Positions 1 to 64,000 of a stretch of 64,000 nucleotides of DNA are shown here, piece by piece. The DNA lies in IMG/VR virus record IMGVR_UViG_3300043620_000032, positions 3,069 through 67,068 of that record; one strand, written 5' to 3'. Made by a program: the position numbers and the translations under genes. This DNA is from a virus (Duplodnaviria; Caudoviricetes). A model generated the notes under the pieces. The model made no database searches. It was not told the DNA's origin and worked only from the letters and a program-made list of their open reading frames with translations. How positions within the stretch are numbered: the stretch's first letter is position 1; each line of letters starts with the position of its first letter.

Positions 1-1
1 T

Positions 2-70
2 CCCGGCGTCCTTGCCGCCTTCGGTATGGGTGGCTGGGGCTTCTGGCGTCGGCGCAAGCAGGTTAGCTAG
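2..70 (+). CDS. C-terminal fragment of a PEP-CTERM-like sorting-signal protein (gene starts before the window)
   Basis: Frame 2 reads PGVLAAFGMGGWGFWRRRKQVS*: hydrophobic/Gly segment, then W-RRRK basic tail. Confidence 0.6.
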   Translation, partial: PGVLAAFGMGGWGFWRRRKQVS

Positions 71-180
71 AAACCCGATGTTCTAGCTGACAGGCCCCGC
101 CGATTTCCTAGCACACACCTCTGGGTCGGCGGGGCCACAAAATTGGTTGACAGTGTCCCCGCACGATACCGTCAGCCATA

Positions 181-231
181 GACCCGCCAAGGTTTTCTTT
201 GTCTGACGCACCTTGGCGGGTCGCTTTTTTT
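181..231 (+). terminator. Probable intrinsic terminator
   Basis: GACCCGCCAAGG (181-192) and CCTTGGCGGGTC (211-222) inverted repeat followed by a T run. Confidence 0.55.
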
Positions 232-240
232 GGGGGATCA

Positions 241-510
241 ATGACCTGCACCCACGACATCATCGAAAAAGACAATGCCTGTGCCGACGGCATGTGTCCG
301 CTCTGCTTGGCTGCCGAGATCAAGCAGCTAAAGGGGCACAAAGAGGAAGCCGACCGCCATATCACGACCATTGCTGAACTGCGCGCCGATCGGGAAAGAC
401 TCATAGCCCTCTTGGCAGAAGCCCGCGGGCCAGAGGGACACACGCATGAGCGGGTAGCAGAGTGGCTGCGGGGAAAAGGCTACACCGTTGTCCCTGTTGT
501 AGACGTCTGA
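241..510 (+). CDS. Hypothetical protein (Cys cluster, coiled segment)
   Basis: ATG at 241 after GGGGGA; MTCTHDIIEKDNACADGMCPLC. Confidence 0.6.
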   Translation: MTCTHDIIEKDNACADGMCPLCLAAEIKQLKGHKEEADRHITTIAELRADRERLIALLAEARGPEGHTHERVAEWLRGKGYTVVPVVDV

Positions 511-566
511 ATCGTGTAACAGTGCGTGCGTCTAAATTCTCAAATTCATGGATGGAGGACTACCAA

Positions 567-1256
567 ATGAGCGGACCTTTCCTTGCTATGATCATCCCGG
601 TTTCACCGGGTACTCCCGAACATCCGATCGCGCCACCACCGCTTTATCCTGATCAAGGACTTCCTCCAGGTTTCTGGGGTGGTGCTCCGCTGCCCGGTCG
701 GCCTCCCGGCTTCTGGGGTGGTGGTCGTCCGCCGGTTGATCCCGGCTACGGTGTGCCCGTGCCTCCCGGCTATCCCGACCAAGGGCTTCCTGGTCGCCCG
801 CCGGGTTTCTGGGGTGGCGCTCCACTGCCTGGTCGGCCTGGTGGTCCGGTTGATCCGGGTTATGGCTATCCTGGTCGTCCGGTTGATCCGGGTTATGGAT
901 GGCCCGGTCGTCCGGTTGATCCGGGTTATGGCTATCCAGAAGGCGGCGGCGGTCATCCGTCGCATCCGATCGTGCTACCGCCGATCCCGCCGGAAATTTG
1001 GCCGCGACCACCGGGCTCTCCCTCGCATCCGATCGTGATCCCACCGGGATCGCCGGGGTATCCTTCGCACCCGATCTACCTCCCGCCTGGCATTTGGGGT
1101 GGTGCCCCATTGCCTGGACCAAGCCATCCGATCGAGCTGCCGCCGCCGCCCGAAGGTGGGATCAAGCCGCCGCCGGCTGATGGTGGTTGGGGTTTTCATC
1201 CCGAGTACGGGTGGGGCTATTTCCCACCACAAGGGAGTGCCACTCCGAAGCGGTAA
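567..1256 (+). CDS. Pro/Gly/aromatic-rich repeat protein (229 aa)
   Basis: GGAGG RBS then ATG 567; repeats PVDPGYG(Y/W)PGR, GFWGG, YPDQGLP, PSHPIxLPP; followed by terminator. Confidence 0.8.
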   Translation: MSGPFLAMIIPVSPGTPEHPIAPPPLYPDQGLPPGFWGGAPLPGRPPGFWGGGRPPVDPGYGVPVPPGYPDQGLPGRPPGFWGGAPLPGRPGGPVDPGYGYPGRPVDPGYGWPGRPVDPGYGYPEGGGGHPSHPIVLPPIPPEIWPRPPGSPSHPIVIPPGSPGYPSHPIYLPPGIWGGAPLPGPSHPIELPPPPEGGIKPPPADGGWGFHPEYGWGYFPPQGSATPKR

Positions 1257-1276
1257 CTAAGTTGAAGGAAATCTTT

Positions 1277-1303
1277 GGGGGGCTTAGCAGCCCCCCTTTT
1301 TTT
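1277..1303 (+). terminator. Intrinsic terminator
   Basis: GGGGGGCT-TAGC-AGCCCCCC-TTTTTTT. Confidence 0.9.
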
Positions 1304-1314
1304 GAAAATTTACA
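1303..1314. promoter_or_regulatory. TGTAAATTTACA-type palindrome (1 mismatch)
   Basis: TGAAAATTTACA, intergenic; related copies at 1999 and 6762. Confidence 0.4.
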
Positions 1315-1334
1315 ACGTGAACACCCTCACTCGG

Positions 1335-1553
1335 ATGCTGGATTGGATCGCCAACCACATTTTCCCGCCATCGCACCCGATGGGGAGGGTCGGAAACTAT
1401 GAGATCGACAGCATCGATGTGACCCTGGCGATTTACACTCTTGGCGGTGGGATCGCCCTGGCGCTGGTGTACGACAATTGGCTGTGGCTGCCGGCCACAC
1501 TACTGAGCATGATCATGGCCACAATGATGTATCGGATGTTGTGGGGGGATTGA
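1335..1553 (+). CDS. Small membrane protein
   Basis: Two hydrophobic segments; alternative GTG start at 1317. Confidence 0.55.
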   Translation: MLDWIANHIFPPSHPMGRVGNYEIDSIDVTLAIYTLGGGIALALVYDNWLWLPATLLSMIMATMMYRMLWGD

Positions 1554-1706
1554 ATGACCACTTTGCCAGATCACGAATTGCAGGCCGATAATGAGCGATT
1601 ACGAGCAGCGAATAATTTTTTGTTCGAAGTGATCGATACATTGCTCAATGTAATCAAGCTGCAGCTAGGGGACACTCCAAATGCCTCGGCGACCAAAAAG
1701 GACTGA
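1554..1706 (+). CDS. Hypothetical protein (50 aa)
   Basis: MTTLPDHELQADNERLRAAN...; abuts both neighbours. Confidence 0.5.
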   Translation: MTTLPDHELQADNERLRAANNFLFEVIDTLLNVIKLQLGDTPNASATKKD

Positions 1707-1899
1707 CGGGCTGTTCACCAAGGGCCAGCACCCGACCCCGCAGATGCGCGCCAAGATCAGCGCCGGCGTGGTTCGCTATTACCGCGAACACCCGCCGCCA
1801 CTGTCGTCCAAGAATGCTGCGCTGGAGGAGCAAGCCAAGCGCAATCTTGAATGGGTTCACAACGAGTTAGCGGCATTGCGAGCACGAGGCATCAGGTAG
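1681..1899 (+). CDS. Basic hypothetical protein with NUMOD3-like segment
   Basis: KGQHPTPQMRAKISAG resembles the NUMOD3 DNA-binding motif. Confidence 0.5.
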   Translation: MPRRPKRTDGLFTKGQHPTPQMRAKISAGVVRYYREHPPPLSSKNAALEEQAKRNLEWVHNELAALRARGIR

Positions 1900-1998
1900 A
1901 TGTATCCATTGGAGCGCATGGTGGTGTTGACTCTGTTCCTGGCGACCACGCTGGCGTTGGGTGTGATCTTATTTAGTTGTCAAGTGCCGCTGCGTTGA
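1900..1998 (+). CDS. Small hydrophobic peptide (32 aa)
   Basis: MYPLERMVVLTLFLATTLALGVILFSCQVPLR; start directly follows upstream stop. Confidence 0.45.
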   Translation: MYPLERMVVLTLFLATTLALGVILFSCQVPLR

Positions 1999-2010
1999 GG
2001 TAAATTTACA
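1999..2010. promoter_or_regulatory. TGTAAATTTACA-type palindrome (1 mismatch)
   Basis: GGTAAATTTACA, 2 nt before ATG 2013. Confidence 0.4.
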
Positions 2011-2012
2011 AT

Positions 2013-2219
2013 ATGGCTGACGAACCAACATTCCACCTCGACTTGTCGGAGCAAGACTCTGAGTTGCCTGAGGTTCATCCCGACAAATGCCCGGACTGCA
2101 AGGTGCCTGCCGAAATGGGCTATGGCATGATGGGAGGCGGGATCGGCGCATATTCCTACTGTCCGCAGTGCGGCAAACTCCTAGCAAAGACACAGGACCC
2201 TGAGAATGAGGAGCTGTAG
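2013..2219 (+). CDS. Zinc-ribbon protein
   Basis: CPDC...CPQC. Confidence 0.65.
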   Translation: MADEPTFHLDLSEQDSELPEVHPDKCPDCKVPAEMGYGMMGGGIGAYSYCPQCGKLLAKTQDPENEEL

Positions 2220-2564
2220 ATGAAGCCGTCTCAAGCCGAATTCCTGCTGCGTTTGGCCGAGAACAACCAGGACAAAGGTGAGGACGTCGATGCCGAGATC
2301 ACTCGGCTGGGCCGCGAGCATGCCAATGCCTTGTTGGAAGAGTGGCAATTGTTGAGTAAAGCGATGGAAATCAATCGGATCGGGCGCGAGCGGTTCGCCA
2401 ATTTCATGCCGGCGCGGCAAGCAGGTCTGGCAGGACAGCAAAGCATCCACCGGACGCTGGCTGACCAGCGCGCGGCTCTGTTATCAGGAGGGAAAGATGA
2501 AACGACGCAAGCGCAAAAAGAGCAACGGTCAGCGGCGACGGCGGCGGCAGGCCAGCGATCGTAA
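2220..2564 (+). CDS. Hypothetical protein
   Basis: ORF coupled to upstream stop; helical composition. Confidence 0.55.
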   Translation: MKPSQAEFLLRLAENNQDKGEDVDAEITRLGREHANALLEEWQLLSKAMEINRIGRERFANFMPARQAGLAGQQSIHRTLADQRAALLSGGKDETTQAQKEQRSAATAAAGQRS

Positions 2565-2763
2565 GACCACGCGGGCTGCTCGCCTGCGGGTGATGACTAG
2601 GGCCCGCAAGAAGGGCTCGATCACCAACAAGGAAGCCAAGCTGGCCGGTGGTTGGGCGCAAAGCTGGTACCACCTCAATCTGCTCTCGCGCGCTGGTCTG
2701 CTCAAGCGTACCGACTTCAACACCTGGAAACCGATCAGGCGGGTCTCGCTCAGGCGGATCTAG
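2497..2763 (+). CDS. Basic winged-helix DNA-binding protein
   Basis: GGAGGG RBS; Arg/Lys-rich N-terminus; ITNKEAKL...YHLNLLSRAGLLKR...TWKP HTH-wing pattern. Confidence 0.55.
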   Translation: MKRRKRKKSNGQRRRRRQASDRKTTRAARLRVMTRARKKGSITNKEAKLAGGWAQSWYHLNLLSRAGLLKRTDFNTWKPIRRVSLRRI

Positions 2764-3630
2764 ATGACCAAGCTCAACTACGGCAAGCGTTTCCGCTCCG
2801 GATCGGTGGGCAGCGGCTATCGTTACGATGCTAGACTGCATCGCGGCCTGGTGCCCAAGCGATTTCTTAACGTGGATCTCATCACCCGCAGCTGGGCTGG
2901 GATCAAAGGATCGGCGGCCAATGCCGCCAAAAATTCCCACTGCTACCTGGGGAAACCGGTGCCGGATGACCCGCGTCTCGAAGCTGAACAGCGTCTGATC
3001 GAGCGCATCGATCAATGCATCGACGTGATGATTTTTGGCCTGGAGGAGCTGATGATGGCACCGCCATCGCCCCAGCTCTCCCGCGTGCCGCAGATTTCCC
3101 AGCAGCTGGTGATCGATTGGGTCGACCACATGTGCCGTATGATCGGCCGCAACGACCACAATTGGGGGATTTACCGCCGGCCAGGACTTGTCCAGATCCG
3201 GCGTTGCATGGAATGCGGCACCGAACTCACTGCCACCGAGAAGGACCGCTGCAACGGCTGTGCCGACACCTACGACACCTACAAGCATGCGGTGTTGGAG
3301 GAAGCTCGCATCGAACGCCTAGCCAGACGCGAAAAAGAGCGTACCATCAAGACCATGCAAATTATTCTTGGGAGAATACAAAGACGTTTGGAGCGCCGTC
3401 ATGCAAAGCACAGCCGATATCCGGATGAAGATGCTGGAACTATGGACGCTGGTGAACGCGGGGAAAATCTCGGCCTCGGAGGTGAGGCTGCACATCGGGA
3501 TAGCGCGGGTGATCCTGGACACCCTGAAGGTGGAGATGACGGCAGCCCACCTGAATCAGACCCAGATCCCGGCAGTGCAAATCCGCCCCCGCCTGCTGGC
3601 GAAGGCGACGGGAAATCCCAAGGGAGCTAA
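2764..3630 (+). CDS. Hypothetical protein with CxxC...CxxC finger and disordered acidic tail
   Basis: CMEC...CNGC; tail overlaps the 3401-3634 ORF. Confidence 0.6.
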   Translation: MTKLNYGKRFRSGSVGSGYRYDARLHRGLVPKRFLNVDLITRSWAGIKGSAANAAKNSHCYLGKPVPDDPRLEAEQRLIERIDQCIDVMIFGLEELMMAPPSPQLSRVPQISQQLVIDWVDHMCRMIGRNDHNWGIYRRPGLVQIRRCMECGTELTATEKDRCNGCADTYDTYKHAVLEEARIERLARREKERTIKTMQIILGRIQRRLERRHAKHSRYPDEDAGTMDAGERGENLGLGGEAAHRDSAGDPGHPEGGDDGSPPESDPDPGSANPPPPAGEGDGKSQGS

Positions 3631-3634
3631 TTAA
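3401..3634 (+). CDS. Hypothetical protein (77 aa), overlapping the upstream gene
   Basis: GGAG RBS, ATG 3401; amphipathic globular-looking sequence; stop abuts next ATG. Confidence 0.55.
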   Translation: MQSTADIRMKMLELWTLVNAGKISASEVRLHIGIARVILDTLKVEMTAAHLNQTQIPAVQIRPRLLAKATGNPKGAN

Positions 3635-3635
3635 T

Positions 3636-4118
3636 ATGAAATGGATCAAGACTTGCCGTGGGCAATTTATCAATCTGGACCACGTCGCCCAGTTTTCGTT
3701 TCTACGCAGCAGCGGTGATGTGGAGGAATATCAAATTACCATGCGCATCGAGTATCCTGACGAACGGTCAGAAACGCATATGGTTTATAAGTCTGATTAC
3801 GGTGATTTAGACGAGATGATCGTCAACCAGCACAGCCAATTTTGTCCTTCGCCTCCTGGGTACTTTGTGCTGTCGTATTTTAAAGAAGATGGTGACGAAA
3901 ATATTATGCGGGACGCAGTGCTGGGTTGGGTGCTAGACACCGAACTTGATGGCTTTCACACCGTCGTCACGACGTGGGATAATCACAGAACTTTTGGCCC
4001 AACTACTGCGGTTCTTTGTGCCGACGGCTCTGTGGTCGTACCGGGTAGCAGTCGCTTTGACGATCAAAACTCCTGGCTGGAAGCAATGCGCAACCGACCA
4101 GTAGACAAAGCAGCATAA
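3636..4118 (+). CDS. Hypothetical protein
   Basis: 160-aa ORF, normal composition. Confidence 0.7.
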   Translation: MKWIKTCRGQFINLDHVAQFSFLRSSGDVEEYQITMRIEYPDERSETHMVYKSDYGDLDEMIVNQHSQFCPSPPGYFVLSYFKEDGDENIMRDAVLGWVLDTELDGFHTVVTTWDNHRTFGPTTAVLCADGSVVVPGSSRFDDQNSWLEAMRNRPVDKAA

Positions 4119-4141
4119 CGCGGGGGGCGGCCACGACTCAA

Positions 4142-5980
4142 CTGAAGCATTTCCTGGTCATCGACTTCGAAACCTACTGGTCGCGCGAATATTCGCTGCA
4201 GCGCATGAGCCCGCCTGAATATATTCTCGACCCGCAATTCCAGGTTATCATGATGGCGGCCTACGATACCCGCTGGCCGGCACCGAAAATATTCATGCCG
4301 GCAGAAATTCCCGCCTTCCTCGCGCAATATCCCGCCAGCGAGACCATCTGCGTCAGCCACAATGCCCTGTTCGATATGGCGATCCTGGCTTGGCGCTACA
4401 CCTGGGTCGCCGGCCTGATGCAGGACACCCTCGGGATGGCGCGGGCGTTGCGGAATTACAAGCGCAACAGCCTAGGGGCGGTGATCAAGGAGCTGTTTGG
4501 CCGTGACTCCAAGGGCGACACCGTCCACAAGGTGATGGGGATGCGCGCCCAGGACATCAAGAATGCGGGGCTGTGGCCGGAAATGTGCAGCTACGCCATG
4601 AACGACGCCAGGGAGTGCTTTTTCATTTACCAGAAGCTCTACCCCGAATTCCCGGCTGAAGAGCGAATCATCATGGATCTGGTGCTGCGCGCAGCGGTGG
4701 TGCCGCGGCTGCACGCCGACGTCGACATGCTGGGGCACCACCTGACGGAGCTGCGCAAGCGCAAGGACGCTCTACTACGGGAGTCGGGCTACGGTAAAGC
4801 GGCCCTCATGAGCCAGCAGGGCTTCCAGGATGCGTTGGAATCGCTGGGGGTGGAGGTGGAGGTCAAGACCTCGCCTACAGGCCGCCAGATCCCTGCGTTT
4901 GCCAAAACCGACAAGTTTATGGCGGGGCTGCTCGAGTACAACGGCAGCTACGACGACGACGTCAACTACCAGGTCCAGACCCTAGCGGCCGCCCGCCTGA
5001 GCCAGAAGTCCACGATCGAGGAGACGCGCGCGCAGCGGTTCCTGGATATTGCCCAGCTGCCGTGGGGCAACGGGGCCCTGCTGCCGGTGCCTCTGAGATA
5101 CGGCGGCGCGCACACCCACCGGCTGTCCGGTGAGTGGAAAATGAACATGCAGAACCTGCCGCGCGACAAGGAGAAATCCAAATTGCGGGCGGCATTGACC
5201 GCCAGGCGGGGGGAGAAGCTCATCGCCGGCGATCTGGCGCAGATCGAAGCCCGGATCGTGGCCAAGCTCGCCGGCCAGGAGGCGCTGGTGCAGGCCTTCG
5301 GCCGCGGTGACGACGTCTATGCTAAGTTTGCCGAAGTGATATTTGGCCGTACCATCACCAATAAGACCAACCCGGTAGAGCGATTTATCGGCAAGACCGC
5401 AATCCTGGGCCTGGGCTACGGTTGCGGCCACAAACGGTTTCACAACATGGTGGTGACCCAGGCGCGGCAAAACGGCATCGTGTTGGAGTTTTCTGAACAA
5501 TTTGCAGAGCAGGTGGTGCAGACCTACCGGAATTTGTTCAACCGCATTCGCGGTGCCTGGTACGAACTCGACCATTTATTGGCTGGGACCATTAATAATC
5601 CGATCAAACAAGTCGTTCGCTGGCCGGATTCGGTCAAAGGCCCGCTCGAATTCAAAACCGGGACAATTATTCTGCCCAACAGAATGACCTTGCGCTACAC
5701 CCTCAATGATTCGGATTTGTACGGGGCAAAAATATTCGAGAATATTGTTCAAGCATTGGCCCGGATCGTGGTCATGCAGGCAGCGGTGCGGCTGGCACGG
5801 CGGGGATATCGCATGATTCTCCAATCACATGACGAGCTGCTGTTCTCGGTCCCGGAAAATAACGTAGCGGCCGCCAAAATAATTATTTCCGAGGAAATGA
5901 CGCGCGAGCCCAAATGGCTGCCGGGGCTGCCGCTGGCGGTGGGAATTGGTGTGGGTGATAATTACGGGAGCTGCAAATGA
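4142..5980 (+). CDS. polA: DNA polymerase, family A, with 3'-5' exonuclease; probable CTG start
   Basis: ExoI DFETY (upstream of ATG 4205), ExoII HNALFD, ExoIII YAMND; motif A DLAQIEAR, B RFIGKTAILGLGYG, C QSHDEL. Confidence 0.92.
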   Translation: MKHFLVIDFETYWSREYSLQRMSPPEYILDPQFQVIMMAAYDTRWPAPKIFMPAEIPAFLAQYPASETICVSHNALFDMAILAWRYTWVAGLMQDTLGMARALRNYKRNSLGAVIKELFGRDSKGDTVHKVMGMRAQDIKNAGLWPEMCSYAMNDARECFFIYQKLYPEFPAEERIIMDLVLRAAVVPRLHADVDMLGHHLTELRKRKDALLRESGYGKAALMSQQGFQDALESLGVEVEVKTSPTGRQIPAFAKTDKFMAGLLEYNGSYDDDVNYQVQTLAAARLSQKSTIEETRAQRFLDIAQLPWGNGALLPVPLRYGGAHTHRLSGEWKMNMQNLPRDKEKSKLRAALTARRGEKLIAGDLAQIEARIVAKLAGQEALVQAFGRGDDVYAKFAEVIFGRTITNKTNPVERFIGKTAILGLGYGCGHKRFHNMVVTQARQNGIVLEFSEQFAEQVVQTYRNLFNRIRGAWYELDHLLAGTINNPIKQVVRWPDSVKGPLEFKTGTIILPNRMTLRYTLNDSDLYGAKIFENIVQALARIVVMQAAVRLARRGYRMILQSHDELLFSVPENNVAAAKIIISEEMTREPKWLPGLPLAVGIGVGDNYGSCK

Positions 5981-6183
5981 AACCTCATTTCGTCAAGGTC
6001 AAGCTGCAGGACGGAATCGCCTTGCTCTGGGATGATGAAGGCGAGGAATTTCTTGTGGAAATGCGTCGGGAGCGAGCCTGGCCGATCATGTCCAGAAGAG
6101 CCCGCCGGTTCGAGCTGCGCGAGCAAATGGAGCGTGAACCGCCCAAATCGAAATTCGAGCCTTTTACCCTAGTGAAAAAATGA
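5977..6183 (+). CDS. Hypothetical protein
   Basis: ATGA overlap with pol stop. Confidence 0.6.
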   Translation: MKPHFVKVKLQDGIALLWDDEGEEFLVEMRRERAWPIMSRRARRFELREQMEREPPKSKFEPFTLVKK

Positions 6184-6353
6184 AAATAATTCAGATCGCT
6201 GCCGCTGAGACATCGGATCCTCAGGATGGCGATATATGGGGCACGATTTATGCGCTCGCCGACGATGGATCGGTGTGGATGATGGTCAACCCCTGGGCGT
6301 ATCATACTGCACATTGGAAGAAATTGCCGGATATAGGAGAGGAATCGGAATGA
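6180..6353 (+). CDS. Hypothetical protein (57 aa)
   Basis: MKIIQIAAAE...IYALADDGSVW; ATGA overlaps at both ends. Confidence 0.65.
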   Translation: MKIIQIAAAETSDPQDGDIWGTIYALADDGSVWMMVNPWAYHTAHWKKLPDIGEESE

Positions 6354-6766
6354 AAATATACCTCGCCGGCTCGATGCAGGCGCACGGGAATTATAATTTC
6401 CCGCTGTTCGACCACGTCGCCGAGAAATTGCGTGCTATTGGACACGAGGTGTTCAGTCCGGCCGATCATGCCCGCGAGAAATTGGGCTCGCTCGAGACCA
6501 TCCAGAAAATGGGTAAGGCCGAACTCGCATATAATATTCAATTCGAATTATTCCCTGAGCAGATCGCCTGGATTTGCCGGCATGCTGGAGGCGTGCTGAT
6601 GCTGCCGGGGTGGGAACACAGCGATGGAGCAAAGATCGAACGCCAGGTCGCGCTCTATTTCAAAAAGCCGGTTGGTGAGCTGGACAATATTGTTCTGTTC
6701 ATGGACGAGCAGGACACACGACATCTTGCGGCACTCGCGCTTGACCTCGCTAGCCGTATGGTGTAA
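6350..6766 (+). CDS. DUF4406 / nucleoside 2-deoxyribosyltransferase-like protein
   Basis: MKIYLAGSM...YNFPLF...GHEVFSPA...LMLPGWEHSDGAKIE. Confidence 0.8.
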   Translation: MKIYLAGSMQAHGNYNFPLFDHVAEKLRAIGHEVFSPADHAREKLGSLETIQKMGKAELAYNIQFELFPEQIAWICRHAGGVLMLPGWEHSDGAKIERQVALYFKKPVGELDNIVLFMDEQDTRHLAALALDLASRMV

Positions 6767-6773
6767 ATTTACA
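6762..6773. promoter_or_regulatory. Perfect 12-bp palindrome TGTAAATTTACA
   Basis: Spans the stop of 6350-6766, upstream of the nuclease gene. Confidence 0.45.
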
Positions 6774-6794
6774 AATCTGAAATCGAGCAATGAA

Positions 6795-7481
6795 ATGGAC
6801 GCAACAACGGCAGTGCCGAAACCGTTCGCCTGGAGCTATTCAAAGCTCAAGGCCTACGAGGATTGTCCGCGGCGCTATTACGAGACCCAGGTCGCCAAGA
6901 ACTACACCGACAGCACCACCGATCAGACCTGGGGCAATGCCGTGCATGCCGCGATGGCACAGGCTTTGCGTGACGGCAAACCGCTGCCGACCAAATTTCA
7001 GATCTGCCAGAAATGGGTCAACAAGGTTCGTAATGTCAAAGACGGCGAACTCCTGATCGAAGATGACTGCCAGTGGGCAATCACGCGCGAGTTCCAGCCG
7101 ACCGCCTGGTTTGCCAAAAACGTCTGGCTGCGCTGCATTGCCGATGCGGTGGTGCTCAAATATCCCGCCAGCATGGTGGTGGACTGGAAGGCCGGCAAGA
7201 GTGCCAACGTCGACCCGATCCAGCTGTTGCTGACCAGCCTGATGATGTTCATTCAATTCCCCAAGCTCGATCGGGTGGTGTCGCTGTTCGTGTGGCTGAA
7301 AGAGGACCACAAGACAACGCAGACTATCTACCGCGAGGAAGCGGTTGATCACTGGGCTGCGATCATGCCGCGGGTGGAACGGCTAGCAGAAGCCACTCGT
7401 CGGGAGAAATTTCCGCCTCAGCCAGGGCGGTTCTGTCGGAATTGGTGTCCGGTCGAGAGCTGCGAGTTTCATGGGAAATGA
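6795..7481 (+). CDS. PD-(D/E)xK exonuclease (RecB/Cas4-like, Cys cluster)
   Basis: WSYSKLKAYEDCPRRY; IADAVV; VVDWKAG; C-terminal CRNWCPVESC. Confidence 0.85.
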   Translation: MDATTAVPKPFAWSYSKLKAYEDCPRRYYETQVAKNYTDSTTDQTWGNAVHAAMAQALRDGKPLPTKFQICQKWVNKVRNVKDGELLIEDDCQWAITREFQPTAWFAKNVWLRCIADAVVLKYPASMVVDWKAGKSANVDPIQLLLTSLMMFIQFPKLDRVVSLFVWLKEDHKTTQTIYREEAVDHWAAIMPRVERLAEATRREKFPPQPGRFCRNWCPVESCEFHGK

Positions 7482-7484
7482 GCT

Positions 7485-7913
7485 ATGACCCCGGAAGAAA
7501 GAGAAAATTTACGTAAAGCGAAAAAACTAGCACGCAATCAACAGCTACTTGAAGATGATTGGCGGAATGGTGAACATGCCGTAGAATGGTGGAAGTTCCA
7601 TTGTGCCAAACTTGTAATCTACAGAGACATTTGCGATCGGGCAGACAGCTTAATTAAACGCGGTTTTTTTGAGTATTCAATCGACACCATTATTTCGGTT
7701 TTGCGTTACCATTCTGATATGGCAAAAGGGCCTACGGACGAGTTCAAATATCCGAACAATGCTCGCGCTTATTACGCGCGTCTTTGGCTGGAAGAACACC
7801 AGCAATATCCGATATTTTTCCAGCTTTGCTCACTACGCAGTCAGGGTAAAGGTGGTCCTCGTGACGAGTACGGTAGATCGAGAGACGATGTGGAAGGGTT
7901 TTTTAGCATTTAA
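7485..7913 (+). CDS. Hypothetical protein
   Basis: 142-aa ORF; NNARAYYARLW motif. Confidence 0.65.
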   Translation: MTPEERENLRKAKKLARNQQLLEDDWRNGEHAVEWWKFHCAKLVIYRDICDRADSLIKRGFFEYSIDTIISVLRYHSDMAKGPTDEFKYPNNARAYYARLWLEEHQQYPIFFQLCSLRSQGKGGPRDEYGRSRDDVEGFFSI

Positions 7914-7925
7914 CAGGAGACAAAA

Positions 7926-8159
7926 ATGACCCTCGGTGAATATCGCGTCGGCATCACATTCAATCCTAGCAAGGATGAGATGGTCGACAAGATCAAGCGT
8001 ATAGCAGCTGATCTGATCGATCTAATCAATGACATTCATAGTGACGATTCTGGTGGTGACGATTCCGAACTCAGGCGGCTCAAGGCGCTGGCCATGACCC
8101 ACGTCGAGGATGCCGCCATGTGGGCGGTCAAAGCTCAGACCAAACCACCATTTGCTTGA
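7926..8159 (+). CDS. Acb2/Tad1-like helical-hairpin protein (candidate anti-defence)
   Basis: GGAG RBS; FNPS...KIKRIAADLIDLI...RLKALAMTHVEDAAMWAVKA. Confidence 0.6.
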   Translation: MTLGEYRVGITFNPSKDEMVDKIKRIAADLIDLINDIHSDDSGGDDSELRRLKALAMTHVEDAAMWAVKAQTKPPFA

Positions 8160-8496
8160 GAAAATCATCAAGCTGGCGGTGCACAAACGCCTCAAGGAAG
8201 TTGGGGCGTTTCAACATTGGCCGGTACAGATGGGGATGGGCGATCGTTGCCTGGACTGCCACGGTTGCTATCAGGGCGTATATTTTGCGATCGAGACCAA
8301 GCGCCCTGGTGCTACGCCCACTAAAATTCAGTGGGTGACCATAGAAAATATACAAGCTGCCGGCGGATTAGTGTTTGTAATTGATTCCTTGGAGGCTGCC
8401 CGTGCCCTGTTCTCCGATCATCCACCCCCAATCGCAGAAATTACTCGTCCCCTACGACCGCGTTTGCGCGTTGTGGCCAGACGCGCAGACCATTAA
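8152..8496 (+). CDS. VRR-NUC domain nuclease
   Basis: TTG start; E-K...GMG-D-LDC...FAIETKRPG-TPT-IQ...I-AAGG-VFVID. Confidence 0.8.
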   Translation: MLEKIIKLAVHKRLKEVGAFQHWPVQMGMGDRCLDCHGCYQGVYFAIETKRPGATPTKIQWVTIENIQAAGGLVFVIDSLEAARALFSDHPPPIAEITRPLRPRLRVVARRADH

Positions 8497-9997
8497 TTAC
8501 CGCAACGAAAAATATTCTATTTTTCCGCACCATCCCTACAGCCAGATTCAATTGCGTGCTGTCAATCTCGACGTCCCGCCGCCGATTCTATATTATTTCG
8601 ATTGGGCCAGTGCCGACGGCACCAAGCCATTTCATGTGCAGAAACAGACGGCTGCGCTCGCCACTTCGTACCAGCGGGCCTACATTTTGAACGATATGGG
8701 GACCGGCAAGACGCGAGCTGCGCTCTGGAGCTGGTTTTATCTGCGTCAGGCTGGGGTCGCTAAAAAATTACTAGTCGTCGCTCCGCTGAGCACCCTGAAA
8801 TTTGTTTGGCTGCACGAAATCAGCCTGATCATGCCGCAGGTCAAGGCTGCTGTACTGCACGGCAGCCAGAAGCAACGCTTGGCGGCACTCGACAGCGATG
8901 CTGACATTTACATTATCAACCACGATGGCCTCAAAACCGTCGTGCTGGAGCTGCAGGGACGCACCGACATCGACACCATGATCCTCGATGAGCTTGCGGT
9001 CTACCGCAACAACAGCCAACGCTTCAAGCGCATGCAGGCGTTCGCGCAACGCTTCACCTGGGTCTGGGGCATGACCGGCCGGCCGATGCCGCAATCTCCT
9101 GTGGATGTTTGGGCACAATGCAAGATTCTCACGCCGCAGAATGTTCCCAAGTTCAAGAGCTGGGCAAAAACTGCGCTGATGCAACAGGTTGACATCTATA
9201 AATGGGTGCCAAAAGAGGGTGCGATCGAGACTGCCTTCAGCTGGATGCAGCCGTCGGTGCGCTACTCCTTGGATGACGTTACGGAGTTACCAGAGGCGAT
9301 CGTCCGCACGCTAGATGTAGAGTTGAGCGAAGAGCAGACTGCCATATATCGAGAGGTTGTAACCCAATATATCGCCTGGATCGATGAGCAGAGGATCACG
9401 GCTGCGAACGCCGCGGTCGCATTCGGGAAGCTGTTGCAAATTGGCTGCGGCTATGTCTACTCTCTCTCACCGCAATACGCGACACTCGACTCAAGCCCGC
9501 GTCAGCAGCTTTTTCTCGATTTGCTCGAGGAAGCGGCGCATAAGGTCATTGTGTTCTGCCCTTGGCGGCATCTAGTCGACAACCTGTCGCTATTGCTGAC
9601 CGAAGAAGAGGTCGACCATGCCGTGGTTCATGGAGAAACTACGCTCAAGAAACGCGGCGAAATCTTCAGTGCTTTCCAAAACACCAGTCAATACAAAGTC
9701 CTTTTGGCGCATCCCGCCTGCCTACACCACGGGGTGACGCTGACGGCTGCAACGACCATCATCTGGTACTCACCAGTGGCGTCGTTGGAGATTTACGAGC
9801 AGGCGAACGCCCGCATCAGACGGGTCGGGCAGAAACACAAGCAATTGTTTCTGCACCTGCAAGCGACCGCCGTAGAGCGTAAAGTCTACGCGATGCTGCG
9901 TGCTAAACAACGAATGCAGAATGCATTCCTTGATCTCATAAAAACGTCGATCACATCACTCAACGGAGTAGACCATGACCAACCAAGAACTAGCTGA
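8402..9997 (+). CDS. SNF2-family (SF2) DNA helicase
   Basis: GGAGG RBS and GTG 8402; DMGTGKT, ILDE, MTGRP, QANARIRRVGQ. Confidence 0.9.
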   Translation: MPCSPIIHPQSQKLLVPYDRVCALWPDAQTINYRNEKYSIFPHHPYSQIQLRAVNLDVPPPILYYFDWASADGTKPFHVQKQTAALATSYQRAYILNDMGTGKTRAALWSWFYLRQAGVAKKLLVVAPLSTLKFVWLHEISLIMPQVKAAVLHGSQKQRLAALDSDADIYIINHDGLKTVVLELQGRTDIDTMILDELAVYRNNSQRFKRMQAFAQRFTWVWGMTGRPMPQSPVDVWAQCKILTPQNVPKFKSWAKTALMQQVDIYKWVPKEGAIETAFSWMQPSVRYSLDDVTELPEAIVRTLDVELSEEQTAIYREVVTQYIAWIDEQRITAANAAVAFGKLLQIGCGYVYSLSPQYATLDSSPRQQLFLDLLEEAAHKVIVFCPWRHLVDNLSLLLTEEEVDHAVVHGETTLKKRGEIFSAFQNTSQYKVLLAHPACLHHGVTLTAATTIIWYSPVASLEIYEQANARIRRVGQKHKQLFLHLQATAVERKVYAMLRAKQRMQNAFLDLIKTSITSLNGVDHDQPRTS

Positions 9998-10409
9998 ACC
10001 AGAGACAGAATATAAATTCGATGAACTAGTCAAAGCCTTCGTCGACACTCGCAGTGTGATCAAGGACATCGAAGAACGGCACAAGCAAGAACTCAAAAAC
10101 CCCCTTCGGCTCAAAGAACTTCTGACCGAACAGCTGCTGAAAAAGCTCAAGCAGACCGGCCAGGAGATGGCTCGCACCAAGTTCGGCACCGTGACTGCCG
10201 TGACACACGATACGGCGTCCTGCTCAGATCCTGACCTGTTCATACATTATGTCAGCGAGCATGATGCTTACGACCTTCTGGATCGTCGGCCTAACAAGAC
10301 CGCTTGCAAAGAATTTCTAAAAATTAACGGTGAGTTGCCGCCAGGAGTAAAACTCAACAGCAAACAGGACGTCAATGTCCGTAACATCAAGAAAGAGGAG
10401 AATCTCTAA
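9975..10409 (+). CDS. Conserved phage replication/recombination-associated protein
   Basis: Coiled-coil N-terminus, RTKFGTV, ELPPGV; position between helicase and SSB. Confidence 0.65.
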   Translation: MTNQELAEPETEYKFDELVKAFVDTRSVIKDIEERHKQELKNPLRLKELLTEQLLKKLKQTGQEMARTKFGTVTAVTHDTASCSDPDLFIHYVSEHDAYDLLDRRPNKTACKEFLKINGELPPGVKLNSKQDVNVRNIKKEENL

Positions 10410-11446
10410 TGGCTGCGGGTAACGGAAAAATTCAGGTTGCTGACAAATTCAAGCACCTTGATCCACACCACACGCTGTCGGACAGCATCCGCGCCGGCAA
10501 TTTCCATTCCATCAGAATGAAGGGTAAAATCTGGAAGCTGCAGACTGGCGGTGAACTCTATTCCTACATCCAGGCTGATGGTCACCCCCTGCCCTATCTT
10601 GATGTGGTGATCATCGGCATTCATCCCGGTCCGGGGAATTCTAGGGTATACTATCCCGGCACCTACCAGGAAGATTCCACCAATCCGCCGACCTGCGCTA
10701 GCTTGAATGGCGTGATCCCCGATGCCGGCGTGCCAATTCCGCAGAACAAGACCTGCAATGGCTGTAAGCACGATCAGTGGAAGCCCAACCGCGGTGGCAA
10801 GGACTGCAAGGAACACAAACGCATCGCAATCATACCGCTGCCCTACATGAAGACCAAACCGGCGCTGAAAGAGCCGATGAAGGAGCCGGTATTCTTCAAG
10901 GTGCCGCCAGCCAGCCTAAAGATCTGGAAGGCCTATACCGACGATCTGCAGGATCGCGATGCTCCCTACGCCGCCGTGATCACCAGAATCATGTTCAGTC
11001 CCGACAAGCTGTTTGAGATATCGTTCAAATATCTCAAGTCGCTCACCAATGCCGATTCCGAATTGATCCTGCCTCTGCTGGATTCTGCGGCAACCAAGAA
11101 CATCCTCGGCAGCATGCACGAGTACAAGCAGATCGGCGCTGTGCCGCCCATGGATACCCCCCAGGAGACTGGATTTGCCGCTGCTTTCGGCAAGCAGGCA
11201 GCTCCGATCGAAGCCACAGCCAACGTTCCAGCCAAGCGTGGTCCAGGACGGCCGAAAAAGCAGGTCGAGCCTGAAGAGACGGTCAAAGCAGCTGATGAGC
11301 AAGAGTCGCAAGAGTCGCAAGAGTCGCAAGAAGGTGGTGAAGCCGGGAGCGAAGACGAGGCCTCTTCGTTCCAGGAAGTTCAGCAGGACGATGAGCTTGA
11401 CAACATGATGACCGAGGTTTTGGGCAAAGCTGGCAAACCAATGTGA
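10409..11446 (+). CDS. Putative single-stranded DNA-binding protein
   Basis: GAGGAG RBS; beta-rich core with Cys (CNGC...CK), long acidic C-terminal tail with QES x3; synteny. Confidence 0.6.
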   Translation: MAAGNGKIQVADKFKHLDPHHTLSDSIRAGNFHSIRMKGKIWKLQTGGELYSYIQADGHPLPYLDVVIIGIHPGPGNSRVYYPGTYQEDSTNPPTCASLNGVIPDAGVPIPQNKTCNGCKHDQWKPNRGGKDCKEHKRIAIIPLPYMKTKPALKEPMKEPVFFKVPPASLKIWKAYTDDLQDRDAPYAAVITRIMFSPDKLFEISFKYLKSLTNADSELILPLLDSAATKNILGSMHEYKQIGAVPPMDTPQETGFAAAFGKQAAPIEATANVPAKRGPGRPKKQVEPEETVKAADEQESQESQESQEGGEAGSEDEASSFQEVQQDDELDNMMTEVLGKAGKPM

Positions 11447-11499
11447 GGTAGCGCGCCTGGCGAATTCAGGCATGAGACGGCAGATGCGGTGCGGCAACC

Positions 11500-14442
11500 G
11501 TGGATATACGGAGATTTCTCACAGCTGTCATAGCCTGGGAATCTGGAGGCTATGTCACCGTCCACTGGTATCGCAAGGACCACGAAAAATGGTTCGGGCG
11601 GTCGCACCAGACGATCGACGACGTCTTCGTAACCATCAAAGATCTTGAAACTAGAGATATTTACGATGTCTACTTCTGCCTCTCCACTCAATCCGAGAAC
11701 CGCGGCACTCGTTCCCGAAAAAACGCCAAGGCGTTGCGGTCGCTGTTCGCCGACATGGACGTCGACCCTGACAATCCCAAGAAATACCCCACATTGCGGG
11801 CAGCGTTCGACGCCCTGATCAACTTCTGCCGGTTGCTGGAGATCCCGCTGCCGTCCTACGTGGTGAAATCAGGCGGCGGGCTGCATGCCTACTGGGTTTC
11901 CGACCGCGATCTGTTGGTCGACGAGTGGCAGCGGTTTGCCGATGTGTTCAAGACCGCGGCCATTGCCTCCGACTTCAAGATCGATCTCGCCGTGACCGGC
12001 GATGCCTCGCGCATTTTGCGCTTCCCAGGCACCTATAACCGCAAGCTGGACAATCCACGGCCGGTGCTGTTGCTGGAAAACTGCAACGGCTTGCAGCACA
12101 ATTTCGAAGAAATATTCAAAAAAACCCTCGAGCAATTTCCCAACTCGGGTTCACGCCGCAAGGATACCCGGAAGATTCACACTGCGGACTCGTTCAAGCA
12201 TCTGGATCCGCATCATACCCTCAACGACGGCATCATCATTCGGGATGCGCCACTGCTGCCGTTCGAGCCAATCAAAGCTGAATGCGGCTGGCTGCGGGAT
12301 ACCCACGACACCGGTGGCGAACTCTACGACAACAATTTCTGGCATGCCGCGGTGCTGTGCGCCACGTTCCTCGAAGACGGTCGTGACCTGGCGCACGAGT
12401 TCAGCAAGGACTACCCGCGCTACCTGGTTGCCCAGACCGAAGAGCTGTGGGAGCGTAAATTACGCGATCGCGAGCTGAAGGATATCGGCTGGCCCTACTG
12501 CGTGACGATCAAAAACTACGGCTGCACGTCGTGTCAGAGCTGTCCGCATCTGCACAGGGGCAAAAGCCCGCTCTCGATCGGCTACGAGGCCGTCCTCAAC
12601 GAGGTCCACGACCGGGAAATGAAGGAGCTAGGCGGCAGCCGGCCGCACCAGCTGCGGCTGCCAGAGGGCTTCTGCATCGACCCACAGGGGCGGCTGTGTG
12701 CCTTCATCCCCAGCCTGGACAAGGGCAACAAAGTCAGTGCGCCGCAGATGATATGGCTGTGGAGCAACAGCTTTAGTGAACCAAAGCTGGAGTCCCAGGA
12801 CAACATTGGCGGCGTCAGCTTTACGGTGCGCGCGACCCGCAATAATGAAAATGAGGTGTTTTTGAACACCATCACCGTCCACGCTAACCAGGGCCTATTC
12901 AAGACCCTGACAACCAAGGGGGTTCTCGTGAATCCTGATGAATATGCCAAAAAGCTGACCGAGAAATTCGCCACCTCCTGGCTCGACAAGCTGCAGATCG
13001 AGGACGCTCCAACCCCACGCGACCTAACCATGGGCTGGCGCTACGAAGGCGGCCGGCTCGTTGGTTTTGTCTACGGCAACCAGCTCTTTCGTGAAGACGG
13101 CACTGTGCTCCCGATAGTGGGCGGCACCGACGACGAATTCCGCTCCTGGTACACGCCGGTCGGCGAACGTGAAATCTGGGTCGAATCTGCCAAGCTGCTC
13201 ACCGACCGCCAACGGCCGGAGCTGGATATCCTGATCGCGGCCGCCTTTGCCGCCCCCCTGACCGTGTTCGCTGGCACGCTGTACGGCCCTGTCCTGATCG
13301 AATGGGGCGAGCCAGGGACGTCGAAATCAACTGCTCAGCAGGTCGCGGCCGCGGTCTGGGGGCATCCCAAGCAAACCAGAGAAAGCCTTGCCAGCACGCC
13401 CAAGTCGATCCAGGGCCGACTGGGCCGCACCCGCAATCTGCCGGCTTATTGGGATGATGTGCAGGATGAACGACATCTGGAGGCGCTGTTCCAGACCATG
13501 TTTGTCGCCAGCGAAGGGGCCGAAGGCGGCCGGCTCAACCCCGATGCCAGCTACAAAGTGCGTCTGCAGTGGCAGACCATCTTGGTGGCGTGCGCCAATG
13601 CCTCGTTCGTGGAGTATCTCACGCGCAAACAGAAGAGCACCACTGCTGGAATGAGGCGCGTGTTCGAGATCGAGTTCAATCGGCAGCCGGAAGGCGAGCC
13701 TGGCATGATCAATGGGTTACGAGCGAGCCAGACCTTCGCCAAGCTCGAGCACAATTACGGGATGATCGGTACTGATTATGCTGCGTTCCTAGGACGCAAG
13801 CATGTCGAAGTCAGCACCTTGGTGCAAAAAGTGATCGACCGCTTCACTGCCAAGGTCGAAGGCACGGGTGACGAATCCTACTGGACCGGGCTATGTGGCG
13901 TGCTAATTGCTGGTGCCATGCTGTCGCGCCAGTTCGGTGCCGAGATCAGCATCCAGCGGATGGAAAATTTCCTGGTCAAGACCTTTATAGCGAACCGGCG
14001 TGTTCGCGCAGTAGAAGGCACAGAGGCCGGCACCTACGATCACACCGAACACGCCATCACCGGATTCCTCAACGAATATTTCGGTAAGGGAAATTTTCTA
14101 ATCACCAAGCAGATGTACAAGGACCGGCACAATGAAGTGAATATATTGACCGAACCAAATGTTGGTCGCCCACCCTACATCCGGATCTGCCGTGATGACC
14201 GCACGATCGTCGTGTCCAAACGAGCGTTGCGGCAATATCTGAATGACAACGATATCCGTTCTCGCCAGGTGTTCGCTGGCTTGGAAAAATATTTTTACGC
14301 CAAAGAAGCCAAGCTAACGATAGGAGCCGGCACCGAGTACTCACAGGCCCAGGAGCTGTGCTTCGTGATGGTCGTAAAGAGCGATGACAGCGCCCTCTAC
14401 GACATCTTGACGTCCAAAGGTGAGCCTACGTCCGCGGCTTGA
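11500..14442 (+). CDS. Primase (RepB/AEP-like) fused to Zn-binding region and DUF927/Cch-type helicase
   Basis: FADMD, SGGGLHAYW, SRILRFPGT; CTSCQSCP; Walker A GEPGTSKST, Walker B YWDD. Confidence 0.88.
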   Translation: MDIRRFLTAVIAWESGGYVTVHWYRKDHEKWFGRSHQTIDDVFVTIKDLETRDIYDVYFCLSTQSENRGTRSRKNAKALRSLFADMDVDPDNPKKYPTLRAAFDALINFCRLLEIPLPSYVVKSGGGLHAYWVSDRDLLVDEWQRFADVFKTAAIASDFKIDLAVTGDASRILRFPGTYNRKLDNPRPVLLLENCNGLQHNFEEIFKKTLEQFPNSGSRRKDTRKIHTADSFKHLDPHHTLNDGIIIRDAPLLPFEPIKAECGWLRDTHDTGGELYDNNFWHAAVLCATFLEDGRDLAHEFSKDYPRYLVAQTEELWERKLRDRELKDIGWPYCVTIKNYGCTSCQSCPHLHRGKSPLSIGYEAVLNEVHDREMKELGGSRPHQLRLPEGFCIDPQGRLCAFIPSLDKGNKVSAPQMIWLWSNSFSEPKLESQDNIGGVSFTVRATRNNENEVFLNTITVHANQGLFKTLTTKGVLVNPDEYAKKLTEKFATSWLDKLQIEDAPTPRDLTMGWRYEGGRLVGFVYGNQLFREDGTVLPIVGGTDDEFRSWYTPVGEREIWVESAKLLTDRQRPELDILIAAAFAAPLTVFAGTLYGPVLIEWGEPGTSKSTAQQVAAAVWGHPKQTRESLASTPKSIQGRLGRTRNLPAYWDDVQDERHLEALFQTMFVASEGAEGGRLNPDASYKVRLQWQTILVACANASFVEYLTRKQKSTTAGMRRVFEIEFNRQPEGEPGMINGLRASQTFAKLEHNYGMIGTDYAAFLGRKHVEVSTLVQKVIDRFTAKVEGTGDESYWTGLCGVLIAGAMLSRQFGAEISIQRMENFLVKTFIANRRVRAVEGTEAGTYDHTEHAITGFLNEYFGKGNFLITKQMYKDRHNEVNILTEPNVGRPPYIRICRDDRTIVVSKRALRQYLNDNDIRSRQVFAGLEKYFYAKEAKLTIGAGTEYSQAQELCFVMVVKSDDSALYDILTSKGEPTSAA

Positions 14443-14638
14443 TCGGCTTCAAACTCTTGCTGTCGCCCTCGGGATCGGCCAGCGGGTCTTTCTTGGCACC
14501 GTAATCAGTCTTCTGCTTATCGGTCCGGAAGGAGTCTGGCACCTTCATGAAGCGGCTGCGCGAGGTGACCACCTCACCACCCTGAGCGAATTTGGCGCTG
14601 ACCGGTCCCTTGCCCTTGCTGCCTGCGCTGTATCTCAT
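14426..14638 (-). CDS. Small basic virion-associated protein with FAQGG motif
   Basis: ATGA overlap at 14638; MRYSAGSKGKGPVSAKFAQGGEVV. Confidence 0.65.
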   Translation of the reverse strand: MRYSAGSKGKGPVSAKFAQGGEVVTSRSRFMKVPDSFRTDKQKTDYGAKKDPLADPEGDSKSLKPIKPRT

Positions 14639-14796
14639 TTGCGTTTTCCCTTCGGTTTGCTCTCGGAGATTGCGATCGCGATCGCCTGCTTGCGGTCGGT
14701 GACCTCCGGCCCGGTCTTGGAGCCAGAGCGTAGCCTGCCGGCTTTGAACTTGTGCATGACGTCTTTGATGGTCGCCTGACCTTTGCCCTTTGGCAT
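14635..14796 (-). CDS. DUF6496-like small basic protein (53 aa)
   Basis: KDVMHKFKAGRLRSGSKTGPEVTDRKQAIAIAISE; not in ORF track, ATGA-coupled at both ends. Confidence 0.8.
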   Translation of the reverse strand: MPKGKGQATIKDVMHKFKAGRLRSGSKTGPEVTDRKQAIAIAISESKPKGKRK

Positions 14797-17700
14797 CACT
14801 GCACCCGTTGTCGCTTGCGCTCCTGGATATCTCTTTGCCGCTGTTCGGCCTTGCCTTGCAGCTCAATTCCGCGCTTGGCAGCATCGATCATCATCAAGGT
14901 GGTGACGTCGATCGACGTACGCTTGTCGGCTGACGACATATCCTTGTCGGTATTAAATTTCTCGATGGCGTCACGGTAGCCTTTCAATCGCTTGGCAGTC
15001 TCGTCGCCAGTCCAGGCATTCTTGTCTCCACCGGCCTTGGCGGTCTGGCCATCCTTGCGCAGATCATAGAAGTCCTGGATTGATTGTGCGCCACTTTGCG
15101 GGAAGCGCGCAACAAATGCCTTGATGCCAGGGATATCGGCCCAAGTGCGTTCCGCTGCCGGCGGCAGCTCCTTACCCGACAACGCATTGATGGCCTTGTC
15201 GATGCCACTGACAACATGCGAGCCCAACCCACCACTCAATTGCCTGATGTAATTATCGATGATGATCGGCGAGCCCAGCTGGCCGACTGGTTTTTCACCG
15301 GCTACCGATCGGATTGCGCCTGCGAGCAATTTAGCGGTCTCGCTGGTGCCGCCGGTGAATTGCTGGGCCTGTGGTTTCTTGGCCGTCGTTTCCGGTGACA
15401 TCAATGGCCGCTGCAGGAAATCGCTCCAGTTGGCCTGCTGCTCCTTTATTGGTCGATAGGCTTGCGGAATGAAACTTGGCGATAAAGCATCCACGACCGA
15501 GTCGGCAACATGCTTGAAAGCGTTCGGCTTGTGCTGCAACCACGACTCCATGATGCGCTCTGGGATCGAACCAAAAATCTGCCCTTCGGCAAACGGCTTG
15601 GGAAGCCGCCAGAGCGTGCCGTGATTGTACTGCATCGCGCCGGTCTGCGGATCCTTGCGGAACCAGGCATCGGTATTGTCGGCCCGGAGTTTTTTCTCCA
15701 TCGCCGGCGTGACATTGCGCCAGTCATTGGTCGGGATGATCCAGAACAGCATCTTCTGCCATTGCGGTAGCTCCTGGTAGCGCGGATCGTCCTTATTGAG
15801 CATCCACAGTGCGACCGACGGCACCGTGATGGCTGCCATGGTCTTGACGAAAGTGCCGGTGGGATCGTTCTTAAATGCGCGAGCAAAACGATCGAGGCCC
15901 TGGACGTTGGCATTGAAGAACGGAATGAGCGCGTTGGCGACCCGCATGGTTGGAAAACCACCCATGCGTCCGAAGTCGATGGTGAGTTCGCGTGCGTTAA
16001 AGGCTGCTGCCGATGAGGTCTTGCCGCCCTTAACATCACGCATGTGTGCGCCAAATCGGGTGGCGTTCTCCATCTGCTCCGAAAAACCTCGCAGCACATC
16101 CAACATCATTCTTGGGATCTGATGTGGATGCACAACGACGTTTTCCAATTTGCCGTAGAACGACCGCGGCTCCATGCTCAATAGCTTGCGATCGAACGAC
16201 ACCAGGTTGGCGTTGGCCCCGCCTTCACGCATCCATTTATTGAATTCCTTCGCTACATCCGGCTTGAAAAATCGTTCCAAGCTCGTGGCAGCATCGTAAA
16301 ACGGGATGTAGCCCTTGATGCCTTCTGCCTGAATGAATGCCGTGGCCTGGTCGCGGAAGATATTCTTGATACCGAACTCGGGAGTCAGCGTGGCACCACC
16401 CCGCAGCAAGCGTGCCGGGGTGCCGAGTACTTTCCACAACATCCCCAATGCTGGCTTATCGTAGCCGGCAACGACTCTGGCCATATCTTTCGGTATGTCG
16501 TAGATTTGTTCCTTGCCGTTTTCAAAATAGCGCAGCTTGCCGCTCTCCGGTGCATAGGTCTTGGCATCGAGGAACCGCATTCGTTCGATCGTGTCTTCTG
16601 GAATGCCGGCATCGAGCATGCGCTGGCGCTGCTCGGTCGACATTTGCAATGGTGAGTCAGATCGCGACTTCCGCATGAAGCCTTCGCCACCGGCTTTGAC
16701 GAGAGCATCGTTAGCCCGCTTCATGGACCGGTGGACTTCGTTCTTCTCGGCCAGGTCGGCCAGCATCGCAGTGTTCTTGAGCACCGAGTTAAGTGGTTCC
16801 TTAAATTGTCGTTCGGAGCCTTTCATCTTCTCGATCGGATCCTTGACCGTAAGTCCGCCGCCAGTGCGGAACATGTCACCCATCTCGGATTTGGGATCGA
16901 GCGTGCGGTAGAGCGGGATGTAGTCCTTATTGGCTGCTTCGATCTTGGTAATGCCTTCCTCGCCAACGAGGTGCTTGGCCATTCTGAGCATGGCACTCTG
17001 AAATTCATTCAATTCCTTGAATGTCTGCCCCCACTTGCTGCCAAGCTCTGCCACCGTCTGATTGGCTTCCTTCAGCGGGACGCCGGTCTTTATGCCCTGC
17101 CCTTCTTTCTCGATCACCCGCTTGGCAACGGCGTATTCCTCAAATGCTTTTTTATCGACCATGATTTTCTTGAGAATCGGATCCAATGCCGGACCGATGA
17201 CCTTCCGGGTCTCGGGATCGAACGGTCCCTCCCGATAGATCGACTCCAGTTTGCCACCGAGACCCTTGATGGACCGCGCCAGGCGATGGAAATCCTCTTC
17301 CCGCTCGAGTGGTCGACCAAGCTCTCTTTCGACTGCTGCTGCCCTGCGGGCATAGGGATGCAGTGCGTTAAACACCCCTTCGTAGCCGCGGTGGACGAGA
17401 TCCTTTGCCTGATCGAAACTGCGCGGCAGATTGTCGGTCCAGCTCGGATCTGCCGCAATGCGATCGCGAATCGCCTGCCTGGCCGGTGATATTGCTTCCC
17501 CTTTCCCCGTAACCCGTGACAACAAGGACGGTTTTGTCGGAGTTGTCGGAGTTGTCGGAGTTGTTTGTCGGAGTTCTGTCGGAGTTTTTGCTGCTGTAGC
17601 CGGATTTGGTTTTTCTCCGCGAGCACGCAAAGCATCCGAAAACACTGCTTTTTGCACCCGCGGAATATCAGTGCGAGCAATTTCGGCCTGCAGCTGCTCA

Positions 17701-19520
17701 TTAGTCATTTTCTTGGCGCGCTCGAACGACGTCAGTTTTGGTCCCTGGCGTTCAGGCGGTGCCGGCTTCGGCGGTTCGGGGGGTAGGCGGCCGCCACCAC
17801 GTTCATCGCGCAACAGCTGACGAAATGGATATTGCCCACCACCGCGCTCGTCTTGCATGAACTGTCGCACTGGGCCCGGTGCAGTCGCTCGCTGGGTCGC
17901 CTGCCTAGCGGCTTCCTCCCGCGCGCGCAGCTGCGCCCCGACATTTGGCGGCTCTGCTCGTGCCGGCTCCGGCATGCGCCGGATCCCTCGACGCTCAAGC
18001 TCGTTGGCCAGGCTGTCGCGCATAAACGGCGAAAGCTCACCGCGCCTGGCGAGCTGGATCAATTCTCCCGTCGGCCGCGCATCCAGCGGCCTTACTATAT
18101 TACCTCCTCCTTTTTGAGCGCCCGCAGGGGATTCAGGAATCGGTCCCCGTAATGTCTCCCCTGGCCTGGCTGCAGCTGCTTGTTCGGCCGGTCTGATTGC
18201 AGCTGCCAGTGTCGGGTCCACCTCCCCGACATTCATCCCGCCGCCAGCCCCACGCGGCGGGGTCTTCTTGCCATAGTCCTCCGGCCCGCGCGCCTGCGTG
18301 AGCCAACCCTGTTCACCAGGACGCGGCGTCGGTGGTGGCGGCTGCATCTCGGCGGTGCCGGCCGCAGCCTGAGCGCCAGGAGTGCCATGCCGTTCGGTCT
18401 TGCCTGCGGCTGTAGGCACTTCCTCATGCGGAAACGGCAGCTGCCCTTGCTCACCTGCTGGCGGCAGCAATTCACCCTGCCCAGTGGGTCGCAGCGGGGC
18501 TGGCTCCCGCCCTGTAGGCGGCAACAAGGGTGCTTCAGTCTGCTCTGCAATCCTGCCGCCGGGACCGGGAAGCTCTGGAGCTGGTGGAGTGACAAGCTCA
18601 CCACCAGGAGCAACCCGTCCTGCTGGCGTGGGCGCTGCCTCACCAGGCAATGGCAGTTGACCCTGTTCGCCGGCCGGCGTGCGCAGGGGAAGCTCAGGTT
18701 GCGGAGGACGGAATTGATCCCGCGGCGGCTCGAGCGGAAGCTGACCCTGCTGCGGCGTGCGGGTGGCCCCGCCTTCCGTTGGCAGTGCGGCTGTCCCTTC
18801 TGCCGGCAATGCTGGGGTCACATCTCTCGGCAGTGGAGCGCGAGCCTGTTCTGCTGGATATTTGGGGCCACGGCCCATCATTTCGATCTGTGCAGCTTGC
18901 AAAGCGTGATTGGTCTCACGCTGGATGCGATCGGCAGTCGTGCGATCCACCCCATAGGGCAGCAGCGCATCGGGGTTTTTCTCTAAAATACCGGCAATCA
19001 ATCCTGCAGCTGCGCCAGCAGCACCGAACGGTGCGCGCATGGCAAGGTCAGCTGGAGCTGCAAACGGCTGCAGCCATTTTGCCCATGGATATTTCTCGAG
19101 ATTTTCAGGCGAGATACCGAGAGGCTCTATCGATCGCTCGTGGGTCTCCGGATCTTCCCTTTCACCGAAGCCACCTCGGAAGCCTGACGTGATGCGCTCA
19201 GTCAGGCCGCGCGGTTCTTGCCCTCTATCTGGCTTGAACCCACCCGCTGGAGCAGCCTCCCAATCATCCTCGGCTGGCTTGGCAGCAGCTCCCGCTGGCT
19301 TGAAGCCACCCGATGGAGCTGGCTCCCAATCATCCTCACCCTCGTCTGCCTGCCGTGCTGCTGGTGGCGGCATCGCAGGGCCAGCCACCTGATACGGCGC
19401 TGCTTCCTCGGGATCAGCCTCAGCCGTGGAGACTGGTTCCCAATCGTCATCGCCACCGGACGGCTGTGCTTCCGTTTCCGGCTCAGAGTCATCAACATAT
19501 TCGTCGTCTTCGTAGGCCAT
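14796..19520 (-). CDS. Large internal virion (ejection) protein with C-terminal LPD38-like domain
   Basis: 1574 aa; disordered N-half; YQELPQWQKMLFWIIP...RLPKPF...FGSIPER. Confidence 0.8.
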   Translation of the reverse strand: MAYEDDEYVDDSEPETEAQPSGGDDDWEPVSTAEADPEEAAPYQVAGPAMPPPAARQADEGEDDWEPAPSGGFKPAGAAAKPAEDDWEAAPAGGFKPDRGQEPRGLTERITSGFRGGFGEREDPETHERSIEPLGISPENLEKYPWAKWLQPFAAPADLAMRAPFGAAGAAAGLIAGILEKNPDALLPYGVDRTTADRIQRETNHALQAAQIEMMGRGPKYPAEQARAPLPRDVTPALPAEGTAALPTEGGATRTPQQGQLPLEPPRDQFRPPQPELPLRTPAGEQGQLPLPGEAAPTPAGRVAPGGELVTPPAPELPGPGGRIAEQTEAPLLPPTGREPAPLRPTGQGELLPPAGEQGQLPFPHEEVPTAAGKTERHGTPGAQAAAGTAEMQPPPPTPRPGEQGWLTQARGPEDYGKKTPPRGAGGGMNVGEVDPTLAAAIRPAEQAAAARPGETLRGPIPESPAGAQKGGGNIVRPLDARPTGELIQLARRGELSPFMRDSLANELERRGIRRMPEPARAEPPNVGAQLRAREEAARQATQRATAPGPVRQFMQDERGGGQYPFRQLLRDERGGGRLPPEPPKPAPPERQGPKLTSFERAKKMTNEQLQAEIARTDIPRVQKAVFSDALRARGEKPNPATAAKTPTELRQTTPTTPTTPTKPSLLSRVTGKGEAISPARQAIRDRIAADPSWTDNLPRSFDQAKDLVHRGYEGVFNALHPYARRAAAVERELGRPLEREEDFHRLARSIKGLGGKLESIYREGPFDPETRKVIGPALDPILKKIMVDKKAFEEYAVAKRVIEKEGQGIKTGVPLKEANQTVAELGSKWGQTFKELNEFQSAMLRMAKHLVGEEGITKIEAANKDYIPLYRTLDPKSEMGDMFRTGGGLTVKDPIEKMKGSERQFKEPLNSVLKNTAMLADLAEKNEVHRSMKRANDALVKAGGEGFMRKSRSDSPLQMSTEQRQRMLDAGIPEDTIERMRFLDAKTYAPESGKLRYFENGKEQIYDIPKDMARVVAGYDKPALGMLWKVLGTPARLLRGGATLTPEFGIKNIFRDQATAFIQAEGIKGYIPFYDAATSLERFFKPDVAKEFNKWMREGGANANLVSFDRKLLSMEPRSFYGKLENVVVHPHQIPRMMLDVLRGFSEQMENATRFGAHMRDVKGGKTSSAAAFNARELTIDFGRMGGFPTMRVANALIPFFNANVQGLDRFARAFKNDPTGTFVKTMAAITVPSVALWMLNKDDPRYQELPQWQKMLFWIIPTNDWRNVTPAMEKKLRADNTDAWFRKDPQTGAMQYNHGTLWRLPKPFAEGQIFGSIPERIMESWLQHKPNAFKHVADSVVDALSPSFIPQAYRPIKEQQANWSDFLQRPLMSPETTAKKPQAQQFTGGTSETAKLLAGAIRSVAGEKPVGQLGSPIIIDNYIRQLSGGLGSHVVSGIDKAINALSGKELPPAAERTWADIPGIKAFVARFPQSGAQSIQDFYDLRKDGQTAKAGGDKNAWTGDETAKRLKGYRDAIEKFNTDKDMSSADKRTSIDVTTLMMIDAAKRGIELQGKAEQRQRDIQERKRQRVQ

Positions 19521-19523
19521 GGC

Positions 19524-22500
19524 TTACTGCGACATTGGAACTGTCGGCCTTCGCTCCATCGGCCGCAGGCTCCACTGACCGGTCGATTTGGAGCGCCCCC
19601 ATTGCTGTCCGGCCGGAGCTGAATAGGGTTCGGCATCGCCACGATATTTTTCCAGGTCGACCTTGGGTGCAGCCGGTGTGATCTGACCACCCGGTGCAGC
19701 TGGTGCTGTTGGTCTTGGCTGTGGAGAGTTTGGATTCTGTTGCAATTTCAATTGCAGTCGGTCAGCGAGATCATTCTCGACTGCACTGTTATGCATTTTA
19801 TCGATCAGCTGCTTGTCCCGATCTGAGTATGGATATTGGTAAGTAGGATCGTCTTTATTCGCGCGTGCAGCATTGTTCACGCGATCTCTAAGCTCCGACA
19901 TTGCAGCACGCTCACGCTCTACGACTATCCCTTTGAGATTAGAAATGGCGTTGCGGTCTTCCATCGATTTGATTTGCGCATCAGCCCGCCGGTTTGTTGC
20001 ATCAAGCTTCTCCCGCTCGAGCCCCTGCCGTTCGGTATGCCGTTGCTGGGTGCCCTCGCGCGCTCGCAACGTATCCTCATACTTAGCGCGCTTGTCCTGA
20101 TCTGCAGTGTGGGGGTAGGCCTGGCGCGCACGCTCCTTCAACTCCCACTCCTTCAGATCTTGCTGATACTGCTGCCGCTTCTGTTCGGGCGTGCCGGTGT
20201 ATTGACCGGGCTGACGTTGACCTGTCGTCGTCGGCGGCTGTTGCTGCGCCTGACGCTCTTGCTGATTGGCTGGATGGTATGGATTATCGATGACTTTCGC
20301 CCTTGGAAAAGCATCCTGCAGCCGTTGCGTCCGTTCTGCTGACGACACCGGTGGCGGCTGCTGCCCCTGACCCGGCTGCTGTGATTGGCGACCAGGCTTG
20401 TCCGGATCCCCTTGCTGTTGCTGCACGGGTTGAGACGGTCCAGCAGGACGAAAAGTGTTGGTAGCGGGATCGAACGTCCCCGGCTGCCGATCAGCCTGTT
20501 GTTTTCCACCTTGATAGCCAGTAGTCGGCTCCCATTGTCCACTGCGCGCATTGAAACGCGCCTGACCAACCGGCTCCCATTTCCCGGTGTCCCAGTTGTA
20601 GCGAGCCGAATACGGCGGCGCGGTCGGCAAGGTGCCGCCAGACGGTGGATACTTGCCGCCAGCCGGTGCTTCGGAACGCGGTGGAAACGTTCTGGTCTCG
20701 CCTTCACGCGGCTGTGGACCAGGAGCCATCGGCGCAACCCGTCCAGCTGTGGTCGGCTGATAGCCGGTGGCTGGCGGGGCGGCTTGCCGCTGTGGCTGTT
20801 GCTGCGTCGGCTGTTGCTCGAGCTGTCGCACCCGATCGCCACCTCCTGGTGGTGCTGCAGGCGCTGGCGCTGGTGTTGCGGTCGGAGCCTGACCCGGTAG
20901 GCCGGCAGCGGTGCGCTGAGCCTGTGCCAACGGGCTCTCGGGTGTCGCCGGCGGTCCGGCTTCCGCCGGCCGCGGCTGTGGCAGCGGAGTTTCAGCGGGA
21001 GCTTGAACCCGTGTCGGACCTTCCGGCGGCGGCATCATCGGGCCGGCCACCTGGTAGGGCGGTGCATTCTCCGGATTGGGTGGGGTCTGCGGGCCCTGCG
21101 CCGCCGCCTGTAGGGTAGCGTCTATTCCATTATCGGCGGCAATATCGAACACGCTGCCGGAGCCATTGGCGTATTGATGAAACTGCTGCGGAGTGAGGTG
21201 GTAGGTGCGCGCGGCTTCGCCACTTTCCGGTCGCACCACTGCAGTGATCAACCCGTTCTCGGTTGGATGGAAACTGACCTGGTTGCCATTAGGGATGAGA
21301 TTGTTGAGCCGCTCAGCGATCTGCAGGGCCTCGACATATTTCCCCTGTGCAGTGGCAGCAACCATCGCTGCCCGCAGGTTGTCATAGGATGGCCGCAGTG
21401 CCTGGACAAAGCGCGATGCTCCATCCATGTCACCCCGCCCCACCAGATCCTGAAACGCCTTGCGAATCGAACCGCTCTGATCGAGGTGCGGATTCTCCTG
21501 GGTTGCCCGGTCGAGCGCCTGAGTCATCTGCTCAGGCGTAAAACTGCGCTCACCCTTGAGATATTGCTGCAGCTGCTGCGGAGCCGATGACGGTGCCGTC
21601 GGCGGCCGCGCTTGCGGCGTCGGTATCTGCGTTGGTGTCTGCTCCGTTTGCGGCATGCCGCCCGCCGGCTGCGCCGGCTGGGTCATAGCAGGCGCTGGTG
21701 GTGGCCTTTGTTCGGCGGGGGCTCCTTCTGCTGGAGCCTGCGACGGCGGTGGCGGCAAGGCTACAGCTGGCTGCTGTGGTTGCGCCGCCGGTCGCATTCC
21801 AGGAGCTGGCGCTTCGACCTGAGCAACCTGCTGCTGCGGCTGTTGCTGCGGATGCTGGCCCTTGTCGAGGCCAAACTGCTTGCGGGTCCAATCTAGAACG
21901 TCTCTAAGCTGCTGCTCGGGATCGTCCTGGCGTGCCTGCTGGGGTCGGAAACCGGTTGGCTCCTGCGCAGCATCCTCTTGCGCCTGCAGGGCAGCTGGAT
22001 CGCGATCGGCTTGATCTTTGGGTGGCGCGTTGTAGCCGGTCGGTGCGCCTCTGCCGCCACCGCCTTCTTCATCGCCGCCTTCATCACCCCCTGCCTGCTC
22101 TTGCCCGCCTGCTTGCCTAGGGCTTGCCTGGTCTCCTCCGTCTCCTTCTTCACCCTCTTGCCTACCCCCTACGTTACCGTCTGCTGCAGGCGGTTCTTCT
22201 TCAGCTGGCGGGGGTTCGGGCTCTTCCCCCTCTTCTGGCTCATCCGGAAGATCCGGCTCTTCCTCTTCTTCGACGTCACCGCCTTCCGCATAACCAAGCT
22301 TGCGCACCGGACCACCACGCCGATAGCCCTGCTCCCCCTCATCCGGCGTGGAAGGAGCACCCTCCGGCATGGACGCCAACGGACCGGCATCTTCGACGGC
22401 ATGATCGGGATCGCTGCTGCGTGAATTCAATGCTGCCGCCATCATGACAGGTCCGCTGACGCCGTAGCCAACTTCACCGCCAGCTTGATAGCTGTTGCCG

Positions 22501-22538
22501 CCTTTACCCCGCAAACGTCGTTGCCTACGTTTGTTCAT
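19524..22538 (-). CDS. Internal virion/ejection protein, Pro/Gln-rich
   Basis: 1004 aa low complexity; YxxGG motifs; position next to LPD38 gene. Confidence 0.7.
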   Translation of the reverse strand: MNKRRQRRLRGKGGNSYQAGGEVGYGVSGPVMMAAALNSRSSDPDHAVEDAGPLASMPEGAPSTPDEGEQGYRRGGPVRKLGYAEGGDVEEEEEPDLPDEPEEGEEPEPPPAEEEPPAADGNVGGRQEGEEGDGGDQASPRQAGGQEQAGGDEGGDEEGGGGRGAPTGYNAPPKDQADRDPAALQAQEDAAQEPTGFRPQQARQDDPEQQLRDVLDWTRKQFGLDKGQHPQQQPQQQVAQVEAPAPGMRPAAQPQQPAVALPPPPSQAPAEGAPAEQRPPPAPAMTQPAQPAGGMPQTEQTPTQIPTPQARPPTAPSSAPQQLQQYLKGERSFTPEQMTQALDRATQENPHLDQSGSIRKAFQDLVGRGDMDGASRFVQALRPSYDNLRAAMVAATAQGKYVEALQIAERLNNLIPNGNQVSFHPTENGLITAVVRPESGEAARTYHLTPQQFHQYANGSGSVFDIAADNGIDATLQAAAQGPQTPPNPENAPPYQVAGPMMPPPEGPTRVQAPAETPLPQPRPAEAGPPATPESPLAQAQRTAAGLPGQAPTATPAPAPAAPPGGGDRVRQLEQQPTQQQPQRQAAPPATGYQPTTAGRVAPMAPGPQPREGETRTFPPRSEAPAGGKYPPSGGTLPTAPPYSARYNWDTGKWEPVGQARFNARSGQWEPTTGYQGGKQQADRQPGTFDPATNTFRPAGPSQPVQQQQGDPDKPGRQSQQPGQGQQPPPVSSAERTQRLQDAFPRAKVIDNPYHPANQQERQAQQQPPTTTGQRQPGQYTGTPEQKRQQYQQDLKEWELKERARQAYPHTADQDKRAKYEDTLRAREGTQQRHTERQGLEREKLDATNRRADAQIKSMEDRNAISNLKGIVVERERAAMSELRDRVNNAARANKDDPTYQYPYSDRDKQLIDKMHNSAVENDLADRLQLKLQQNPNSPQPRPTAPAAPGGQITPAAPKVDLEKYRGDAEPYSAPAGQQWGRSKSTGQWSLRPMERRPTVPMSQ

Positions 22539-25336
22539 CGCTGTGGTCCACCATACCCAGTCGGCGGCTGCCCGCCGCCCTGACCCTGCTTACGTGCCTG
22601 CTGGATCAACTTGTAAAAAAATTCCCTGCCTTTCCATTTCGCCACGTCTTTTGGAATCACGAACTCGCCGGCGTTGAGCTGAGCATTGACGTCATCGGTT
22701 TGCGAACCGTTTGATGGCGACAGCTCGCGCGAGACAAAGCCACCCTGCGTTGCCTGCCGAGGATCCGGTCCGCGCGAACGTTGCGCCGGTCCACCATTCG
22801 CCATGCGTTGCGGCGGCATGCCGGCCATTGGAATGGCACCAGCCTGCGACTGCGGCATGCCGCTGGCCTGGATGTAGCCACCACGCGGCATGATCGGCGA
22901 TCCGCCAGATGCCATCTGGGTGATGTTCGGTGCCGGCTGTGGCCGCCGTGGCGGCATCCCTGCCGGCCCACCCATTGCCATGCGCTGGACTGGTGGTTGT
23001 CCCGGTGGTCGCGGCCGCGGCAATGGTCGATCCATCGGCCCACCCGAACGCGGACCGAACGGCAGTCTCGGGCCCGGTAGTCTCGGTCCTGGTGGTCTCG
23101 GTCCTGGATTGTAACCGGTTGGCGGGCGCATCGGTGGTCGTGGTCGACCTCTTGGCGGCGGACGTCGCATTGGCCCACGAGCTTGCATCGGCATTGGCAT
23201 TGGTCGCCTCCGTCTCACCTGGCCGCCGCGGGCATAGTCACCGCCGTCGCTGTAATCGGTGTAATCGCCACCACCAGACTGATCGCCACCAGTGTTATCG
23301 CCAGTCTGATCGTAATCGCTGCTGTAGGCGTCACCGTAGTCGTAATTATCCCCGCCGGATTGATCACCCCAATCCGTCTGATCCTGTGCGCCCCAATCAG
23401 TCTGATCCTGTGCGCCCCAGTCCGTCTGATCGCCCCAGTCCGTCTGATCGCCCCAGTCCGTCTGATTGCCGTAGTCCTGTGCGCCCCAATCAGTCTGGTC
23501 GCCATAGTCCGTCTGGTCGCCGTAGTCCTGTGCGCCCCAATCAGTCTGGTCGCCATAGTCCGTCTGGTCGCCGTACTGATCGCCGCCATAATCCTCCCAG
23601 CCCTGATCACCGCTGAAATCGTAGCCTTGATCGCCGCCGTAATCACTCCAGCCCTGATCGCCGCTGAAATCGTAGCCTTGATCACCGCCGTACTGATCGC
23701 CACCGCTGGGGTCGTACTGATCCCAGCCTTGATCGCCAGTGAAATCGTAGCCACCGCCGTACTGATCGCCACCGCTGGGGTCGTACTGATCGTATTGATT
23801 AGGATCGTACTGATCAGCATAGTCGCCAGTGGTCTGCTGGTCGTACTGATTCGGGTCGTACTGACCACCGTAATCGCCGGTGGTCGGCTGATCGAATTGC
23901 GTGGGATCGTACTGGCCACCGTAATCGCCAGTCGTAGGATCGTATTGGTCGTATTGCGTGGGATCGAACTGGCCGCCTGCATCACCCGGCAGCTGGTAGG
24001 AGGGATCCTGCTCAGCCGTACGATCGTCCCCGCCACCGCCGGTTGGCACCTGCCAATCCTCACCGCCAGCAACTTGCCATGGCCCTGCTGTTTCCGGATC
24101 GAAACCGGTCAGCGGATTGCCTTCGCCCAGCGGATTTACATCGCCAGCCATAGGCGTGCTCTCCGACCCCGGAGGAGAATCCGGTGGCGGATTGATCAGA
24201 TTTGGAAACTCGGTATCCGGCGATGATGTTGGTGGAGTCGAATACGGCGCGCCGGTGTAATCCGGCGGCATCTCGGTCGTATCCGGCGGCGTTACTGTCG
24301 TCGTCTCTGGTGTGTCTGCTGGTTGATCTGCCTCCGGCGGCCGTGCTTGCGGCAGTGGAATGTCGCCTGGCTTGTCGGGATCCCCTTCTACCGGCTCTGG
24401 CTTCGCGGGATCTTCTTCCGGCGGCGGCTTGTCGGGATCCGGCTCCGGCCCCGGCTTTTCCGGATCTTTAGTTGTCTCGTCTTCCTTCGGCTCACCCGGC
24501 TTTGGTGCCGCCGGATCTGTCGGTCCTTTGCCCTTGCCACCACCAGCGCCGGCACCGCCACCACCTTTGCCAGCACCACCCTGCGGTTTGGCAGTGCCTT
24601 TATTGATGGAATCATCCGACTTACCATCCGGCTGACCGCCACCACCACCTTGCTCTTTTGGTTTTCCACCACCGCCACCGCCACCGCCGGCTTCGACCGA
24701 CTGGCTCGCACTCTTCTGAGTGCTCTGGCTATCCTGGGTGTGCTGTGAAACTGAATCCGACACGTTGCCCAGCGGCGGATATTTGAGCTGCATGCCGGTG
24801 CCCAGCAGGGCATTCATCGCCTTGGCAGCCTCGTAACCAACCTGCGTGTTCTGCAGCGAAGACGAGATCGCCTGGTTGCGCATGGCGTTGCCGGCGGCCT
24901 CATCAGCCATCCGCTGCTGATTGCCAGCGCCGGCAGCCGATGCTGACGCCATCACGCGATTGGCTGAATCCAATGCTGCGTAGCGACCGGAGGATGGGTC
25001 GATGCCGTAGCTCTCGAGATCGCGAACGGCGGACAGCCGGCCCTTCTCGGCCGCCTGCTGCACGCCGGACTCGGCCATCCCCATGTCGACGCTGATGCGT
25101 TGCGGGCTGGCATAAGACAGCGCGTCCCGCATCAAGTTATCGATGTTGCCCTGGTTCTTGTTGAACTGGTCCATCCCCCACTGGTAGACCTGGGGAGCCT
25201 GATCAAATGCGTACTGGGCAATGGCCTGCAGCAGCGGCGCTTGCGGGTAATCAGGGATGTAGGTCTGCGAATGAGATTCGCTGGTGCCCTGACCGGTACT
25301 GGTGCTTTGGCCTTGAGAAGAACTGACCGATGGCAT
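22535..25336 (-). CDS. Internal virion/ejection protein with acidic DQxDW/YG repeats
   Basis: 933 aa; Ser/Thr/Gln N-terminus; C-terminal QGGFV...DDVNAQLNAGEFVIP. Confidence 0.75.
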   Translation of the reverse strand: MPSVSSSQGQSTSTGQGTSESHSQTYIPDYPQAPLLQAIAQYAFDQAPQVYQWGMDQFNKNQGNIDNLMRDALSYASPQRISVDMGMAESGVQQAAEKGRLSAVRDLESYGIDPSSGRYAALDSANRVMASASAAGAGNQQRMADEAAGNAMRNQAISSSLQNTQVGYEAAKAMNALLGTGMQLKYPPLGNVSDSVSQHTQDSQSTQKSASQSVEAGGGGGGGGKPKEQGGGGGQPDGKSDDSINKGTAKPQGGAGKGGGGAGAGGGKGKGPTDPAAPKPGEPKEDETTKDPEKPGPEPDPDKPPPEEDPAKPEPVEGDPDKPGDIPLPQARPPEADQPADTPETTTVTPPDTTEMPPDYTGAPYSTPPTSSPDTEFPNLINPPPDSPPGSESTPMAGDVNPLGEGNPLTGFDPETAGPWQVAGGEDWQVPTGGGGDDRTAEQDPSYQLPGDAGGQFDPTQYDQYDPTTGDYGGQYDPTQFDQPTTGDYGGQYDPNQYDQQTTGDYADQYDPNQYDQYDPSGGDQYGGGYDFTGDQGWDQYDPSGGDQYGGDQGYDFSGDQGWSDYGGDQGYDFSGDQGWEDYGGDQYGDQTDYGDQTDWGAQDYGDQTDYGDQTDWGAQDYGNQTDWGDQTDWGDQTDWGAQDQTDWGAQDQTDWGDQSGGDNYDYGDAYSSDYDQTGDNTGGDQSGGGDYTDYSDGGDYARGGQVRRRRPMPMPMQARGPMRRPPPRGRPRPPMRPPTGYNPGPRPPGPRLPGPRLPFGPRSGGPMDRPLPRPRPPGQPPVQRMAMGGPAGMPPRRPQPAPNITQMASGGSPIMPRGGYIQASGMPQSQAGAIPMAGMPPQRMANGGPAQRSRGPDPRQATQGGFVSRELSPSNGSQTDDVNAQLNAGEFVIPKDVAKWKGREFFYKLIQQARKQGQGGGQPPTGYGGPQR
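23235..23980 (-). repeat. Coding tandem repeats (DQTDWG(A)Q, DQYDPxTGDYGGQ, YDFSGDQGWxDYGGDQG)
   Basis: Multiple near-identical DNA units, e.g. GCCCCAGTCCGTCTGATC. Confidence 0.9.
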
Positions 25337-25378
25337 GCGCTAGGCCCTGGAAAAAGCTGGACTTTTCCAGCCTCTCCC

Positions 25379-25410
25379 GCCCTAGCAGAAAAATGCTAAG
25401 AAATGCTTAA
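25379..25410 (-). promoter_or_regulatory. CtrA-type late promoter for the ejection-protein operon
   Basis: TTAA-GCATTTC-TTAG, 11 nt, TAGGGC. Confidence 0.6.
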
Positions 25411-25412
25411 GA

Positions 25413-26513
25413 TCACTTATCCTTCGGGCGCGGGCCGACTGCCAGCGCATTGACCTGATTGTGTGGTCCCAGTTCGATCTTCTTCCAGGTAAAGCCGTCT
25501 TGCGAATAGGCGATGGTGCTCTTTTGCGCTTGCGAACTCGGACCCGTCTTCTGCGCTCCGCTGCTGCCACCGACAACGAACGTGTAGTAGCCATAGCTGA
25601 GACACTCGGTGCGCTGGATGCCGCATGAAACGGTGTCTATTTTTTTACCCTTCTCATCGAGAACATCCACCTTGTCATCACCATGCGCAGGCCGATTGAA
25701 GTCCCAATTCGCCAGCTTGCAGGTGATCTTCTTTCCCGACTGGTCTCCCTTTTTGACTTTCCCAGTTGCCTTAATATCACTGCCGATGAAAACAATATCT
25801 TCCGGCTTGACCTGTGCGAATGGCGTTATCGACGGCGCTTCCGGTACAAGCAGTGACGGACTCATGGGTTCAAACAAACTCTGCTGAAAAGCCCTGACCA
25901 CATGCTCGGGAGCATCGACAAGAATAGCAGCTCGTCCAGAAGAAGGAATCACAGCAGCGGAAGCAACAGCCAACTGAGCCGGAATTTCTGTATGATCAGG
26001 ACTTAATTGCGGAATCCAAGTTCTCCCATTGAAGCTGAACCACTGGTCAGCGTGCCAATTGGGAAAATTATATTGACTCGACGTCATCACCGCCGGTGCG
26101 GTTTGATACTCCGTATGAATAAAAGTTTCGCAAGCATGACGCTGACTGAAAGTCTGCAGATCACTCAACTTCAAACCATCGTTACTGTAGGCTGCCATCG
26201 ACGCACACAAACCCCTGCCATCAGCTCCCACGAACACCCACACCGGGTTGCCTCCCGACGTCATACCCTCACGCATCCAGCCACCACCATAAACGGCACC
26301 GATGCCGTATGGACCTGGCCCGTGGTGAATGCTGATATTCGTTTGATCCCAATGGATGCCGTCCTCGGACGTAAACATCCAAGCTTTATTATCTCCGATG
26401 CCTCCGTTGGTGATTATCGGGTAACCGCTGCCCGCCATCCAGTAAACTTTGGGCTCGGTCTCCCAACTGACATTGATGACGCGCTCGAAAAAATCTTCCT
26501 TGTAGATCGGCAT
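25413..26513 (-). CDS. Virion-associated beta-rich protein
   Basis: 366 aa; S-DG--W (BNR/Asp-box-like) motifs SEDGIHW, SQDGFTW. Confidence 0.7.
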   Translation of the reverse strand: MPIYKEDFFERVINVSWETEPKVYWMAGSGYPIITNGGIGDNKAWMFTSEDGIHWDQTNISIHHGPGPYGIGAVYGGGWMREGMTSGGNPVWVFVGADGRGLCASMAAYSNDGLKLSDLQTFSQRHACETFIHTEYQTAPAVMTSSQYNFPNWHADQWFSFNGRTWIPQLSPDHTEIPAQLAVASAAVIPSSGRAAILVDAPEHVVRAFQQSLFEPMSPSLLVPEAPSITPFAQVKPEDIVFIGSDIKATGKVKKGDQSGKKITCKLANWDFNRPAHGDDKVDVLDEKGKKIDTVSCGIQRTECLSYGYYTFVVGGSSGAQKTGPSSQAQKSTIAYSQDGFTWKKIELGPHNQVNALAVGPRPKDK

Positions 26514-26515
26514 CG

Positions 26516-26959
26516 TTAGCCATCGAGTGCTTTGTAATATCTCCAGAAGAAATCCGGATCCTCCTGCGTCTGGTTCTGAAATTCGACGCCATTGGTGCGC
26601 AGAACATGCGCCCGCTGATCCGGATCCTTGGTCTTGTCTTTTCTCGTATTGAAAACGTAGCCGGCTGCCGTATCAGAATTCACCTGCTGCCAATTCGGGT
26701 ACTGCGAATAATAGGTGTTGCCTTGCGCCCGAAACATCGGCTGCTTCGCGGCATGAACATTGTTGACCGTCAGACTGGTCGTGAGACTGCGCAGCACATC
26801 ACGCATGATGTTGGTGGTACGGATGAGTGTTGGCAGATCGTGCGCAGTCGGAATCGACGGCATCCTCGCCGGCACTCCCGGTAGCTGGCTGCCGTTGTGC
26901 AGCAGCCGCCGATCATAGGGTTGCTGACCAAAACTAACCGGACAAGAGGGCGCTGTCAT
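26516..26959 (-). CDS. Hypothetical virion protein, paralog 3 of APxCPVS family
   Basis: APSCPVS...IPTAHDLP. Confidence 0.75.
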   Translation of the reverse strand: MTAPSCPVSFGQQPYDRRLLHNGSQLPGVPARMPSIPTAHDLPTLIRTTNIMRDVLRSLTTSLTVNNVHAAKQPMFRAQGNTYYSQYPNWQQVNSDTAAGYVFNTRKDKTKDPDQRAHVLRTNGVEFQNQTQEDPDFFWRYYKALDG

Positions 26960-27474
26960 TCGCCACCTCCACTATCCGGCGGCCGGATGGCCTTGCCGAT
27001 GTTCTTGCCCTTGTCACCCTTGCTGCCGTAGACCCAGACCATGTACGACTTCCACGCCCGGTCGTACCACACCATGCGCTCGATCCGTTCGGTGACCACC
27101 CAGACATCCTTATCCGTGTCACCATCTTCGGTCTCGCCGTAATAGACGTAGTTGTTTTTCTTACGCTTGTCCGTTTGCTCGACAAAGCGCGCGGTTTTGT
27201 TCTTGAATTTGTCAGGGGCAAGCGTCGTCATCCCCTTTGGGGGCGTCTGGATGTTGTCGCGGACATTGTTGATGGTCTTGTTGACCACCAGCGACTGAAT
27301 GATTGTGCGCGCGATGTTGGCCGACGCCAAAGCCGACGACAAATCGACCGCTCGCGGGATAGTCGGACGCACGAACTGTGGCCGGTTGAACAGATATGCC
27401 TGGCGCGGACCGGTCGATTGATCGGTGCTGACCGGACAGGTCGGCGCTACGGTGGAGAAGTAGATCGGCATCAC
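26956..27474 (-). CDS. Hypothetical virion protein, paralog 2 of APxCPVS family
   Basis: APTCPVS...IPRAVDLS. Confidence 0.75.
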   Translation of the reverse strand: MMPIYFSTVAPTCPVSTDQSTGPRQAYLFNRPQFVRPTIPRAVDLSSALASANIARTIIQSLVVNKTINNVRDNIQTPPKGMTTLAPDKFKNKTARFVEQTDKRKKNNYVYYGETEDGDTDKDVWVVTERIERMVWYDRAWKSYMVWVYGSKGDKGKNIGKAIRPPDSGGGE

Positions 27475-27917
27475 AGCACCTCTACCACCTGCGGACCATC
27501 GTAGATCAGAGCTGCATCGCTATTGTAATTTTGCCACATGACCGAGGTGATGATCTTCATCTGGACGTATTGCTTTTCGTTGTCCGGATTGTACAGCTTC
27601 TGACCCTGATAATCGCGATCCGCATATTCCCAGTCCTGTGGCCCTGGAGGCTTGTCATCGGTGCCCTTCAAGGTCACCGACGCACCACCCTGCGGATACA
27701 CATTGTTGATCGCCGGCGATCCACGCGCGATGTGGGTGATGACATTGTTCATGATGTTGAGCGCGTTGATCACCGACGGCAGATCGTGTGCGCGCGGGAT
27801 GGAGTTGATCAGATCGTGCAGGATGCCAGGTCGCACAAACGGATCGCCGCGACGAAAGACCGGTGCGCCAGGCGTTGCCTGCGGGAAACTGACGGGACAG
27901 GAGGGTGCGTCAGTCAT
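27471..27917 (-). CDS. Hypothetical virion protein, paralog 1 of APxCPVS family
   Basis: APSCPVS...IPRAHDLP. Confidence 0.75.
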   Translation of the reverse strand: MTDAPSCPVSFPQATPGAPVFRRGDPFVRPGILHDLINSIPRAHDLPSVINALNIMNNVITHIARGSPAINNVYPQGGASVTLKGTDDKPPGPQDWEYADRDYQGQKLYNPDNEKQYVQMKIITSVMWQNYNSDAALIYDGPQVVEVL

Positions 27918-28111
27918 TTTGAAACACTCCAATGGCCATTGCGCCAATGATAAGTAACCCTAGTAAAATCAGGAGGATTTATTAGCTCCTCAGAAAACGT
28001 AAGTACACTCAATTTCGGCCTCAGTGCCACATCAAATCTCGGATAATTCCAAGCCAGATTTTTCCCCAACCACGGCCCATTGATGCAAGCTCCTCGGAAA
28101 ACATCAGACAA
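27914..28111 (-). CDS. Hypothetical protein (65 aa)
   Basis: Fills the gap with overlaps at both ends; AT-richer. Confidence 0.45.
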   Translation of the reverse strand: MSDVFRGACINGPWLGKNLAWNYPRFDVALRPKLSVLTFSEELINPPDFTRVTYHWRNGHWSVSK

Positions 28112-30434
28112 GGGCCAGCTCCTTGACGCTGGTAGCCACTTGCATGTTCGAGATCACGATGCGTCCTTCAATTTCGAACTGCCACTGTTCACTTTTTGTC
28201 CCGGATAGTATCCTCAGCAATTCTCCGGTGGAGCGAATCTCGCGCGTGGTCCACAGCACATCGTCAATGTAAACCCGCACGATGCCATACTGATCGTCTG
28301 CAAGAACCAACTGCGGGAACGATACATCGCGTTCCACCTGTGGCGGCGTGGTGTCCGGCACCGTGAAGAAGATTCGCATGGCTGCGAAATTGCGCCGCGC
28401 CATTTGCTGATAGGTCTTCGATCGCCACAAATATGGAACGATGATCGGATGCTGGTCGGTGAAATCGTAGTAGTAAATGCCGCCGTTCTGCACCAGCAGA
28501 CAGATGCCGGTCCAGGCATCAAGCTCGACATTGAGAATGTCGAACTCATTCGGCGAGCTGAGATTGTTGTAGCCCAGACGATGCCCGCCAGCCTGCGGCC
28601 AGATGGTGAAGGACGTCTTGTCTTCGGATGAAAGTTCGACCGTGAACCCGCGCAAGATCGGTCCGCCGGCGTCAGCCCCAAAGGCAAAATAGCACGAGCA
28701 GTGCTTGACCGCCCGAATGCGTTCGTGCGGCGTGAGCGCCTGCCATCGCTCCCGACTGATCCAGCCTTCGGTGGTGTTCAAGCCGGCACCGGACTGCGAG
28801 ATCTGGATCAGCCCATTCTGCGACACGTAAAACACCGCGGTATCGGTCGGCACGATCGAGCCTCGGTGCAAGCCCGGTTCCTGCAGATTGATCTTGGTCA
28901 GCGACATAGATGCTGGGTTGACACCGTTGATCAGATAGGGCGTGCCCTGTGTAACCACGACGATCGCCTGTCCGCACACACCGATGCCGACAATGGGAAA
29001 CTCGGTCGTCAGCACGTAACCTGGCGGCCAGGCATGCGGCCGGTAGGCCTCGCTGAACCACACCTCGTTGGAGCGGAAGCCGACGGCAATGCCGTTGGGA
29101 AACGCCTGGATGGTGGATAGATCCTCCGGCGGTCCGTACCAGTAAAGACTGACCATCTGGCTGTTGAGCGCAACGACGTCATCGGAAATGATATCAGTGT
29201 ACACACCCTGCGCGACTGGAATCTCGGCCACCAGGAAGTAGGTGCCCAAACCAGTCTGGCTCGAGATAGTCCGGTAGATGCGCGTCAACGTGATGTTGCG
29301 ATCAGCCGACTTCATCACCGGGTTGCCGTCGCCATCCAAGATTAGATCGCCGTTGTCATCGGTAGCCGGGAAATCTGCCCCCATGTTCTCCGGCATTGGT
29401 TGGAACAAAGTGATGGTCCAGACCGCATTGCTCCAGCCATTGACCACCACCGGATCCGACGGCGGGCCCTCCTCACCATATTCCGTGACCCAGGTGTAAA
29501 CGTAGCCACGCGCTTCGAAGATCGATGCTCCCAGCAGATTGCCCCAGATCCGGAACGTCGGCAGCATGGTGACGGCGCTGGTGTTCAACGGATCGGGTGG
29601 GGTGTTGCTGAAAGTGGCGGGGTAGCCGGCGCTCTGTATCGTGTTGTTGACGTTCTCGAGATAGTACGCTTGGTCGGTATGAATGCCGATCCAGTAGGTG
29701 TTGTTGGCAATGACCGACACCGGGTTGCCTAGCACCGCTGTCCCGGTCAGAGCCGCAGCATCCATCAACGCTGGAGCACTGCCACCCAAAAACTCGTAGG
29801 GCTTGCCGTTGAGATCGCTGTACACCACCCCGGTGAAATACAGCGGACTCGCATAGCCAGAGGGATTGAACGAAAGGCTCTGAATCAGCATCGACCCCTG
29901 CGGGATGATTGGCACCAGCGTGATGTGATTGCCAGGGACGTACTGATTGCCAATAGACGTTTGTGGATCAACGTTGGGGAACCCGACCTGAATAGTGTCG
30001 CCACCGCCTGCCACGGTCACACCGGGCGGACAACCCGACGCCGGCACGCCCAGGATCCAGTCGTGCTCATCGTTCATGATGCGATCGTAGGTATTGTAGC
30101 GCGGCACCGTTGAAGGGCTGGCCCAATAGAACCGATCGAACTGATCCTGCACAACAGGCGAATGCATGACCGTGGTGTCAGGATCCAGAAATTCCATCCA
30201 CTTGGAGTCGTCGGCCGTGATCGCCGTATTATTGGTGACCTTGTTAGGCACGCGATAGACGAATTGCGCTGCACTGTTGCGTAGCTCGCGCAACAATTTG
30301 GGTTGCCGCCAGCCGGTAAGAGCACCACTGAACAGATAGCAGTTGAGCGAATAGTCCGCCTGCCCCTCAGGCAGCAGCCGGCTGTCCCACGCCGGCAGCA
30401 TCCCGCCATACTTGTCCAGCTTCAGCGCGCTCAT
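28104..30434 (-). CDS. Tail nozzle / stabilisation protein (tail tubular protein B-like)
   Basis: 776 aa; YVYTWVTEYGEEGPPS, NEVWFSEAYRPHAWP, YLWRSK; propeller-like. Confidence 0.8.
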   Translation of the reverse strand: MSALKLDKYGGMLPAWDSRLLPEGQADYSLNCYLFSGALTGWRQPKLLRELRNSAAQFVYRVPNKVTNNTAITADDSKWMEFLDPDTTVMHSPVVQDQFDRFYWASPSTVPRYNTYDRIMNDEHDWILGVPASGCPPGVTVAGGGDTIQVGFPNVDPQTSIGNQYVPGNHITLVPIIPQGSMLIQSLSFNPSGYASPLYFTGVVYSDLNGKPYEFLGGSAPALMDAAALTGTAVLGNPVSVIANNTYWIGIHTDQAYYLENVNNTIQSAGYPATFSNTPPDPLNTSAVTMLPTFRIWGNLLGASIFEARGYVYTWVTEYGEEGPPSDPVVVNGWSNAVWTITLFQPMPENMGADFPATDDNGDLILDGDGNPVMKSADRNITLTRIYRTISSQTGLGTYFLVAEIPVAQGVYTDIISDDVVALNSQMVSLYWYGPPEDLSTIQAFPNGIAVGFRSNEVWFSEAYRPHAWPPGYVLTTEFPIVGIGVCGQAIVVVTQGTPYLINGVNPASMSLTKINLQEPGLHRGSIVPTDTAVFYVSQNGLIQISQSGAGLNTTEGWISRERWQALTPHERIRAVKHCSCYFAFGADAGGPILRGFTVELSSEDKTSFTIWPQAGGHRLGYNNLSSPNEFDILNVELDAWTGICLLVQNGGIYYYDFTDQHPIIVPYLWRSKTYQQMARRNFAAMRIFFTVPDTTPPQVERDVSFPQLVLADDQYGIVRVYIDDVLWTTREIRSTGELLRILSGTKSEQWQFEIEGRIVISNMQVATSVKELALV

Positions 30435-30910
30435 TTTGGTTTACTCGTTGGATAGACTTCGTTCTGCCCAGGGTTGGCATGGTACACCGTCTCCCCGGCC
30501 TTTGCCCGCTCCTCTGCTTCATACTTACGCCGAAGCTCACGGTTGCGTTCATACTCTGCCTCGGCCTTGGCAATCGCCTCACGACCGGCTTTCTGTTCGA
30601 GTTCGAACTGTCTCTGCAGATCCGGCGGCCGAGGGGGTGGCGGTATTTCTACAGCTTTCGCCTCATTCTGCTCACGCAACTTGCGGATCCGCTCGACCAA
30701 CATATCGCGGGTCTCACCAGGCTTGATCAGACCGGCTTGCCGCGTGAGTTCCTGGCTTTCAGCCTCACGCGCTGCCCGCTGCCGTTCGGCTGCAACGGCC
30801 TCACGCTTCTCCATTACATCGATTGCCAGCTGCTGATTTTTAGCCGCCTCCTCTTCCATCTTGACGCGGCGATCTTCGTGATGGACTTCCGAATCGGTTT
30901 TCCGCTCCAC
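30431..30910 (-). CDS. Charged coiled-coil hypothetical protein
   Basis: GGAGGAG RBS before GTG. Confidence 0.7.
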   Translation of the reverse strand: MERKTDSEVHHEDRRVKMEEEAAKNQQLAIDVMEKREAVAAERQRAAREAESQELTRQAGLIKPGETRDMLVERIRKLREQNEAKAVEIPPPPRPPDLQRQFELEQKAGREAIAKAEAEYERNRELRRKYEAEERAKAGETVYHANPGQNEVYPTSKPK

Positions 30911-30919
30911 GATCTCCTC

Positions 30920-31312
30920 CTAGGCCGCAATGACAGTGAACTTGATGGTGTCGTGTTTGATGTTACCAAGACTGTCGGTCATTGTCAGCTTGACGGTCAC
31001 TCGCTCGCCTAACGTTCCACCCTCGAGTAAAAACACCACATCGGTACCCAGGATCGTGGGAGTGCTGACCATACAGGTGGCCGAGTCCGACACAGCATCA
31101 ATCTGCTCGATCGTCGCCGTGTTAGCCAGCCAACGATCATACTTGATGGTCCACAGCTTGCTGTCACCTTCGGTGTGTTGTTTGCTGGCTATGATCATGG
31201 TTTCCAACACCCTGATTGCCCGCCACTCGGGCGGGACTACGATCGTCCGTTCCTCTGGGGCGATCACCAGAAGTCGAGTCTCTTTTGGCACAATGGCCAC
31301 GTCGTCGTTCAT
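30920..31312 (-). CDS. Putative fibre-tail adaptor protein
   Basis: K...D...W-I-YDRWL...V-FLLEGG..G....V.L.MT...G pattern. Confidence 0.55.
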   Translation of the reverse strand: MNDDVAIVPKETRLLVIAPEERTIVVPPEWRAIRVLETMIIASKQHTEGDSKLWTIKYDRWLANTATIEQIDAVSDSATCMVSTPTILGTDVVFLLEGGTLGERVTVKLTMTDSLGNIKHDTIKFTVIAA

Positions 31313-31953
31313 TATTTGATTCCATAAACCTTGATGACACTGTTGGCACCAAAATTACCGCCACTAGCCCAATACAGTTTTATGCCATTAACAACCGACG
31401 CTGTACCCTGACAAAGCACACTCTGTTGCAGATCATATAAATTACCCGCACCCCACGATGTGGTGGCAATTTTAGCCATTGGGAATACACCACTTACATT
31501 CTTAAAAAACCTCATCGTACTACGCGCTGGTAAATCTGACCTCAAGTCTTGACCTACATCCAACTGAAAATAGGTTGCAGACCCACCAACACTTGCTGGT
31601 GCTGAACTGCCCGAAGCAGAATACGTTCCGGTATAAACGTAAGCCCCCGCTGCATTTATAAAAGTAGCCCCTCCATCAATCGAAAACTGGCAACATAACA
31701 CACTATTACTTCCAGAATTATTAAACGCGCAGTTGACAATCTCATACGTGTCGTAAGCAGAAGTCAAAATTGATGAGTTAATAACGACAGCATTTGTACC
31801 GGCTGGATTGTAAGTAGCCAACAAAACTCTAGAAGAATCTGCTACACCAGAACTGCCAAAGGTCCAGCCATAGCCGTTGTACGTGTAGGTCGGACCACCC
31901 GCAGGAGTGAACTGCTGGCCGAGGGTCGGAGAAGCTGGGAAATCAAAGGCCAT
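31312..31953 (-). CDS. Tail fibre-associated protein
   Basis: MAFDFPASPTLGQQF...TYTYNGYGW N-terminal module; AT-rich beta C-domain. Confidence 0.65.
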   Translation of the reverse strand: MAFDFPASPTLGQQFTPAGGPTYTYNGYGWTFGSSGVADSSRVLLATYNPAGTNAVVINSSILTSAYDTYEIVNCAFNNSGSNSVLCCQFSIDGGATFINAAGAYVYTGTYSASGSSAPASVGGSATYFQLDVGQDLRSDLPARSTMRFFKNVSGVFPMAKIATTSWGAGNLYDLQQSVLCQGTASVVNGIKLYWASGGNFGANSVIKVYGIK

Positions 31954-33741
31954 TTAGCACCTATGACCGTTGAAAACTGTAAAAAATGTACCGTCGATGG
32001 TCCAGGTCGAGGCTACACCATTAGCGTAAGTCCACACCTCATAATAATCAGTACCATTTGCAATATCGTCTATACTTATACCACCACCAGAAGAAGCCAA
32101 CGCACTTGCCGTTATCGATCCGCCTCGCTTTAACTCTGCACCATTCTTGTAAATTGCAACCCAGATATTACTTTGATCGGCTATACCAGAAGCATGACCT
32201 ACACGTGCATCAAGATGAATCAAGCCTGCGGGGGGCGTCCACTGACTTGTGGCAGGATTATAAAAATTACCTAGATCGTATTCTTCGGTTGGAAATGTCA
32301 CCTTAGTCCAGGTGATGTTAGCAAGACCGGTTTGATTGACGCCATTCTTGTATGCCCTAAACCCGACCTGAGAACTGGCACTACCTCCACCACCAACAGC
32401 GACCCACTGACTCGAATTGACGTCGGTGTAATAAATCCACAAAATGCCAGTGTCGCTCTCCCACCATAGCTGACCATTGGTCGGAGACGCAGGCGGCGTG
32501 TCCGAGATGGAAGTTGCGGCCCCACCGCCACCAGCTCCACCGGTCGGCCCGGTCGCTCCAGTCGCTCCTGCTCCACCTGCAGCACCAGTCGGTCCGGTTG
32601 CTGCCGCACCGGTGGATCCGGTTGGACCAAGTCCGCCTGCACCGCCAGCTGATCCGGTGTTGCCTGTCGGTCCTGTTGCGCCGACTCCACCCGGAGTGCC
32701 GGGTGTGCCAGCCGTACCCTGTAAGCCGGTGTTGCCTGTCGGGCCAGTGGCACCGACTCCACCTGGTGTACCAATCGTACCCTGTGAACCCGTCGGTCCA
32801 GTTGCACCTACTCCACCAGGCGTGCCGGGTGTCCCTTGTGTGCCTGTATTCCCTGTTGGACCCGTCGATCCTGCACCACCTGGCGTGCCGGGTGTTCCTT
32901 GTGTGCCCGTACTTCCCGTCGGACCTGTCGCTCCCACTCCTCCTGGCGCACCTACCGTTCCCTGCACGCCGGTCGCGCCGGTTGGACCCGTTGCAGCAAC
33001 CGCACCAGTCGGTCCAGTCGATCCCACACCAGACGTGCCTGGAGAACCTTGCGCGCCAGTTGGACCAAGCAAACCGGTCGGTCCGGTTGCCCCCACAACA
33101 CCAGCCGTTCCAGCCATCCCCGTGCTGCCAGTGGGACCAGTATCAGCCGTCGGACCCGTCGGTCCCAGCGGACCAGGCGTCCCCGGTAGTCCGCGATCGC
33201 CAGTCGGTCCGGTACCGAGTGACCCGGTAGGGCCGGTGGCTCCTGTCCCCGATGCTGTGCCAGGCGGTCCGGTTGGTCCTGTCCCTAACGGCCCGAGGCT
33301 ACCCGTCGGTCCGGTGCTGCCTTGTCCCGTTGCCCCGGTCGGACCGCTCACTCCGATCGAACCCGTCGGGCCCAAACCGCCGACAGAACCCGTTGGCCCG
33401 GTCGCGCCAGCACCGGTCGGGCCGCTGGATCCAGTTGGGCCAATCCCACCCGCGGGGCCGCCTACTCCCACACTTCCGGTCGGCCCAGTATTGCCCTGCG
33501 CACCGACCGTCCCGCCCGGACCAACATCACCGGTTGGTCCTGTTGGTCCACCAGGCAAACCAGGCGGCCCAGTTGCTCCAGTGGCACCAGTCGAAGTCGC
33601 GCTTCCTTCCGGACCTGTCGGTCCAGTCCCACCGGTGGTGCCGTCGTATCCCGTCGGCCCAGTGACTCCAGTCACGCCGGTATGTCCGGCAACCACGACC
33701 GGAAACGCTTCAACCGGAGCTGCAGGAATCACGCTCACCAT
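31954..33741 (-). CDS. Long collagen-like (GPT/GAT) fibre with C1q-like C-terminal head
   Basis: About 400 aa of G-X-T triplets; [12 protein letters not shown] module; FRAYK...TKVTF...YDLGNFYN. Confidence 0.85.
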
Positions 33742-33742
33742 G

Positions 33743-34522
33743 TCACAACTCTAGCACCATGAACTGAACATCAGCGACGAATGCACCAAGACTCGACGAC
33801 CCCGATCCTTGTGGATCTTGGATCGAGAGATCGAGCCAGCAGGACTGACCAGGCGGAAGCGGTGGATAACTGTCTGGATCAAACTGTCCGTTGAATGGCT
33901 GCGGGATTGTCCCCATGATCAAAAACGACTTCCTCTCGGTAGGAGACGCTACGATCAGTGTTTGCGGTACTCCCCATATCTTACCCATAAAAGCTGGACG
34001 GTCCTCCCACGGACCAGGAGCAGCCATCACCGAAGTTTCATTCCACCTCCCAGTGATGATAATATTTCGATTGGCTGCGAGCGTGTTGCCGCAGGTACCC
34101 GACACCATCAACAAAAGCCGACCACTAACTTCCGGCACGAACGTAAACTGGAATCCCATCGATACTTCTGCGCCAACATTATTGACGACCCACGGACCTT
34201 GATTGCCGGCATTGGCAGCCCAACTGTGTCCGAACGCCCCTGCCGGACCAGTCGGACCAATCCCACCCATGCTGCCAAACGATCCCGCCGGTCCGGTCGA
34301 ACCGGTCGGTCCAGTAAACGCACCAGCGCCTTCCGCACCCGTCGGCCCGGTGCCGAAAACGAACGGCCCCGTTGGCCCAACCGATCCAGTTGCCCCGGTA
34401 GTTGATACGCTACCCTCTGGTCCAGTTGCACCGGTGGGACCGCCAGACGGACCTGTCGGTCCGGCGAGCACGACAACTGGCCAAGCATCGACCGGTGCGG
34501 GAATGTTTGATTGATCGCTCAT
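33743..34522 (-). CDS. Short collagen-like fibre protein
   Basis: [12 protein letters not shown] then GPTG repeats; ends VLEL. Confidence 0.8.
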
Positions 34523-35235
34523 ATCTCCAAGACCACCCATTCGAGATCGTACAGAGTTACAAACGAACTAGCTGGATACACCTGCACAACCAGATCAAGC
34601 CACCAATCACGACCAACCAAATCTTCTGGCCCACGACCTGAATTGCCAAAATCATCAGTGTACTCGACGACAAATTCTGTACGCACATTCGCAGGCAGAT
34701 TACGAAATGACCTGTGTATAGTTTCTGGTCCAGCATAAAACTGAACGCCAAACGGTGGTGGCTCATAACCAACACGCTTAGCGTAGATGTCCATGCCCCC
34801 GCCGTTGACATTGTTGGAAAAAGTACCAGTAAAAAAACACTGCAGATAACCGGTCTTTACCGGAGTGACTTTGATCTGCAGGCCTTGGTAGCTAGCATAC
34901 TGATCCGGACCATGTGGACCCGGCGGACTGCCGGTTGCCCCTGTCCACATCGCATACGTCATGCCGGGGCCTTTCACCCCAGTCGGTCCAGCCATATCAT
35001 CACGCGCCAAACCGACAACATCTGGTCCAGTCATTCCAACCGATCCAGTTGGACCAAATACCGTAGATCCCGCTGGTCCGGTGTAAACTCGCCCCGTTGA
35101 TCCGGTTGGACCAGCAGCTCCCGCCAACGACAGCCCATCTGTAGGCCCGGTTGGCCCAAGCGGACCTTCCACGGCACCGGTCAGTCCGAGCACAATGTTC
35201 ACCGGCCAGGCGGCTATATCTGACGGCGCTTTCAT
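34519..35235 (-). CDS. Short collagen-like fibre protein
   Basis: [13 protein letters not shown] then GPTG repeats; ends VLEI. Confidence 0.8.
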
Positions 35236-35930
35236 ATCTCCAACATGTACCAATACAGATCGAACAAAGTCACCAACGCACCCCCCGTCGCTTGCACCGC
35301 AAGATCGTAATAGGTGTCCACCGCCAACAACGTATCCGGATCGTCATCAAGCACAGTGATCGAGAACTCGATCCGTTGATTGGCGGGAATATTGGCAAAC
35401 ACCTTGTCAATCGACACAGCTTTCCCCAACAACCCCTGACCGAATGTCGGTTGTGACGTTGACCGCTGAATATGCAGCCGCACGCCCCCAGCGACACTAC
35501 AAATGAAAGTGCCAGAAAAATGCACCAACCCACGGCCGCTATAGCCATAATCAAACTGAACGTTCAATCCTTGATGGCGGAAAAACGAATCAAACGGACC
35601 TGTTGGCGAAGTCCAAGCTCCATTGCGATTCTGGAACACACCACCCGGTCCATCCGATCCAGTCGGACCAGTTGCTGCCGGCCCGGTATGACCTTCACCT
35701 GCAGGGCCAGTCTCACCACGCGATCCAGTTGGTCCGGTGACACCTCCAACTCCAGTCGGCCCAGTCCCCGGAGCACCCGTTGGACCAGTCGCTCCCGTCG
35801 CTCCCGTGATTGCAACCGGACCCATTGGTCCAGTCGGTCCAGTCGGACCGCCAGCCGGACCTGTCGGCCCGCCGATCACCACTATCGGAAAGGCTTCAAC
35901 AGATGCAGGTATGGTCTTCTCGACCGACAT
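35232..35930 (-). CDS. Short collagen-like fibre protein
   Basis: [12 protein letters not shown] then GPTG repeats; ends MLEI. Confidence 0.8.
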
Positions 35931-35937
35931 CAGCTCC

Positions 35938-36066
35938 TCATGGGAACGGATGAATGATGAACGCAGCCGACACCACCACTGCCGACTCAACGACGTAAAC
36001 TCCCAGCAACATAGTCTCGTTAGAAGTGGTCTCGACCAGATACACAGCTGTCGGAGTAGCGATCAT
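35938..36066 (-). CDS. Small hydrophobic protein (42 aa)
   Basis: ATGA-coupled to tailspike stop; [14 protein letters not shown]... Confidence 0.4.
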
Positions 36067-38633
36067 GTCAGCCTCACTTTAGGGTCGAGGAAGTACGGCA
36101 CCGTGGCCCGTCCGATCCGTGGATAGGCGTAGATGTAGCCCTTCTGTTGCGGCTGTGGTGCAGTCAACCCCAACGTCTGCAGGAACCGACAGCCAGCACG
36201 CATGGTGGCGCTACCATCGCCCACCACACTGCCATCTATTGCCGTTGCATAACCTTGCGAGAACGGTCCACCCGAAAATCCAGCCGGCACTGGAAAAGCA
36301 AACGCTGACTGCCCAAAATTACTTGTAAATTGCAACAGAGTATTGGGGTTGCCACTGCCAGTCAGAGCCGCAAAAGCAAACGCCGCATTGGTCGGAAACA
36401 ATGACGAAATATCAAATCCACCAACGTTGGTGGTAGGATCGTGAGCAGCATTGCCGTTCCAAGGGCCGTTGTCGAGACGAACATGAAATTTCTTGTTGGG
36501 TAGATCAACGGCAATACACCAAGTATCATTCAACGCAATAGCAGCAAGAACACTCAGAGCACGATTACCAGCATACCAAACCGTTCCTTGCTGATCGATC
36601 GTTGCTCCATTGGCAGTGTAATTAGAAAATGCTGAGCCACCAGTAATGATCCCACACACACCAACGGGATAACCAAGATATTGTTCTATATGTGTGTTCT
36701 TGTGCTCGAAATAAAATTTGCCTGACGTCTGCGCAGCTGTTGATCGAATATAACCTACACCAGTTCCAGTCTGTGTGATGATCAAACCGCTACCACTCAA
36801 GCTTACTTGCGCATTCGAATCGACCGTATTCCAAATGGTGAGACCATCCACTGGCTCTCCAGCTCCAGTCGTACCAGCCGCCGTACAAAAAAATACCCGA
36901 CCAGGATTACTGGCGTGCTTGACCGGATCACCGACAACATAAGCTGTCGACCGTGCCACCGCCGACACCTGGCTGTCCCATGCCGACGTATCGGACGACA
37001 ATGCTCCCGCAGGAGATAAAACGCTGGCTTTGCTACCACGCCTGTATGAACCCTTCGGTGACGACGCCGACCCCAAATATTCGACCACCATGAACACTTC
37101 ATCGTTAGTCGGCACGCGCACATCGTTGGCGATGCCATACAGAGTGACAAACCGAGTGGCGTTTACAACATCGTTCCAGATCACAAGCGGCCAGGCATTG
37201 AACACAGTGTAAGGATTGACGACGGTAGCGTTTATCGCAAGCTGATGCGAAATCGGCACGTTGCCATCGACCGCACCGCCATTACGTACAATTTTGGTTG
37301 AAATTGTCTCTGCTCCTCCCGACGTATGGCGCTCATTGCGGTAGTTAGTGCCATCACTGGCACAACGCACCAGGTCGACCACCAACCCACAAAACATGTT
37401 GGTGTCGCCACTGAGAAACACCGACGTCAGATTGACAGGAAGTTTGCAATCCTTGAACAAAATGTAGCCAGAGACATTCCTAGCTACCAAGGCACCGCCC
37501 GCAGCAAGAAGGCTTAAATCACTGCCTTCGATCACAGCATTCGATACCCAATTTGCACCTGTAAATAATGCTTGGTTCGCACCAGCGAGCACACCTGTAA
37601 ATGCACAGTTCTCCATCCTGATGTTTGCTATACCAAGACGAATCATTTGCCCGCTAGCTGACAGATTGAACGTACAATCCTTGAACTCGAATTGCGTCCC
37701 ATTGACTGAGCTGACGTTGCTGATCCTGATTTGCAAACCGGTGTTGGTGTTGGTGATCGAGAACACACAGGTGTCAAAACGAACCTGATTGAGTGTGCCA
37801 CTACCAATATCGAACGAACCAGTCCCAGCATTGACGAACTGCAATCCATAGACATAAACAGGAGATTGCCCGGTAAAAAGTATGATCGTTGCTGAACCGG
37901 TCGCTGTAAACGTTGCCGTCGTACGCAAATCAGCCGGACCAAGTGGAAATGCTGCAGTGTGATCAACACAGAGCACCGAACCCATACCAAGACCAGAACC
38001 CTGCTGAATAATATTTATTGAACCAGTCGCCTGCGTCTCAGCATGATCATCCCCCACAAACGTGATCATATTAGCGTTGGCAACCCAGCTACCACTGTTG
38101 TTGAAAACAATCCCCAACCGTGGCACTGGAGCCGCCCAACGACTTGTAAAATTACCAACCGGACCGAGACAAGTCCAAGTGATGGAGCTTTCGACAGTCG
38201 TGCCACCCGGTGTCGTGTTCCAAGTAGGCTCTGCCGTAACAGAAAACTGTGAACCGGCAACCGAGCAGATAAAATAATGCGTCTTCGCAACGTTGGTGAT
38301 GATCACACCAAGAAAGACGTTGACTGTTTGAGCGATCCACGTACCTACATTGGCGAGATCACCATTGACTGACGGCTGCGCCGTGCATTCCTGCCACTTC
38401 GGACCAGCTGCCTCCGTGATAATCACACCCTTGGCAGGCGTAGCGCCCCACGTTGGCTCCGTTGCCAACGACGTCCCAGCTAAAATACAAACAAAACATC
38501 GCTCACTGTTGATGCTTGGTGCGGTACGCTGACGTACAATCTGTCCGACCGTATAAGCCGTGCTCGCCGTCCACATCGCAACGGCGCTATAAGCCACCGA
38601 GTCAACGTAAATGACTTTCTCGGTGTAAGCCAT
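36063..38633 (-). CDS. Tailspike/receptor-binding protein (CBM-like repeats, beta-helix, SPRY-like insert)
   Basis: WTASTAYTVG and AGTS-A-EPTW repeats; F-DC-F beta-helix repeats; SGKFYFE...IAVDL...FGQSAF. Confidence 0.8.
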   Translation of the reverse strand: MAYTEKVIYVDSVAYSAVAMWTASTAYTVGQIVRQRTAPSINSERCFVCILAGTSLATEPTWGATPAKGVIITEAAGPKWQECTAQPSVNGDLANVGTWIAQTVNVFLGVIITNVAKTHYFICSVAGSQFSVTAEPTWNTTPGGTTVESSITWTCLGPVGNFTSRWAAPVPRLGIVFNNSGSWVANANMITFVGDDHAETQATGSINIIQQGSGLGMGSVLCVDHTAAFPLGPADLRTTATFTATGSATIILFTGQSPVYVYGLQFVNAGTGSFDIGSGTLNQVRFDTCVFSITNTNTGLQIRISNVSSVNGTQFEFKDCTFNLSASGQMIRLGIANIRMENCAFTGVLAGANQALFTGANWVSNAVIEGSDLSLLAAGGALVARNVSGYILFKDCKLPVNLTSVFLSGDTNMFCGLVVDLVRCASDGTNYRNERHTSGGAETISTKIVRNGGAVDGNVPISHQLAINATVVNPYTVFNAWPLVIWNDVVNATRFVTLYGIANDVRVPTNDEVFMVVEYLGSASSPKGSYRRGSKASVLSPAGALSSDTSAWDSQVSAVARSTAYVVGDPVKHASNPGRVFFCTAAGTTGAGEPVDGLTIWNTVDSNAQVSLSGSGLIITQTGTGVGYIRSTAAQTSGKFYFEHKNTHIEQYLGYPVGVCGIITGGSAFSNYTANGATIDQQGTVWYAGNRALSVLAAIALNDTWCIAVDLPNKKFHVRLDNGPWNGNAAHDPTTNVGGFDISSLFPTNAAFAFAALTGSGNPNTLLQFTSNFGQSAFAFPVPAGFSGGPFSQGYATAIDGSVVGDGSATMRAGCRFLQTLGLTAPQPQQKGYIYAYPRIGRATVPYFLDPKVRLT

Positions 38634-39886
38634 TACTGCAGCGCCTTCACGCTGTAAGACCAGACACCGTTCACACCCCACATCATCAATGAGAACGCAT
38701 GTCCGTTGATGATATCGAACGCATCACCAACATTGGTCCCTACCGTCCAATTGGCGAACGCCGGCACGCCAGCTCCGGCCTGATTGAAGATCGTCAGAAT
38801 GCAGCTGCCACTGCCCACAGAGGGTGCGATAATAGTAAAATTACCAACGTTGTTTACAAACTGAATTGGTCCAAGACCAAAATCGATCTGGATATTGCCG
38901 TTGGGATACTGGTACGGCACCGCCACCACACCGCCGCTGAAGGCCTGTCCGGTAACACCTAGATGCATGACAGCACCAGCCACCGACGGACCAGTCGGTC
39001 CCTGCGGACCCGTCACCCCTACGATCTGCACCGCCTCGATCGAGAAGCTCGAATCCACCGCCACGATGGTGACGTTGGTGCCGCTACCGATAAGAACAAA
39101 AACTTCAAAATAATCGCCTGGCACCACCGGGATTGCCGGCGACGACACCGACGTCCAGATCTCGGAAAAATTGCCACCGCTGAACGCCTGCGCACTGCGG
39201 CCTGGCCAATTGAGCTGCGAACCGTTTTTGTAGAACGCAACGTAATAGGAAGCATTGGTCGGCGTGTTGGTCATGCGCAGGCAGCAATTGAGCCGCACGT
39301 AACTCACGCCTGACGGCACCGTCATCCGAGTATTGTTGCTGGCGGAATTGTGCCAATTACCGAGATCGTAAGCGTCAGCCCCATCCCAACCGATCGCGGT
39401 CGTCGAACTCAAATTGAGGCTGACAGCATCGGCCGCCTTCTTCGCCATGCAGCCAGAAAACGTCGGTACGTTGCCAGCTGGCCCGGTTGGACCTGGCGGT
39501 CCGCCGTAATCGCCAGTCGGCCCAGTCGCGCCGGTATTGGTCGCAAATCCAGCTGTCCCGGTCGGTCCGGTGACACCGGGAGTGCCGGTCGGACCACCCG
39601 GAGGACCAGGAAGCCCAACAGGCCCCTCCATCCCAGTCGGACCAATAATTGACTCACCCTGCGGCCCGGTAACTCCGATCGAGCCAGTCGGCCCAGTGAC
39701 AATGCTGCCGGGTCCAGTCGGTCCGGTAGCACGCGCCCCAGTCGGCCCAGTGAAAGAAACCCCTGACGATCCTGTTGACCCGGTCGCGCCGGTCAGTCCG
39801 CTCGATGGCCCAGTCGGACCGGTAGCACCAAAAATTGGGACGACCGGCCATGCTGCAACTGGGGCGTCATCACTGTTGCTTCTCAC
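38633..39886 (-). CDS. Collagen-like fibre protein with C1q-like domain
   Basis: [14 protein letters not shown] repeats, AYDLGNWH...RMTVPSG. Confidence 0.8.
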
Positions 39887-39910
39887 GGCGGATACGTCAC
39901 CCCCTGATGA

Positions 39911-40939
39911 TTATGAAGCCTTGATCTCAAATTTATAGCCTTGCCACGAACCGCTTACCGGCACGATCGCAGTCATCGGACTGCTCACGCCGATAGTTGG
40001 AACGATCTCGTAACAAAGACGCATGCTGCCACCAACATTGTTCACCGACCAGACATCGGTGTAGAGATTTGGCAACGGAATGCCATTTGCTTCCGCTGTA
40101 GCAAAAATACCAAAAACCATGGATTGATCGCTGGTCGTTGGAATTTGAGGTACAGAGAGACCGGTGCCAACCCCAATATTGAAGGTGTTCGCTCCAATGG
40201 GTGTCACTGCAGATGCATTACGAACGACCCACGTTTGAATATTCCAATTGGCTACGTCTTGCCACACCCACGTTATATTATCGTTGCCAGTAGCAATTTT
40301 CCACGCCCAAGCCGAATTCGATTGTCCAGAACCTGATGACCGCTGTTCACCGATCGTCCAAACGTTAGTGCACGTAAAATTCTGAGCCGGAATGCCACCG
40401 ACAACTTCCACAACTGATAACAACAAATCACCGACTTGAATTCCGGACGGCAAAGGGCACTGACCAAGATTATCAGGTGTACCGGTGTTGCCCGGTCCAA
40501 CACCAAAAATCACAGGTGCAGCAACCAGTGGCGGTAATCCAGCGGGATAAGTAACACCCTGCTTCACCTCGAGCACGCCATGCAGCAATGGCACGCGCAT
40601 CGCAGGATTGGATCCATCGACCATCACCATGTCGTAAACGTAAGTGCCGGGTTTCAGGTTGGCCTGAATATCATCCGGCGCGACATTGAAATGAATCACC
40701 CGCTGGTAAACATCATCGATGACGATCCGACCATTGGCAGTCGACATCTGCAGCAACGGCACCAAGTCGTACCGATTGAGCTGCACGTCCATCTCGAATG
40801 TCTGACCTTCGAAATTCCACTCATAACCAGCTGGCGCGCCAAACCGAACAGCATCCATCCAGGTGCCGTTATTGGCAAACTTCCAATCGAGATGCGCCGA
40901 AGTCGACGAAGAATAATCGGGACAATCGCAGCGTGACAT
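39911..40939 (-). CDS. Virion structural protein (two beta domains)
   Basis: LKPGTYVYDMVMV...LLHGVLEVKQGVT N-domain; PLPSGIQVGDLLL C-domain. Confidence 0.65.
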   Translation of the reverse strand: MSRCDCPDYSSSTSAHLDWKFANNGTWMDAVRFGAPAGYEWNFEGQTFEMDVQLNRYDLVPLLQMSTANGRIVIDDVYQRVIHFNVAPDDIQANLKPGTYVYDMVMVDGSNPAMRVPLLHGVLEVKQGVTYPAGLPPLVAAPVIFGVGPGNTGTPDNLGQCPLPSGIQVGDLLLSVVEVVGGIPAQNFTCTNVWTIGEQRSSGSGQSNSAWAWKIATGNDNITWVWQDVANWNIQTWVVRNASAVTPIGANTFNIGVGTGLSVPQIPTTSDQSMVFGIFATAEANGIPLPNLYTDVWSVNNVGGSMRLCYEIVPTIGVSSPMTAIVPVSGSWQGYKFEIKAS

Positions 40940-40942
40940 AGC

Positions 40943-41599
40943 TCACCTCGGCGTCGGATGAACATTGAACGTGCTCACGCCGCCTCTTTGACTAGAAACT
41001 CGAAACGATCGTGGAAACGCCCAGGACGAAGACCCGACAGCATTGGCCCGGATCATCGCCGTGCGTGCATGAGCGATACCGTCACGGAATTTCTGCGTGT
41101 GATAATTAGCGAGCTGCGGGTTGCTGTAGCTCGAACCCGGCTGCAACATCATGCCGCCAAGCAGCCCGCTCAGAAGCGTGAGGTAATGCGTCGGCAGCAG
41201 CCATTCAGGAACGCCTGGCGGGAAACACGACAGCGGATCGGTGACGGTCTTGATGACCACCGCGGCCATATCCTGCACGTCGGTGTACGGATACATGAAC
41301 TGCAGCGTACCGATCTCCGGCATGATCACTGATTGTGGGGTCGCGAACTGGTCAACCACTCCCAGCAACCGCAAAATGCGACCGCCCTTTACCGGAACGA
41401 TTGGATAATCCAGCGTCTCAGGAATGACGGTGAACCTGATCCACTCCTGCCAGCAGTTCGACTCGTCGAAAAATCGTTGCAACGTATCGAACAGCTGAAC
41501 TTTCATCCCGATGTCGGACGCACCAGACAACGACACATTGGCCTGGCCCATCAATTGCGCCCAGTAAGCATCACACGGATCGTTTGTTTGCTCGCTCAT
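40943..41599 (-). CDS. Head-tail adaptor / tail tubular protein A-like
   Basis: LQRFFDESNCWQE; position. Confidence 0.7.
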   Translation of the reverse strand: MSEQTNDPCDAYWAQLMGQANVSLSGASDIGMKVQLFDTLQRFFDESNCWQEWIRFTVIPETLDYPIVPVKGGRILRLLGVVDQFATPQSVIMPEIGTLQFMYPYTDVQDMAAVVIKTVTDPLSCFPPGVPEWLLPTHYLTLLSGLLGGMMLQPGSSYSNPQLANYHTQKFRDGIAHARTAMIRANAVGSSSWAFPRSFRVSSQRGGVSTFNVHPTPR

Positions 41600-42054
41600 G
41601 CGCCCTTCCCACTGCGCTTGCCGGTTGGCGGTGAACCACCAGTGACAGGGCCAATACCGTGGCCAACTAGACCTTGAGTGAACATCCCCAGAAACGCCGT
41701 TGATCTCTGGTCCTCATAATCCTCCTGATCGCGCTCGAGTGCGTGGCCAACAATTCCGTGCAAGATGGCGAGCCGAAACGGCGTCTCCATCTTCACTTTG
41801 GTCTCATCAACCACCGTGAATGCTTGGACCTGGCCTTTGAACGCCAGATTGAACACGAACAGATCGGACCGGAGCCGCTTGGCCTCCAGCAGGGTCAGAT
41901 TGAGCGCCCGCAACAACGATGGATCGTCGTAGCGATAGCCCACAATTATGTCCTGCAGCAGGGTACGTGCTTCTTCGACGTAATCAGCGACCGTATTCAG
42001 CGTCGGCTGATCGTCGTCGCTGAAATCACCGTACCAGCTGGGAGATGTTGCCAT
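41596..42054 (-). CDS. Head-tail adaptor (DUF6682-like)
   Basis: TVADYVEEARTLLQD...RYDDPSLLRALN. Confidence 0.7.
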   Translation of the reverse strand: MATSPSWYGDFSDDDQPTLNTVADYVEEARTLLQDIIVGYRYDDPSLLRALNLTLLEAKRLRSDLFVFNLAFKGQVQAFTVVDETKVKMETPFRLAILHGIVGHALERDQEDYEDQRSTAFLGMFTQGLVGHGIGPVTGGSPPTGKRSGKGA

Positions 42055-42073
42055 CCTAGGCTCCTCTGCGAGG

Positions 42074-42105
42074 AGCCTAGGACGCAATCCTTAAGGAATG
42101 GTTAA
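42074..42105 (-). promoter_or_regulatory. CtrA-type late promoter for the adaptor/tail operon
   Basis: TTAA-CCATTCC-TTAA, 11 nt, TAGGCT. Confidence 0.75.
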
Positions 42106-42467
42106 GGCACCTCGATAGCCACAGAGAATTCACGTTCCGCCTCCTGTGGCACAGGAGACAAGCGCGTACCGGAGCGAAGTTTGAACCAAGCAACTCCTCG
42201 CAGAGTCTCAGGATTAATAAGAAGACCAACACCAGGTATTACATTTGGAAAACTAATCTCATGAGGTATGAAAGAAAAAACATTATTTTGCATACCTAAA
42301 AGATCATTGTAACCTGCACCATCCGACGAAATTTGAAATGTCAACGGTGCCCGCGTCCAACCCGCCGGCATTGTGAACCGCACAATTTTGCCAGCTGAAC
42401 AATCGACTCCGTTCGATAGCCACTCGCCGGCAGGGATTTTAATGTCTGTCAAGACTTGTAGGGGCAT
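42102..42467 (-). CDS. Hypothetical virion protein
   Basis: GGGAGG RBS; follows the capsid terminator. Confidence 0.7.
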   Translation of the reverse strand: MPLQVLTDIKIPAGEWLSNGVDCSAGKIVRFTMPAGWTRAPLTFQISSDGAGYNDLLGMQNNVFSFIPHEISFPNVIPGVGLLINPETLRGVAWFKLRSGTRLSPVPQEAEREFSVAIEVP

Positions 42468-42476
42468 CAACTCCTC

Positions 42477-42505
42477 CCAAAAACTGGGGGGCCGAAGCCC
42501 CCCAA
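42477..42505 (-). terminator. Intrinsic terminator after the major capsid gene
   Basis: GGGGGC-TTCG-GCCCCC stem-loop then T run on the minus strand. Confidence 0.85.
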
Positions 42506-42522
42506 CTCCCTTACGTCAGAGC

Positions 42523-43554
42523 TTACGTCAGAGTGATCTGGGCCTGTGCCAGAGCATTGCCATCTACGACCTGGTAACCGTAGACCTGCAGTCCTCGCAA
42601 GATCTGCCCGAACGTCAGTTCAGATCGCAGCGTCTCCACTTTAGAGATCTGCGAAGCGAACGTGAGCCCGTGAGAATGTCCTGCAAAGATAATCTGCTCA
42701 CCAACCGCGAAGTTGGCATCATTTGCTCCACCCAACCCATCGTGTACCGGCAGCAGGTTGGAAATGTAGATCGTGAACCGATCCACCTGACCAAGGCGAC
42801 CGTTGCGCAGCATCGAGGTCGGATCACCGGAGAGGTAAGCCTGCCTCAATTCGGACTGCTTGATGTAGCGACCAGCAGCTGCTGACATCACCACCCAACG
42901 ACCCTGCTCCGGAATGTTCTGCTCATCCAACGCCTGACCGAGACGCAACAGCACATCGAGAATGCTGGTGTCAGTACCCGCAACGGGATACAGCTTCACC
43001 GCCAACGGCGTGCCCTTGATGCCAAGGTTCAAGTTGCCGGAGATCGCTCCAGCTGCCGCCCCTTTGTTTTTGGCAACAGCGCCGCCAACAATGCCGCTGA
43101 GCACATCACGATCGACCGTGATCTTCAGCTGCTGGGCCGCATCATCCGACCACATGCTGAGGATATTGAGGTCGGACTGCACTTCCATGACGTCATCGAG
43201 GATCAGCGAGAAGTATTTGCCGATCCCGATATACAGCTCGATGCTGCCACCGGACGGACGATCGAGACCGAGCAAGCCGTCAGCCTGATAGTCCTTGATC
43301 GTGATGGTGGGCTTGGTTCGGATTTTCACCCGATCGCCCATGTTCTGGATTTCGCCCTCGTAATCGGTGTTTGAGATCGCCGCGAGGACAGTAGATGCGT
43401 AGAACTTCTCGACCAGCTTCGCCGACCAAATTTCCGGAATAAATCCGGTCGTCACGAGGGTATTAGCGGTCGAGCCGACGGGAGTAAGTGGAGTCGGGGG
43501 GACAGCGGGAGGTGCTATACCCGCAACGGGGTAACTAGTTTGGGGGATAGGCAT
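42523..43554 (-). CDS. Major capsid protein (HK97 fold, P22-coat-like)
   Basis: FIPEIWSAKL, TDYEGEI, GDRVKI, LRGLQVYGYQVV; after scaffold, followed by strong terminator. Confidence 0.9.
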   Translation of the reverse strand: MPIPQTSYPVAGIAPPAVPPTPLTPVGSTANTLVTTGFIPEIWSAKLVEKFYASTVLAAISNTDYEGEIQNMGDRVKIRTKPTITIKDYQADGLLGLDRPSGGSIELYIGIGKYFSLILDDVMEVQSDLNILSMWSDDAAQQLKITVDRDVLSGIVGGAVAKNKGAAAGAISGNLNLGIKGTPLAVKLYPVAGTDTSILDVLLRLGQALDEQNIPEQGRWVVMSAAAGRYIKQSELRQAYLSGDPTSMLRNGRLGQVDRFTIYISNLLPVHDGLGGANDANFAVGEQIIFAGHSHGLTFASQISKVETLRSELTFGQILRGLQVYGYQVVDGNALAQAQITLT

Positions 43555-43617
43555 CGAGGTAGCCCCTGTGCTTGGGAGCTACCCCACATCTCAATATCTG
43601 GACGGCGCAGCCCCCGG

Positions 43618-44682
43618 TTATGACCGGTAGCGCCCCTCTCTCTGAGCTGTGAAGAAATCAGCCTCTAATCGTGCCCACTCAGCCTCACGACCGACATAGG
43701 CACCCTTGCGATGCTGCTCATACAGCTGTTTGACTTGGGCGCGTGTGTAGGTGGGCTTGTCGGCTGGCAACGAGGCATCGCCTCCAGTCGCCGGTCGAGC
43801 ACGTCCAGGAGCCGCCAGGCTGGTCAGGGATATCGCCGGTTCTCTAGGGGCAGGTGCCGGCTGAGAACTAGGCGCTGACGCAACGTGTCCTGTGGCTACT
43901 TCCTCCGAAAGGAAGCTTTTGAAGAACCAGACGACTCTAGGGGCAGCGCCAACTGAAATCGCCTCGTTCAACAGAGTCTGTCTAACACGACCGGATAAAA
44001 CGTCAATACCTAGCAGCCAGCGATGCCAGCGCGGATTGCGATCGATCTCACGATAATCCGGCACTGCGATCTCGACTGCATTGTCAAGTTGCCGCCGTTG
44101 TTCCTTCGCCAGTTGCCGTCGCAATTCCTCATTCTTCTGCTCGAGCGTTTGCAAATGCGGTACGACCGTCTCCATCGCCGCCCGCTTGGCGACATTGAGC
44201 AAATCCCGGCCGTAATTCTGCTCATCTTCCGGGGTTAAAAATTGCGGAGCAGGGGTTTTAGGGGAAGCTCGACGTTGTGGCTGCTGACTCTTCAATACCT
44301 CGTTGTAGTACTTCTCTTGCAGCTCGCCGAGATCCCTGTGTGCCTGTTCAAGCTCTGCGCGTTCCCGTCCTTCTTTTGACAGCGCGCGGCTTTTCCAAGT
44401 GTTTGAGTTCGGATCGGGATCGTCGGGGGACGGAGGAGCAACGGCAGGTGCCGACGGGGCGGGGGTCGGGGGGGCCTCTACCTGCGAAGCCGGCACCTGC
44501 ACAGTCGAAGGTTCCGCGGGGATAGATTGCGGTGGCTCCGACACTCCAGACGGCTGAGTCCCGTCTGAACCTCTATAGAGTGCCTCGACTGCTGCCACAC
44601 GATCTCGAACTGCCTTTGGAATATCGTTCGGATCATACGGCAATTTTTCCATCGGGGTCTGATCAACGACGACATCAACCAT
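43618..44682 (-). CDS. Capsid scaffolding protein
   Basis: Coiled-coil/low complexity; upstream of MCP; C-terminal AQREGR. Confidence 0.75.
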   Translation of the reverse strand: MVDVVVDQTPMEKLPYDPNDIPKAVRDRVAAVEALYRGSDGTQPSGVSEPPQSIPAEPSTVQVPASQVEAPPTPAPSAPAVAPPSPDDPDPNSNTWKSRALSKEGRERAELEQAHRDLGELQEKYYNEVLKSQQPQRRASPKTPAPQFLTPEDEQNYGRDLLNVAKRAAMETVVPHLQTLEQKNEELRRQLAKEQRRQLDNAVEIAVPDYREIDRNPRWHRWLLGIDVLSGRVRQTLLNEAISVGAAPRVVWFFKSFLSEEVATGHVASAPSSQPAPAPREPAISLTSLAAPGRARPATGGDASLPADKPTYTRAQVKQLYEQHRKGAYVGREAEWARLEADFFTAQREGRYRS

Positions 44683-44887
44683 TCTTAGCCCTCTCTAATG
44701 CGTCCAGAATCTTCTGACATTGCTGCGCATGACCCTGCGCCAATGGGAGATTCTCGGTAGCTTTGACCAACTGTTCGTATTGCCGATCGGTGTAATCGAC
44801 GAACGCTGCGTAAAAACCCTGAAATGCCGACGGCGATGCGTTCCGAATGAAACGCGCCTGCTTCGTCAGCTCGTCCGTCGTGCTCAC
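44675..44887 (-). CDS. Small head-associated hypothetical protein
   Basis: 70 aa helical; precedes scaffold. Confidence 0.7.
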   Translation of the reverse strand: MSTTDELTKQARFIRNASPSAFQGFYAAFVDYTDRQYEQLVKATENLPLAQGHAQQCQKILDALERAKNG

Positions 44888-45174
44888 GCAGCCTCATCAT
44901 CGTCACCACCAGAAGGTGGCATCATCGCCGTTGGTGCCCGCGACGGTGCCTGACCCATCGGTACAGGAGGCTCTTCCGGCTCCGGCGGTGCCTCAGGCTC
45001 TGGCGACGACTTGGGGTACTGATTAGCCATCCCCTGCATGGGATCGCCACCAGTGAGCGTCTCAATGCCACCAGGGCCCCGCCGCTGCTCACTGGCACCC
45101 TTGCCGACGTGAGTCTTGATCGACCCACCCTTGGTCAGCGCCGTGAGGTCTTTTTTGAAGGGTCTACGTACCAT
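44884..45174 (-). CDS. Small low-complexity protein (KGG motif)
   Basis: MVRRPFKKDLTALTKGGSIK. Confidence 0.6.
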   Translation of the reverse strand: MVRRPFKKDLTALTKGGSIKTHVGKGASEQRRGPGGIETLTGGDPMQGMANQYPKSSPEPEAPPEPEEPPVPMGQAPSRAPTAMMPPSGGDDDEAA

Positions 45175-45388
45175 AGGGGTTGTACCCTCCCGGTCCCATC
45201 GGCCCGACAATGCCGGCACCGCGGATGCCCATGTCCGGCCCCGCGCTATAGGGCGTGCCGCCCTTGCCGTACTCGCGAGTGCTGATGGGCTTGATCCGTG
45301 GCGGACCAACTACAGCCTTCGCCGGATCCATGATTTTTGGTCGCCCCAACGGCCTGGGCGACCGCGGTATTGCCATCCGGGGCGGCAT
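45164..45388 (-). CDS. Small Pro/Gly-rich basic protein
   Basis: YGKGG motif; coupled to neighbours. Confidence 0.55.
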   Translation of the reverse strand: MPPRMAIPRSPRPLGRPKIMDPAKAVVGPPRIKPISTREYGKGGTPYSAGPDMGIRGAGIVGPMGPGGYNPYGT

Positions 45389-45630
45389 CAGCGTGCGCTC
45401 GTGCGACCCGCCTGCTGCGGAATCGCTGGGCTGAAACCAAACATCTTGGTCGACCCGCCGGCGGCGTATTTCGGCCCCGGAGCTGCCGCCTGGTCCTTGC
45501 CGGTATTGCCAGGCTTGTCCGGGCCAGCCGCCTGCTTGCTGAACATGGGCGTATCGCCACCCTCAGCAAATTCGACGTCGTGCTGCGCCTCCTTCTTGGT
45601 GGCGTTCACGGAGAGCTTGTTGGCGCGCAT
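45388..45630 (-). CDS. Small protein with FAEGG and YAAGG motifs
   Basis: GGAGG RBS; first gene after a CtrA-type promoter. Confidence 0.7.
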   Translation of the reverse strand: MRANKLSVNATKKEAQHDVEFAEGGDTPMFSKQAAGPDKPGNTGKDQAAAPGPKYAAGGSTKMFGFSPAIPQQAGRTSAR

Positions 45631-45662
45631 AAAAAACCTCCACGGATTGGGGTCCGTGGACG

Positions 45663-45694
45663 AAGTTAGGCGTTAATTCTTAAGAAATGGTTAA
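45663..45694 (-). promoter_or_regulatory. CtrA-type late promoter for the head operon
   Basis: TTAA-CCATTTC-TTAA, 11 nt, TAACTT. Confidence 0.75.
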
Positions 45695-45798
45695 GACGGT
45701 GGGGCCGTGCCTACCGCGCGAACAACGGTCATCGGCCGTGCCCCTTGCTTTCCCTGGTCGCTCCCAGTCCGCCGTAGCGGGTGGGCAGGTTCCGCAAC

Positions 45799-45978
45799 TC
45801 ATCCTCTATGAATAGCTGGACCAAAAACCTGCCAGCCGAGGATAGCGAACAACACGAACAGCAGAACGGAGCTGACGGTTGCCCCCCACGCTCCAGCGGT
45901 GACTATACCAGCGTGCAAAACCAGCCCGAACACGAACCACACGATCATGATGACCCAGAACGCGATCCCTAACGGCAT
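45799..45978 (-). CDS. Two-TM small membrane protein (holin candidate)
   Basis: AGGAGG RBS; MPLGIAFWVIMIVWFVFGLVL...LLFVLFAILGWQVFG. Confidence 0.7.
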   Translation of the reverse strand: MPLGIAFWVIMIVWFVFGLVLHAGIVTAGAWGATVSSVLLFVLFAILGWQVFGPAIHRG

Positions 45979-46084
45979 GTCAGCCTCCTACGGTTGACGC
46001 TGAAACTGATCCCGCACCAGCCTCCAATACCAGCGCGGCCTGCGGGCAAAACTCGCAGGGCGGAACTGATAATTTTTTCTGCGC

Positions 46085-46657
46085 TCACTCTCCCCAGGAA
46101 ATGCGATCGATGGTGGTTGACCCTTTGTACCCCCGCTCCCAGACGAACCAGGCAAACGGCATGGCACTGGAGGCTTTCGGTCCATCCCAACCTCTCCTAT
46201 GCATCATCGGTAGACGATTGCGGAACACATGGATGCGCGCCAGGCCTGACTTCTCCAGGATGTCGGTGCGCCGCACGCTCTCGAAAAACGCCAGCCGCAG
46301 CAGCATGATCACCAACGGACTAAAATTCAGCGCCTGCCGAACAAATTTTTCCGCCAACTGGTACGGCGGATTGGTCACAATGGCTTCCATACCGACGTCG
46401 CCCAATGGAATTTTAAGAAAATCTAAACGAATTTGGCTCTCACAACCGTAATCTACGATATCCGATGCAGTGACCGAGTGGCCCCGCGCACGGAGAACCC
46501 TGACGATCGAGCCTGGCCCGCACGCCGGTTCCCACACAAGACGAGGGATACCCTCGACGCGCAGGAGCGCCTCAACAGCACAAGCCGGAGTCTCGTAGCA
46601 GTCATCGCCACGCTCTTTGTAAGTGTGCTGCCCAGCCTGGGCAGATTTATCCAGCAT
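46085..46657 (-). CDS. DNA amino-methyltransferase (NPPY type)
   Basis: DDCYETP, WEPACGPG (SAM motif I), IVTNPPY (motif IV). Confidence 0.85.
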   Translation of the reverse strand: MLDKSAQAGQHTYKERGDDCYETPACAVEALLRVEGIPRLVWEPACGPGSIVRVLRARGHSVTASDIVDYGCESQIRLDFLKIPLGDVGMEAIVTNPPYQLAEKFVRQALNFSPLVIMLLRLAFFESVRRTDILEKSGLARIHVFRNRLPMMHRRGWDGPKASSAMPFAWFVWERGYKGSTTIDRISWGE

Positions 46658-46901
46658 CCTTGCCGCCTTTCACCAAACGCAATTTTGGCTCCATGTTTTC
46701 CATCATGTAACGGGGAATTGGTCGGGTACGAAATTCACACTGCACCACCCCATCAGGAATTGCACGCGATAATGGCACGTAAAACGAGAAACCAATCGTC
46801 TCGTCAATGTCACGCTCCAACATCCCACGCTCGATCTCATAGCGCAGCTCGTACAGCAGCTTCTCAATCCGCTCTATTCTAAAATTCGTTGAATCAACCA
46901 T
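46647..46901 (-). CDS. Hypothetical protein
   Basis: MVDSTNFRIERIEKLLYELRYE; coupled to neighbours. Confidence 0.55.
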   Translation of the reverse strand: MVDSTNFRIERIEKLLYELRYEIERGMLERDIDETIGFSFYVPLSRAIPDGVVQCEFRTRPIPRYMMENMEPKLRLVKGGKDAG

Positions 46902-47200
46902 CACTGTTTTTCCTGATGCTGTTGTATCGGCCAAGGTTCGATTGACGGTAACCACGGCGGCATGTCGCCAGTCCTGTTTGGCACAATACAGCGCGCGAGA
47001 ATTTGTTGCACTTCTTTCTGCGAAGAGAAAATCAAATCGAACTCAGTCTTGCGCGCCTCCTGCGCAAATCGCAACACGAACCACAGCATCGCGACCATCG
47101 CGAGGTTCATGACCACGAGACCGAGCATGACCGGATTCGACGACATCGCGGTCATGAACCCACTGGCAACTTTTGCAGCTTCTTCTGCTGGTCCGGCCAT
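46901..47200 (-). CDS. Single-TM lysis-cassette protein (holin/spanin candidate)
   Basis: GGAGG RBS; VMLGLVVMNLAMVAMLWFVL then charged helix. Confidence 0.6.
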   Translation of the reverse strand: MAGPAEEAAKVASGFMTAMSSNPVMLGLVVMNLAMVAMLWFVLRFAQEARKTEFDLIFSSQKEVQQILARCIVPNRTGDMPPWLPSIEPWPIQQHQEKQ

Positions 47201-47205
47201 TATTT

Positions 47206-47328
47206 TTACTCCACCTCCCAACGCCCCGTCACATAGCCAAAAGCTGCCAGCAAAAGGAGCAGTACAATGACGATCGCCACCGTGAGCATGACGCGATGAC
47301 CAAGGCTCATGTCCCGAAGATTGCGCAT
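47206..47328 (-). CDS. Single-TM peptide (40 aa, holin candidate)
   Basis: Start overlaps endolysin stop; VMLTVAIVIVLLLLLAAFGYV. Confidence 0.6.
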   Translation of the reverse strand: MRNLRDMSLGHRVMLTVAIVIVLLLLLAAFGYVTGRWEVE

Positions 47329-48878
47329 CACGCTACATCCGGTTCACTCTGATCCATGTAATCCTGCACCTCCTGAAGCATCACGTCTGCGTCTTTCTTC
47401 AATTCGCTCTCGTGTCTGATTATAGGTCCGTAGTGATTGCACAAATTTCGCAGCGTAAGCCCGCAACTTTCGGCAGAGAACGCAGGCTGGTTCTTGCACA
47501 GATCCTGGAACTCTCTTCCTCTCCCGGATCCATAGCTCGCCCAATCCGACGATGAACATGACACTCCCTCATCAAATGCATCCAGATAACCCTGCGCCAT
47601 CCCTGCCAGATATTCATCCATCAGATCGTCGAATTCAGGTTTGTTGGACCCGGCCGCATTGTAGCTGGTCTGGAAGGCTCCCGCCTCACAAGTGTTGGAA
47701 TCAGTATTGGAAGCGGACTGATCCCTACCACAGCAATGCTTGCCCGAACTCTCCCGCATGCCATGGCCCAGCATCAGCGCATAGAGATGCCGCAACACGT
47801 CGGGGCCAGCAGACCCATTTGTCATCCCCATCTGCTCGAAATCCTTGCGATAGAGATACAGCGCATCCTTGTCGCTGTTGGTCTGCGCCCTCGACATCTT
47901 GACCATGGCGGGATGATCGGCGTTCAGCTTCCGATAAGACTGCGCGAATGCCAGCGCCATGCCCTGCATCCAGCCGGTCGGCGCTTTGCCGCGGTCTTTC
48001 CAAGAATAGGATGCAATCTTTGAATTTTTGGCGATCTCCCTGATGTCGGCCTGCTCGTCCGCCGTCAATGCGCCGGGAGGCGGTGGTAGCGCCGGCGTCT
48101 CGTTATCGAGCGCGTTCCAGGTGTCCTGACCGACGATGCCATCGACCATGAGCCCGCGCGAACGCTGATAGTCCCGCACTGCACCATCGGTGCCAGAACC
48201 GAAATCTCCGTCCTCCACCAACTCACAACCATCCAACTGATTGTTGAGATCGGTCTGTAGCTCTTGCACATAAGGCCCCTCATCGCCCTTGCGCAGCATC
48301 GGCTTGGTCTCGGGTGGGAACGGCTCCGGCTCTGGCTCAGGTCCAGGCGGCAACGGCGTGATCGCCTGCCCCGACACCGATTCCGCAATTGCCTGGCAGA
48401 TTACATCAAACTTGCTCTCATAAATATCAGCATCCGCTTGGCTGTCGACAAAACAGACCTCAATCAAGATCGACGGCTTGGTCGTGTTGTTGAGAAAATA
48501 CAGATCAGTACGCTTTTTCGGACCGCGGTCGATCAGACCAGACACCCCACTGATAGCCTCAGCCACTGCATCTGCCAGCTTGCTCTGCGTGACGTACAAA
48601 CATTCAGTCCCCATCGGCTTCGATGTGGTCTGGTAAGCATTGAAATGCACGGAGACGTCGAGATCGCGCTGCTGCGAATTGTGGTATTTTACAATCGTAT
48701 TGAGGTTCGTACTCTGATCACGACTCGTATCGTCGTGAAACGTCTTGACGCCAACACCGGCAGCTTTCAACAAATCAGCAACCGCATTCACCACCAAGCG
48801 GGCCTCATCGACCTCGTCGAGATAGCCGCTGGCACCGCGGATGTACTTCCCGTGACCGCTAGAGATGACGATGTTCAT
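47328..48878 (-). CDS. Endolysin: Amidase_3, PG_binding_1 and C-terminal lysozyme/SLT-like domain
   Basis: SSGHG, SVHFNA, ILIEVCFVD; DGDFG...DGIVG..TW; MRESSG...GAFQ. Confidence 0.9.
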   Translation of the reverse strand: MNIVISSGHGKYIRGASGYLDEVDEARLVVNAVADLLKAAGVGVKTFHDDTSRDQSTNLNTIVKYHNSQQRDLDVSVHFNAYQTTSKPMGTECLYVTQSKLADAVAEAISGVSGLIDRGPKKRTDLYFLNNTTKPSILIEVCFVDSQADADIYESKFDVICQAIAESVSGQAITPLPPGPEPEPEPFPPETKPMLRKGDEGPYVQELQTDLNNQLDGCELVEDGDFGSGTDGAVRDYQRSRGLMVDGIVGQDTWNALDNETPALPPPPGALTADEQADIREIAKNSKIASYSWKDRGKAPTGWMQGMALAFAQSYRKLNADHPAMVKMSRAQTNSDKDALYLYRKDFEQMGMTNGSAGPDVLRHLYALMLGHGMRESSGKHCCGRDQSASNTDSNTCEAGAFQTSYNAAGSNKPEFDDLMDEYLAGMAQGYLDAFDEGVSCSSSDWASYGSGRGREFQDLCKNQPAFSAESCGLTLRNLCNHYGPIIRHESELKKDADVMLQEVQDYMDQSEPDVA

Positions 48879-49036
48879 TTTTGCTTCCTCACCTTGGCCT
48901 GACCGCGACGGTCTTCCGCCTTGTCCTGCGCCGTACGTTCATATTGCTTGAGTGACATGCCAAGACGTTTGGCACCCCGCTTATCCTCAGCAATATCCCG
49001 CTTCGACCCCTCGTACTTCCGCCGTTTGGAGGCCAT
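48875..49036 (-). CDS. Small highly basic protein (53 aa)
   Basis: MASKRRKYEGSKRDIAEDKRGAK. Confidence 0.65.
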   Translation of the reverse strand: MASKRRKYEGSKRDIAEDKRGAKRLGMSLKQYERTAQDKAEDRRGQAKVRKQK

Positions 49037-49715
49037 CGGCCTTCTCCGTCGCTCGATAGTTGGTAAAAAGCGTGGAATCATGATCAGCACGATACCACCA
49101 AACCGGAAAATCAGGATCTATCTGCTCCAGGCGTGCAAGCGTGTTCACTTCCCACGAAACATTCTTGGTCTTGCCCAGCCAGCGCACGTACTCGCTTTTC
49201 ATCGCATCATTGAACGGTTCGATGAACCTGCGCGGCACCACCATCACCCCGCCGCAGAACCGCCAACACGGGTGGTTGTCGTCATATTTGAATTCGTCTT
49301 TTCCCCAACATCCAGGGATCGCGATCGCCTGCTCGCTGTCAGCACGCTTCAAAAAGGCATCAATGATCGCGCCGGTCACGCCAGGAACGTGAAAAATTCC
49401 GTAGTCGATCCAAACGAACACATCCGAGAATGGATCCATATTCGAAGCAATCTCCAACCACTCGGTTTTTTGCGCCTGGATGATGTGATAAGCGAGCGAA
49501 TTTTTCTGCGGATTATCCGAAACCGACCAAGAAAAATCCGATGGATCGAAATGCTCACTCAAATACCGGGACAACCAACAATGCTCCAAATCGCCTTTGG
49601 CAAACATCACTCGACCATCAATATGATGAAGCAGTGGCTCTCCCAACCGATCGTATTCCTGCTCCGAGCGCGGATGACCCGGTATTGGCACAAAAGCACT
49701 GACCACCGTGATCAT
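48987..49715 (-). CDS. HtrL/WlaTC-like glycosyltransferase-family protein
   Basis: Y..I...K..W...A...DPF...FVWIDYGI; WRFCGG. Confidence 0.7.
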   Translation of the reverse strand: MITVVSAFVPIPGHPRSEQEYDRLGEPLLHHIDGRVMFAKGDLEHCWLSRYLSEHFDPSDFSWSVSDNPQKNSLAYHIIQAQKTEWLEIASNMDPFSDVFVWIDYGIFHVPGVTGAIIDAFLKRADSEQAIAIPGCWGKDEFKYDDNHPCWRFCGGVMVVPRRFIEPFNDAMKSEYVRWLGKTKNVSWEVNTLARLEQIDPDFPVWWYRADHDSTLFTNYRATEKADGLQTAEVRGVEAGYC

Positions 49716-51688
49716 AACGCGTCCTCGTAAATGAACGAGAGCACCTCATCGAGCCGCATGGTCGCAAGCCATGCCTCACAATCCCTAACTCCGTAAGAAA
49801 TCATGATTTCATCATCTTCGATAAAATACGCCATCCCTGCAGCAAACTCGATCTGCCGATCATGAAAAAAGAACGGTAACGAAATGCGATCTACCCGTCC
49901 ATCAGCATGAAAAATTACAAACCGATGCTGATAATAACGATTTGGCCGGCCGGGAATCGTACCGGCCTCATGCACCAATGCCAGCCAGCAGTCCGTTCGG
50001 TCATCTACTTTTACAACCTGTGACCCACCACTAATATGGCTGACATCAAAACCAGGATCAGACTGAAAAATCACATCACCCTTGGAGTTGACCAATGTCC
50101 CCAACCGATAAACGAACCGCAACTCGTCGCCGTTCACCCAAGGCATCCAGTTCTTCTCATGAACTCGATGCGGTGGTAAGATTTGTTGCCAATTGTCTCC
50201 GTAATGCAGATGTTGTTGCCCAAGAGACAGTGGTGCGAGAACTTGTTCGCACCATCCTTCATGGGTCAGTTCTCGAACGGTCGAGAGTGTCCAGAATTCT
50301 TTACCACGTCGAAAAAGCCTTGAATCCTCGAATCCCCGCACCAGCTGAAACTTCGGCTCCGGAAAATTCTCCGGAAGATTTATCTCTCGCCAATCGCTAA
50401 TTCCAGAACCAAGAAAATTACGAGTACGAATAGGATGATCACCAACACTTGCGCCATCGCTGGCCAAAATCCGATACTGCCCCTCTGGCGTAATCGTGTA
50501 ATTAACCGTTCGAACCAAGATGAGCGGCTGTCCGCCATGACTGGTCACCGATGGATTGCAAGCGACATAACCGTCAGGTGGAATAAACTTGACTCGCTCT
50601 GACTTGAATGACGGCACTCCCTCAGCCAGCGGCTCGAGGTACCAAAATTGATTGGACCGCGCCTGCGCATTGCCGGCGAGCGCCAGCTTGTCGCATTCCT
50701 TGGCTCCGCGAGAACGTTTGCGCGCGTCATAATAGGCGCAGATCGCGAACTCTTCCTTCAATCCTTGTGCTGCCTGCTTGTTGACGAACAACGAGTCATT
50801 GGGCTGCGACAGATGCAACCCCGCTTCCGAAAACAGTAGACTGGTATGGTTCGCTCCACGCTCGCGAAATAGCCGACTAAGATCATGGAGCGTTTCGAGT
50901 CGCTGGGGTCGCATGTGATAGGCTTGCAACAGCGCCCACACAGCATTGGGAATGTCACCCAAAGCAGAACAGCAATTGGCGTATCGAAGCTGTGCATACC
51001 AACGCTCCTCATCGAACCCGCCAAGCCCTACGCGAATTTTGTAGTGTTCAGCTGCCTTCGACCACTCACCAGTATCGAAATACGACTGCGCCAGGTAAAA
51101 ATGATAGCGTTCGATCAATCCCGGACGCACTTCATTAGCGATCGCCTGCTCCAGCATCGCAATATCACGAGAACACTTGTCAGGCCGATTAGCGCCGTCA
51201 GCGTGATCCACAAAATCAGCACCAGTGATAGCACCGGATGTTGGGACATCCAGATACTCATGCGTCACTCCCATGTAATTGCCGGTGGCCTTGCGATTGA
51301 GTAGACGTCGGTTCCAGTAGTTCAGATTGCCGCCGACCTGCAGCATGTCGTACGACAGACCACCATTCAATTTACTGGTCCAGAGCGGATTCTCAACCCG
51401 CAACTCCATGTCGGCATCGGCCAGCAACAGATAATCCCAATCGAGTTTGCTTTCACGCGCACGCTGCAGAGCAACATTGCGCGCTTGGGAAAAGTTCTCA
51501 AACGAAGCGTAGTGCAGCTCGAACGGTTTACGCGCCTGTGCGAACAACCGTGATATCTTCTCTGGAGTGCGATCCTCCGACCCGGTGTCAACCACCACCG
51601 CATAGTCGATGTGAGGTAACAGACTTTTTACGCAGCGTTCAATCCGTGCCTCTTCATTTTTGACGATCGCATTCCAGGCGAGTTTCAT
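49712..51688 (-). CDS. GT2 glycosyltransferase with TPR and five-bladed beta-propeller (GH130/GT108-like) domain
   Basis: AIVKNEE, VVVDTGSED, LADAD, GVTHEY; RYHFYLAQSYFD TPR; NPSV, FEDSRL, EKNWMP, IEFAAG, SYGVRD; true start ATG 51688. Confidence 0.88.
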   Translation of the reverse strand: MKLAWNAIVKNEEARIERCVKSLLPHIDYAVVVDTGSEDRTPEKISRLFAQARKPFELHYASFENFSQARNVALQRARESKLDWDYLLLADADMELRVENPLWTSKLNGGLSYDMLQVGGNLNYWNRRLLNRKATGNYMGVTHEYLDVPTSGAITGADFVDHADGANRPDKCSRDIAMLEQAIANEVRPGLIERYHFYLAQSYFDTGEWSKAAEHYKIRVGLGGFDEERWYAQLRYANCCSALGDIPNAVWALLQAYHMRPQRLETLHDLSRLFRERGANHTSLLFSEAGLHLSQPNDSLFVNKQAAQGLKEEFAICAYYDARKRSRGAKECDKLALAGNAQARSNQFWYLEPLAEGVPSFKSERVKFIPPDGYVACNPSVTSHGGQPLILVRTVNYTITPEGQYRILASDGASVGDHPIRTRNFLGSGISDWREINLPENFPEPKFQLVRGFEDSRLFRRGKEFWTLSTVRELTHEGWCEQVLAPLSLGQQHLHYGDNWQQILPPHRVHEKNWMPWVNGDELRFVYRLGTLVNSKGDVIFQSDPGFDVSHISGGSQVVKVDDRTDCWLALVHEAGTIPGRPNRYYQHRFVIFHADGRVDRISLPFFFHDRQIEFAAGMAYFIEDDEIMISYGVRDCEAWLATMRLDEVLSFIYEDAL

Positions 51689-51927
51689 GCTGGACCAGTC
51701 GGACCTGTAGACGAAACATCCATGCTGAAACCCGTCATGCCTGATGGAGCCGTCGGACCTGTCGTTCCTGTGGTAGCCAAAACAGTCGAAGCATCCAGCA
51801 CGTCGTACTCTGTCCCTGGAGCAGCTGATTGCGCGAGAATCGCAATCGCTGCTTCGCGGGTATTGGCTTGAACCGTTATGATCCCGATCGGACCTTTCAG
51901 TCGCTGCTTGATGTAAAACGTCGTCAT
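51685..51927 (-). CDS. Small protein with Thr-Gly tail (paralog B)
   Basis: AGGAGG RBS; TREAAI...SAAPG; TTGTTGPTAPSGMTG...STGPTGPA. Confidence 0.75.
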   Translation of the reverse strand: MTTFYIKQRLKGPIGIITVQANTREAAIAILAQSAAPGTEYDVLDASTVLATTGTTGPTAPSGMTGFSMDVSSTGPTGPA

Positions 51928-51953
51928 GGCCGTCCTCCTTTATAAAGTTCCTG

Positions 51954-52181
51954 TTATGAAGTTCCTGTAGGTCCAGACGCACCGGTGGTGCCGGTGGTGC
52001 CGGTGGTGCCGGTGGTGCCGGTGGTGCCAACACCCGCCTCCTGAATGGTGAAGACCTCGACCTTGTCACCCGGAGCTGCCGCGTTCACGATCTGGATAAT
52101 GGCTTCTTCACGGGTTGGCGCAGTGACGATCTCGATCACATCCGGCAGGGTTCTGCGAACTCTGAGATGATATTCAGGCAT
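51954..52181 (-). CDS. Small protein with Thr-Gly tail (paralog A)
   Basis: TREEAI...AAAPG; (TTG)5ASGPTGTS. Confidence 0.75.
   Translation of the reverse strand: MPEYHLRVRRTLPDVIEIVTAPTREEAIIQIVNAAAPGDKVEVFTIQEAGVGTTGTTGTTGTTGTTGASGPTGTS
51982..52028. repeat. Five perfect 9-bp tandem units CCGGTGGTG
   Basis: Encodes (GTT)5 on the minus strand. Confidence 0.95.
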
Positions 52182-52208
52182 GGTCGTTCACTCCCTTTTG
52201 GTTGAGCC

Positions 52209-54551
52209 TCACCCCGGCCCGCCACCGATCGGCGGCGGTCGCATGCCAGGCTGCATCGGTCGCCGCTGCATCCCAACCACGTTTCCCGGCAAAGCGGGCG
52301 CATTCGACATCGGCGTGGGCTGATTGCCACGCGCCTGGTTCGCCGCCTCGCCCATATCGGCCGGCCGTGGTGGGCCACCGATCCCAGGCGGGCCGGGTGG
52401 GGCACCAGGTGGACCCGCTCCTGGTCCGCTAGGAGGAGCACCCATCCCTGGCGAGCCACCCGGCGCTTCCTCGCCTGGCATTGCGGCGTGCGAGGCTAGG
52501 AACCCGGCGGTGAGTTCCGAAGCGATCTTCTGAACGCCCTGCTCGACACCGGCCTGAATGCCCTTGTCGACCTGCTCGTTGATCGCCTGGACCTGCTTGT
52601 TCTTCTCCTGCTTTTCCTGTTTCTTGGCGAGTTCTTCATCCGACGGCACCACCTCCTCACCGTCGAGCCCGATGGTCTGCGATACACTGCGCAGCACCGT
52701 CCCGCGGCCCTTCATCCCCATGATCTCGAGGTCGACCGGATTGTTGGTGTGCTGCAGGAATTCAAGTTGCCGCTGGCGCTGGGTCTCACGCTGGACCGCC
52801 ACGTTCACGCCCTGGACGTAAATATCCTCTTCCCCAGTCAGTGCGCCGGTCGTATCCGTCAGCAATACCAGATCCGATAATTGCTGCAGCGCCACCTCGA
52901 AAATATCGCGGTCGATATTGGCAGCGACTGTTTGCAAGATTTTGCTGGCATTGCCCATCAGCATGGCGAGGCCTGACGCCGTGCGCCCCGCCCCACCGGA
53001 AGCCTGCCCGCCGATATATTTCGGGATCGCACTGACGTCGTCGCTCAGGTCGACAAATGCTTTGAACACCGTGAGCAGCTCCTGAGCATTGCTCTGCGGC
53101 TGAAAAAACTCGATCGGTGGCTTGGCATTGTTGCCGACGGGATCGCTGACCACATGCCAGCGTTTCCACGGATATATCTCGTCGACATTATCTTCCGGCC
53201 GGCAACGCTCAACGTTGACCACCACCTGCGGCCCGGAAGCGATGCTCATATTGTTGACCAACGCCCGCAAAGTGGCGTTGGCGACGTCTTGAATGTCGGA
53301 AATCAGGTCAGTGAGCGAATTGCCGATCGGCGTTCCCGGCACTTTCTCGAACGAGGTGACAAAATAATTATGCCGCGCCCGCGGCGAAGGCGACAGATTT
53401 GCTTTGATGATGTGGCTGCCGATACAATAGGCGTCGACATGGTAGTCCCGGATCGGATCGGAAATTCCCGGCATGCCGTAGTCTTGCAACACCTCGCCCC
53501 AGACGTTGCCGTGAAACTCCATCTGGGTGATCAAGCCGCTGCGGTTCCAGGCCGGATTCTCCCGGCTCTCGAGCACGGCTCTCTCTGCATCCGTGGTATC
53601 CCAATTATCGTACAGCCCGCCGCGGCCGAACTCGGTCAGCACAGCGCGGACCTCATCCTGGTTGAAACCCGGCAGGTCGAGCATGTCGTTGAGTTCAGCC
53701 CGCGTCAGGCCGGATTTCTCGATCACGTCGGCGTTGGCGATATCGGAGACGCCAGGTGTCCACCAGATGTCGAACGGCGACACCCGGTCCCACATCATGG
53801 TCGGGATCTGCTTGACCAGCGGTTTGCCGTCCTGCCACTGGATCTCAGGCACGATCTTGACGGTCGGGCCCTTGAGGCAGGCGAACGGAAAAATCGGTAG
53901 ATCCACAAGAAATTCAGCCAAAGCGTGATAGAAAAACCCGTTCCTCAGAAACTCCTCGATCTTGTCCTCGGACGTCTTGGCCTGCTTCTGCGCCAGCTTG
54001 CGCGCCGCCTCTTCCGCCGACTCCATCAGCGCCATGCGGCGGGTACGGGCGGCATCCTCCGGCGGCGGCTGCCCGGTGGCCTGCTGCACCATCTGCTGCT
54101 CGTGTTGCATCAGCGCGTCGATCTTCTGGATAATCTCAGGCGGAACGTCGGGATCCGCCGGCGCGCGCACCGCCCACGGCCGGTCGCTGCCAAGGTAGAC
54201 ATCCCGCAGCAAAGAGCTGGCGGCACGGCACTTTTGGGCGGTCAAGCGGGCGTAAATCTCCGACCCGCCGAACTTTTTCACGTCCTGCAGCTTGGTCGGA
54301 TTGTACTGGCCGTTGAACGCCCGCATGGCCTCGAGCAGCCGGTTCGACCAGCCCGATGCGGTATTGCGGTGATTGCGGAAGATCTCGAACTGGCCCCGGA
54401 TGTAGCCCACGAGCTGGGGTGGAGCGGGCTGAGCGGGCGTGTTGGCCGCCGCCCGATCCTGCTGCTGCTTCAACAGCTGCGCCTCCAGCATCGCCGGCGG
54501 CACCACCTGCAAGACGTTCACAGCACCCAAGGGATTATCAGCCATGCCCAC
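52209..54551 (-). CDS. Portal protein (P22-like) with Pro/Gly-rich tail
   Basis: 780 aa; RVSPFDIWW, RALVNNMSIASGPQ, RTASGLAMLM; start 54551 or 54545. Confidence 0.88.
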   Translation of the reverse strand: MGMADNPLGAVNVLQVVPPAMLEAQLLKQQQDRAAANTPAQPAPPQLVGYIRGQFEIFRNHRNTASGWSNRLLEAMRAFNGQYNPTKLQDVKKFGGSEIYARLTAQKCRAASSLLRDVYLGSDRPWAVRAPADPDVPPEIIQKIDALMQHEQQMVQQATGQPPPEDAARTRRMALMESAEEAARKLAQKQAKTSEDKIEEFLRNGFFYHALAEFLVDLPIFPFACLKGPTVKIVPEIQWQDGKPLVKQIPTMMWDRVSPFDIWWTPGVSDIANADVIEKSGLTRAELNDMLDLPGFNQDEVRAVLTEFGRGGLYDNWDTTDAERAVLESRENPAWNRSGLITQMEFHGNVWGEVLQDYGMPGISDPIRDYHVDAYCIGSHIIKANLSPSPRARHNYFVTSFEKVPGTPIGNSLTDLISDIQDVANATLRALVNNMSIASGPQVVVNVERCRPEDNVDEIYPWKRWHVVSDPVGNNAKPPIEFFQPQSNAQELLTVFKAFVDLSDDVSAIPKYIGGQASGGAGRTASGLAMLMGNASKILQTVAANIDRDIFEVALQQLSDLVLLTDTTGALTGEEDIYVQGVNVAVQRETQRQRQLEFLQHTNNPVDLEIMGMKGRGTVLRSVSQTIGLDGEEVVPSDEELAKKQEKQEKNKQVQAINEQVDKGIQAGVEQGVQKIASELTAGFLASHAAMPGEEAPGGSPGMGAPPSGPGAGPPGAPPGPPGIGGPPRPADMGEAANQARGNQPTPMSNAPALPGNVVGMQRRPMQPGMRPPPIGGGPG

Positions 54552-54552
54552 A

Positions 54553-54601
54553 GGGTTAACAGGCGTTTCTTAAGAAATTCTTAAGACTTGGCCGCTACAT
54601 C
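54553..54601. promoter_or_regulatory. Bidirectional CtrA-type promoter between portal and terS
   Basis: TTAA-GAAATTC-TTAA (54570-54584); TA exactly 11 nt away on each side (GCTACATC on +, TAACCC on -). Confidence 0.75.
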
Positions 54602-54607
54602 TCGGTC

Positions 54608-55192
54608 ATGGCAGATCTCAACGAGTCCCAGATGGCCGCGCTCGCGCGCGAGCTGGTCATGAACATCCGCAACTACAAAGAGACGTTCAAGCTCTTTGAG
54701 ATCGACGAGAACGACTACCAACGGATTGAAAAGAACGAATTTTTTCGCAAAGTGAAGGAGCATTTCACGCTCGAGTGGAATTCGACCCTCTCCACCGAAG
54801 AGCGTATCCGCTTTCAGAACCTGGCCTATTACGAGCAGCTCTCGCCGGTGCTGACCCGGCGCGCGATGGCACCGGATGCCAACCTGTCGGCCTCCACCGA
54901 CGTCGCCAAAGTGCTGATGAAAGGCGCTGGCATCGGCGAGGCCAAGAGCGAAAAGAGCAACGCCGAACGCTTTGTCATCACCATCAATCTGGGAGCCGAC
55001 GTCGACGGCAAAGAGATGGTCGAGCACTACGACAAGTCGATCGAAGTCAATGCCGACGACGTGCCACCAAAAGATATGCCGCCAACAACGGAAGAAGTCG
55101 CAGCAGACGCCAAGCTCTCGGCCGAGATCAAAGCCAGAGCCAAAGCCAAAACACTCGAGTTTCTCCCCACCGAAGACGACGATAAATCCTGA
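54608..55192 (+). CDS. terS: Terminase small subunit
   Basis: Helical N-domain, FVITINLG C-terminal motif, upstream of terL. Confidence 0.65.
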   Translation: MADLNESQMAALARELVMNIRNYKETFKLFEIDENDYQRIEKNEFFRKVKEHFTLEWNSTLSTEERIRFQNLAYYEQLSPVLTRRAMAPDANLSASTDVAKVLMKGAGIGEAKSEKSNAERFVITINLGADVDGKEMVEHYDKSIEVNADDVPPKDMPPTTEEVAADAKLSAEIKARAKAKTLEFLPTEDDDKS

Positions 55193-55335
55193 TGAAACAC
55201 TTCAAATATTGGCTCTGGGGCGTTGCCGAACAAGCCGACTGGGAGATGTGGCCACCACGCTGGTTCTGGCGCTGGTTGATCAAGAAAATGGACCGCGCCC
55301 ACGGTTGGCACCACATGGACTACGAGTACGATTGA
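55192..55335 (+). CDS. Trp-rich small protein (47 aa)
   Basis: Exactly fills the terS-terL gap; 8 Trp. Confidence 0.5.
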   Translation: MKHFKYWLWGVAEQADWEMWPPRWFWRWLIKKMDRAHGWHHMDYEYD

Positions 55336-56793
55336 ATGTCAGTCATTTTCACGGCACCACCGACCTTGGCCAGCTTCATGAAGAGCCAAGCGTTCGGCCG
55401 CATCGCTGCCGGCCCCGTGGGCTCGGGCAAGACCACCTGCTGCGTGATGGAGGCGCTGCGCCGCGCGATGGCACAGGCGAAGGCCCCTGACGGCTACAGG
55501 TACACCCGCTTCGCGTTCGTACGGCAGACGCTCAAGCAGCTCAAAGACACCGTGCTCAAAGACGTGCAGAGCTGGCTGGTAGGCCTGGGCGAATGGAAGG
55601 TGTCGGAGAACACCTATTATCTCGAATTCGCCGACGTCAAATCAGAGTGGATCTTCGTGCCGCTTGAAAATGCCGAAGATCAGTCCCGGCTGCTGTCCAT
55701 GCAATTGACGGGATCCTGGCTGTCGGAAGCCATCGAGATGAATTTTGACATACTCGCGCCGGTCTCTGGGCGCATTGGCCGCTACCCAAGCGGCAACCGC
55801 GGCGTCCCCAGCTGGTACGGCATCATTGCCGACACCAATATGCCAGTCGAACTCGGCGACTGGCACAAATTTATGACCGAACCCCCGCCGAACTGGCAGG
55901 TGTTCATCCAACCAAGCGGCATGTCGCCGGCCGCCGAGAATCTCAATTATCTGCTGCAGACCGAAGAGACCAAATCCCTTCCCTTCAATCACCCCGTACG
56001 GCTGGCCCAAGGCCGCAAGTACTATGAGCAATTTATCCAGATGTACGGGAGCGAGCACCCCTGGGTGAAGCGGTACGTTTACGCCCAGTACGGCGACGAC
56101 CCATCGGGGGAAGCCGTCTTCCGCGCAAGCTTTAAGCCAAGTTTCCACGTTGTGAGCGACACCCTTGTGATACCAGGCTACCCACTGATCGTGGGGCAGG
56201 ATTTCGGCCGTAATCCCTGGTCGGTGATTGGCCAGGTCGACCACCTCGGTCGGCTGCTGATCCATCAGGAAGTCCCCGGCACCAATATCGGACTGGAGAA
56301 GCACGTCGAGCAGAGCCTACGGCCGCAGCTTTTTAACAACAAGTTCATGGGTTCCAAAGTCATCCTGGTCGGCGATCCATCGGGCATTTCCAAGGGCACG
56401 ATCGCCGAGGAGACCTGCTTCGAAGCACTCAAACGTCTGGGTCTGCCAGCGTTCCCGGCACCAACGAATGATATCGATCCGCGACTGCGTGCGGTCGAAG
56501 CGTTGCTCGGTAAGCAGGTCAACGGTGGACCTGCTCTGGTCATCAACGGCACCGCCTGTCCCTGGCTGGTCCGCGCCATGAGTGGTGGCTACCGCTACAA
56601 GAAGCACAAGGACGGCGGCCTGCGCAGCGTGCCGGAAAAATTCGACAAAGAGGGCTTTTCCCATGTCGCCGACTGCCTACAATACATCGCGCTGGTGGTC
56701 CACGGCGGACTGGTCAGCGAGTTTGCCCGTCGGCTGGCACCGCGGTTCCGACCAGCAGAACGTCCTCGTATAACCGCAGCGGGATGGACGTGA
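55336..56793 (+). CDS. terL: Terminase large subunit
   Basis: Walker A GPVGSGKT, WLSE, VGQDFG, GDPSG, SHVADCLQY. Confidence 0.95.
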   Translation: MSVIFTAPPTLASFMKSQAFGRIAAGPVGSGKTTCCVMEALRRAMAQAKAPDGYRYTRFAFVRQTLKQLKDTVLKDVQSWLVGLGEWKVSENTYYLEFADVKSEWIFVPLENAEDQSRLLSMQLTGSWLSEAIEMNFDILAPVSGRIGRYPSGNRGVPSWYGIIADTNMPVELGDWHKFMTEPPPNWQVFIQPSGMSPAAENLNYLLQTEETKSLPFNHPVRLAQGRKYYEQFIQMYGSEHPWVKRYVYAQYGDDPSGEAVFRASFKPSFHVVSDTLVIPGYPLIVGQDFGRNPWSVIGQVDHLGRLLIHQEVPGTNIGLEKHVEQSLRPQLFNNKFMGSKVILVGDPSGISKGTIAEETCFEALKRLGLPAFPAPTNDIDPRLRAVEALLGKQVNGGPALVINGTACPWLVRAMSGGYRYKKHKDGGLRSVPEKFDKEGFSHVADCLQYIALVVHGGLVSEFARRLAPRFRPAERPRITAAGWT

Positions 56794-57056
56794 ACGAACA
56801 ATTTAAAATTAAGTGGCTGGACAGCGGGCGCGAACCGCAATGCCCACCCAACCCCGACTACCCCAACGGCATCGCCATCCCCTCCGCCCGCCGCGGTGCC
56901 GAGGGTTTCAGGTTCTGCACCGCCCAGCTGCCATACCCAGCAGCGCGCTGCGGCACCTACATTGTCGAATGCACGAAGTGCGGCATTCGCGTCGGTGTCA
57001 CCACCGCCGGCCGACCGGACGACCCGCGATCGGTGGAGCTGGACTGCCAGGGATGA
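56784..57056 (+). CDS. Cys-containing (Zn-finger-like) hypothetical protein
   Basis: C...C...CTKC; GRPDDPRS. Confidence 0.7.
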   Translation: MDVNEQFKIKWLDSGREPQCPPNPDYPNGIAIPSARRGAEGFRFCTAQLPYPAARCGTYIVECTKCGIRVGVTTAGRPDDPRSVELDCQG

Positions 57057-57080
57057 ACGGCGGGATGACGGGATGACGCC

Positions 57081-57254
57081 GTGACGCCAAGCAACATCAG
57101 CTGGGACGAGATCCTACGAATTATCGCCCAGCGGGTCGGCATCTCCGACCAGGCGGTCGAAGAGTTCCCCTGGCTGCGACGTTGGATGCGGCGGCATCGC
57201 GCGCACCTGCAGCGCAGCGAGTTCAAGATGGCCTGGTATTGGTACGATCAGTGA
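57081..57254 (+). CDS. Hypothetical protein (57 aa)
   Basis: GTG start; MTPSNISWDEILRIIAQRVG. Confidence 0.45.
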   Translation: MTPSNISWDEILRIIAQRVGISDQAVEEFPWLRRWMRRHRAHLQRSEFKMAWYWYDQ

Positions 57255-57360
57255 AGCATATGCTTTGGTGTGCTGGTGCTGGAAAAGGGCGGAAAACCCC
57301 CTGCAAGATTAATGAAGATATAACAAAATCAACAACATAAGGTAGGCAAAAGGGCGGGAA

Positions 57361-57801
57361 ATGCCGGAAAAACGCCAGTGCGGCAGCTGCTCGATGTGCT
57401 GCAAGATTCTGGCGGTACCCAACTTCGCCGGCAAGCCCTCACAACATCAGTGGTGCGCGCACGCGCGGCCGGGGTCTAGTGACGGCGGCTGTGCGATTTA
57501 CAGTTTACGCCCAGAAGAATGTCGAGCTTTCCGCTGCATGTGGCTGATCGACAAACAAATTCCTGATTACTGGAAGCCCGATAAGAGCAAGATCGTGATC
57601 TCCCCACACCTGGCCGAAAAGCAGGCCTATGTCGGGTTCGTGGTCGACCCGGCCTACCCCAACCGCTGGCGTGAGGAGCCCTGGTTCAGTGATATAAAAA
57701 CGATGGCAAAAGTGGGACTAAAAGGGATGGGTCGTTTTGGAGAGCAGAAGTGGACGACGGTGATTCTGGTCGGAGACGAGCGCATTCCGATCTTAAGTTG
57801 A
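57361..57801 (+). CDS. YkgJ-family Cys-cluster (Zn/Fe-binding) protein
   Basis: CGSCSMCC...WC...C-IY--RP-EC--F-C. Confidence 0.8.
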   Translation: MPEKRQCGSCSMCCKILAVPNFAGKPSQHQWCAHARPGSSDGGCAIYSLRPEECRAFRCMWLIDKQIPDYWKPDKSKIVISPHLAEKQAYVGFVVDPAYPNRWREEPWFSDIKTMAKVGLKGMGRFGEQKWTTVILVGDERIPILS

Positions 57802-57937
57802 ACTTGTCCCACTGTGCGACCTCGAGCGGCGCGTGAACATCAGCATACTGCCAGATCAACTCCATCAGCTGCCGCTGGGTGCAATCGCCAAGACGGGCGT
57901 GAACGCCCTTTTGCTTAGCGAGTTCGTCAGGATTCAT
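57686..57937 (-). CDS. Hypothetical protein
   Basis: Starts just after 57947 stop; tail overlaps YkgJ gene. Confidence 0.3.
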   Translation of the reverse strand: MNPDELAKQKGVHARLGDCTQRQLMELIWQYADVHAPLEVAQWDKFNLRSECARLRPESPSSTSALQNDPSLLVPLLPSFLYH

Positions 57938-57946
57938 CGGCAGGTC

Positions 57947-58513
57947 TCACATTTTTGCTCTAGGTGCCATGCGGTGGAAGATCATATCCATCACCTTGCG
58001 GCGATCGTTCGGACACATCTGATAGCCGTAGCCCCACACGGTCTCGACCACGATGCCGAACCGCAACATGCGCTGGCGCAGCCAGTACATATGCACGTCG
58101 ATGGTCTTGGTGGCGAGGTCAAAATGGGTCTTGGGCACCGATGAATTCTGCAGCAATACCAATAAGAACTCGGCTTGAGTTGGAGTCAAACCTAATATCT
58201 GCTGCACCGCAATATTGAGCGCCGACCGGTCTTGCAGCGCCAGATGCGACAACCGCAGCGCCCGCTGATGCAGAGCACGCTGGTGGAGCGCGCGCTGGTG
58301 CAGGGCGCGTTGATCGCGCGAGAACCCGGGAAACCAATCATCTCGTGGTAAATCAAACAGTTCGCCGGCATCGAGAGCGATCTGCAGGCGTTCACGCACC
58401 AGGTCGGACGACATCTTGATCGCGCGAGCGATCGCACGCAGGGGAACGCCTTCGTCCGCTAGACGAATCGCAATGTCGGGAAGGGGGTCCAGGGATTGTG
58501 CTGCGCATCCCAT
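57947..58513 (-). CDS. Transcription regulator: N-terminal HTH plus OmpR/CtrA-type winged-helix domain, no receiver domain
   Basis: GAGGG RBS; GVPLRAIARAI HTH; LTPTQAEFLLVLL...KTIDVHMYWLR...ETVWGYGY. Confidence 0.8.
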   Translation of the reverse strand: MGCAAQSLDPLPDIAIRLADEGVPLRAIARAIKMSSDLVRERLQIALDAGELFDLPRDDWFPGFSRDQRALHQRALHQRALHQRALRLSHLALQDRSALNIAVQQILGLTPTQAEFLLVLLQNSSVPKTHFDLATKTIDVHMYWLRQRMLRFGIVVETVWGYGYQMCPNDRRKVMDMIFHRMAPRAKM

Positions 58514-58789
58514 GACCCTCAATAGATCGATTCCATGTGATCGTCCAGAGGGATGCGTGGGGAAAAAGAGGGGCGGCAGTGCTGTGCCAGCCCCTTTGAG
58601 CAGGATCAACCATCACACAACCGGCAGCTCTCTACGACATCAGGGGCGATCTGTCGACCCCATGAACGGAGATGGAACGGTGCGGAGGTTTGCGGAGAGT
58701 TGCGGAATGTTCGAGACTGAGGTTGTTCCGTCACACACAAAGGAATTAGAAAATGAAAAATATCGAAGGTTTAAAATCGAGGCTGGATA

Positions 58790-59480
58790 TATGGCGGAGA
58801 CGAGCGGATAATTTTCAAACTCAAATTAACCAAAAAACCAAAATAATTAAAATGCTGCGGTTGGAAAATTATTATTTGAAGGAGGGAAATACCTGGTTGG
58901 AAAAAGAAAATGCATGAGGGGGGAGATTATTTTATTATTGCAGGAAATGGTATTTTAGTACCACAGGGTTTTTGGGGGATTCAATATTTCTAAGGTACTG
59001 GGGAAGAGTCGACGCGCAGCCGGCCGCCTGGCCACCCTCCGGGTGGGGTTGGGGGGTGGGGGTGCCCTGCGAGCGGGCCCGCGGTCCGACCGTAAATCCC
59101 TGCGAATTAGCTTCCCCCATACTTCCCCAAAATACCGAAAAATAATTAACTAATTGATATCATTACATTTTTATTTTTTATACCGCTGTCTACCAATCAG
59201 CGGCACGAGTCCGACCCTTGACTATGGCCGGTTTTGCTCGCTATCCCGAAAAAACTAAAAAATTAAAATACCTAATGAATTCAATGACTTAACAAGTTGA
59301 CCAGCTCACTATCCGTCGTTTTCTAAGAACATAGAGGCCCGCAGGACCCAATTGTGGCCATCCCACTAACAGAAATACCTATAATTATATATTCTTGTAA
59401 GGATAATATTATACCTCTATATAACTATATGATTCTAAAGGAAAATAAATTAAGTGAAATATTATTGCTCGAACTAGTTA
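58790..59480. other. AT-rich non-coding region (candidate origin or packaging region) with G-rich tract
   Basis: No credible ORF; A/T tracts; GGGTGGGGTTGGGGGGTGGGGG at 59041-59062. Confidence 0.6.
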
Positions 59481-59678
59481 CCACAGCTTACCAATCGTAG
59501 GCGCGCACAATCCACCCTCCTGCCCGACCGTCTGTACCTCCAAAACGACGGCTAATCAGATACCCAACAGGTTTTCCTTTTTCCCCCGACCCTGCCGTTT
59601 CTCGCGCCAATTGTCTGCGCCCGAAATAATTGTATAATGCATTGAATTCATTAGGGAAAAAATTATTTTTGCAATGTG

Positions 59679-59694
59679 GTTGACAAATGTCAAC
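59679..59694. promoter_or_regulatory. Palindromic operator GTTGACA-AA-TGTCAAC
   Basis: Inverted repeat containing TTGACA, upstream of early genes. Confidence 0.7.
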
Positions 59695-59749
59695 TAAAAT
59701 GCAATTTGTCTGCCTATAGTGAAACGCCAAACCAGAAAGGCAAACCACC

Positions 59750-59887
59750 ATGTTCCGATATGATCTAAATAAATGGAACGGCCCGCGGCTGATCCTAATT
59801 ACCGATGAGTCCTCAACCAAGCGCAGCAATATCCCATTGCTTGGAACCGTGGTGCTCCCAAGCGCAACGCAGAGCCACCAGTCATGA
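59750..59887 (+). CDS. Hypothetical protein (45 aa)
   Basis: GAAAGG RBS; ATGA overlap with next gene. Confidence 0.5.
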   Translation: MFRYDLNKWNGPRLILITDESSTKRSNIPLLGTVVLPSATQSHQS

Positions 59888-60411
59888 ACCGGGATCCAAT
59901 TTTCGACGGGCTCGACGACGACATGAGCGAATCTGGCAAAACGCCGGACCATATTCACGACGTCAATCACAGCGACATGCGCGGGCGCTTGCAGAATGCC
60001 GCAGACGCCACGCGATTCGTCCTTGCCGGCAAGGCCACGATCACTCTTCGATCGCAGAAAACCGGCAATCGCTTCACCTACAAAATATCCGCAGCTGAAA
60101 ACGGCGACGTCTTTTTTGTTGGTTTGCTCCGCGGGACCGACAACGAGTCCGACTATGCGTATTTGGGCCGGATCGCGCGCGGCATTTTTTGGCTTGGCCG
60201 GAAAATTCCGCGCGCTGGCGACATTTCCAAAGATGCGCCATCGGCCAAGGCCTTCGATTGGGCGTGGCGCGCGCTGGCGCGTGGCGTGCTGCCCGACCAA
60301 TTGGAAATTTGGCATGAGGGTGCCTGCGGCCGCTGTGGTCGCAAGCTCACAGTCCCTGAATCAGTGGCGCAGGGATTTGGGCCCGAATGCGTACGCAAAG
60401 TGGGAATTTAG
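59884..60411 (+). CDS. DUF6011-like protein
   Basis: GKATITLRS-KTG-RFTYK; CGRCGRKLTVPESVAQGFGPEC. Confidence 0.8.
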   Translation: MNRDPIFDGLDDDMSESGKTPDHIHDVNHSDMRGRLQNAADATRFVLAGKATITLRSQKTGNRFTYKISAAENGDVFFVGLLRGTDNESDYAYLGRIARGIFWLGRKIPRAGDISKDAPSAKAFDWAWRALARGVLPDQLEIWHEGACGRCGRKLTVPESVAQGFGPECVRKVGI

Positions 60412-60508
60412 CGCAACCAAAATAGGGGGGTCACCTACCTACCGGCCCCCCTCGCAAATCGCACCAGCGGGCTTCCTACCGGCCCGCAAACCAGAGGCAA
60501 ACGACAAA

Positions 60509-60733
60509 ATGAGCCGAAATATTCCAAAAGTCCGTATTTGGCGCGTGACCATGTTCTGGGATCAGTCCGACGGCACTACCATCCGCGAACGGCGTCATTA
60601 CTACGTGCACGCGCCCAATAAGCGATTTGCCTGGTGGAACGCGCGCGACGAAATATTGGCCGACGTCGGCGCGGCGCGCTTCATCGCTCGCGACCGTGTC
60701 ACCATTGGGCTTGTCCAAAAAATAATCGATTGA
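60509..60733 (+). CDS. Hypothetical protein
   Basis: GAGG RBS; 74 aa. Confidence 0.6.
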   Translation: MSRNIPKVRIWRVTMFWDQSDGTTIRERRHYYVHAPNKRFAWWNARDEILADVGAARFIARDRVTIGLVQKIID

Positions 60734-60742
60734 CTCTGCAAA

Positions 60743-60764
60743 TTGGTTGACATATGTCAACCAA
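60743..60764. promoter_or_regulatory. Perfect 22-bp palindromic operator TTGGTTGACATATGTCAACCAA
   Basis: Intergenic; contains TTGACA. Confidence 0.75.
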
Positions 60765-60798
60765 ACGCAACTACCAACCAAGACCGAAAGGCCACCAC

Positions 60799-61563
60799 AT
60801 GCAAATTCAAATCAACCACAACGCAAAAGCGCCAAATGCTGCGTTGGCGTTCTGGCACGAAGACACCGCGACCACTTACGCACTGCCAATGAATGCACCG
60901 CTTGCGCATTTAATCGCTGGCAGTATGGGCTTCCCCTCCAAGATGCCCGGTACCGCCTACGGTCTAAGCGCGCGGCGATGCATTACCGGATCAAAATTGG
61001 TCGCACTCAAAGGCACGGTATGCCACGGCTGCTATGCGCTCAAAGGAAATTACGTCTATTCCGACGTGATCCGCGCGCAAGAGATTCGATTCGCCGGCAC
61101 CAAGCACGCGCGCTGGTCCGAGTCGATGGCCTTCCTACTCAACGCCATGCATGGATTTATCCCGCGGCCGCGCGGCATGCGGCAGAAAAAAGTAAAAAGC
61201 AAAGGCTGGCATCGCTGGCATGACGCTGGCGACCTGCAGAGTGTACCGCATTTGGCCGCGATCTGCCGCGTCTGCGAGCTAACACCAAAGATTCGCCACT
61301 GGCTGCCAACGCGCGAAACGGCAATTTTACTCGCCTATATCAAGAACGGCGGAGTCATTCCCGACAATCTATTGGTGCGCGTAAGCGCCACTAAAGTGGA
61401 CGGCAAGGCCACTTCCACATGGTTGTGGACGTCTGGCGTGCACGACCAAATCGCGCCGGTAGCAGCCGAAAGATGCACCGCGCCCGACACCAACGGCGAG
61501 TGTGGCGCTTGCCGCAAATGCTGGAGTCACGACGTCAACCACACTACCTACCACTTGCATTGA
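60799..61563 (+). CDS. GP88-family protein (Cys-rich)
   Basis: SKMPG...C..GSKL...C..CYA.KG; RWHDAGD; HWLPTRE; CGACRKCW. Confidence 0.85.
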   Translation: MQIQINHNAKAPNAALAFWHEDTATTYALPMNAPLAHLIAGSMGFPSKMPGTAYGLSARRCITGSKLVALKGTVCHGCYALKGNYVYSDVIRAQEIRFAGTKHARWSESMAFLLNAMHGFIPRPRGMRQKKVKSKGWHRWHDAGDLQSVPHLAAICRVCELTPKIRHWLPTRETAILLAYIKNGGVIPDNLLVRVSATKVDGKATSTWLWTSGVHDQIAPVAAERCTAPDTNGECGACRKCWSHDVNHTTYHLH

Positions 61564-61632
61564 TTGCAGTGCATGCGCCCTACGGGACGCATGAGCGGCA
61601 ATCCGCCGATAACAAGCGAAAAGGAAAACCAC

Positions 61633-61893
61633 ATGTACACGCGAACGAACTTCAAAACGAAGAAGGCATTCAAGCAAGCCGTCGAGGCTTGGAACGACAC
61701 TGTTGCAAATGTTGACGATCATCCCGTCGGCGTGCCGTATGCACCCCCTGTCACCTACTTCCAGCCCGGTCCGTTCGGCGGCAATGAACCCCGCGACGGC
61801 GTGCTCTATTTCGAGGGCCCGCACTATCCGCAGCCGCATCGCTGGTACGCGCAAGCCGTTGCCAAAGACGGCGTGATCGTCAAGGTCAAGTGA
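61633..61893 (+). CDS. Conserved small phage protein
   Basis: MYT-TNFKTKK...QPGPFGG...EGPHYP-PHRWYA. Confidence 0.7.
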   Translation: MYTRTNFKTKKAFKQAVEAWNDTVANVDDHPVGVPYAPPVTYFQPGPFGGNEPRDGVLYFEGPHYPQPHRWYAQAVAKDGVIVKVK

Positions 61894-61894
61894 T

Positions 61895-62074
61895 ATGGAC
61901 CAATTGGCAAAATCGGAATGGCGCGCGTTTGTGGCGCAAGCCGTTCTAGCGTTTAGCGTGCTGGTCAATGTGCTGCTAGGCGTGGCGTTATATCAAACGG
62001 CCAGCGACTATGAATCCTTGCGCGTGTGGGCATGCGAGCAAGGCAATGGTGGTCACGAGTGCGGAGAGGATTGA
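61895..62074 (+). CDS. Single-TM small protein
   Basis: Hydrophobic segment plus C-terminal Cys pair. Confidence 0.55.
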   Translation: MDQLAKSEWRAFVAQAVLAFSVLVNVLLGVALYQTASDYESLRVWACEQGNGGHECGED

Positions 62075-62077
62075 GCT

Positions 62078-62359
62078 ATGACTCACAATTATAACGACGT
62101 CGCATCCGCGCGCTGGTGCATTGCCTACCACAGCGATAGCCGCAGCTCGCGCGCTAAAAAATGGTATCGCGTCAGCCGCATGGTCTATGCCGATGGCGGC
62201 TGGTTCGAGCTTTACTGGCACTCGGATTTGAATCTGCGCCGCAATAATGTGTTGGAGTTGCGCCGCGTGGCCGATGCCATGGGCTTGAACGTGTGGCCGG
62301 GTGTGTTCCGCGATCGCGCGCATCCACGCCGCGGCAGTGAAATGGAGCACGTACTATGA
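62078..62359 (+). CDS. Hypothetical protein
   Basis: GAG RBS; coupled to next gene. Confidence 0.6.
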   Translation: MTHNYNDVASARWCIAYHSDSRSSRAKKWYRVSRMVYADGGWFELYWHSDLNLRRNNVLELRRVADAMGLNVWPGVFRDRAHPRRGSEMEHVL

Positions 62360-62559
62360 CCGAGATGCAATTAAGAGCGACCATGACCGAAGCGGAAGAG
62401 CGCGCTTGGCTGCAGCGGGAAGCGCAACGCGACAAGGCGCAAAGTAACATCATACAAGTGGCGTTCTTTGTCCTGCTCGCGCTGCTATCGCTGTATGTCG
62501 GCGGCGGCGGTTATGGCCGCTACACTGCAGACGCCTACGATTGGATGGAATCGAAATGA
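62356..62559 (+). CDS. Single-TM small protein
   Basis: IIQVAFFVLLALLSLYVGG. Confidence 0.6.
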   Translation: MTEMQLRATMTEAEERAWLQREAQRDKAQSNIIQVAFFVLLALLSLYVGGGGYGRYTADAYDWMESK

Positions 62560-62783
62560 ACAAACAACATGAAGACGGTGGCCGGGTCTATACCAAAATC
62601 AGCCGCGCGATCGAAGGGGAATTAACAACCAACATCATCGGCGCTTGTGCCGCTGTCATTATCGATGCCATCGTCGACAGCGCCCCGAGTCTCGACATCG
62701 CGTTGAGCGCATTTGATGCTTTTGTACAGCTCACGCGCGAAAGGCTGGTGGAAGCTTGGAATACAGAAAATGAGGACGGTTGA
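62556..62783 (+). CDS. Hypothetical protein
   Basis: ATGA overlap. Confidence 0.6.
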   Translation: MNKQHEDGGRVYTKISRAIEGELTTNIIGACAAVIIDAIVDSAPSLDIALSAFDAFVQLTRERLVEAWNTENEDG

Positions 62784-62795
62784 CAATTGTCAACC
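62778..62795. promoter_or_regulatory. Palindromic operator GGTTGACA-AT-TGTCAACC overlapping a -35 box
   Basis: TTGACA then 17 nt then TATATG. Confidence 0.75.
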
Positions 62796-62844
62796 ATCCT
62801 ACTATATGAACAATTCTCAAACACACAACCAATGAAAGCACACC

Positions 62845-63060
62845 ATGAACGAGTTAGACCGCATCAAATTAAAAATCAAGGCGCTTGCCGCTAAGACCGT
62901 GTCCAACGGCTGCAGCGAGGAAGAGGCCTTGTCGGCCATGCTAGGCGTTGGCCGCTTGCTGTCGCAATACAATTTGAAGATGGAAGAGTGCGACGTCCGC
63001 AAGAGTCCATGTAAGACGCTGTTTATGGACATCAGTCGCGACTGGGTGATAAAACGATGA
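62845..63060 (+). CDS. DUF2786-like protein (short)
   Basis: KIKALAAKT...GCSEEEALSAM...LLSQYNL. Confidence 0.7.
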   Translation: MNELDRIKLKIKALAAKTVSNGCSEEEALSAMLGVGRLLSQYNLKMEECDVRKSPCKTLFMDISRDWVIKR

Positions 63061-63227
63061 CTGATCCAGAAAAAACACTGCTGCTATTGCTCGATTGCGC
63101 GCCGAACATCAATGTTCAAGCGATCATCCTGCAGAGCTTTATCAGCGAGCACGGGCCATTGAGCGGAGAGGCCGGCAGCAAGGTCAGGGAAATATTGAAA
63201 CAGAAAGGCAAACGCCATGATCGATGA
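63057..63227 (+). CDS. Hypothetical protein (56 aa)
   Basis: ATGA overlap. Confidence 0.5.
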   Translation: MTDPEKTLLLLLDCAPNINVQAIILQSFISEHGPLSGEAGSKVREILKQKGKRHDR

Positions 63228-63408
63228 ATCCAGCGACTACTTCGAAATGGGTCACGAGCTATTCGAGCGTGAGCCCGATCTGATCATGGCCGCGGTGTGG
63301 AATCATGCCGATGAGCAGGGCCTGGGCCTGCACGAGCAATGCGAATTTGTGGCCGGCTACCGTGCCGCCCGTCAGCAGCACGACGCCTACCACGAGGAGG
63401 CCTCATGA
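63217..63408 (+). CDS. Hypothetical acidic protein
   Basis: AAAGG RBS. Confidence 0.55.
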   Translation: MIDESSDYFEMGHELFEREPDLIMAAVWNHADEQGLGLHEQCEFVAGYRAARQQHDAYHEEAS

Positions 63409-63629
63409 GTAATTTTATTACAATGGACGACGACGACGAAGACGACGACCTCAAGCTCGAGGCGGCCTTGATCCTGTTGCATGACGGCCAAGCCACTGTG
63501 AGCGAGTGCGCTAAATTGCGTGGGGTCAGCCGGCAGGCCATGCACAAGATCATCGCATTCGATGCCAGCTACCAGCGCGAACAACATCTAAAACAGCTGT
63601 GGAAAAATCTCATTAAACAGTTGAGCTAG
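63405..63629 (+). CDS. Small HTH DNA-binding protein
   Basis: GAGGAGG RBS; TVSECAKLRGVSRQAMHKII. Confidence 0.7.
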   Translation: MSNFITMDDDDEDDDLKLEAALILLHDGQATVSECAKLRGVSRQAMHKIIAFDASYQREQHLKQLWKNLIKQLS

Positions 63630-63764
63630 GCACCGCTCAATCCTTTCAATCGGTCAGCGTGAGGGTCGGTGCCGAAAGATGACCTGTGGGAGCGGTGTCT
63701 AAGACTCGTGGTCCATGCAAGGTCATCAACTCACGCACACAACCAACAAAAAGGAACAACGGCT

Positions 63765-64000
63765 ATGAAGGGCACCATGGGTACGAGAACCGCAACGACT
63801 AACGCGGACATCGCAGCGTTTAAATACAAGCATCCGCTGGATTCACATAAGGAACGCAAACTAGTTGAGTTTGCCCCTGGCCAATATATTATCGAACAAC
63901 ACATCGTGTTTGAAATTTTTGCTTTTCATACCGAAGAAACTGGTGATGTTATCTTCGACGTGCGTGGGATCAAAGATGCGCTTGCAAAGCGCAAGCTAGC
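63765..64000 (+). CDS. Hypothetical protein (runs off window end)
   Basis: AAGGA RBS; open to 64000. Confidence 0.6.
   Translation, partial: MKGTMGTRTATTNADIAAFKYKHPLDSHKERKLVEFAPGQYIIEQHIVFEIFAFHTEETGDVIFDVRGIKDALAKRKL

Follow-up and report, generated by a model that had tools for sequence, protein, structure and literature searches.

A candidate phage-encoded protein O-glycosylation cassette downstream of the portal gene

Why would a phage place two glycosyltransferase-like enzymes, together with two small proteins bearing Thr-Gly tails, directly behind its portal gene? To our knowledge, the only prokaryotic collagen-like proteins with documented glycosylation are a few spore proteins (BclA, BclA3), and for phage virions the documented cases are mainly mycobacteriophages; in the literature that we searched, we found no description of phage collagen-like fibres glycosylated by phage enzymes. 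We analysed the locus within a 64,000-nucleotide stretch of viral DNA (the window), for which an initial annotation had proposed a virion O-glycosylation system co-transcribed with the portal. Our analysis suggests that the block is probably a cytoplasmic protein O-glycosylation cassette, with the Thr-rich G-X-Y segments of the phage's own proteins as its substrates.

Organisation of the portal-proximal block

The phage is uncultured, soil-type and 67 kb in size. All genes previously named in the block were found where the initial annotation had placed them, on the minus strand, in the order portal, sm1, sm2, GT fusion, GT-A protein and endolysin. They are densely packed, with two ATGA overlaps. 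The features discussed below are as follows.

54570..54584, minus strand: TTAA-N7-TTAA motif, immediately upstream of the portal
52209..54551, minus strand: portal (PF23899 SU10_portal, E 6e-8; phrog_332, E 6e-55)
51954..52181, minus strand: sm1, 75 aa, a ~50-residue alpha/beta core followed by 8 G-X-Y triplets
51685..51927, minus strand: sm2, 80 aa, an sm1 paralogue with a degenerate Thr/Gly/Pro tail
49712..51688, minus strand: GT fusion, 658 aa, GT2, TPR and five-bladed propeller
51179..51688, minus strand: GT2 (GT-A) catalytic domain of the fusion, residues 1 to ~170 (PF00535 and DxD)
50639..51178, minus strand: TPR-like helical domain of the fusion, residues ~171-350 (weak TPR_2/TPR_14 Pfam matches)
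49712..50638, minus strand: five-bladed beta-propeller of the fusion, residues ~351-658, GH130/GT108-like fold
48987..49715, minus strand: GT-A-fold glycosyltransferase-like protein, 242 aa (GT-A structural matches)
47328..48878, minus strand: endolysin (Amidase_3, PG_binding_1 and an additional C-terminal domain)
31954..39886, minus strand: tail module with five collagen-like fibre genes carrying G-X-T repeats (38633-39886, 35232-35990, 34519-35253, 33743-34540 and 31954-33741)

The portal, which ends in a long Pro/Gly-rich C-terminal tail, is plausibly the first gene of a putative transcription unit. The motif TTAA-N7-TTAR occurs at four sites in the window (7 matches over both strands, against 0.8 expected), and the copies at 54570-54584 and 45680-45694 bracket the portal, glycosylation and lysis genes, with no further copy between 45694 and 54570. 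Because the block is flanked by these two motifs, and because no terminator-like or sigma-70-like site was found in its intergenic gaps, co-transcription of the glycosylation genes with the portal is plausible. The endolysin is context and lies outside the glycosylation set, whose two soluble enzymes comprise three sugar-transfer modules: GT2-TPR, propeller and small GT-A. Hydrophobic segments are absent from sm1, sm2, the GT fusion and the GT-A protein, which would therefore act in the cytoplasm, the site of virion assembly.

The sm1 gene starts 27 nt after the portal stop, behind a good ribosome-binding site (GGGAG), and the triplets of its tail read GTT (five times), GAS, GPT and GTS. The sm2 gene has its own site, AAGGAGG, and its product is 32% identical to sm1 (E 3e-7), making the two paralogues; its tail (TTGTTGPTAPSGMTG...STGPTGPA) holds interrupted triplets only. 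At the end of sm2 the stop codon overlaps the real ATG of the GT fusion, at 51688, as ATGA; the start at 52069 in the program's list of open reading frames is a spurious upstream extension. The ATG of the GT-A protein overlaps the fusion's stop codon in turn, so that the two enzymes are translationally coupled. Cysteine and a leader-like N-terminus are absent from sm1 and sm2, as is a signal peptide from sm1, and sm1 found no match in family or Atlas searches. Homologues of sm1 in related phages occupy the same slot and carry GTT, GPT or GAT tails at the N-terminus, the C-terminus or both. We regard sm1 as a candidate acceptor protein. From where their genes lie, both small proteins could be decoration proteins of the head or neck and thus putative virion parts. 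They have no known fold or family, and may also be neither substrates nor virion parts.

Folds and conserved motifs of the two enzymes

The N-terminal domain of the GT fusion passes the PF00535 model (35.2 bits against a gathering cut-off of 23.3, residues 9-96), and its DxD motif, D91-A-D93, does not vary among 32 homologues with identities as low as 45%. Its best PDB sequence match (E 1.7e-6, ~95 residues aligned) is GmaR, PDB entry 22ao, which we take to be the flagellin O-GlcNAc transferase of Listeria monocytogenes. GmaR is a GT2 and TPR enzyme that carries out cytoplasmic O-glycosylation of Ser/Thr on a filament protein; unlike the phage enzyme, it is also an anti-repressor and has no propeller. 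The TPR-like domain that follows, all-helical in the structural model and with PDB sequence matches to designed TPRs, is presumed to be the part that binds the acceptor protein. For this N-terminal half as a whole (residues ~1-350), the top Foldseek matches are SunS and ThuS (7MSN, 7MSK and 7MSP; E about 4e-14 to 3e-12, TM normalised to target 0.56-0.66), which likewise combine a GT-A domain with a helical TPR-like domain and glycosylate a ribosomal peptide. The earlier reading of this half as a SunS-type GT2-TPR enzyme thus holds at the level of domains. Membership of the SunS family itself was rejected: TIGR04195, the single NCBIfam match of the enzyme (residues 7-91, E 1e-4), scores 21.3 bits against an equivalog cut-off of 350. 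Nor do the adjoining small proteins, which have neither Cys nor a leader-like N-terminus, resemble a glycocin precursor; SunS modifies Cys in a disulfide-stapled peptide, whereas sm1, sm2 and the fibres contain no Cys and present Thr instead.

A parallel in architecture and gene neighbourhood is SgtA of Clostridioides difficile, a soluble 358-aa protein with a GT-A (GT2/WcaA-like) domain and TPR repeats, which catalyses metal-dependent beta-O-GlcNAc transfer to Thr (or Ser) of the GPT repeats of BclA3 and whose gene abuts bclA3 (PMC7157674). The phage enzyme has the same GT-A and TPR arrangement. Its gene similarly adjoins sm1 and sm2; collagen-like genes fill that slot in relatives, and bacterial homologues lie beside giant G-X-T collagens. 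SgtA differs in being bacterial and spore-associated, with neither a propeller nor a partner GT-A enzyme, and no C. difficile entry appeared among the best 120 matches listed for shorter stand-alone GT2-TPR proteins.

The C-terminal half of the fusion (model pLDDT 91) matches five-bladed propellers of GH130 enzymes and of Leishmania MPT-2/MPT-4 (structures including 4UDK, 5B0P, 1VKD and 6Q4X; Foldseek E 4e-9 to 5e-7, TM normalised to target 0.45-0.57), and the propeller called in the initial annotation is thereby confirmed. By tblastn it also matches phage genes annotated 'beta-mannosyltransferase'. In the model, the likeness to GH130/GT108 beta-mannoside phosphorylases and transferases is one of fold and does not extend to sequence: no Pfam model matched at E <= 0.01, including the GH130 model PF04041, and a profile of 21 C-terminal domains found no GH130 chain in the PDB. 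The propeller carries an invariant acidic EDxR motif, E454-D455-x-R457, and further residues that are invariant among homologues (R393, K512, H573, R584 and H588-R589). Enzymes of this fold, among them the Leishmania mannosyltransferase/phosphorylases, can act as mannosyltransferases with GDP-Man or Man-1-P and build beta-mannosides (PMC12814180). Unlike them, the propeller in the window is fused to a GT2-TPR module and would presumably work on a glycoprotein acceptor instead of a free mannoside; alternatively, it could be a phosphorylase or hydrolase.

For the second enzyme (model pLDDT 90), the model predicts a Rossmann-like fold of the GT-A type, and an acidic motif, W102-x-D104, is invariant. 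Its best structural match is A64R of the chlorovirus PBCV-1 (2P6W; Foldseek E 1.5e-5, VIA-align Z 12.2), a glycosyltransferase that takes part in glycosylating the major capsid protein. GT34, GT6 and GT8 enzymes follow, with VIA-align Z of 11.1 for XXT1 and 10.0 for both BoGT6a and LARGE1. Of 577 relatives, the 120 listed are all unannotated and none of these has a Pfam domain. The HtrL/WlaTC-like label originally attached to this protein did not survive: PF09612 scores 17.8 bits against a cut-off of 24.1, over just 44 residues around WIDxG, and hhalign of the 26-sequence family against a bona fide PF09612 reference (L159:10832-11680, E 1e-37) gave a probability of 5.7% over 36 columns.

Linkage to G-X-T collagen-like genes

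The five fibres of the tail module are candidates for the main acceptors. They contain uninterrupted G-X-Y repeats that favour Thr at Y, with 193 triplets in runs of at least 4 and 8-118 triplets per fibre. G.T tripeptides reach 6.2 per 100 aa, compared with 0.44 in the other late proteins, a 14-fold difference. The five collagen-like fibres first described are real, and 'well over a hundred' Thr sites slightly overstates a count of 110 G.T tripeptides, or 130 with Ser counted.

A check suggested at the outset, co-occurrence of the GT2-TPR enzyme with collagen genes, came out positive in the phage clade, a GT-less sister lineage, other phage groups and bacteria. In each of the 61 portal-anchored loci whose downstream sequence extends to 3.5 kb or more, the portal is followed by the GT, which was found in none of the 13 remaining loci (<= 2.5 kb downstream). 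Of 66 unique loci, at least 52 carry Thr-rich G-X-Y reading frames in the portal-GT gap; in 14 the filters used detected no collagen-like reading frame there. In the distant half of the clade the gap holds two or three collagen-like genes of 190-300 aa; in three loci (L013, L030 and L051) it contains no gene, and enzymes and collagen fibres are kept. This synteny within the podophage clade is one evolutionary event, not 60. The nearest cultured relatives are the Rhizobium phage RHph_TM27A (portal 55% and major capsid 63% identical) and its kin, which have neither the GT fusion nor the GT-A enzyme nor G-X-T collagen. Together with many homologues in Mesorhizobium, they fit the alphaproteobacterial host that had been guessed for the phage.

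Elsewhere, in another group of phages, the propeller, the GT-A and the GT2 are encoded by separate genes that lie immediately downstream of a collagen-like gene; Synechococcus phage DSL-LC02 has a propeller homologue together with three collagen-like genes, and in Tunturiibacter phage Tunturi_5 a GPT-collagen tail fibre lies 3.7 kb from a GT2-TPR homologue. Some large phages with GT2-TPR-only homologues (L055-57 and L071) have no collagen-like gene nearby. Adjacency in these other phages could be partly due to chance, collagen-like repeats being common in fibre modules.

A collagen-like reading frame adjoins the fusion homologue in 56 of 80 bacterial loci; the filters used detected none in the other 24, many of which are short contigs. 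The adjoining collagens of Mesorhizobium are giant, with 100-590 triplets of which more than 90% are G-X-T, and in two genomes of 7-8 Mb the collagen gene beside the fusion homologue contains every (GxT)6 match.

Predicted function and alternatives

Since the same enzymes are encoded next to collagen-like genes with Gly-X-Thr repeats in bacteria and in other phages, they probably glycosylate the phage's own collagen-like proteins, and O-glycosylation of G-X-T repeats is the best-supported predicted function. From folds, motifs and neighbourhoods we infer the acceptors, sugars and order of steps as follows. Late in infection, transcription of the portal unit would yield sm1, sm2 and the two enzymes in fixed proportion, because the two ATGA overlaps couple translation. 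The TPR-like domain would dock on G-X-T repeats, and the GT2 domain, with its DxD, would act as a metal-dependent, inverting enzyme that transfers the first sugar from a nucleotide sugar onto Thr hydroxyls, a priming step that would parallel those of SgtA on BclA3 and of GmaR on flagellin. The fused propeller could then attach a hexose in beta linkage, with mannose donated by GDP-Man or Man-1-P as the likeliest choice, and the separate GT-A enzyme one further sugar. As acceptors we propose the five tail fibres together with the Thr-Gly tails of the two small proteins. The roles first suggested for such a glycan coat, namely stability, resistance to desiccation and mimicry of plant glycans, are speculative. 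PBCV-1, and reportedly mycobacteriophages, whose virion glycosylation Freeman and colleagues are said to have described in 2023, likewise encode glycosyltransferases within or close to their structural genes; virion proteins are glycosylated there, and the system in the window is a candidate from its genes. In PBCV-1, and reportedly in the mycobacteriophages, enzyme families and hosts differ from those of the cassette, and the acceptors are the major capsid protein or capsid and tail-tube termini, not collagen-like repeats.

An alternative that we consider unlikely is that the enzymes act on a glycan of the host surface (LPS O-antigen, exopolysaccharide or capsule), remodelling it for superinfection exclusion or progeny release, the collagen linkage being incidental. 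PHROGs labels the GT2-TPR family a beta-1,4-glycosyltransferase in the category 'moron / host takeover', the relatives are listed by JGI as 'glycosyltransferase involved in cell wall biosynthesis', an endolysin adjoins the cassette, and HtrL/YibB genes, to which the second enzyme was first likened, occur in LPS core clusters. However, both enzymes are soluble and have no membrane segment, and the N-terminal half is nearer to peptide glycosyltransferases (SunS/ThuS, E ~1e-14) than to polysaccharide GT2s (TarS/RmlT, E 1e-9, TM ~0.2). Within its clade the cassette belongs to the core late genes and lies next to the portal, unlike a moron associated with lysogeny; G-X-T collagen linkage recurs across unrelated contexts, and the GT-less relative is likewise without G-X-T collagen.

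Still less probable is a glycocin-like pairing in which only sm1 and sm2 are glycosylated, yielding secreted or regulatory glycopeptides that are not virion parts and leaving the fibres unmodified. The closest structures are those of SunS and ThuS, the SunS family is the sole NCBIfam match, the small genes lie directly upstream of the GT with translational coupling, and their Thr-Gly tails are conserved at the same slot in relatives. Against this stand the small proteins themselves, free of Cys and leader peptides, the low SunS family score and the absence of export or protease genes nearby. The three loci with an empty portal-GT gap retain enzymes and collagen fibres, and the bacterial homologues are paired with giant collagens, not small peptides.

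Phage glycosyltransferases that glucosylate DNA are well known. Although GH130/GT108 enzymes also produce free beta-mannans (PMC12814180), we regard glycosylation of phage DNA bases, or synthesis of a free oligosaccharide or storage glycan during infection, as very improbable: no hydroxymethylase or nucleotide-sugar genes occur among the replication genes scanned, the enzyme has a TPR domain, typically protein-binding, the cassette sits in a late structural operon, and the collagen-like gene linkage is seen in bacteria too.

If the enzymes do glycosylate G-X-T repeats, sugar-coated collagen fibres would be common among soil phages, with consequences for host recognition, for the stability of virions in soil and for the recognition of phages by lectins and the immune system. 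It would also offer a candidate pathway for modifying the giant G-X-T collagens found in Mesorhizobium and other bacteria. A broader proposal is more tentative: the set of GT2-TPR primer, GH130/GT108-like propeller and small GT-A may be a widespread, previously undescribed builder of an O-glycan on G-X-T Thr, shared by soil phages of Alphaproteobacteria that form a large clade, in which it would coat tail fibres as well as the small TG-tail decoration proteins near the portal, and by bacteria such as Mesorhizobium, where it would act on giant surface collagens. Glycosylated Thr could then be a general counterpart of hydroxyproline, or a surface identity code, in prokaryotic and viral collagens. 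The GT2-TPR-propeller fusion is also a possible tool for glycosylating recombinant bacterial collagens.

Gene order and transcription of the portal block

The source record is 67,068 bp long and rated 100% complete in IMG/VR, and the window covers almost all of it. The initial annotation had placed two small proteins with Thr-Gly tails (sm1 and sm2), a glycosyltransferase fusion and an HtrL-like protein behind the portal gene, and all four genes are present there, on the minus strand.

Genes of the portal block, in window coordinates
52209-54551, minus, portal (PF23899, phrog_332), directly before sm1
51954-52181, minus, sm1, 75 aa
51685-51927, minus, sm2, 80 aa
49712-51688, minus, fusion enzyme, 658 aa
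48987-49715, minus, 242-aa protein
47328-48878, minus, endolysin (Amidase_3 and PG_binding), after the 242-aa gene

The ATG of the fusion gene at 51688 overlaps the sm2 stop codon as ATGA, and the start of the 242-aa gene overlaps the fusion stop codon likewise. A 785-aa open reading frame listed from 52069 looks like an out-of-frame extension of the fusion gene, whose real start is at 51688. The portal-sm1 and sm1-sm2 gaps measure 26-27 nt, each with a strong ribosome-binding site, and a promoter and terminator scan of the intergenic gaps of the block found no sites above the shuffled-sequence level. The motif TTAA-N7-TTAR occurs at only four sites in the window (25396-25410, 42091-42105, 45680-45694 and 54570-54584), giving seven matches when both strands are counted against 0.8 expected. 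Every site precedes a late gene block, and two of them bracket the portal and glycosylation genes. This placement fits the idea of CtrA-box-like late promoters, and it is plausible that the portal and the downstream block form one transcription unit. By megablast, the region has no DNA-level match among cultured phages.

Two neighbouring proteins have features of their own. The portal ends in a Pro/Gly/Ala-rich low-complexity tail of about 100 residues (window 52209-52500; …GPGAGPPGAPPGPPGIGGPPRP…), which is unusual for portals; the portal of Rhizobium phage RHph_TM27A can be aligned only to near residue 640. The endolysin carries, besides Amidase_3 and PG_binding_1, a 240-residue C-terminal domain whose sole match is phrog_33367, a family of unknown function.

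Predicted structures of the two enzymes

The fusion enzyme has a GT2 domain above the Pfam threshold at residues 9-96, and D91 and D93 of its DxD motif are invariant in 32 homologues. An AlphaFold model built on the alignment of these homologues has a pLDDT of 91. In this model the N-terminal region of about 350 residues best matches, in the PDB, the glycocin S-glycosyltransferases SunS and ThuS (E 4e-14; TM normalised to target 0.56-0.66); TarS and RmlT, the next-best GT2 enzymes structurally, fit poorly. By sequence, the best PDB match is GmaR (E 1.7e-6), the Listeria flagellin O-GlcNAc transferase. The sole NCBIfam match, to the SunS equivalog, scores 21 bits where 350 are required, ruling out membership in that family. 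The fusion thus resembles peptide and protein GT2-TPR enzymes while standing outside the SunS family. Among the best 120 stand-alone GT2-TPR relatives listed, which are shorter, are Streptomyces and Micromonospora proteins with 36% identity over 95% of the region, and none is from Clostridioides difficile. A 352-aa protein of phage locus L061, a suspected GT2-TPR homologue, matched at a BLASTP E of only 0.11 and was not counted.

Residues ~351-658 are modelled as a five-bladed propeller, whose structure matches GH130 phosphorylases and the Leishmania GT108 enzymes MPT-2 and MPT-4 (E 4e-9 to 5e-7). This relationship is one of fold only, since a profile of 21 C-terminal domains found no GH130 protein in the PDB, yielding only a chance HAD hydrolase; there was also no Pfam match to GH130. 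Invariant propeller residues include E454-D455-x-R457. Enzymes of the GH130/GT108 fold are able to act as beta-mannosyltransferases with GDP-Man or Man-1-P (PMC12814180), and the propeller could be a transferase, phosphorylase or hydrolase.

The 242-aa protein is modelled with a GT-A fold (pLDDT 90). Its closest structure is A64R, a PBCV-1 glycosyltransferase involved in major capsid protein glycosylation (Foldseek E 1.5e-5, VIA-align Z 12.2), followed by GT34, GT6 and GT8 enzymes, and W102-x-D104 is invariant. As a claim of family membership, the earlier HtrL label fails: in Pfam the protein reaches 17.8 bits where 24.1 are needed, and an hhalign comparison with a bona fide HtrL_YibB protein returned a probability of 5.7%. 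None of the 120 relatives listed, from 577 found, carries a Pfam domain. In an Acidobacteriaceae MAG, a genuine HtrL_YibB gene directly follows a fusion homologue.

Collagen-like partners in phages and bacteria

Candidate acceptors are encoded in the same genome. Five fibre genes (31954-39886) are collagen-like, with 193 triplets in runs of at least four. Their 110 G.T tripeptides amount to a density of 6.2 per 100 aa, compared with 0.44 in ten other late proteins. The C-terminus of sm1 comprises eight uninterrupted G-X-Y triplets (GTT five times, then GAS, GPT and GTS), and its paralogue sm2 (32% identity, E 3e-7) has a degenerate Thr/Gly/Pro tail. Both lack Cys, a signal peptide and a hydrophobic segment, and neither matches a family in Pfam, PHROGs or NCBIfam, nor an ESM Atlas cluster that is informative. 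In the ESM Atlas, sm1 had zero feature matches, and its structural neighbours were uninformative (TM around 0.5). Homologues of sm1 and sm2 occupy the same slot between portal and glycosyltransferase genes in relatives. They share a core of ~45 residues with a consensus like '..TREEAI.Q.....A.PGE.IEV', and runs of GTT, GPT or GAT adjoin it on the C-terminal side, the N-terminal side or both. In a related locus, a 455-aa protein (L023:3145-4512) joins two copies of this core to a large unrelated C-terminal domain; from this fusion one might speculate that the core is a reusable attachment or docking module. At the DNA level, the GTT run of sm1 (window 51975-52019, minus strand) is a perfect tandem repeat, (GGCACCACC)5, and the tail differs in length and composition even in L002, a 96-97% identical relative, so the tail may change length by slippage.

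The initial annotation had suggested a co-occurrence test, and when this was run, homologues of the fusion tracked with collagen-like genes in the phage clade, in other phages and in bacteria. More than 900 full-length relatives were found, many on 60-69-kb contigs, and synteny was sampled in 70 viral loci retrieved by the enzyme and 80 by the portal. The portal is followed by variable genes, the fusion-type glycosyltransferase and the GT-A protein (the 242-aa family), an order kept down to 38-45% identity of the glycosyltransferase. That enzyme is present in 61/61 portal-anchored loci whose downstream sequence spans 3.5 kb or more; it was not found in the 13 remaining ones, each with at most 2.5 kb. 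Of the 66 unique loci, at least 52 carry an open reading frame for a Thr-rich G-X-Y protein in the portal-glycosyltransferase gap. Across the more distant half of the clade, the gap encodes collagen-like proteins, two or three per locus, each 190-300 aa long and containing 20-45 triplets. As one inherited arrangement, the clade synteny counts as a single event.

Since every portal relative retrieved with enough flank carried the glycosyltransferase, Rhizobium phages served as the contrast set. The nearest cultured relatives (RHph_TM27A, TM27B, TM29 and TM3_14A; portal 55% and major capsid 63% identical) have the order portal, three small open reading frames, scaffold, capsid, with neither enzyme and zero G-X-T collagen-like open reading frames in 60.9 kb. 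These relatives (RHph_TM27A is L229/L230, MN988461.1) lack the whole portal-to-head block of small Thr-Gly proteins, both enzymes and endolysin. Their record annotates an integrase and attL/attR.

In a separate phage group (L059-L067), a collagen-like gene is directly followed by individual propeller, GT-A-like and GT2 genes. The cultured cyanomyovirus Synechococcus phage DSL-LC02 (L228, OR032571.1: 44755-51199) encodes a GH130-like propeller homologue, annotated as 'beta-mannosyltransferase', divergent from three GTQ/GTT collagen-like fibre genes and alongside two FkbM methyltransferases, and offers a tractable system for testing fibre glycosylation. In Tunturiibacter phage Tunturi_5, a GT2-TPR homologue and a GPT-collagen tail fibre lie 3.7 kb apart. 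Some large phages with GT2-TPR-only homologues have no collagen gene nearby. Fibre modules often contain collagen-like repeats, which weakens adjacency as evidence in phages but not in bacteria.

A collagen-like open reading frame flanks the fusion homologue (30-46% identity) in 56 of 80 bacterial loci, whose hosts include many Mesorhizobium isolates and also Acidobacteriaceae, Burkholderiales and Chloroflexia. In Mesorhizobium the collagen-like gene is divergently oriented and giant, with 100-590 triplets, over 90% of them G-X-T; giant collagen-like proteins are encoded in other bacteria too. There the GT2-TPR-propeller enzyme is 1,260 aa long and carries a Gly_transf_sug domain as well; next to it come a second GT2-TPR and a GT1-methyltransferase. 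All (GxT)6 matches in two genomes of 7-8 Mb fell within the neighbouring giant gene (193/193 and 279/279); the reversed pattern, used as control, gave zero in both.

Examples of giant collagen/enzyme loci (from L147-L226)
L178: 1064-5461, minus; 7986-11774, plus
L200: 2681-6595, minus

A candidate O-glycosylation cassette

Compared by architecture, the phage enzyme has a precedent in SgtA (CD3350) of C. difficile, a 358-aa GT-A and TPR enzyme whose gene adjoins the collagen-like bclA3 and which attaches beta-GlcNAc to Thr of GPT repeats (PMC7157674). The most economical reading is that the block is a candidate soluble, late-expressed protein O-glycosylation cassette with G-X-T repeats as its targets. 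Its acceptors would be the fibres and the tails of sm1 and sm2, with GT2 acting first and the propeller and GT-A protein following; we infer this order, the sugar identity and the virion membership of sm1 and sm2. Host glycan remodelling and a glycocin-like peptide system fit worse, because both enzymes lack membrane segments, are core late genes and track collagen-like genes across unrelated genomes. The same points count against DNA modification or free-glycan synthesis, and genes supporting DNA modification are absent among ten replication-region proteins.

The literature already covers spore collagens of the BclA type that are glycosylated, mimivirus collagen, and virion glycosylation in chloroviruses and mycobacteriophages; collagen-repeat O-glycosylation and phage virion glycosylation are both known kinds of system. 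Our literature search found no account of phage enzymes that glycosylate phage collagen-like proteins, or of a GT2-TPR-propeller fusion.

The portal-glycosyltransferase gap sometimes has further occupants. A sulfotransferase (PF13469, E 2e-12) lies between portal and collagen-like genes at L033:5091-5897 and at the matching position of L043 and L063, which points to sulfation of glycans or proteins in these relatives. Other genes at this variable position encode HNH endonucleases and a SAM methyltransferase.
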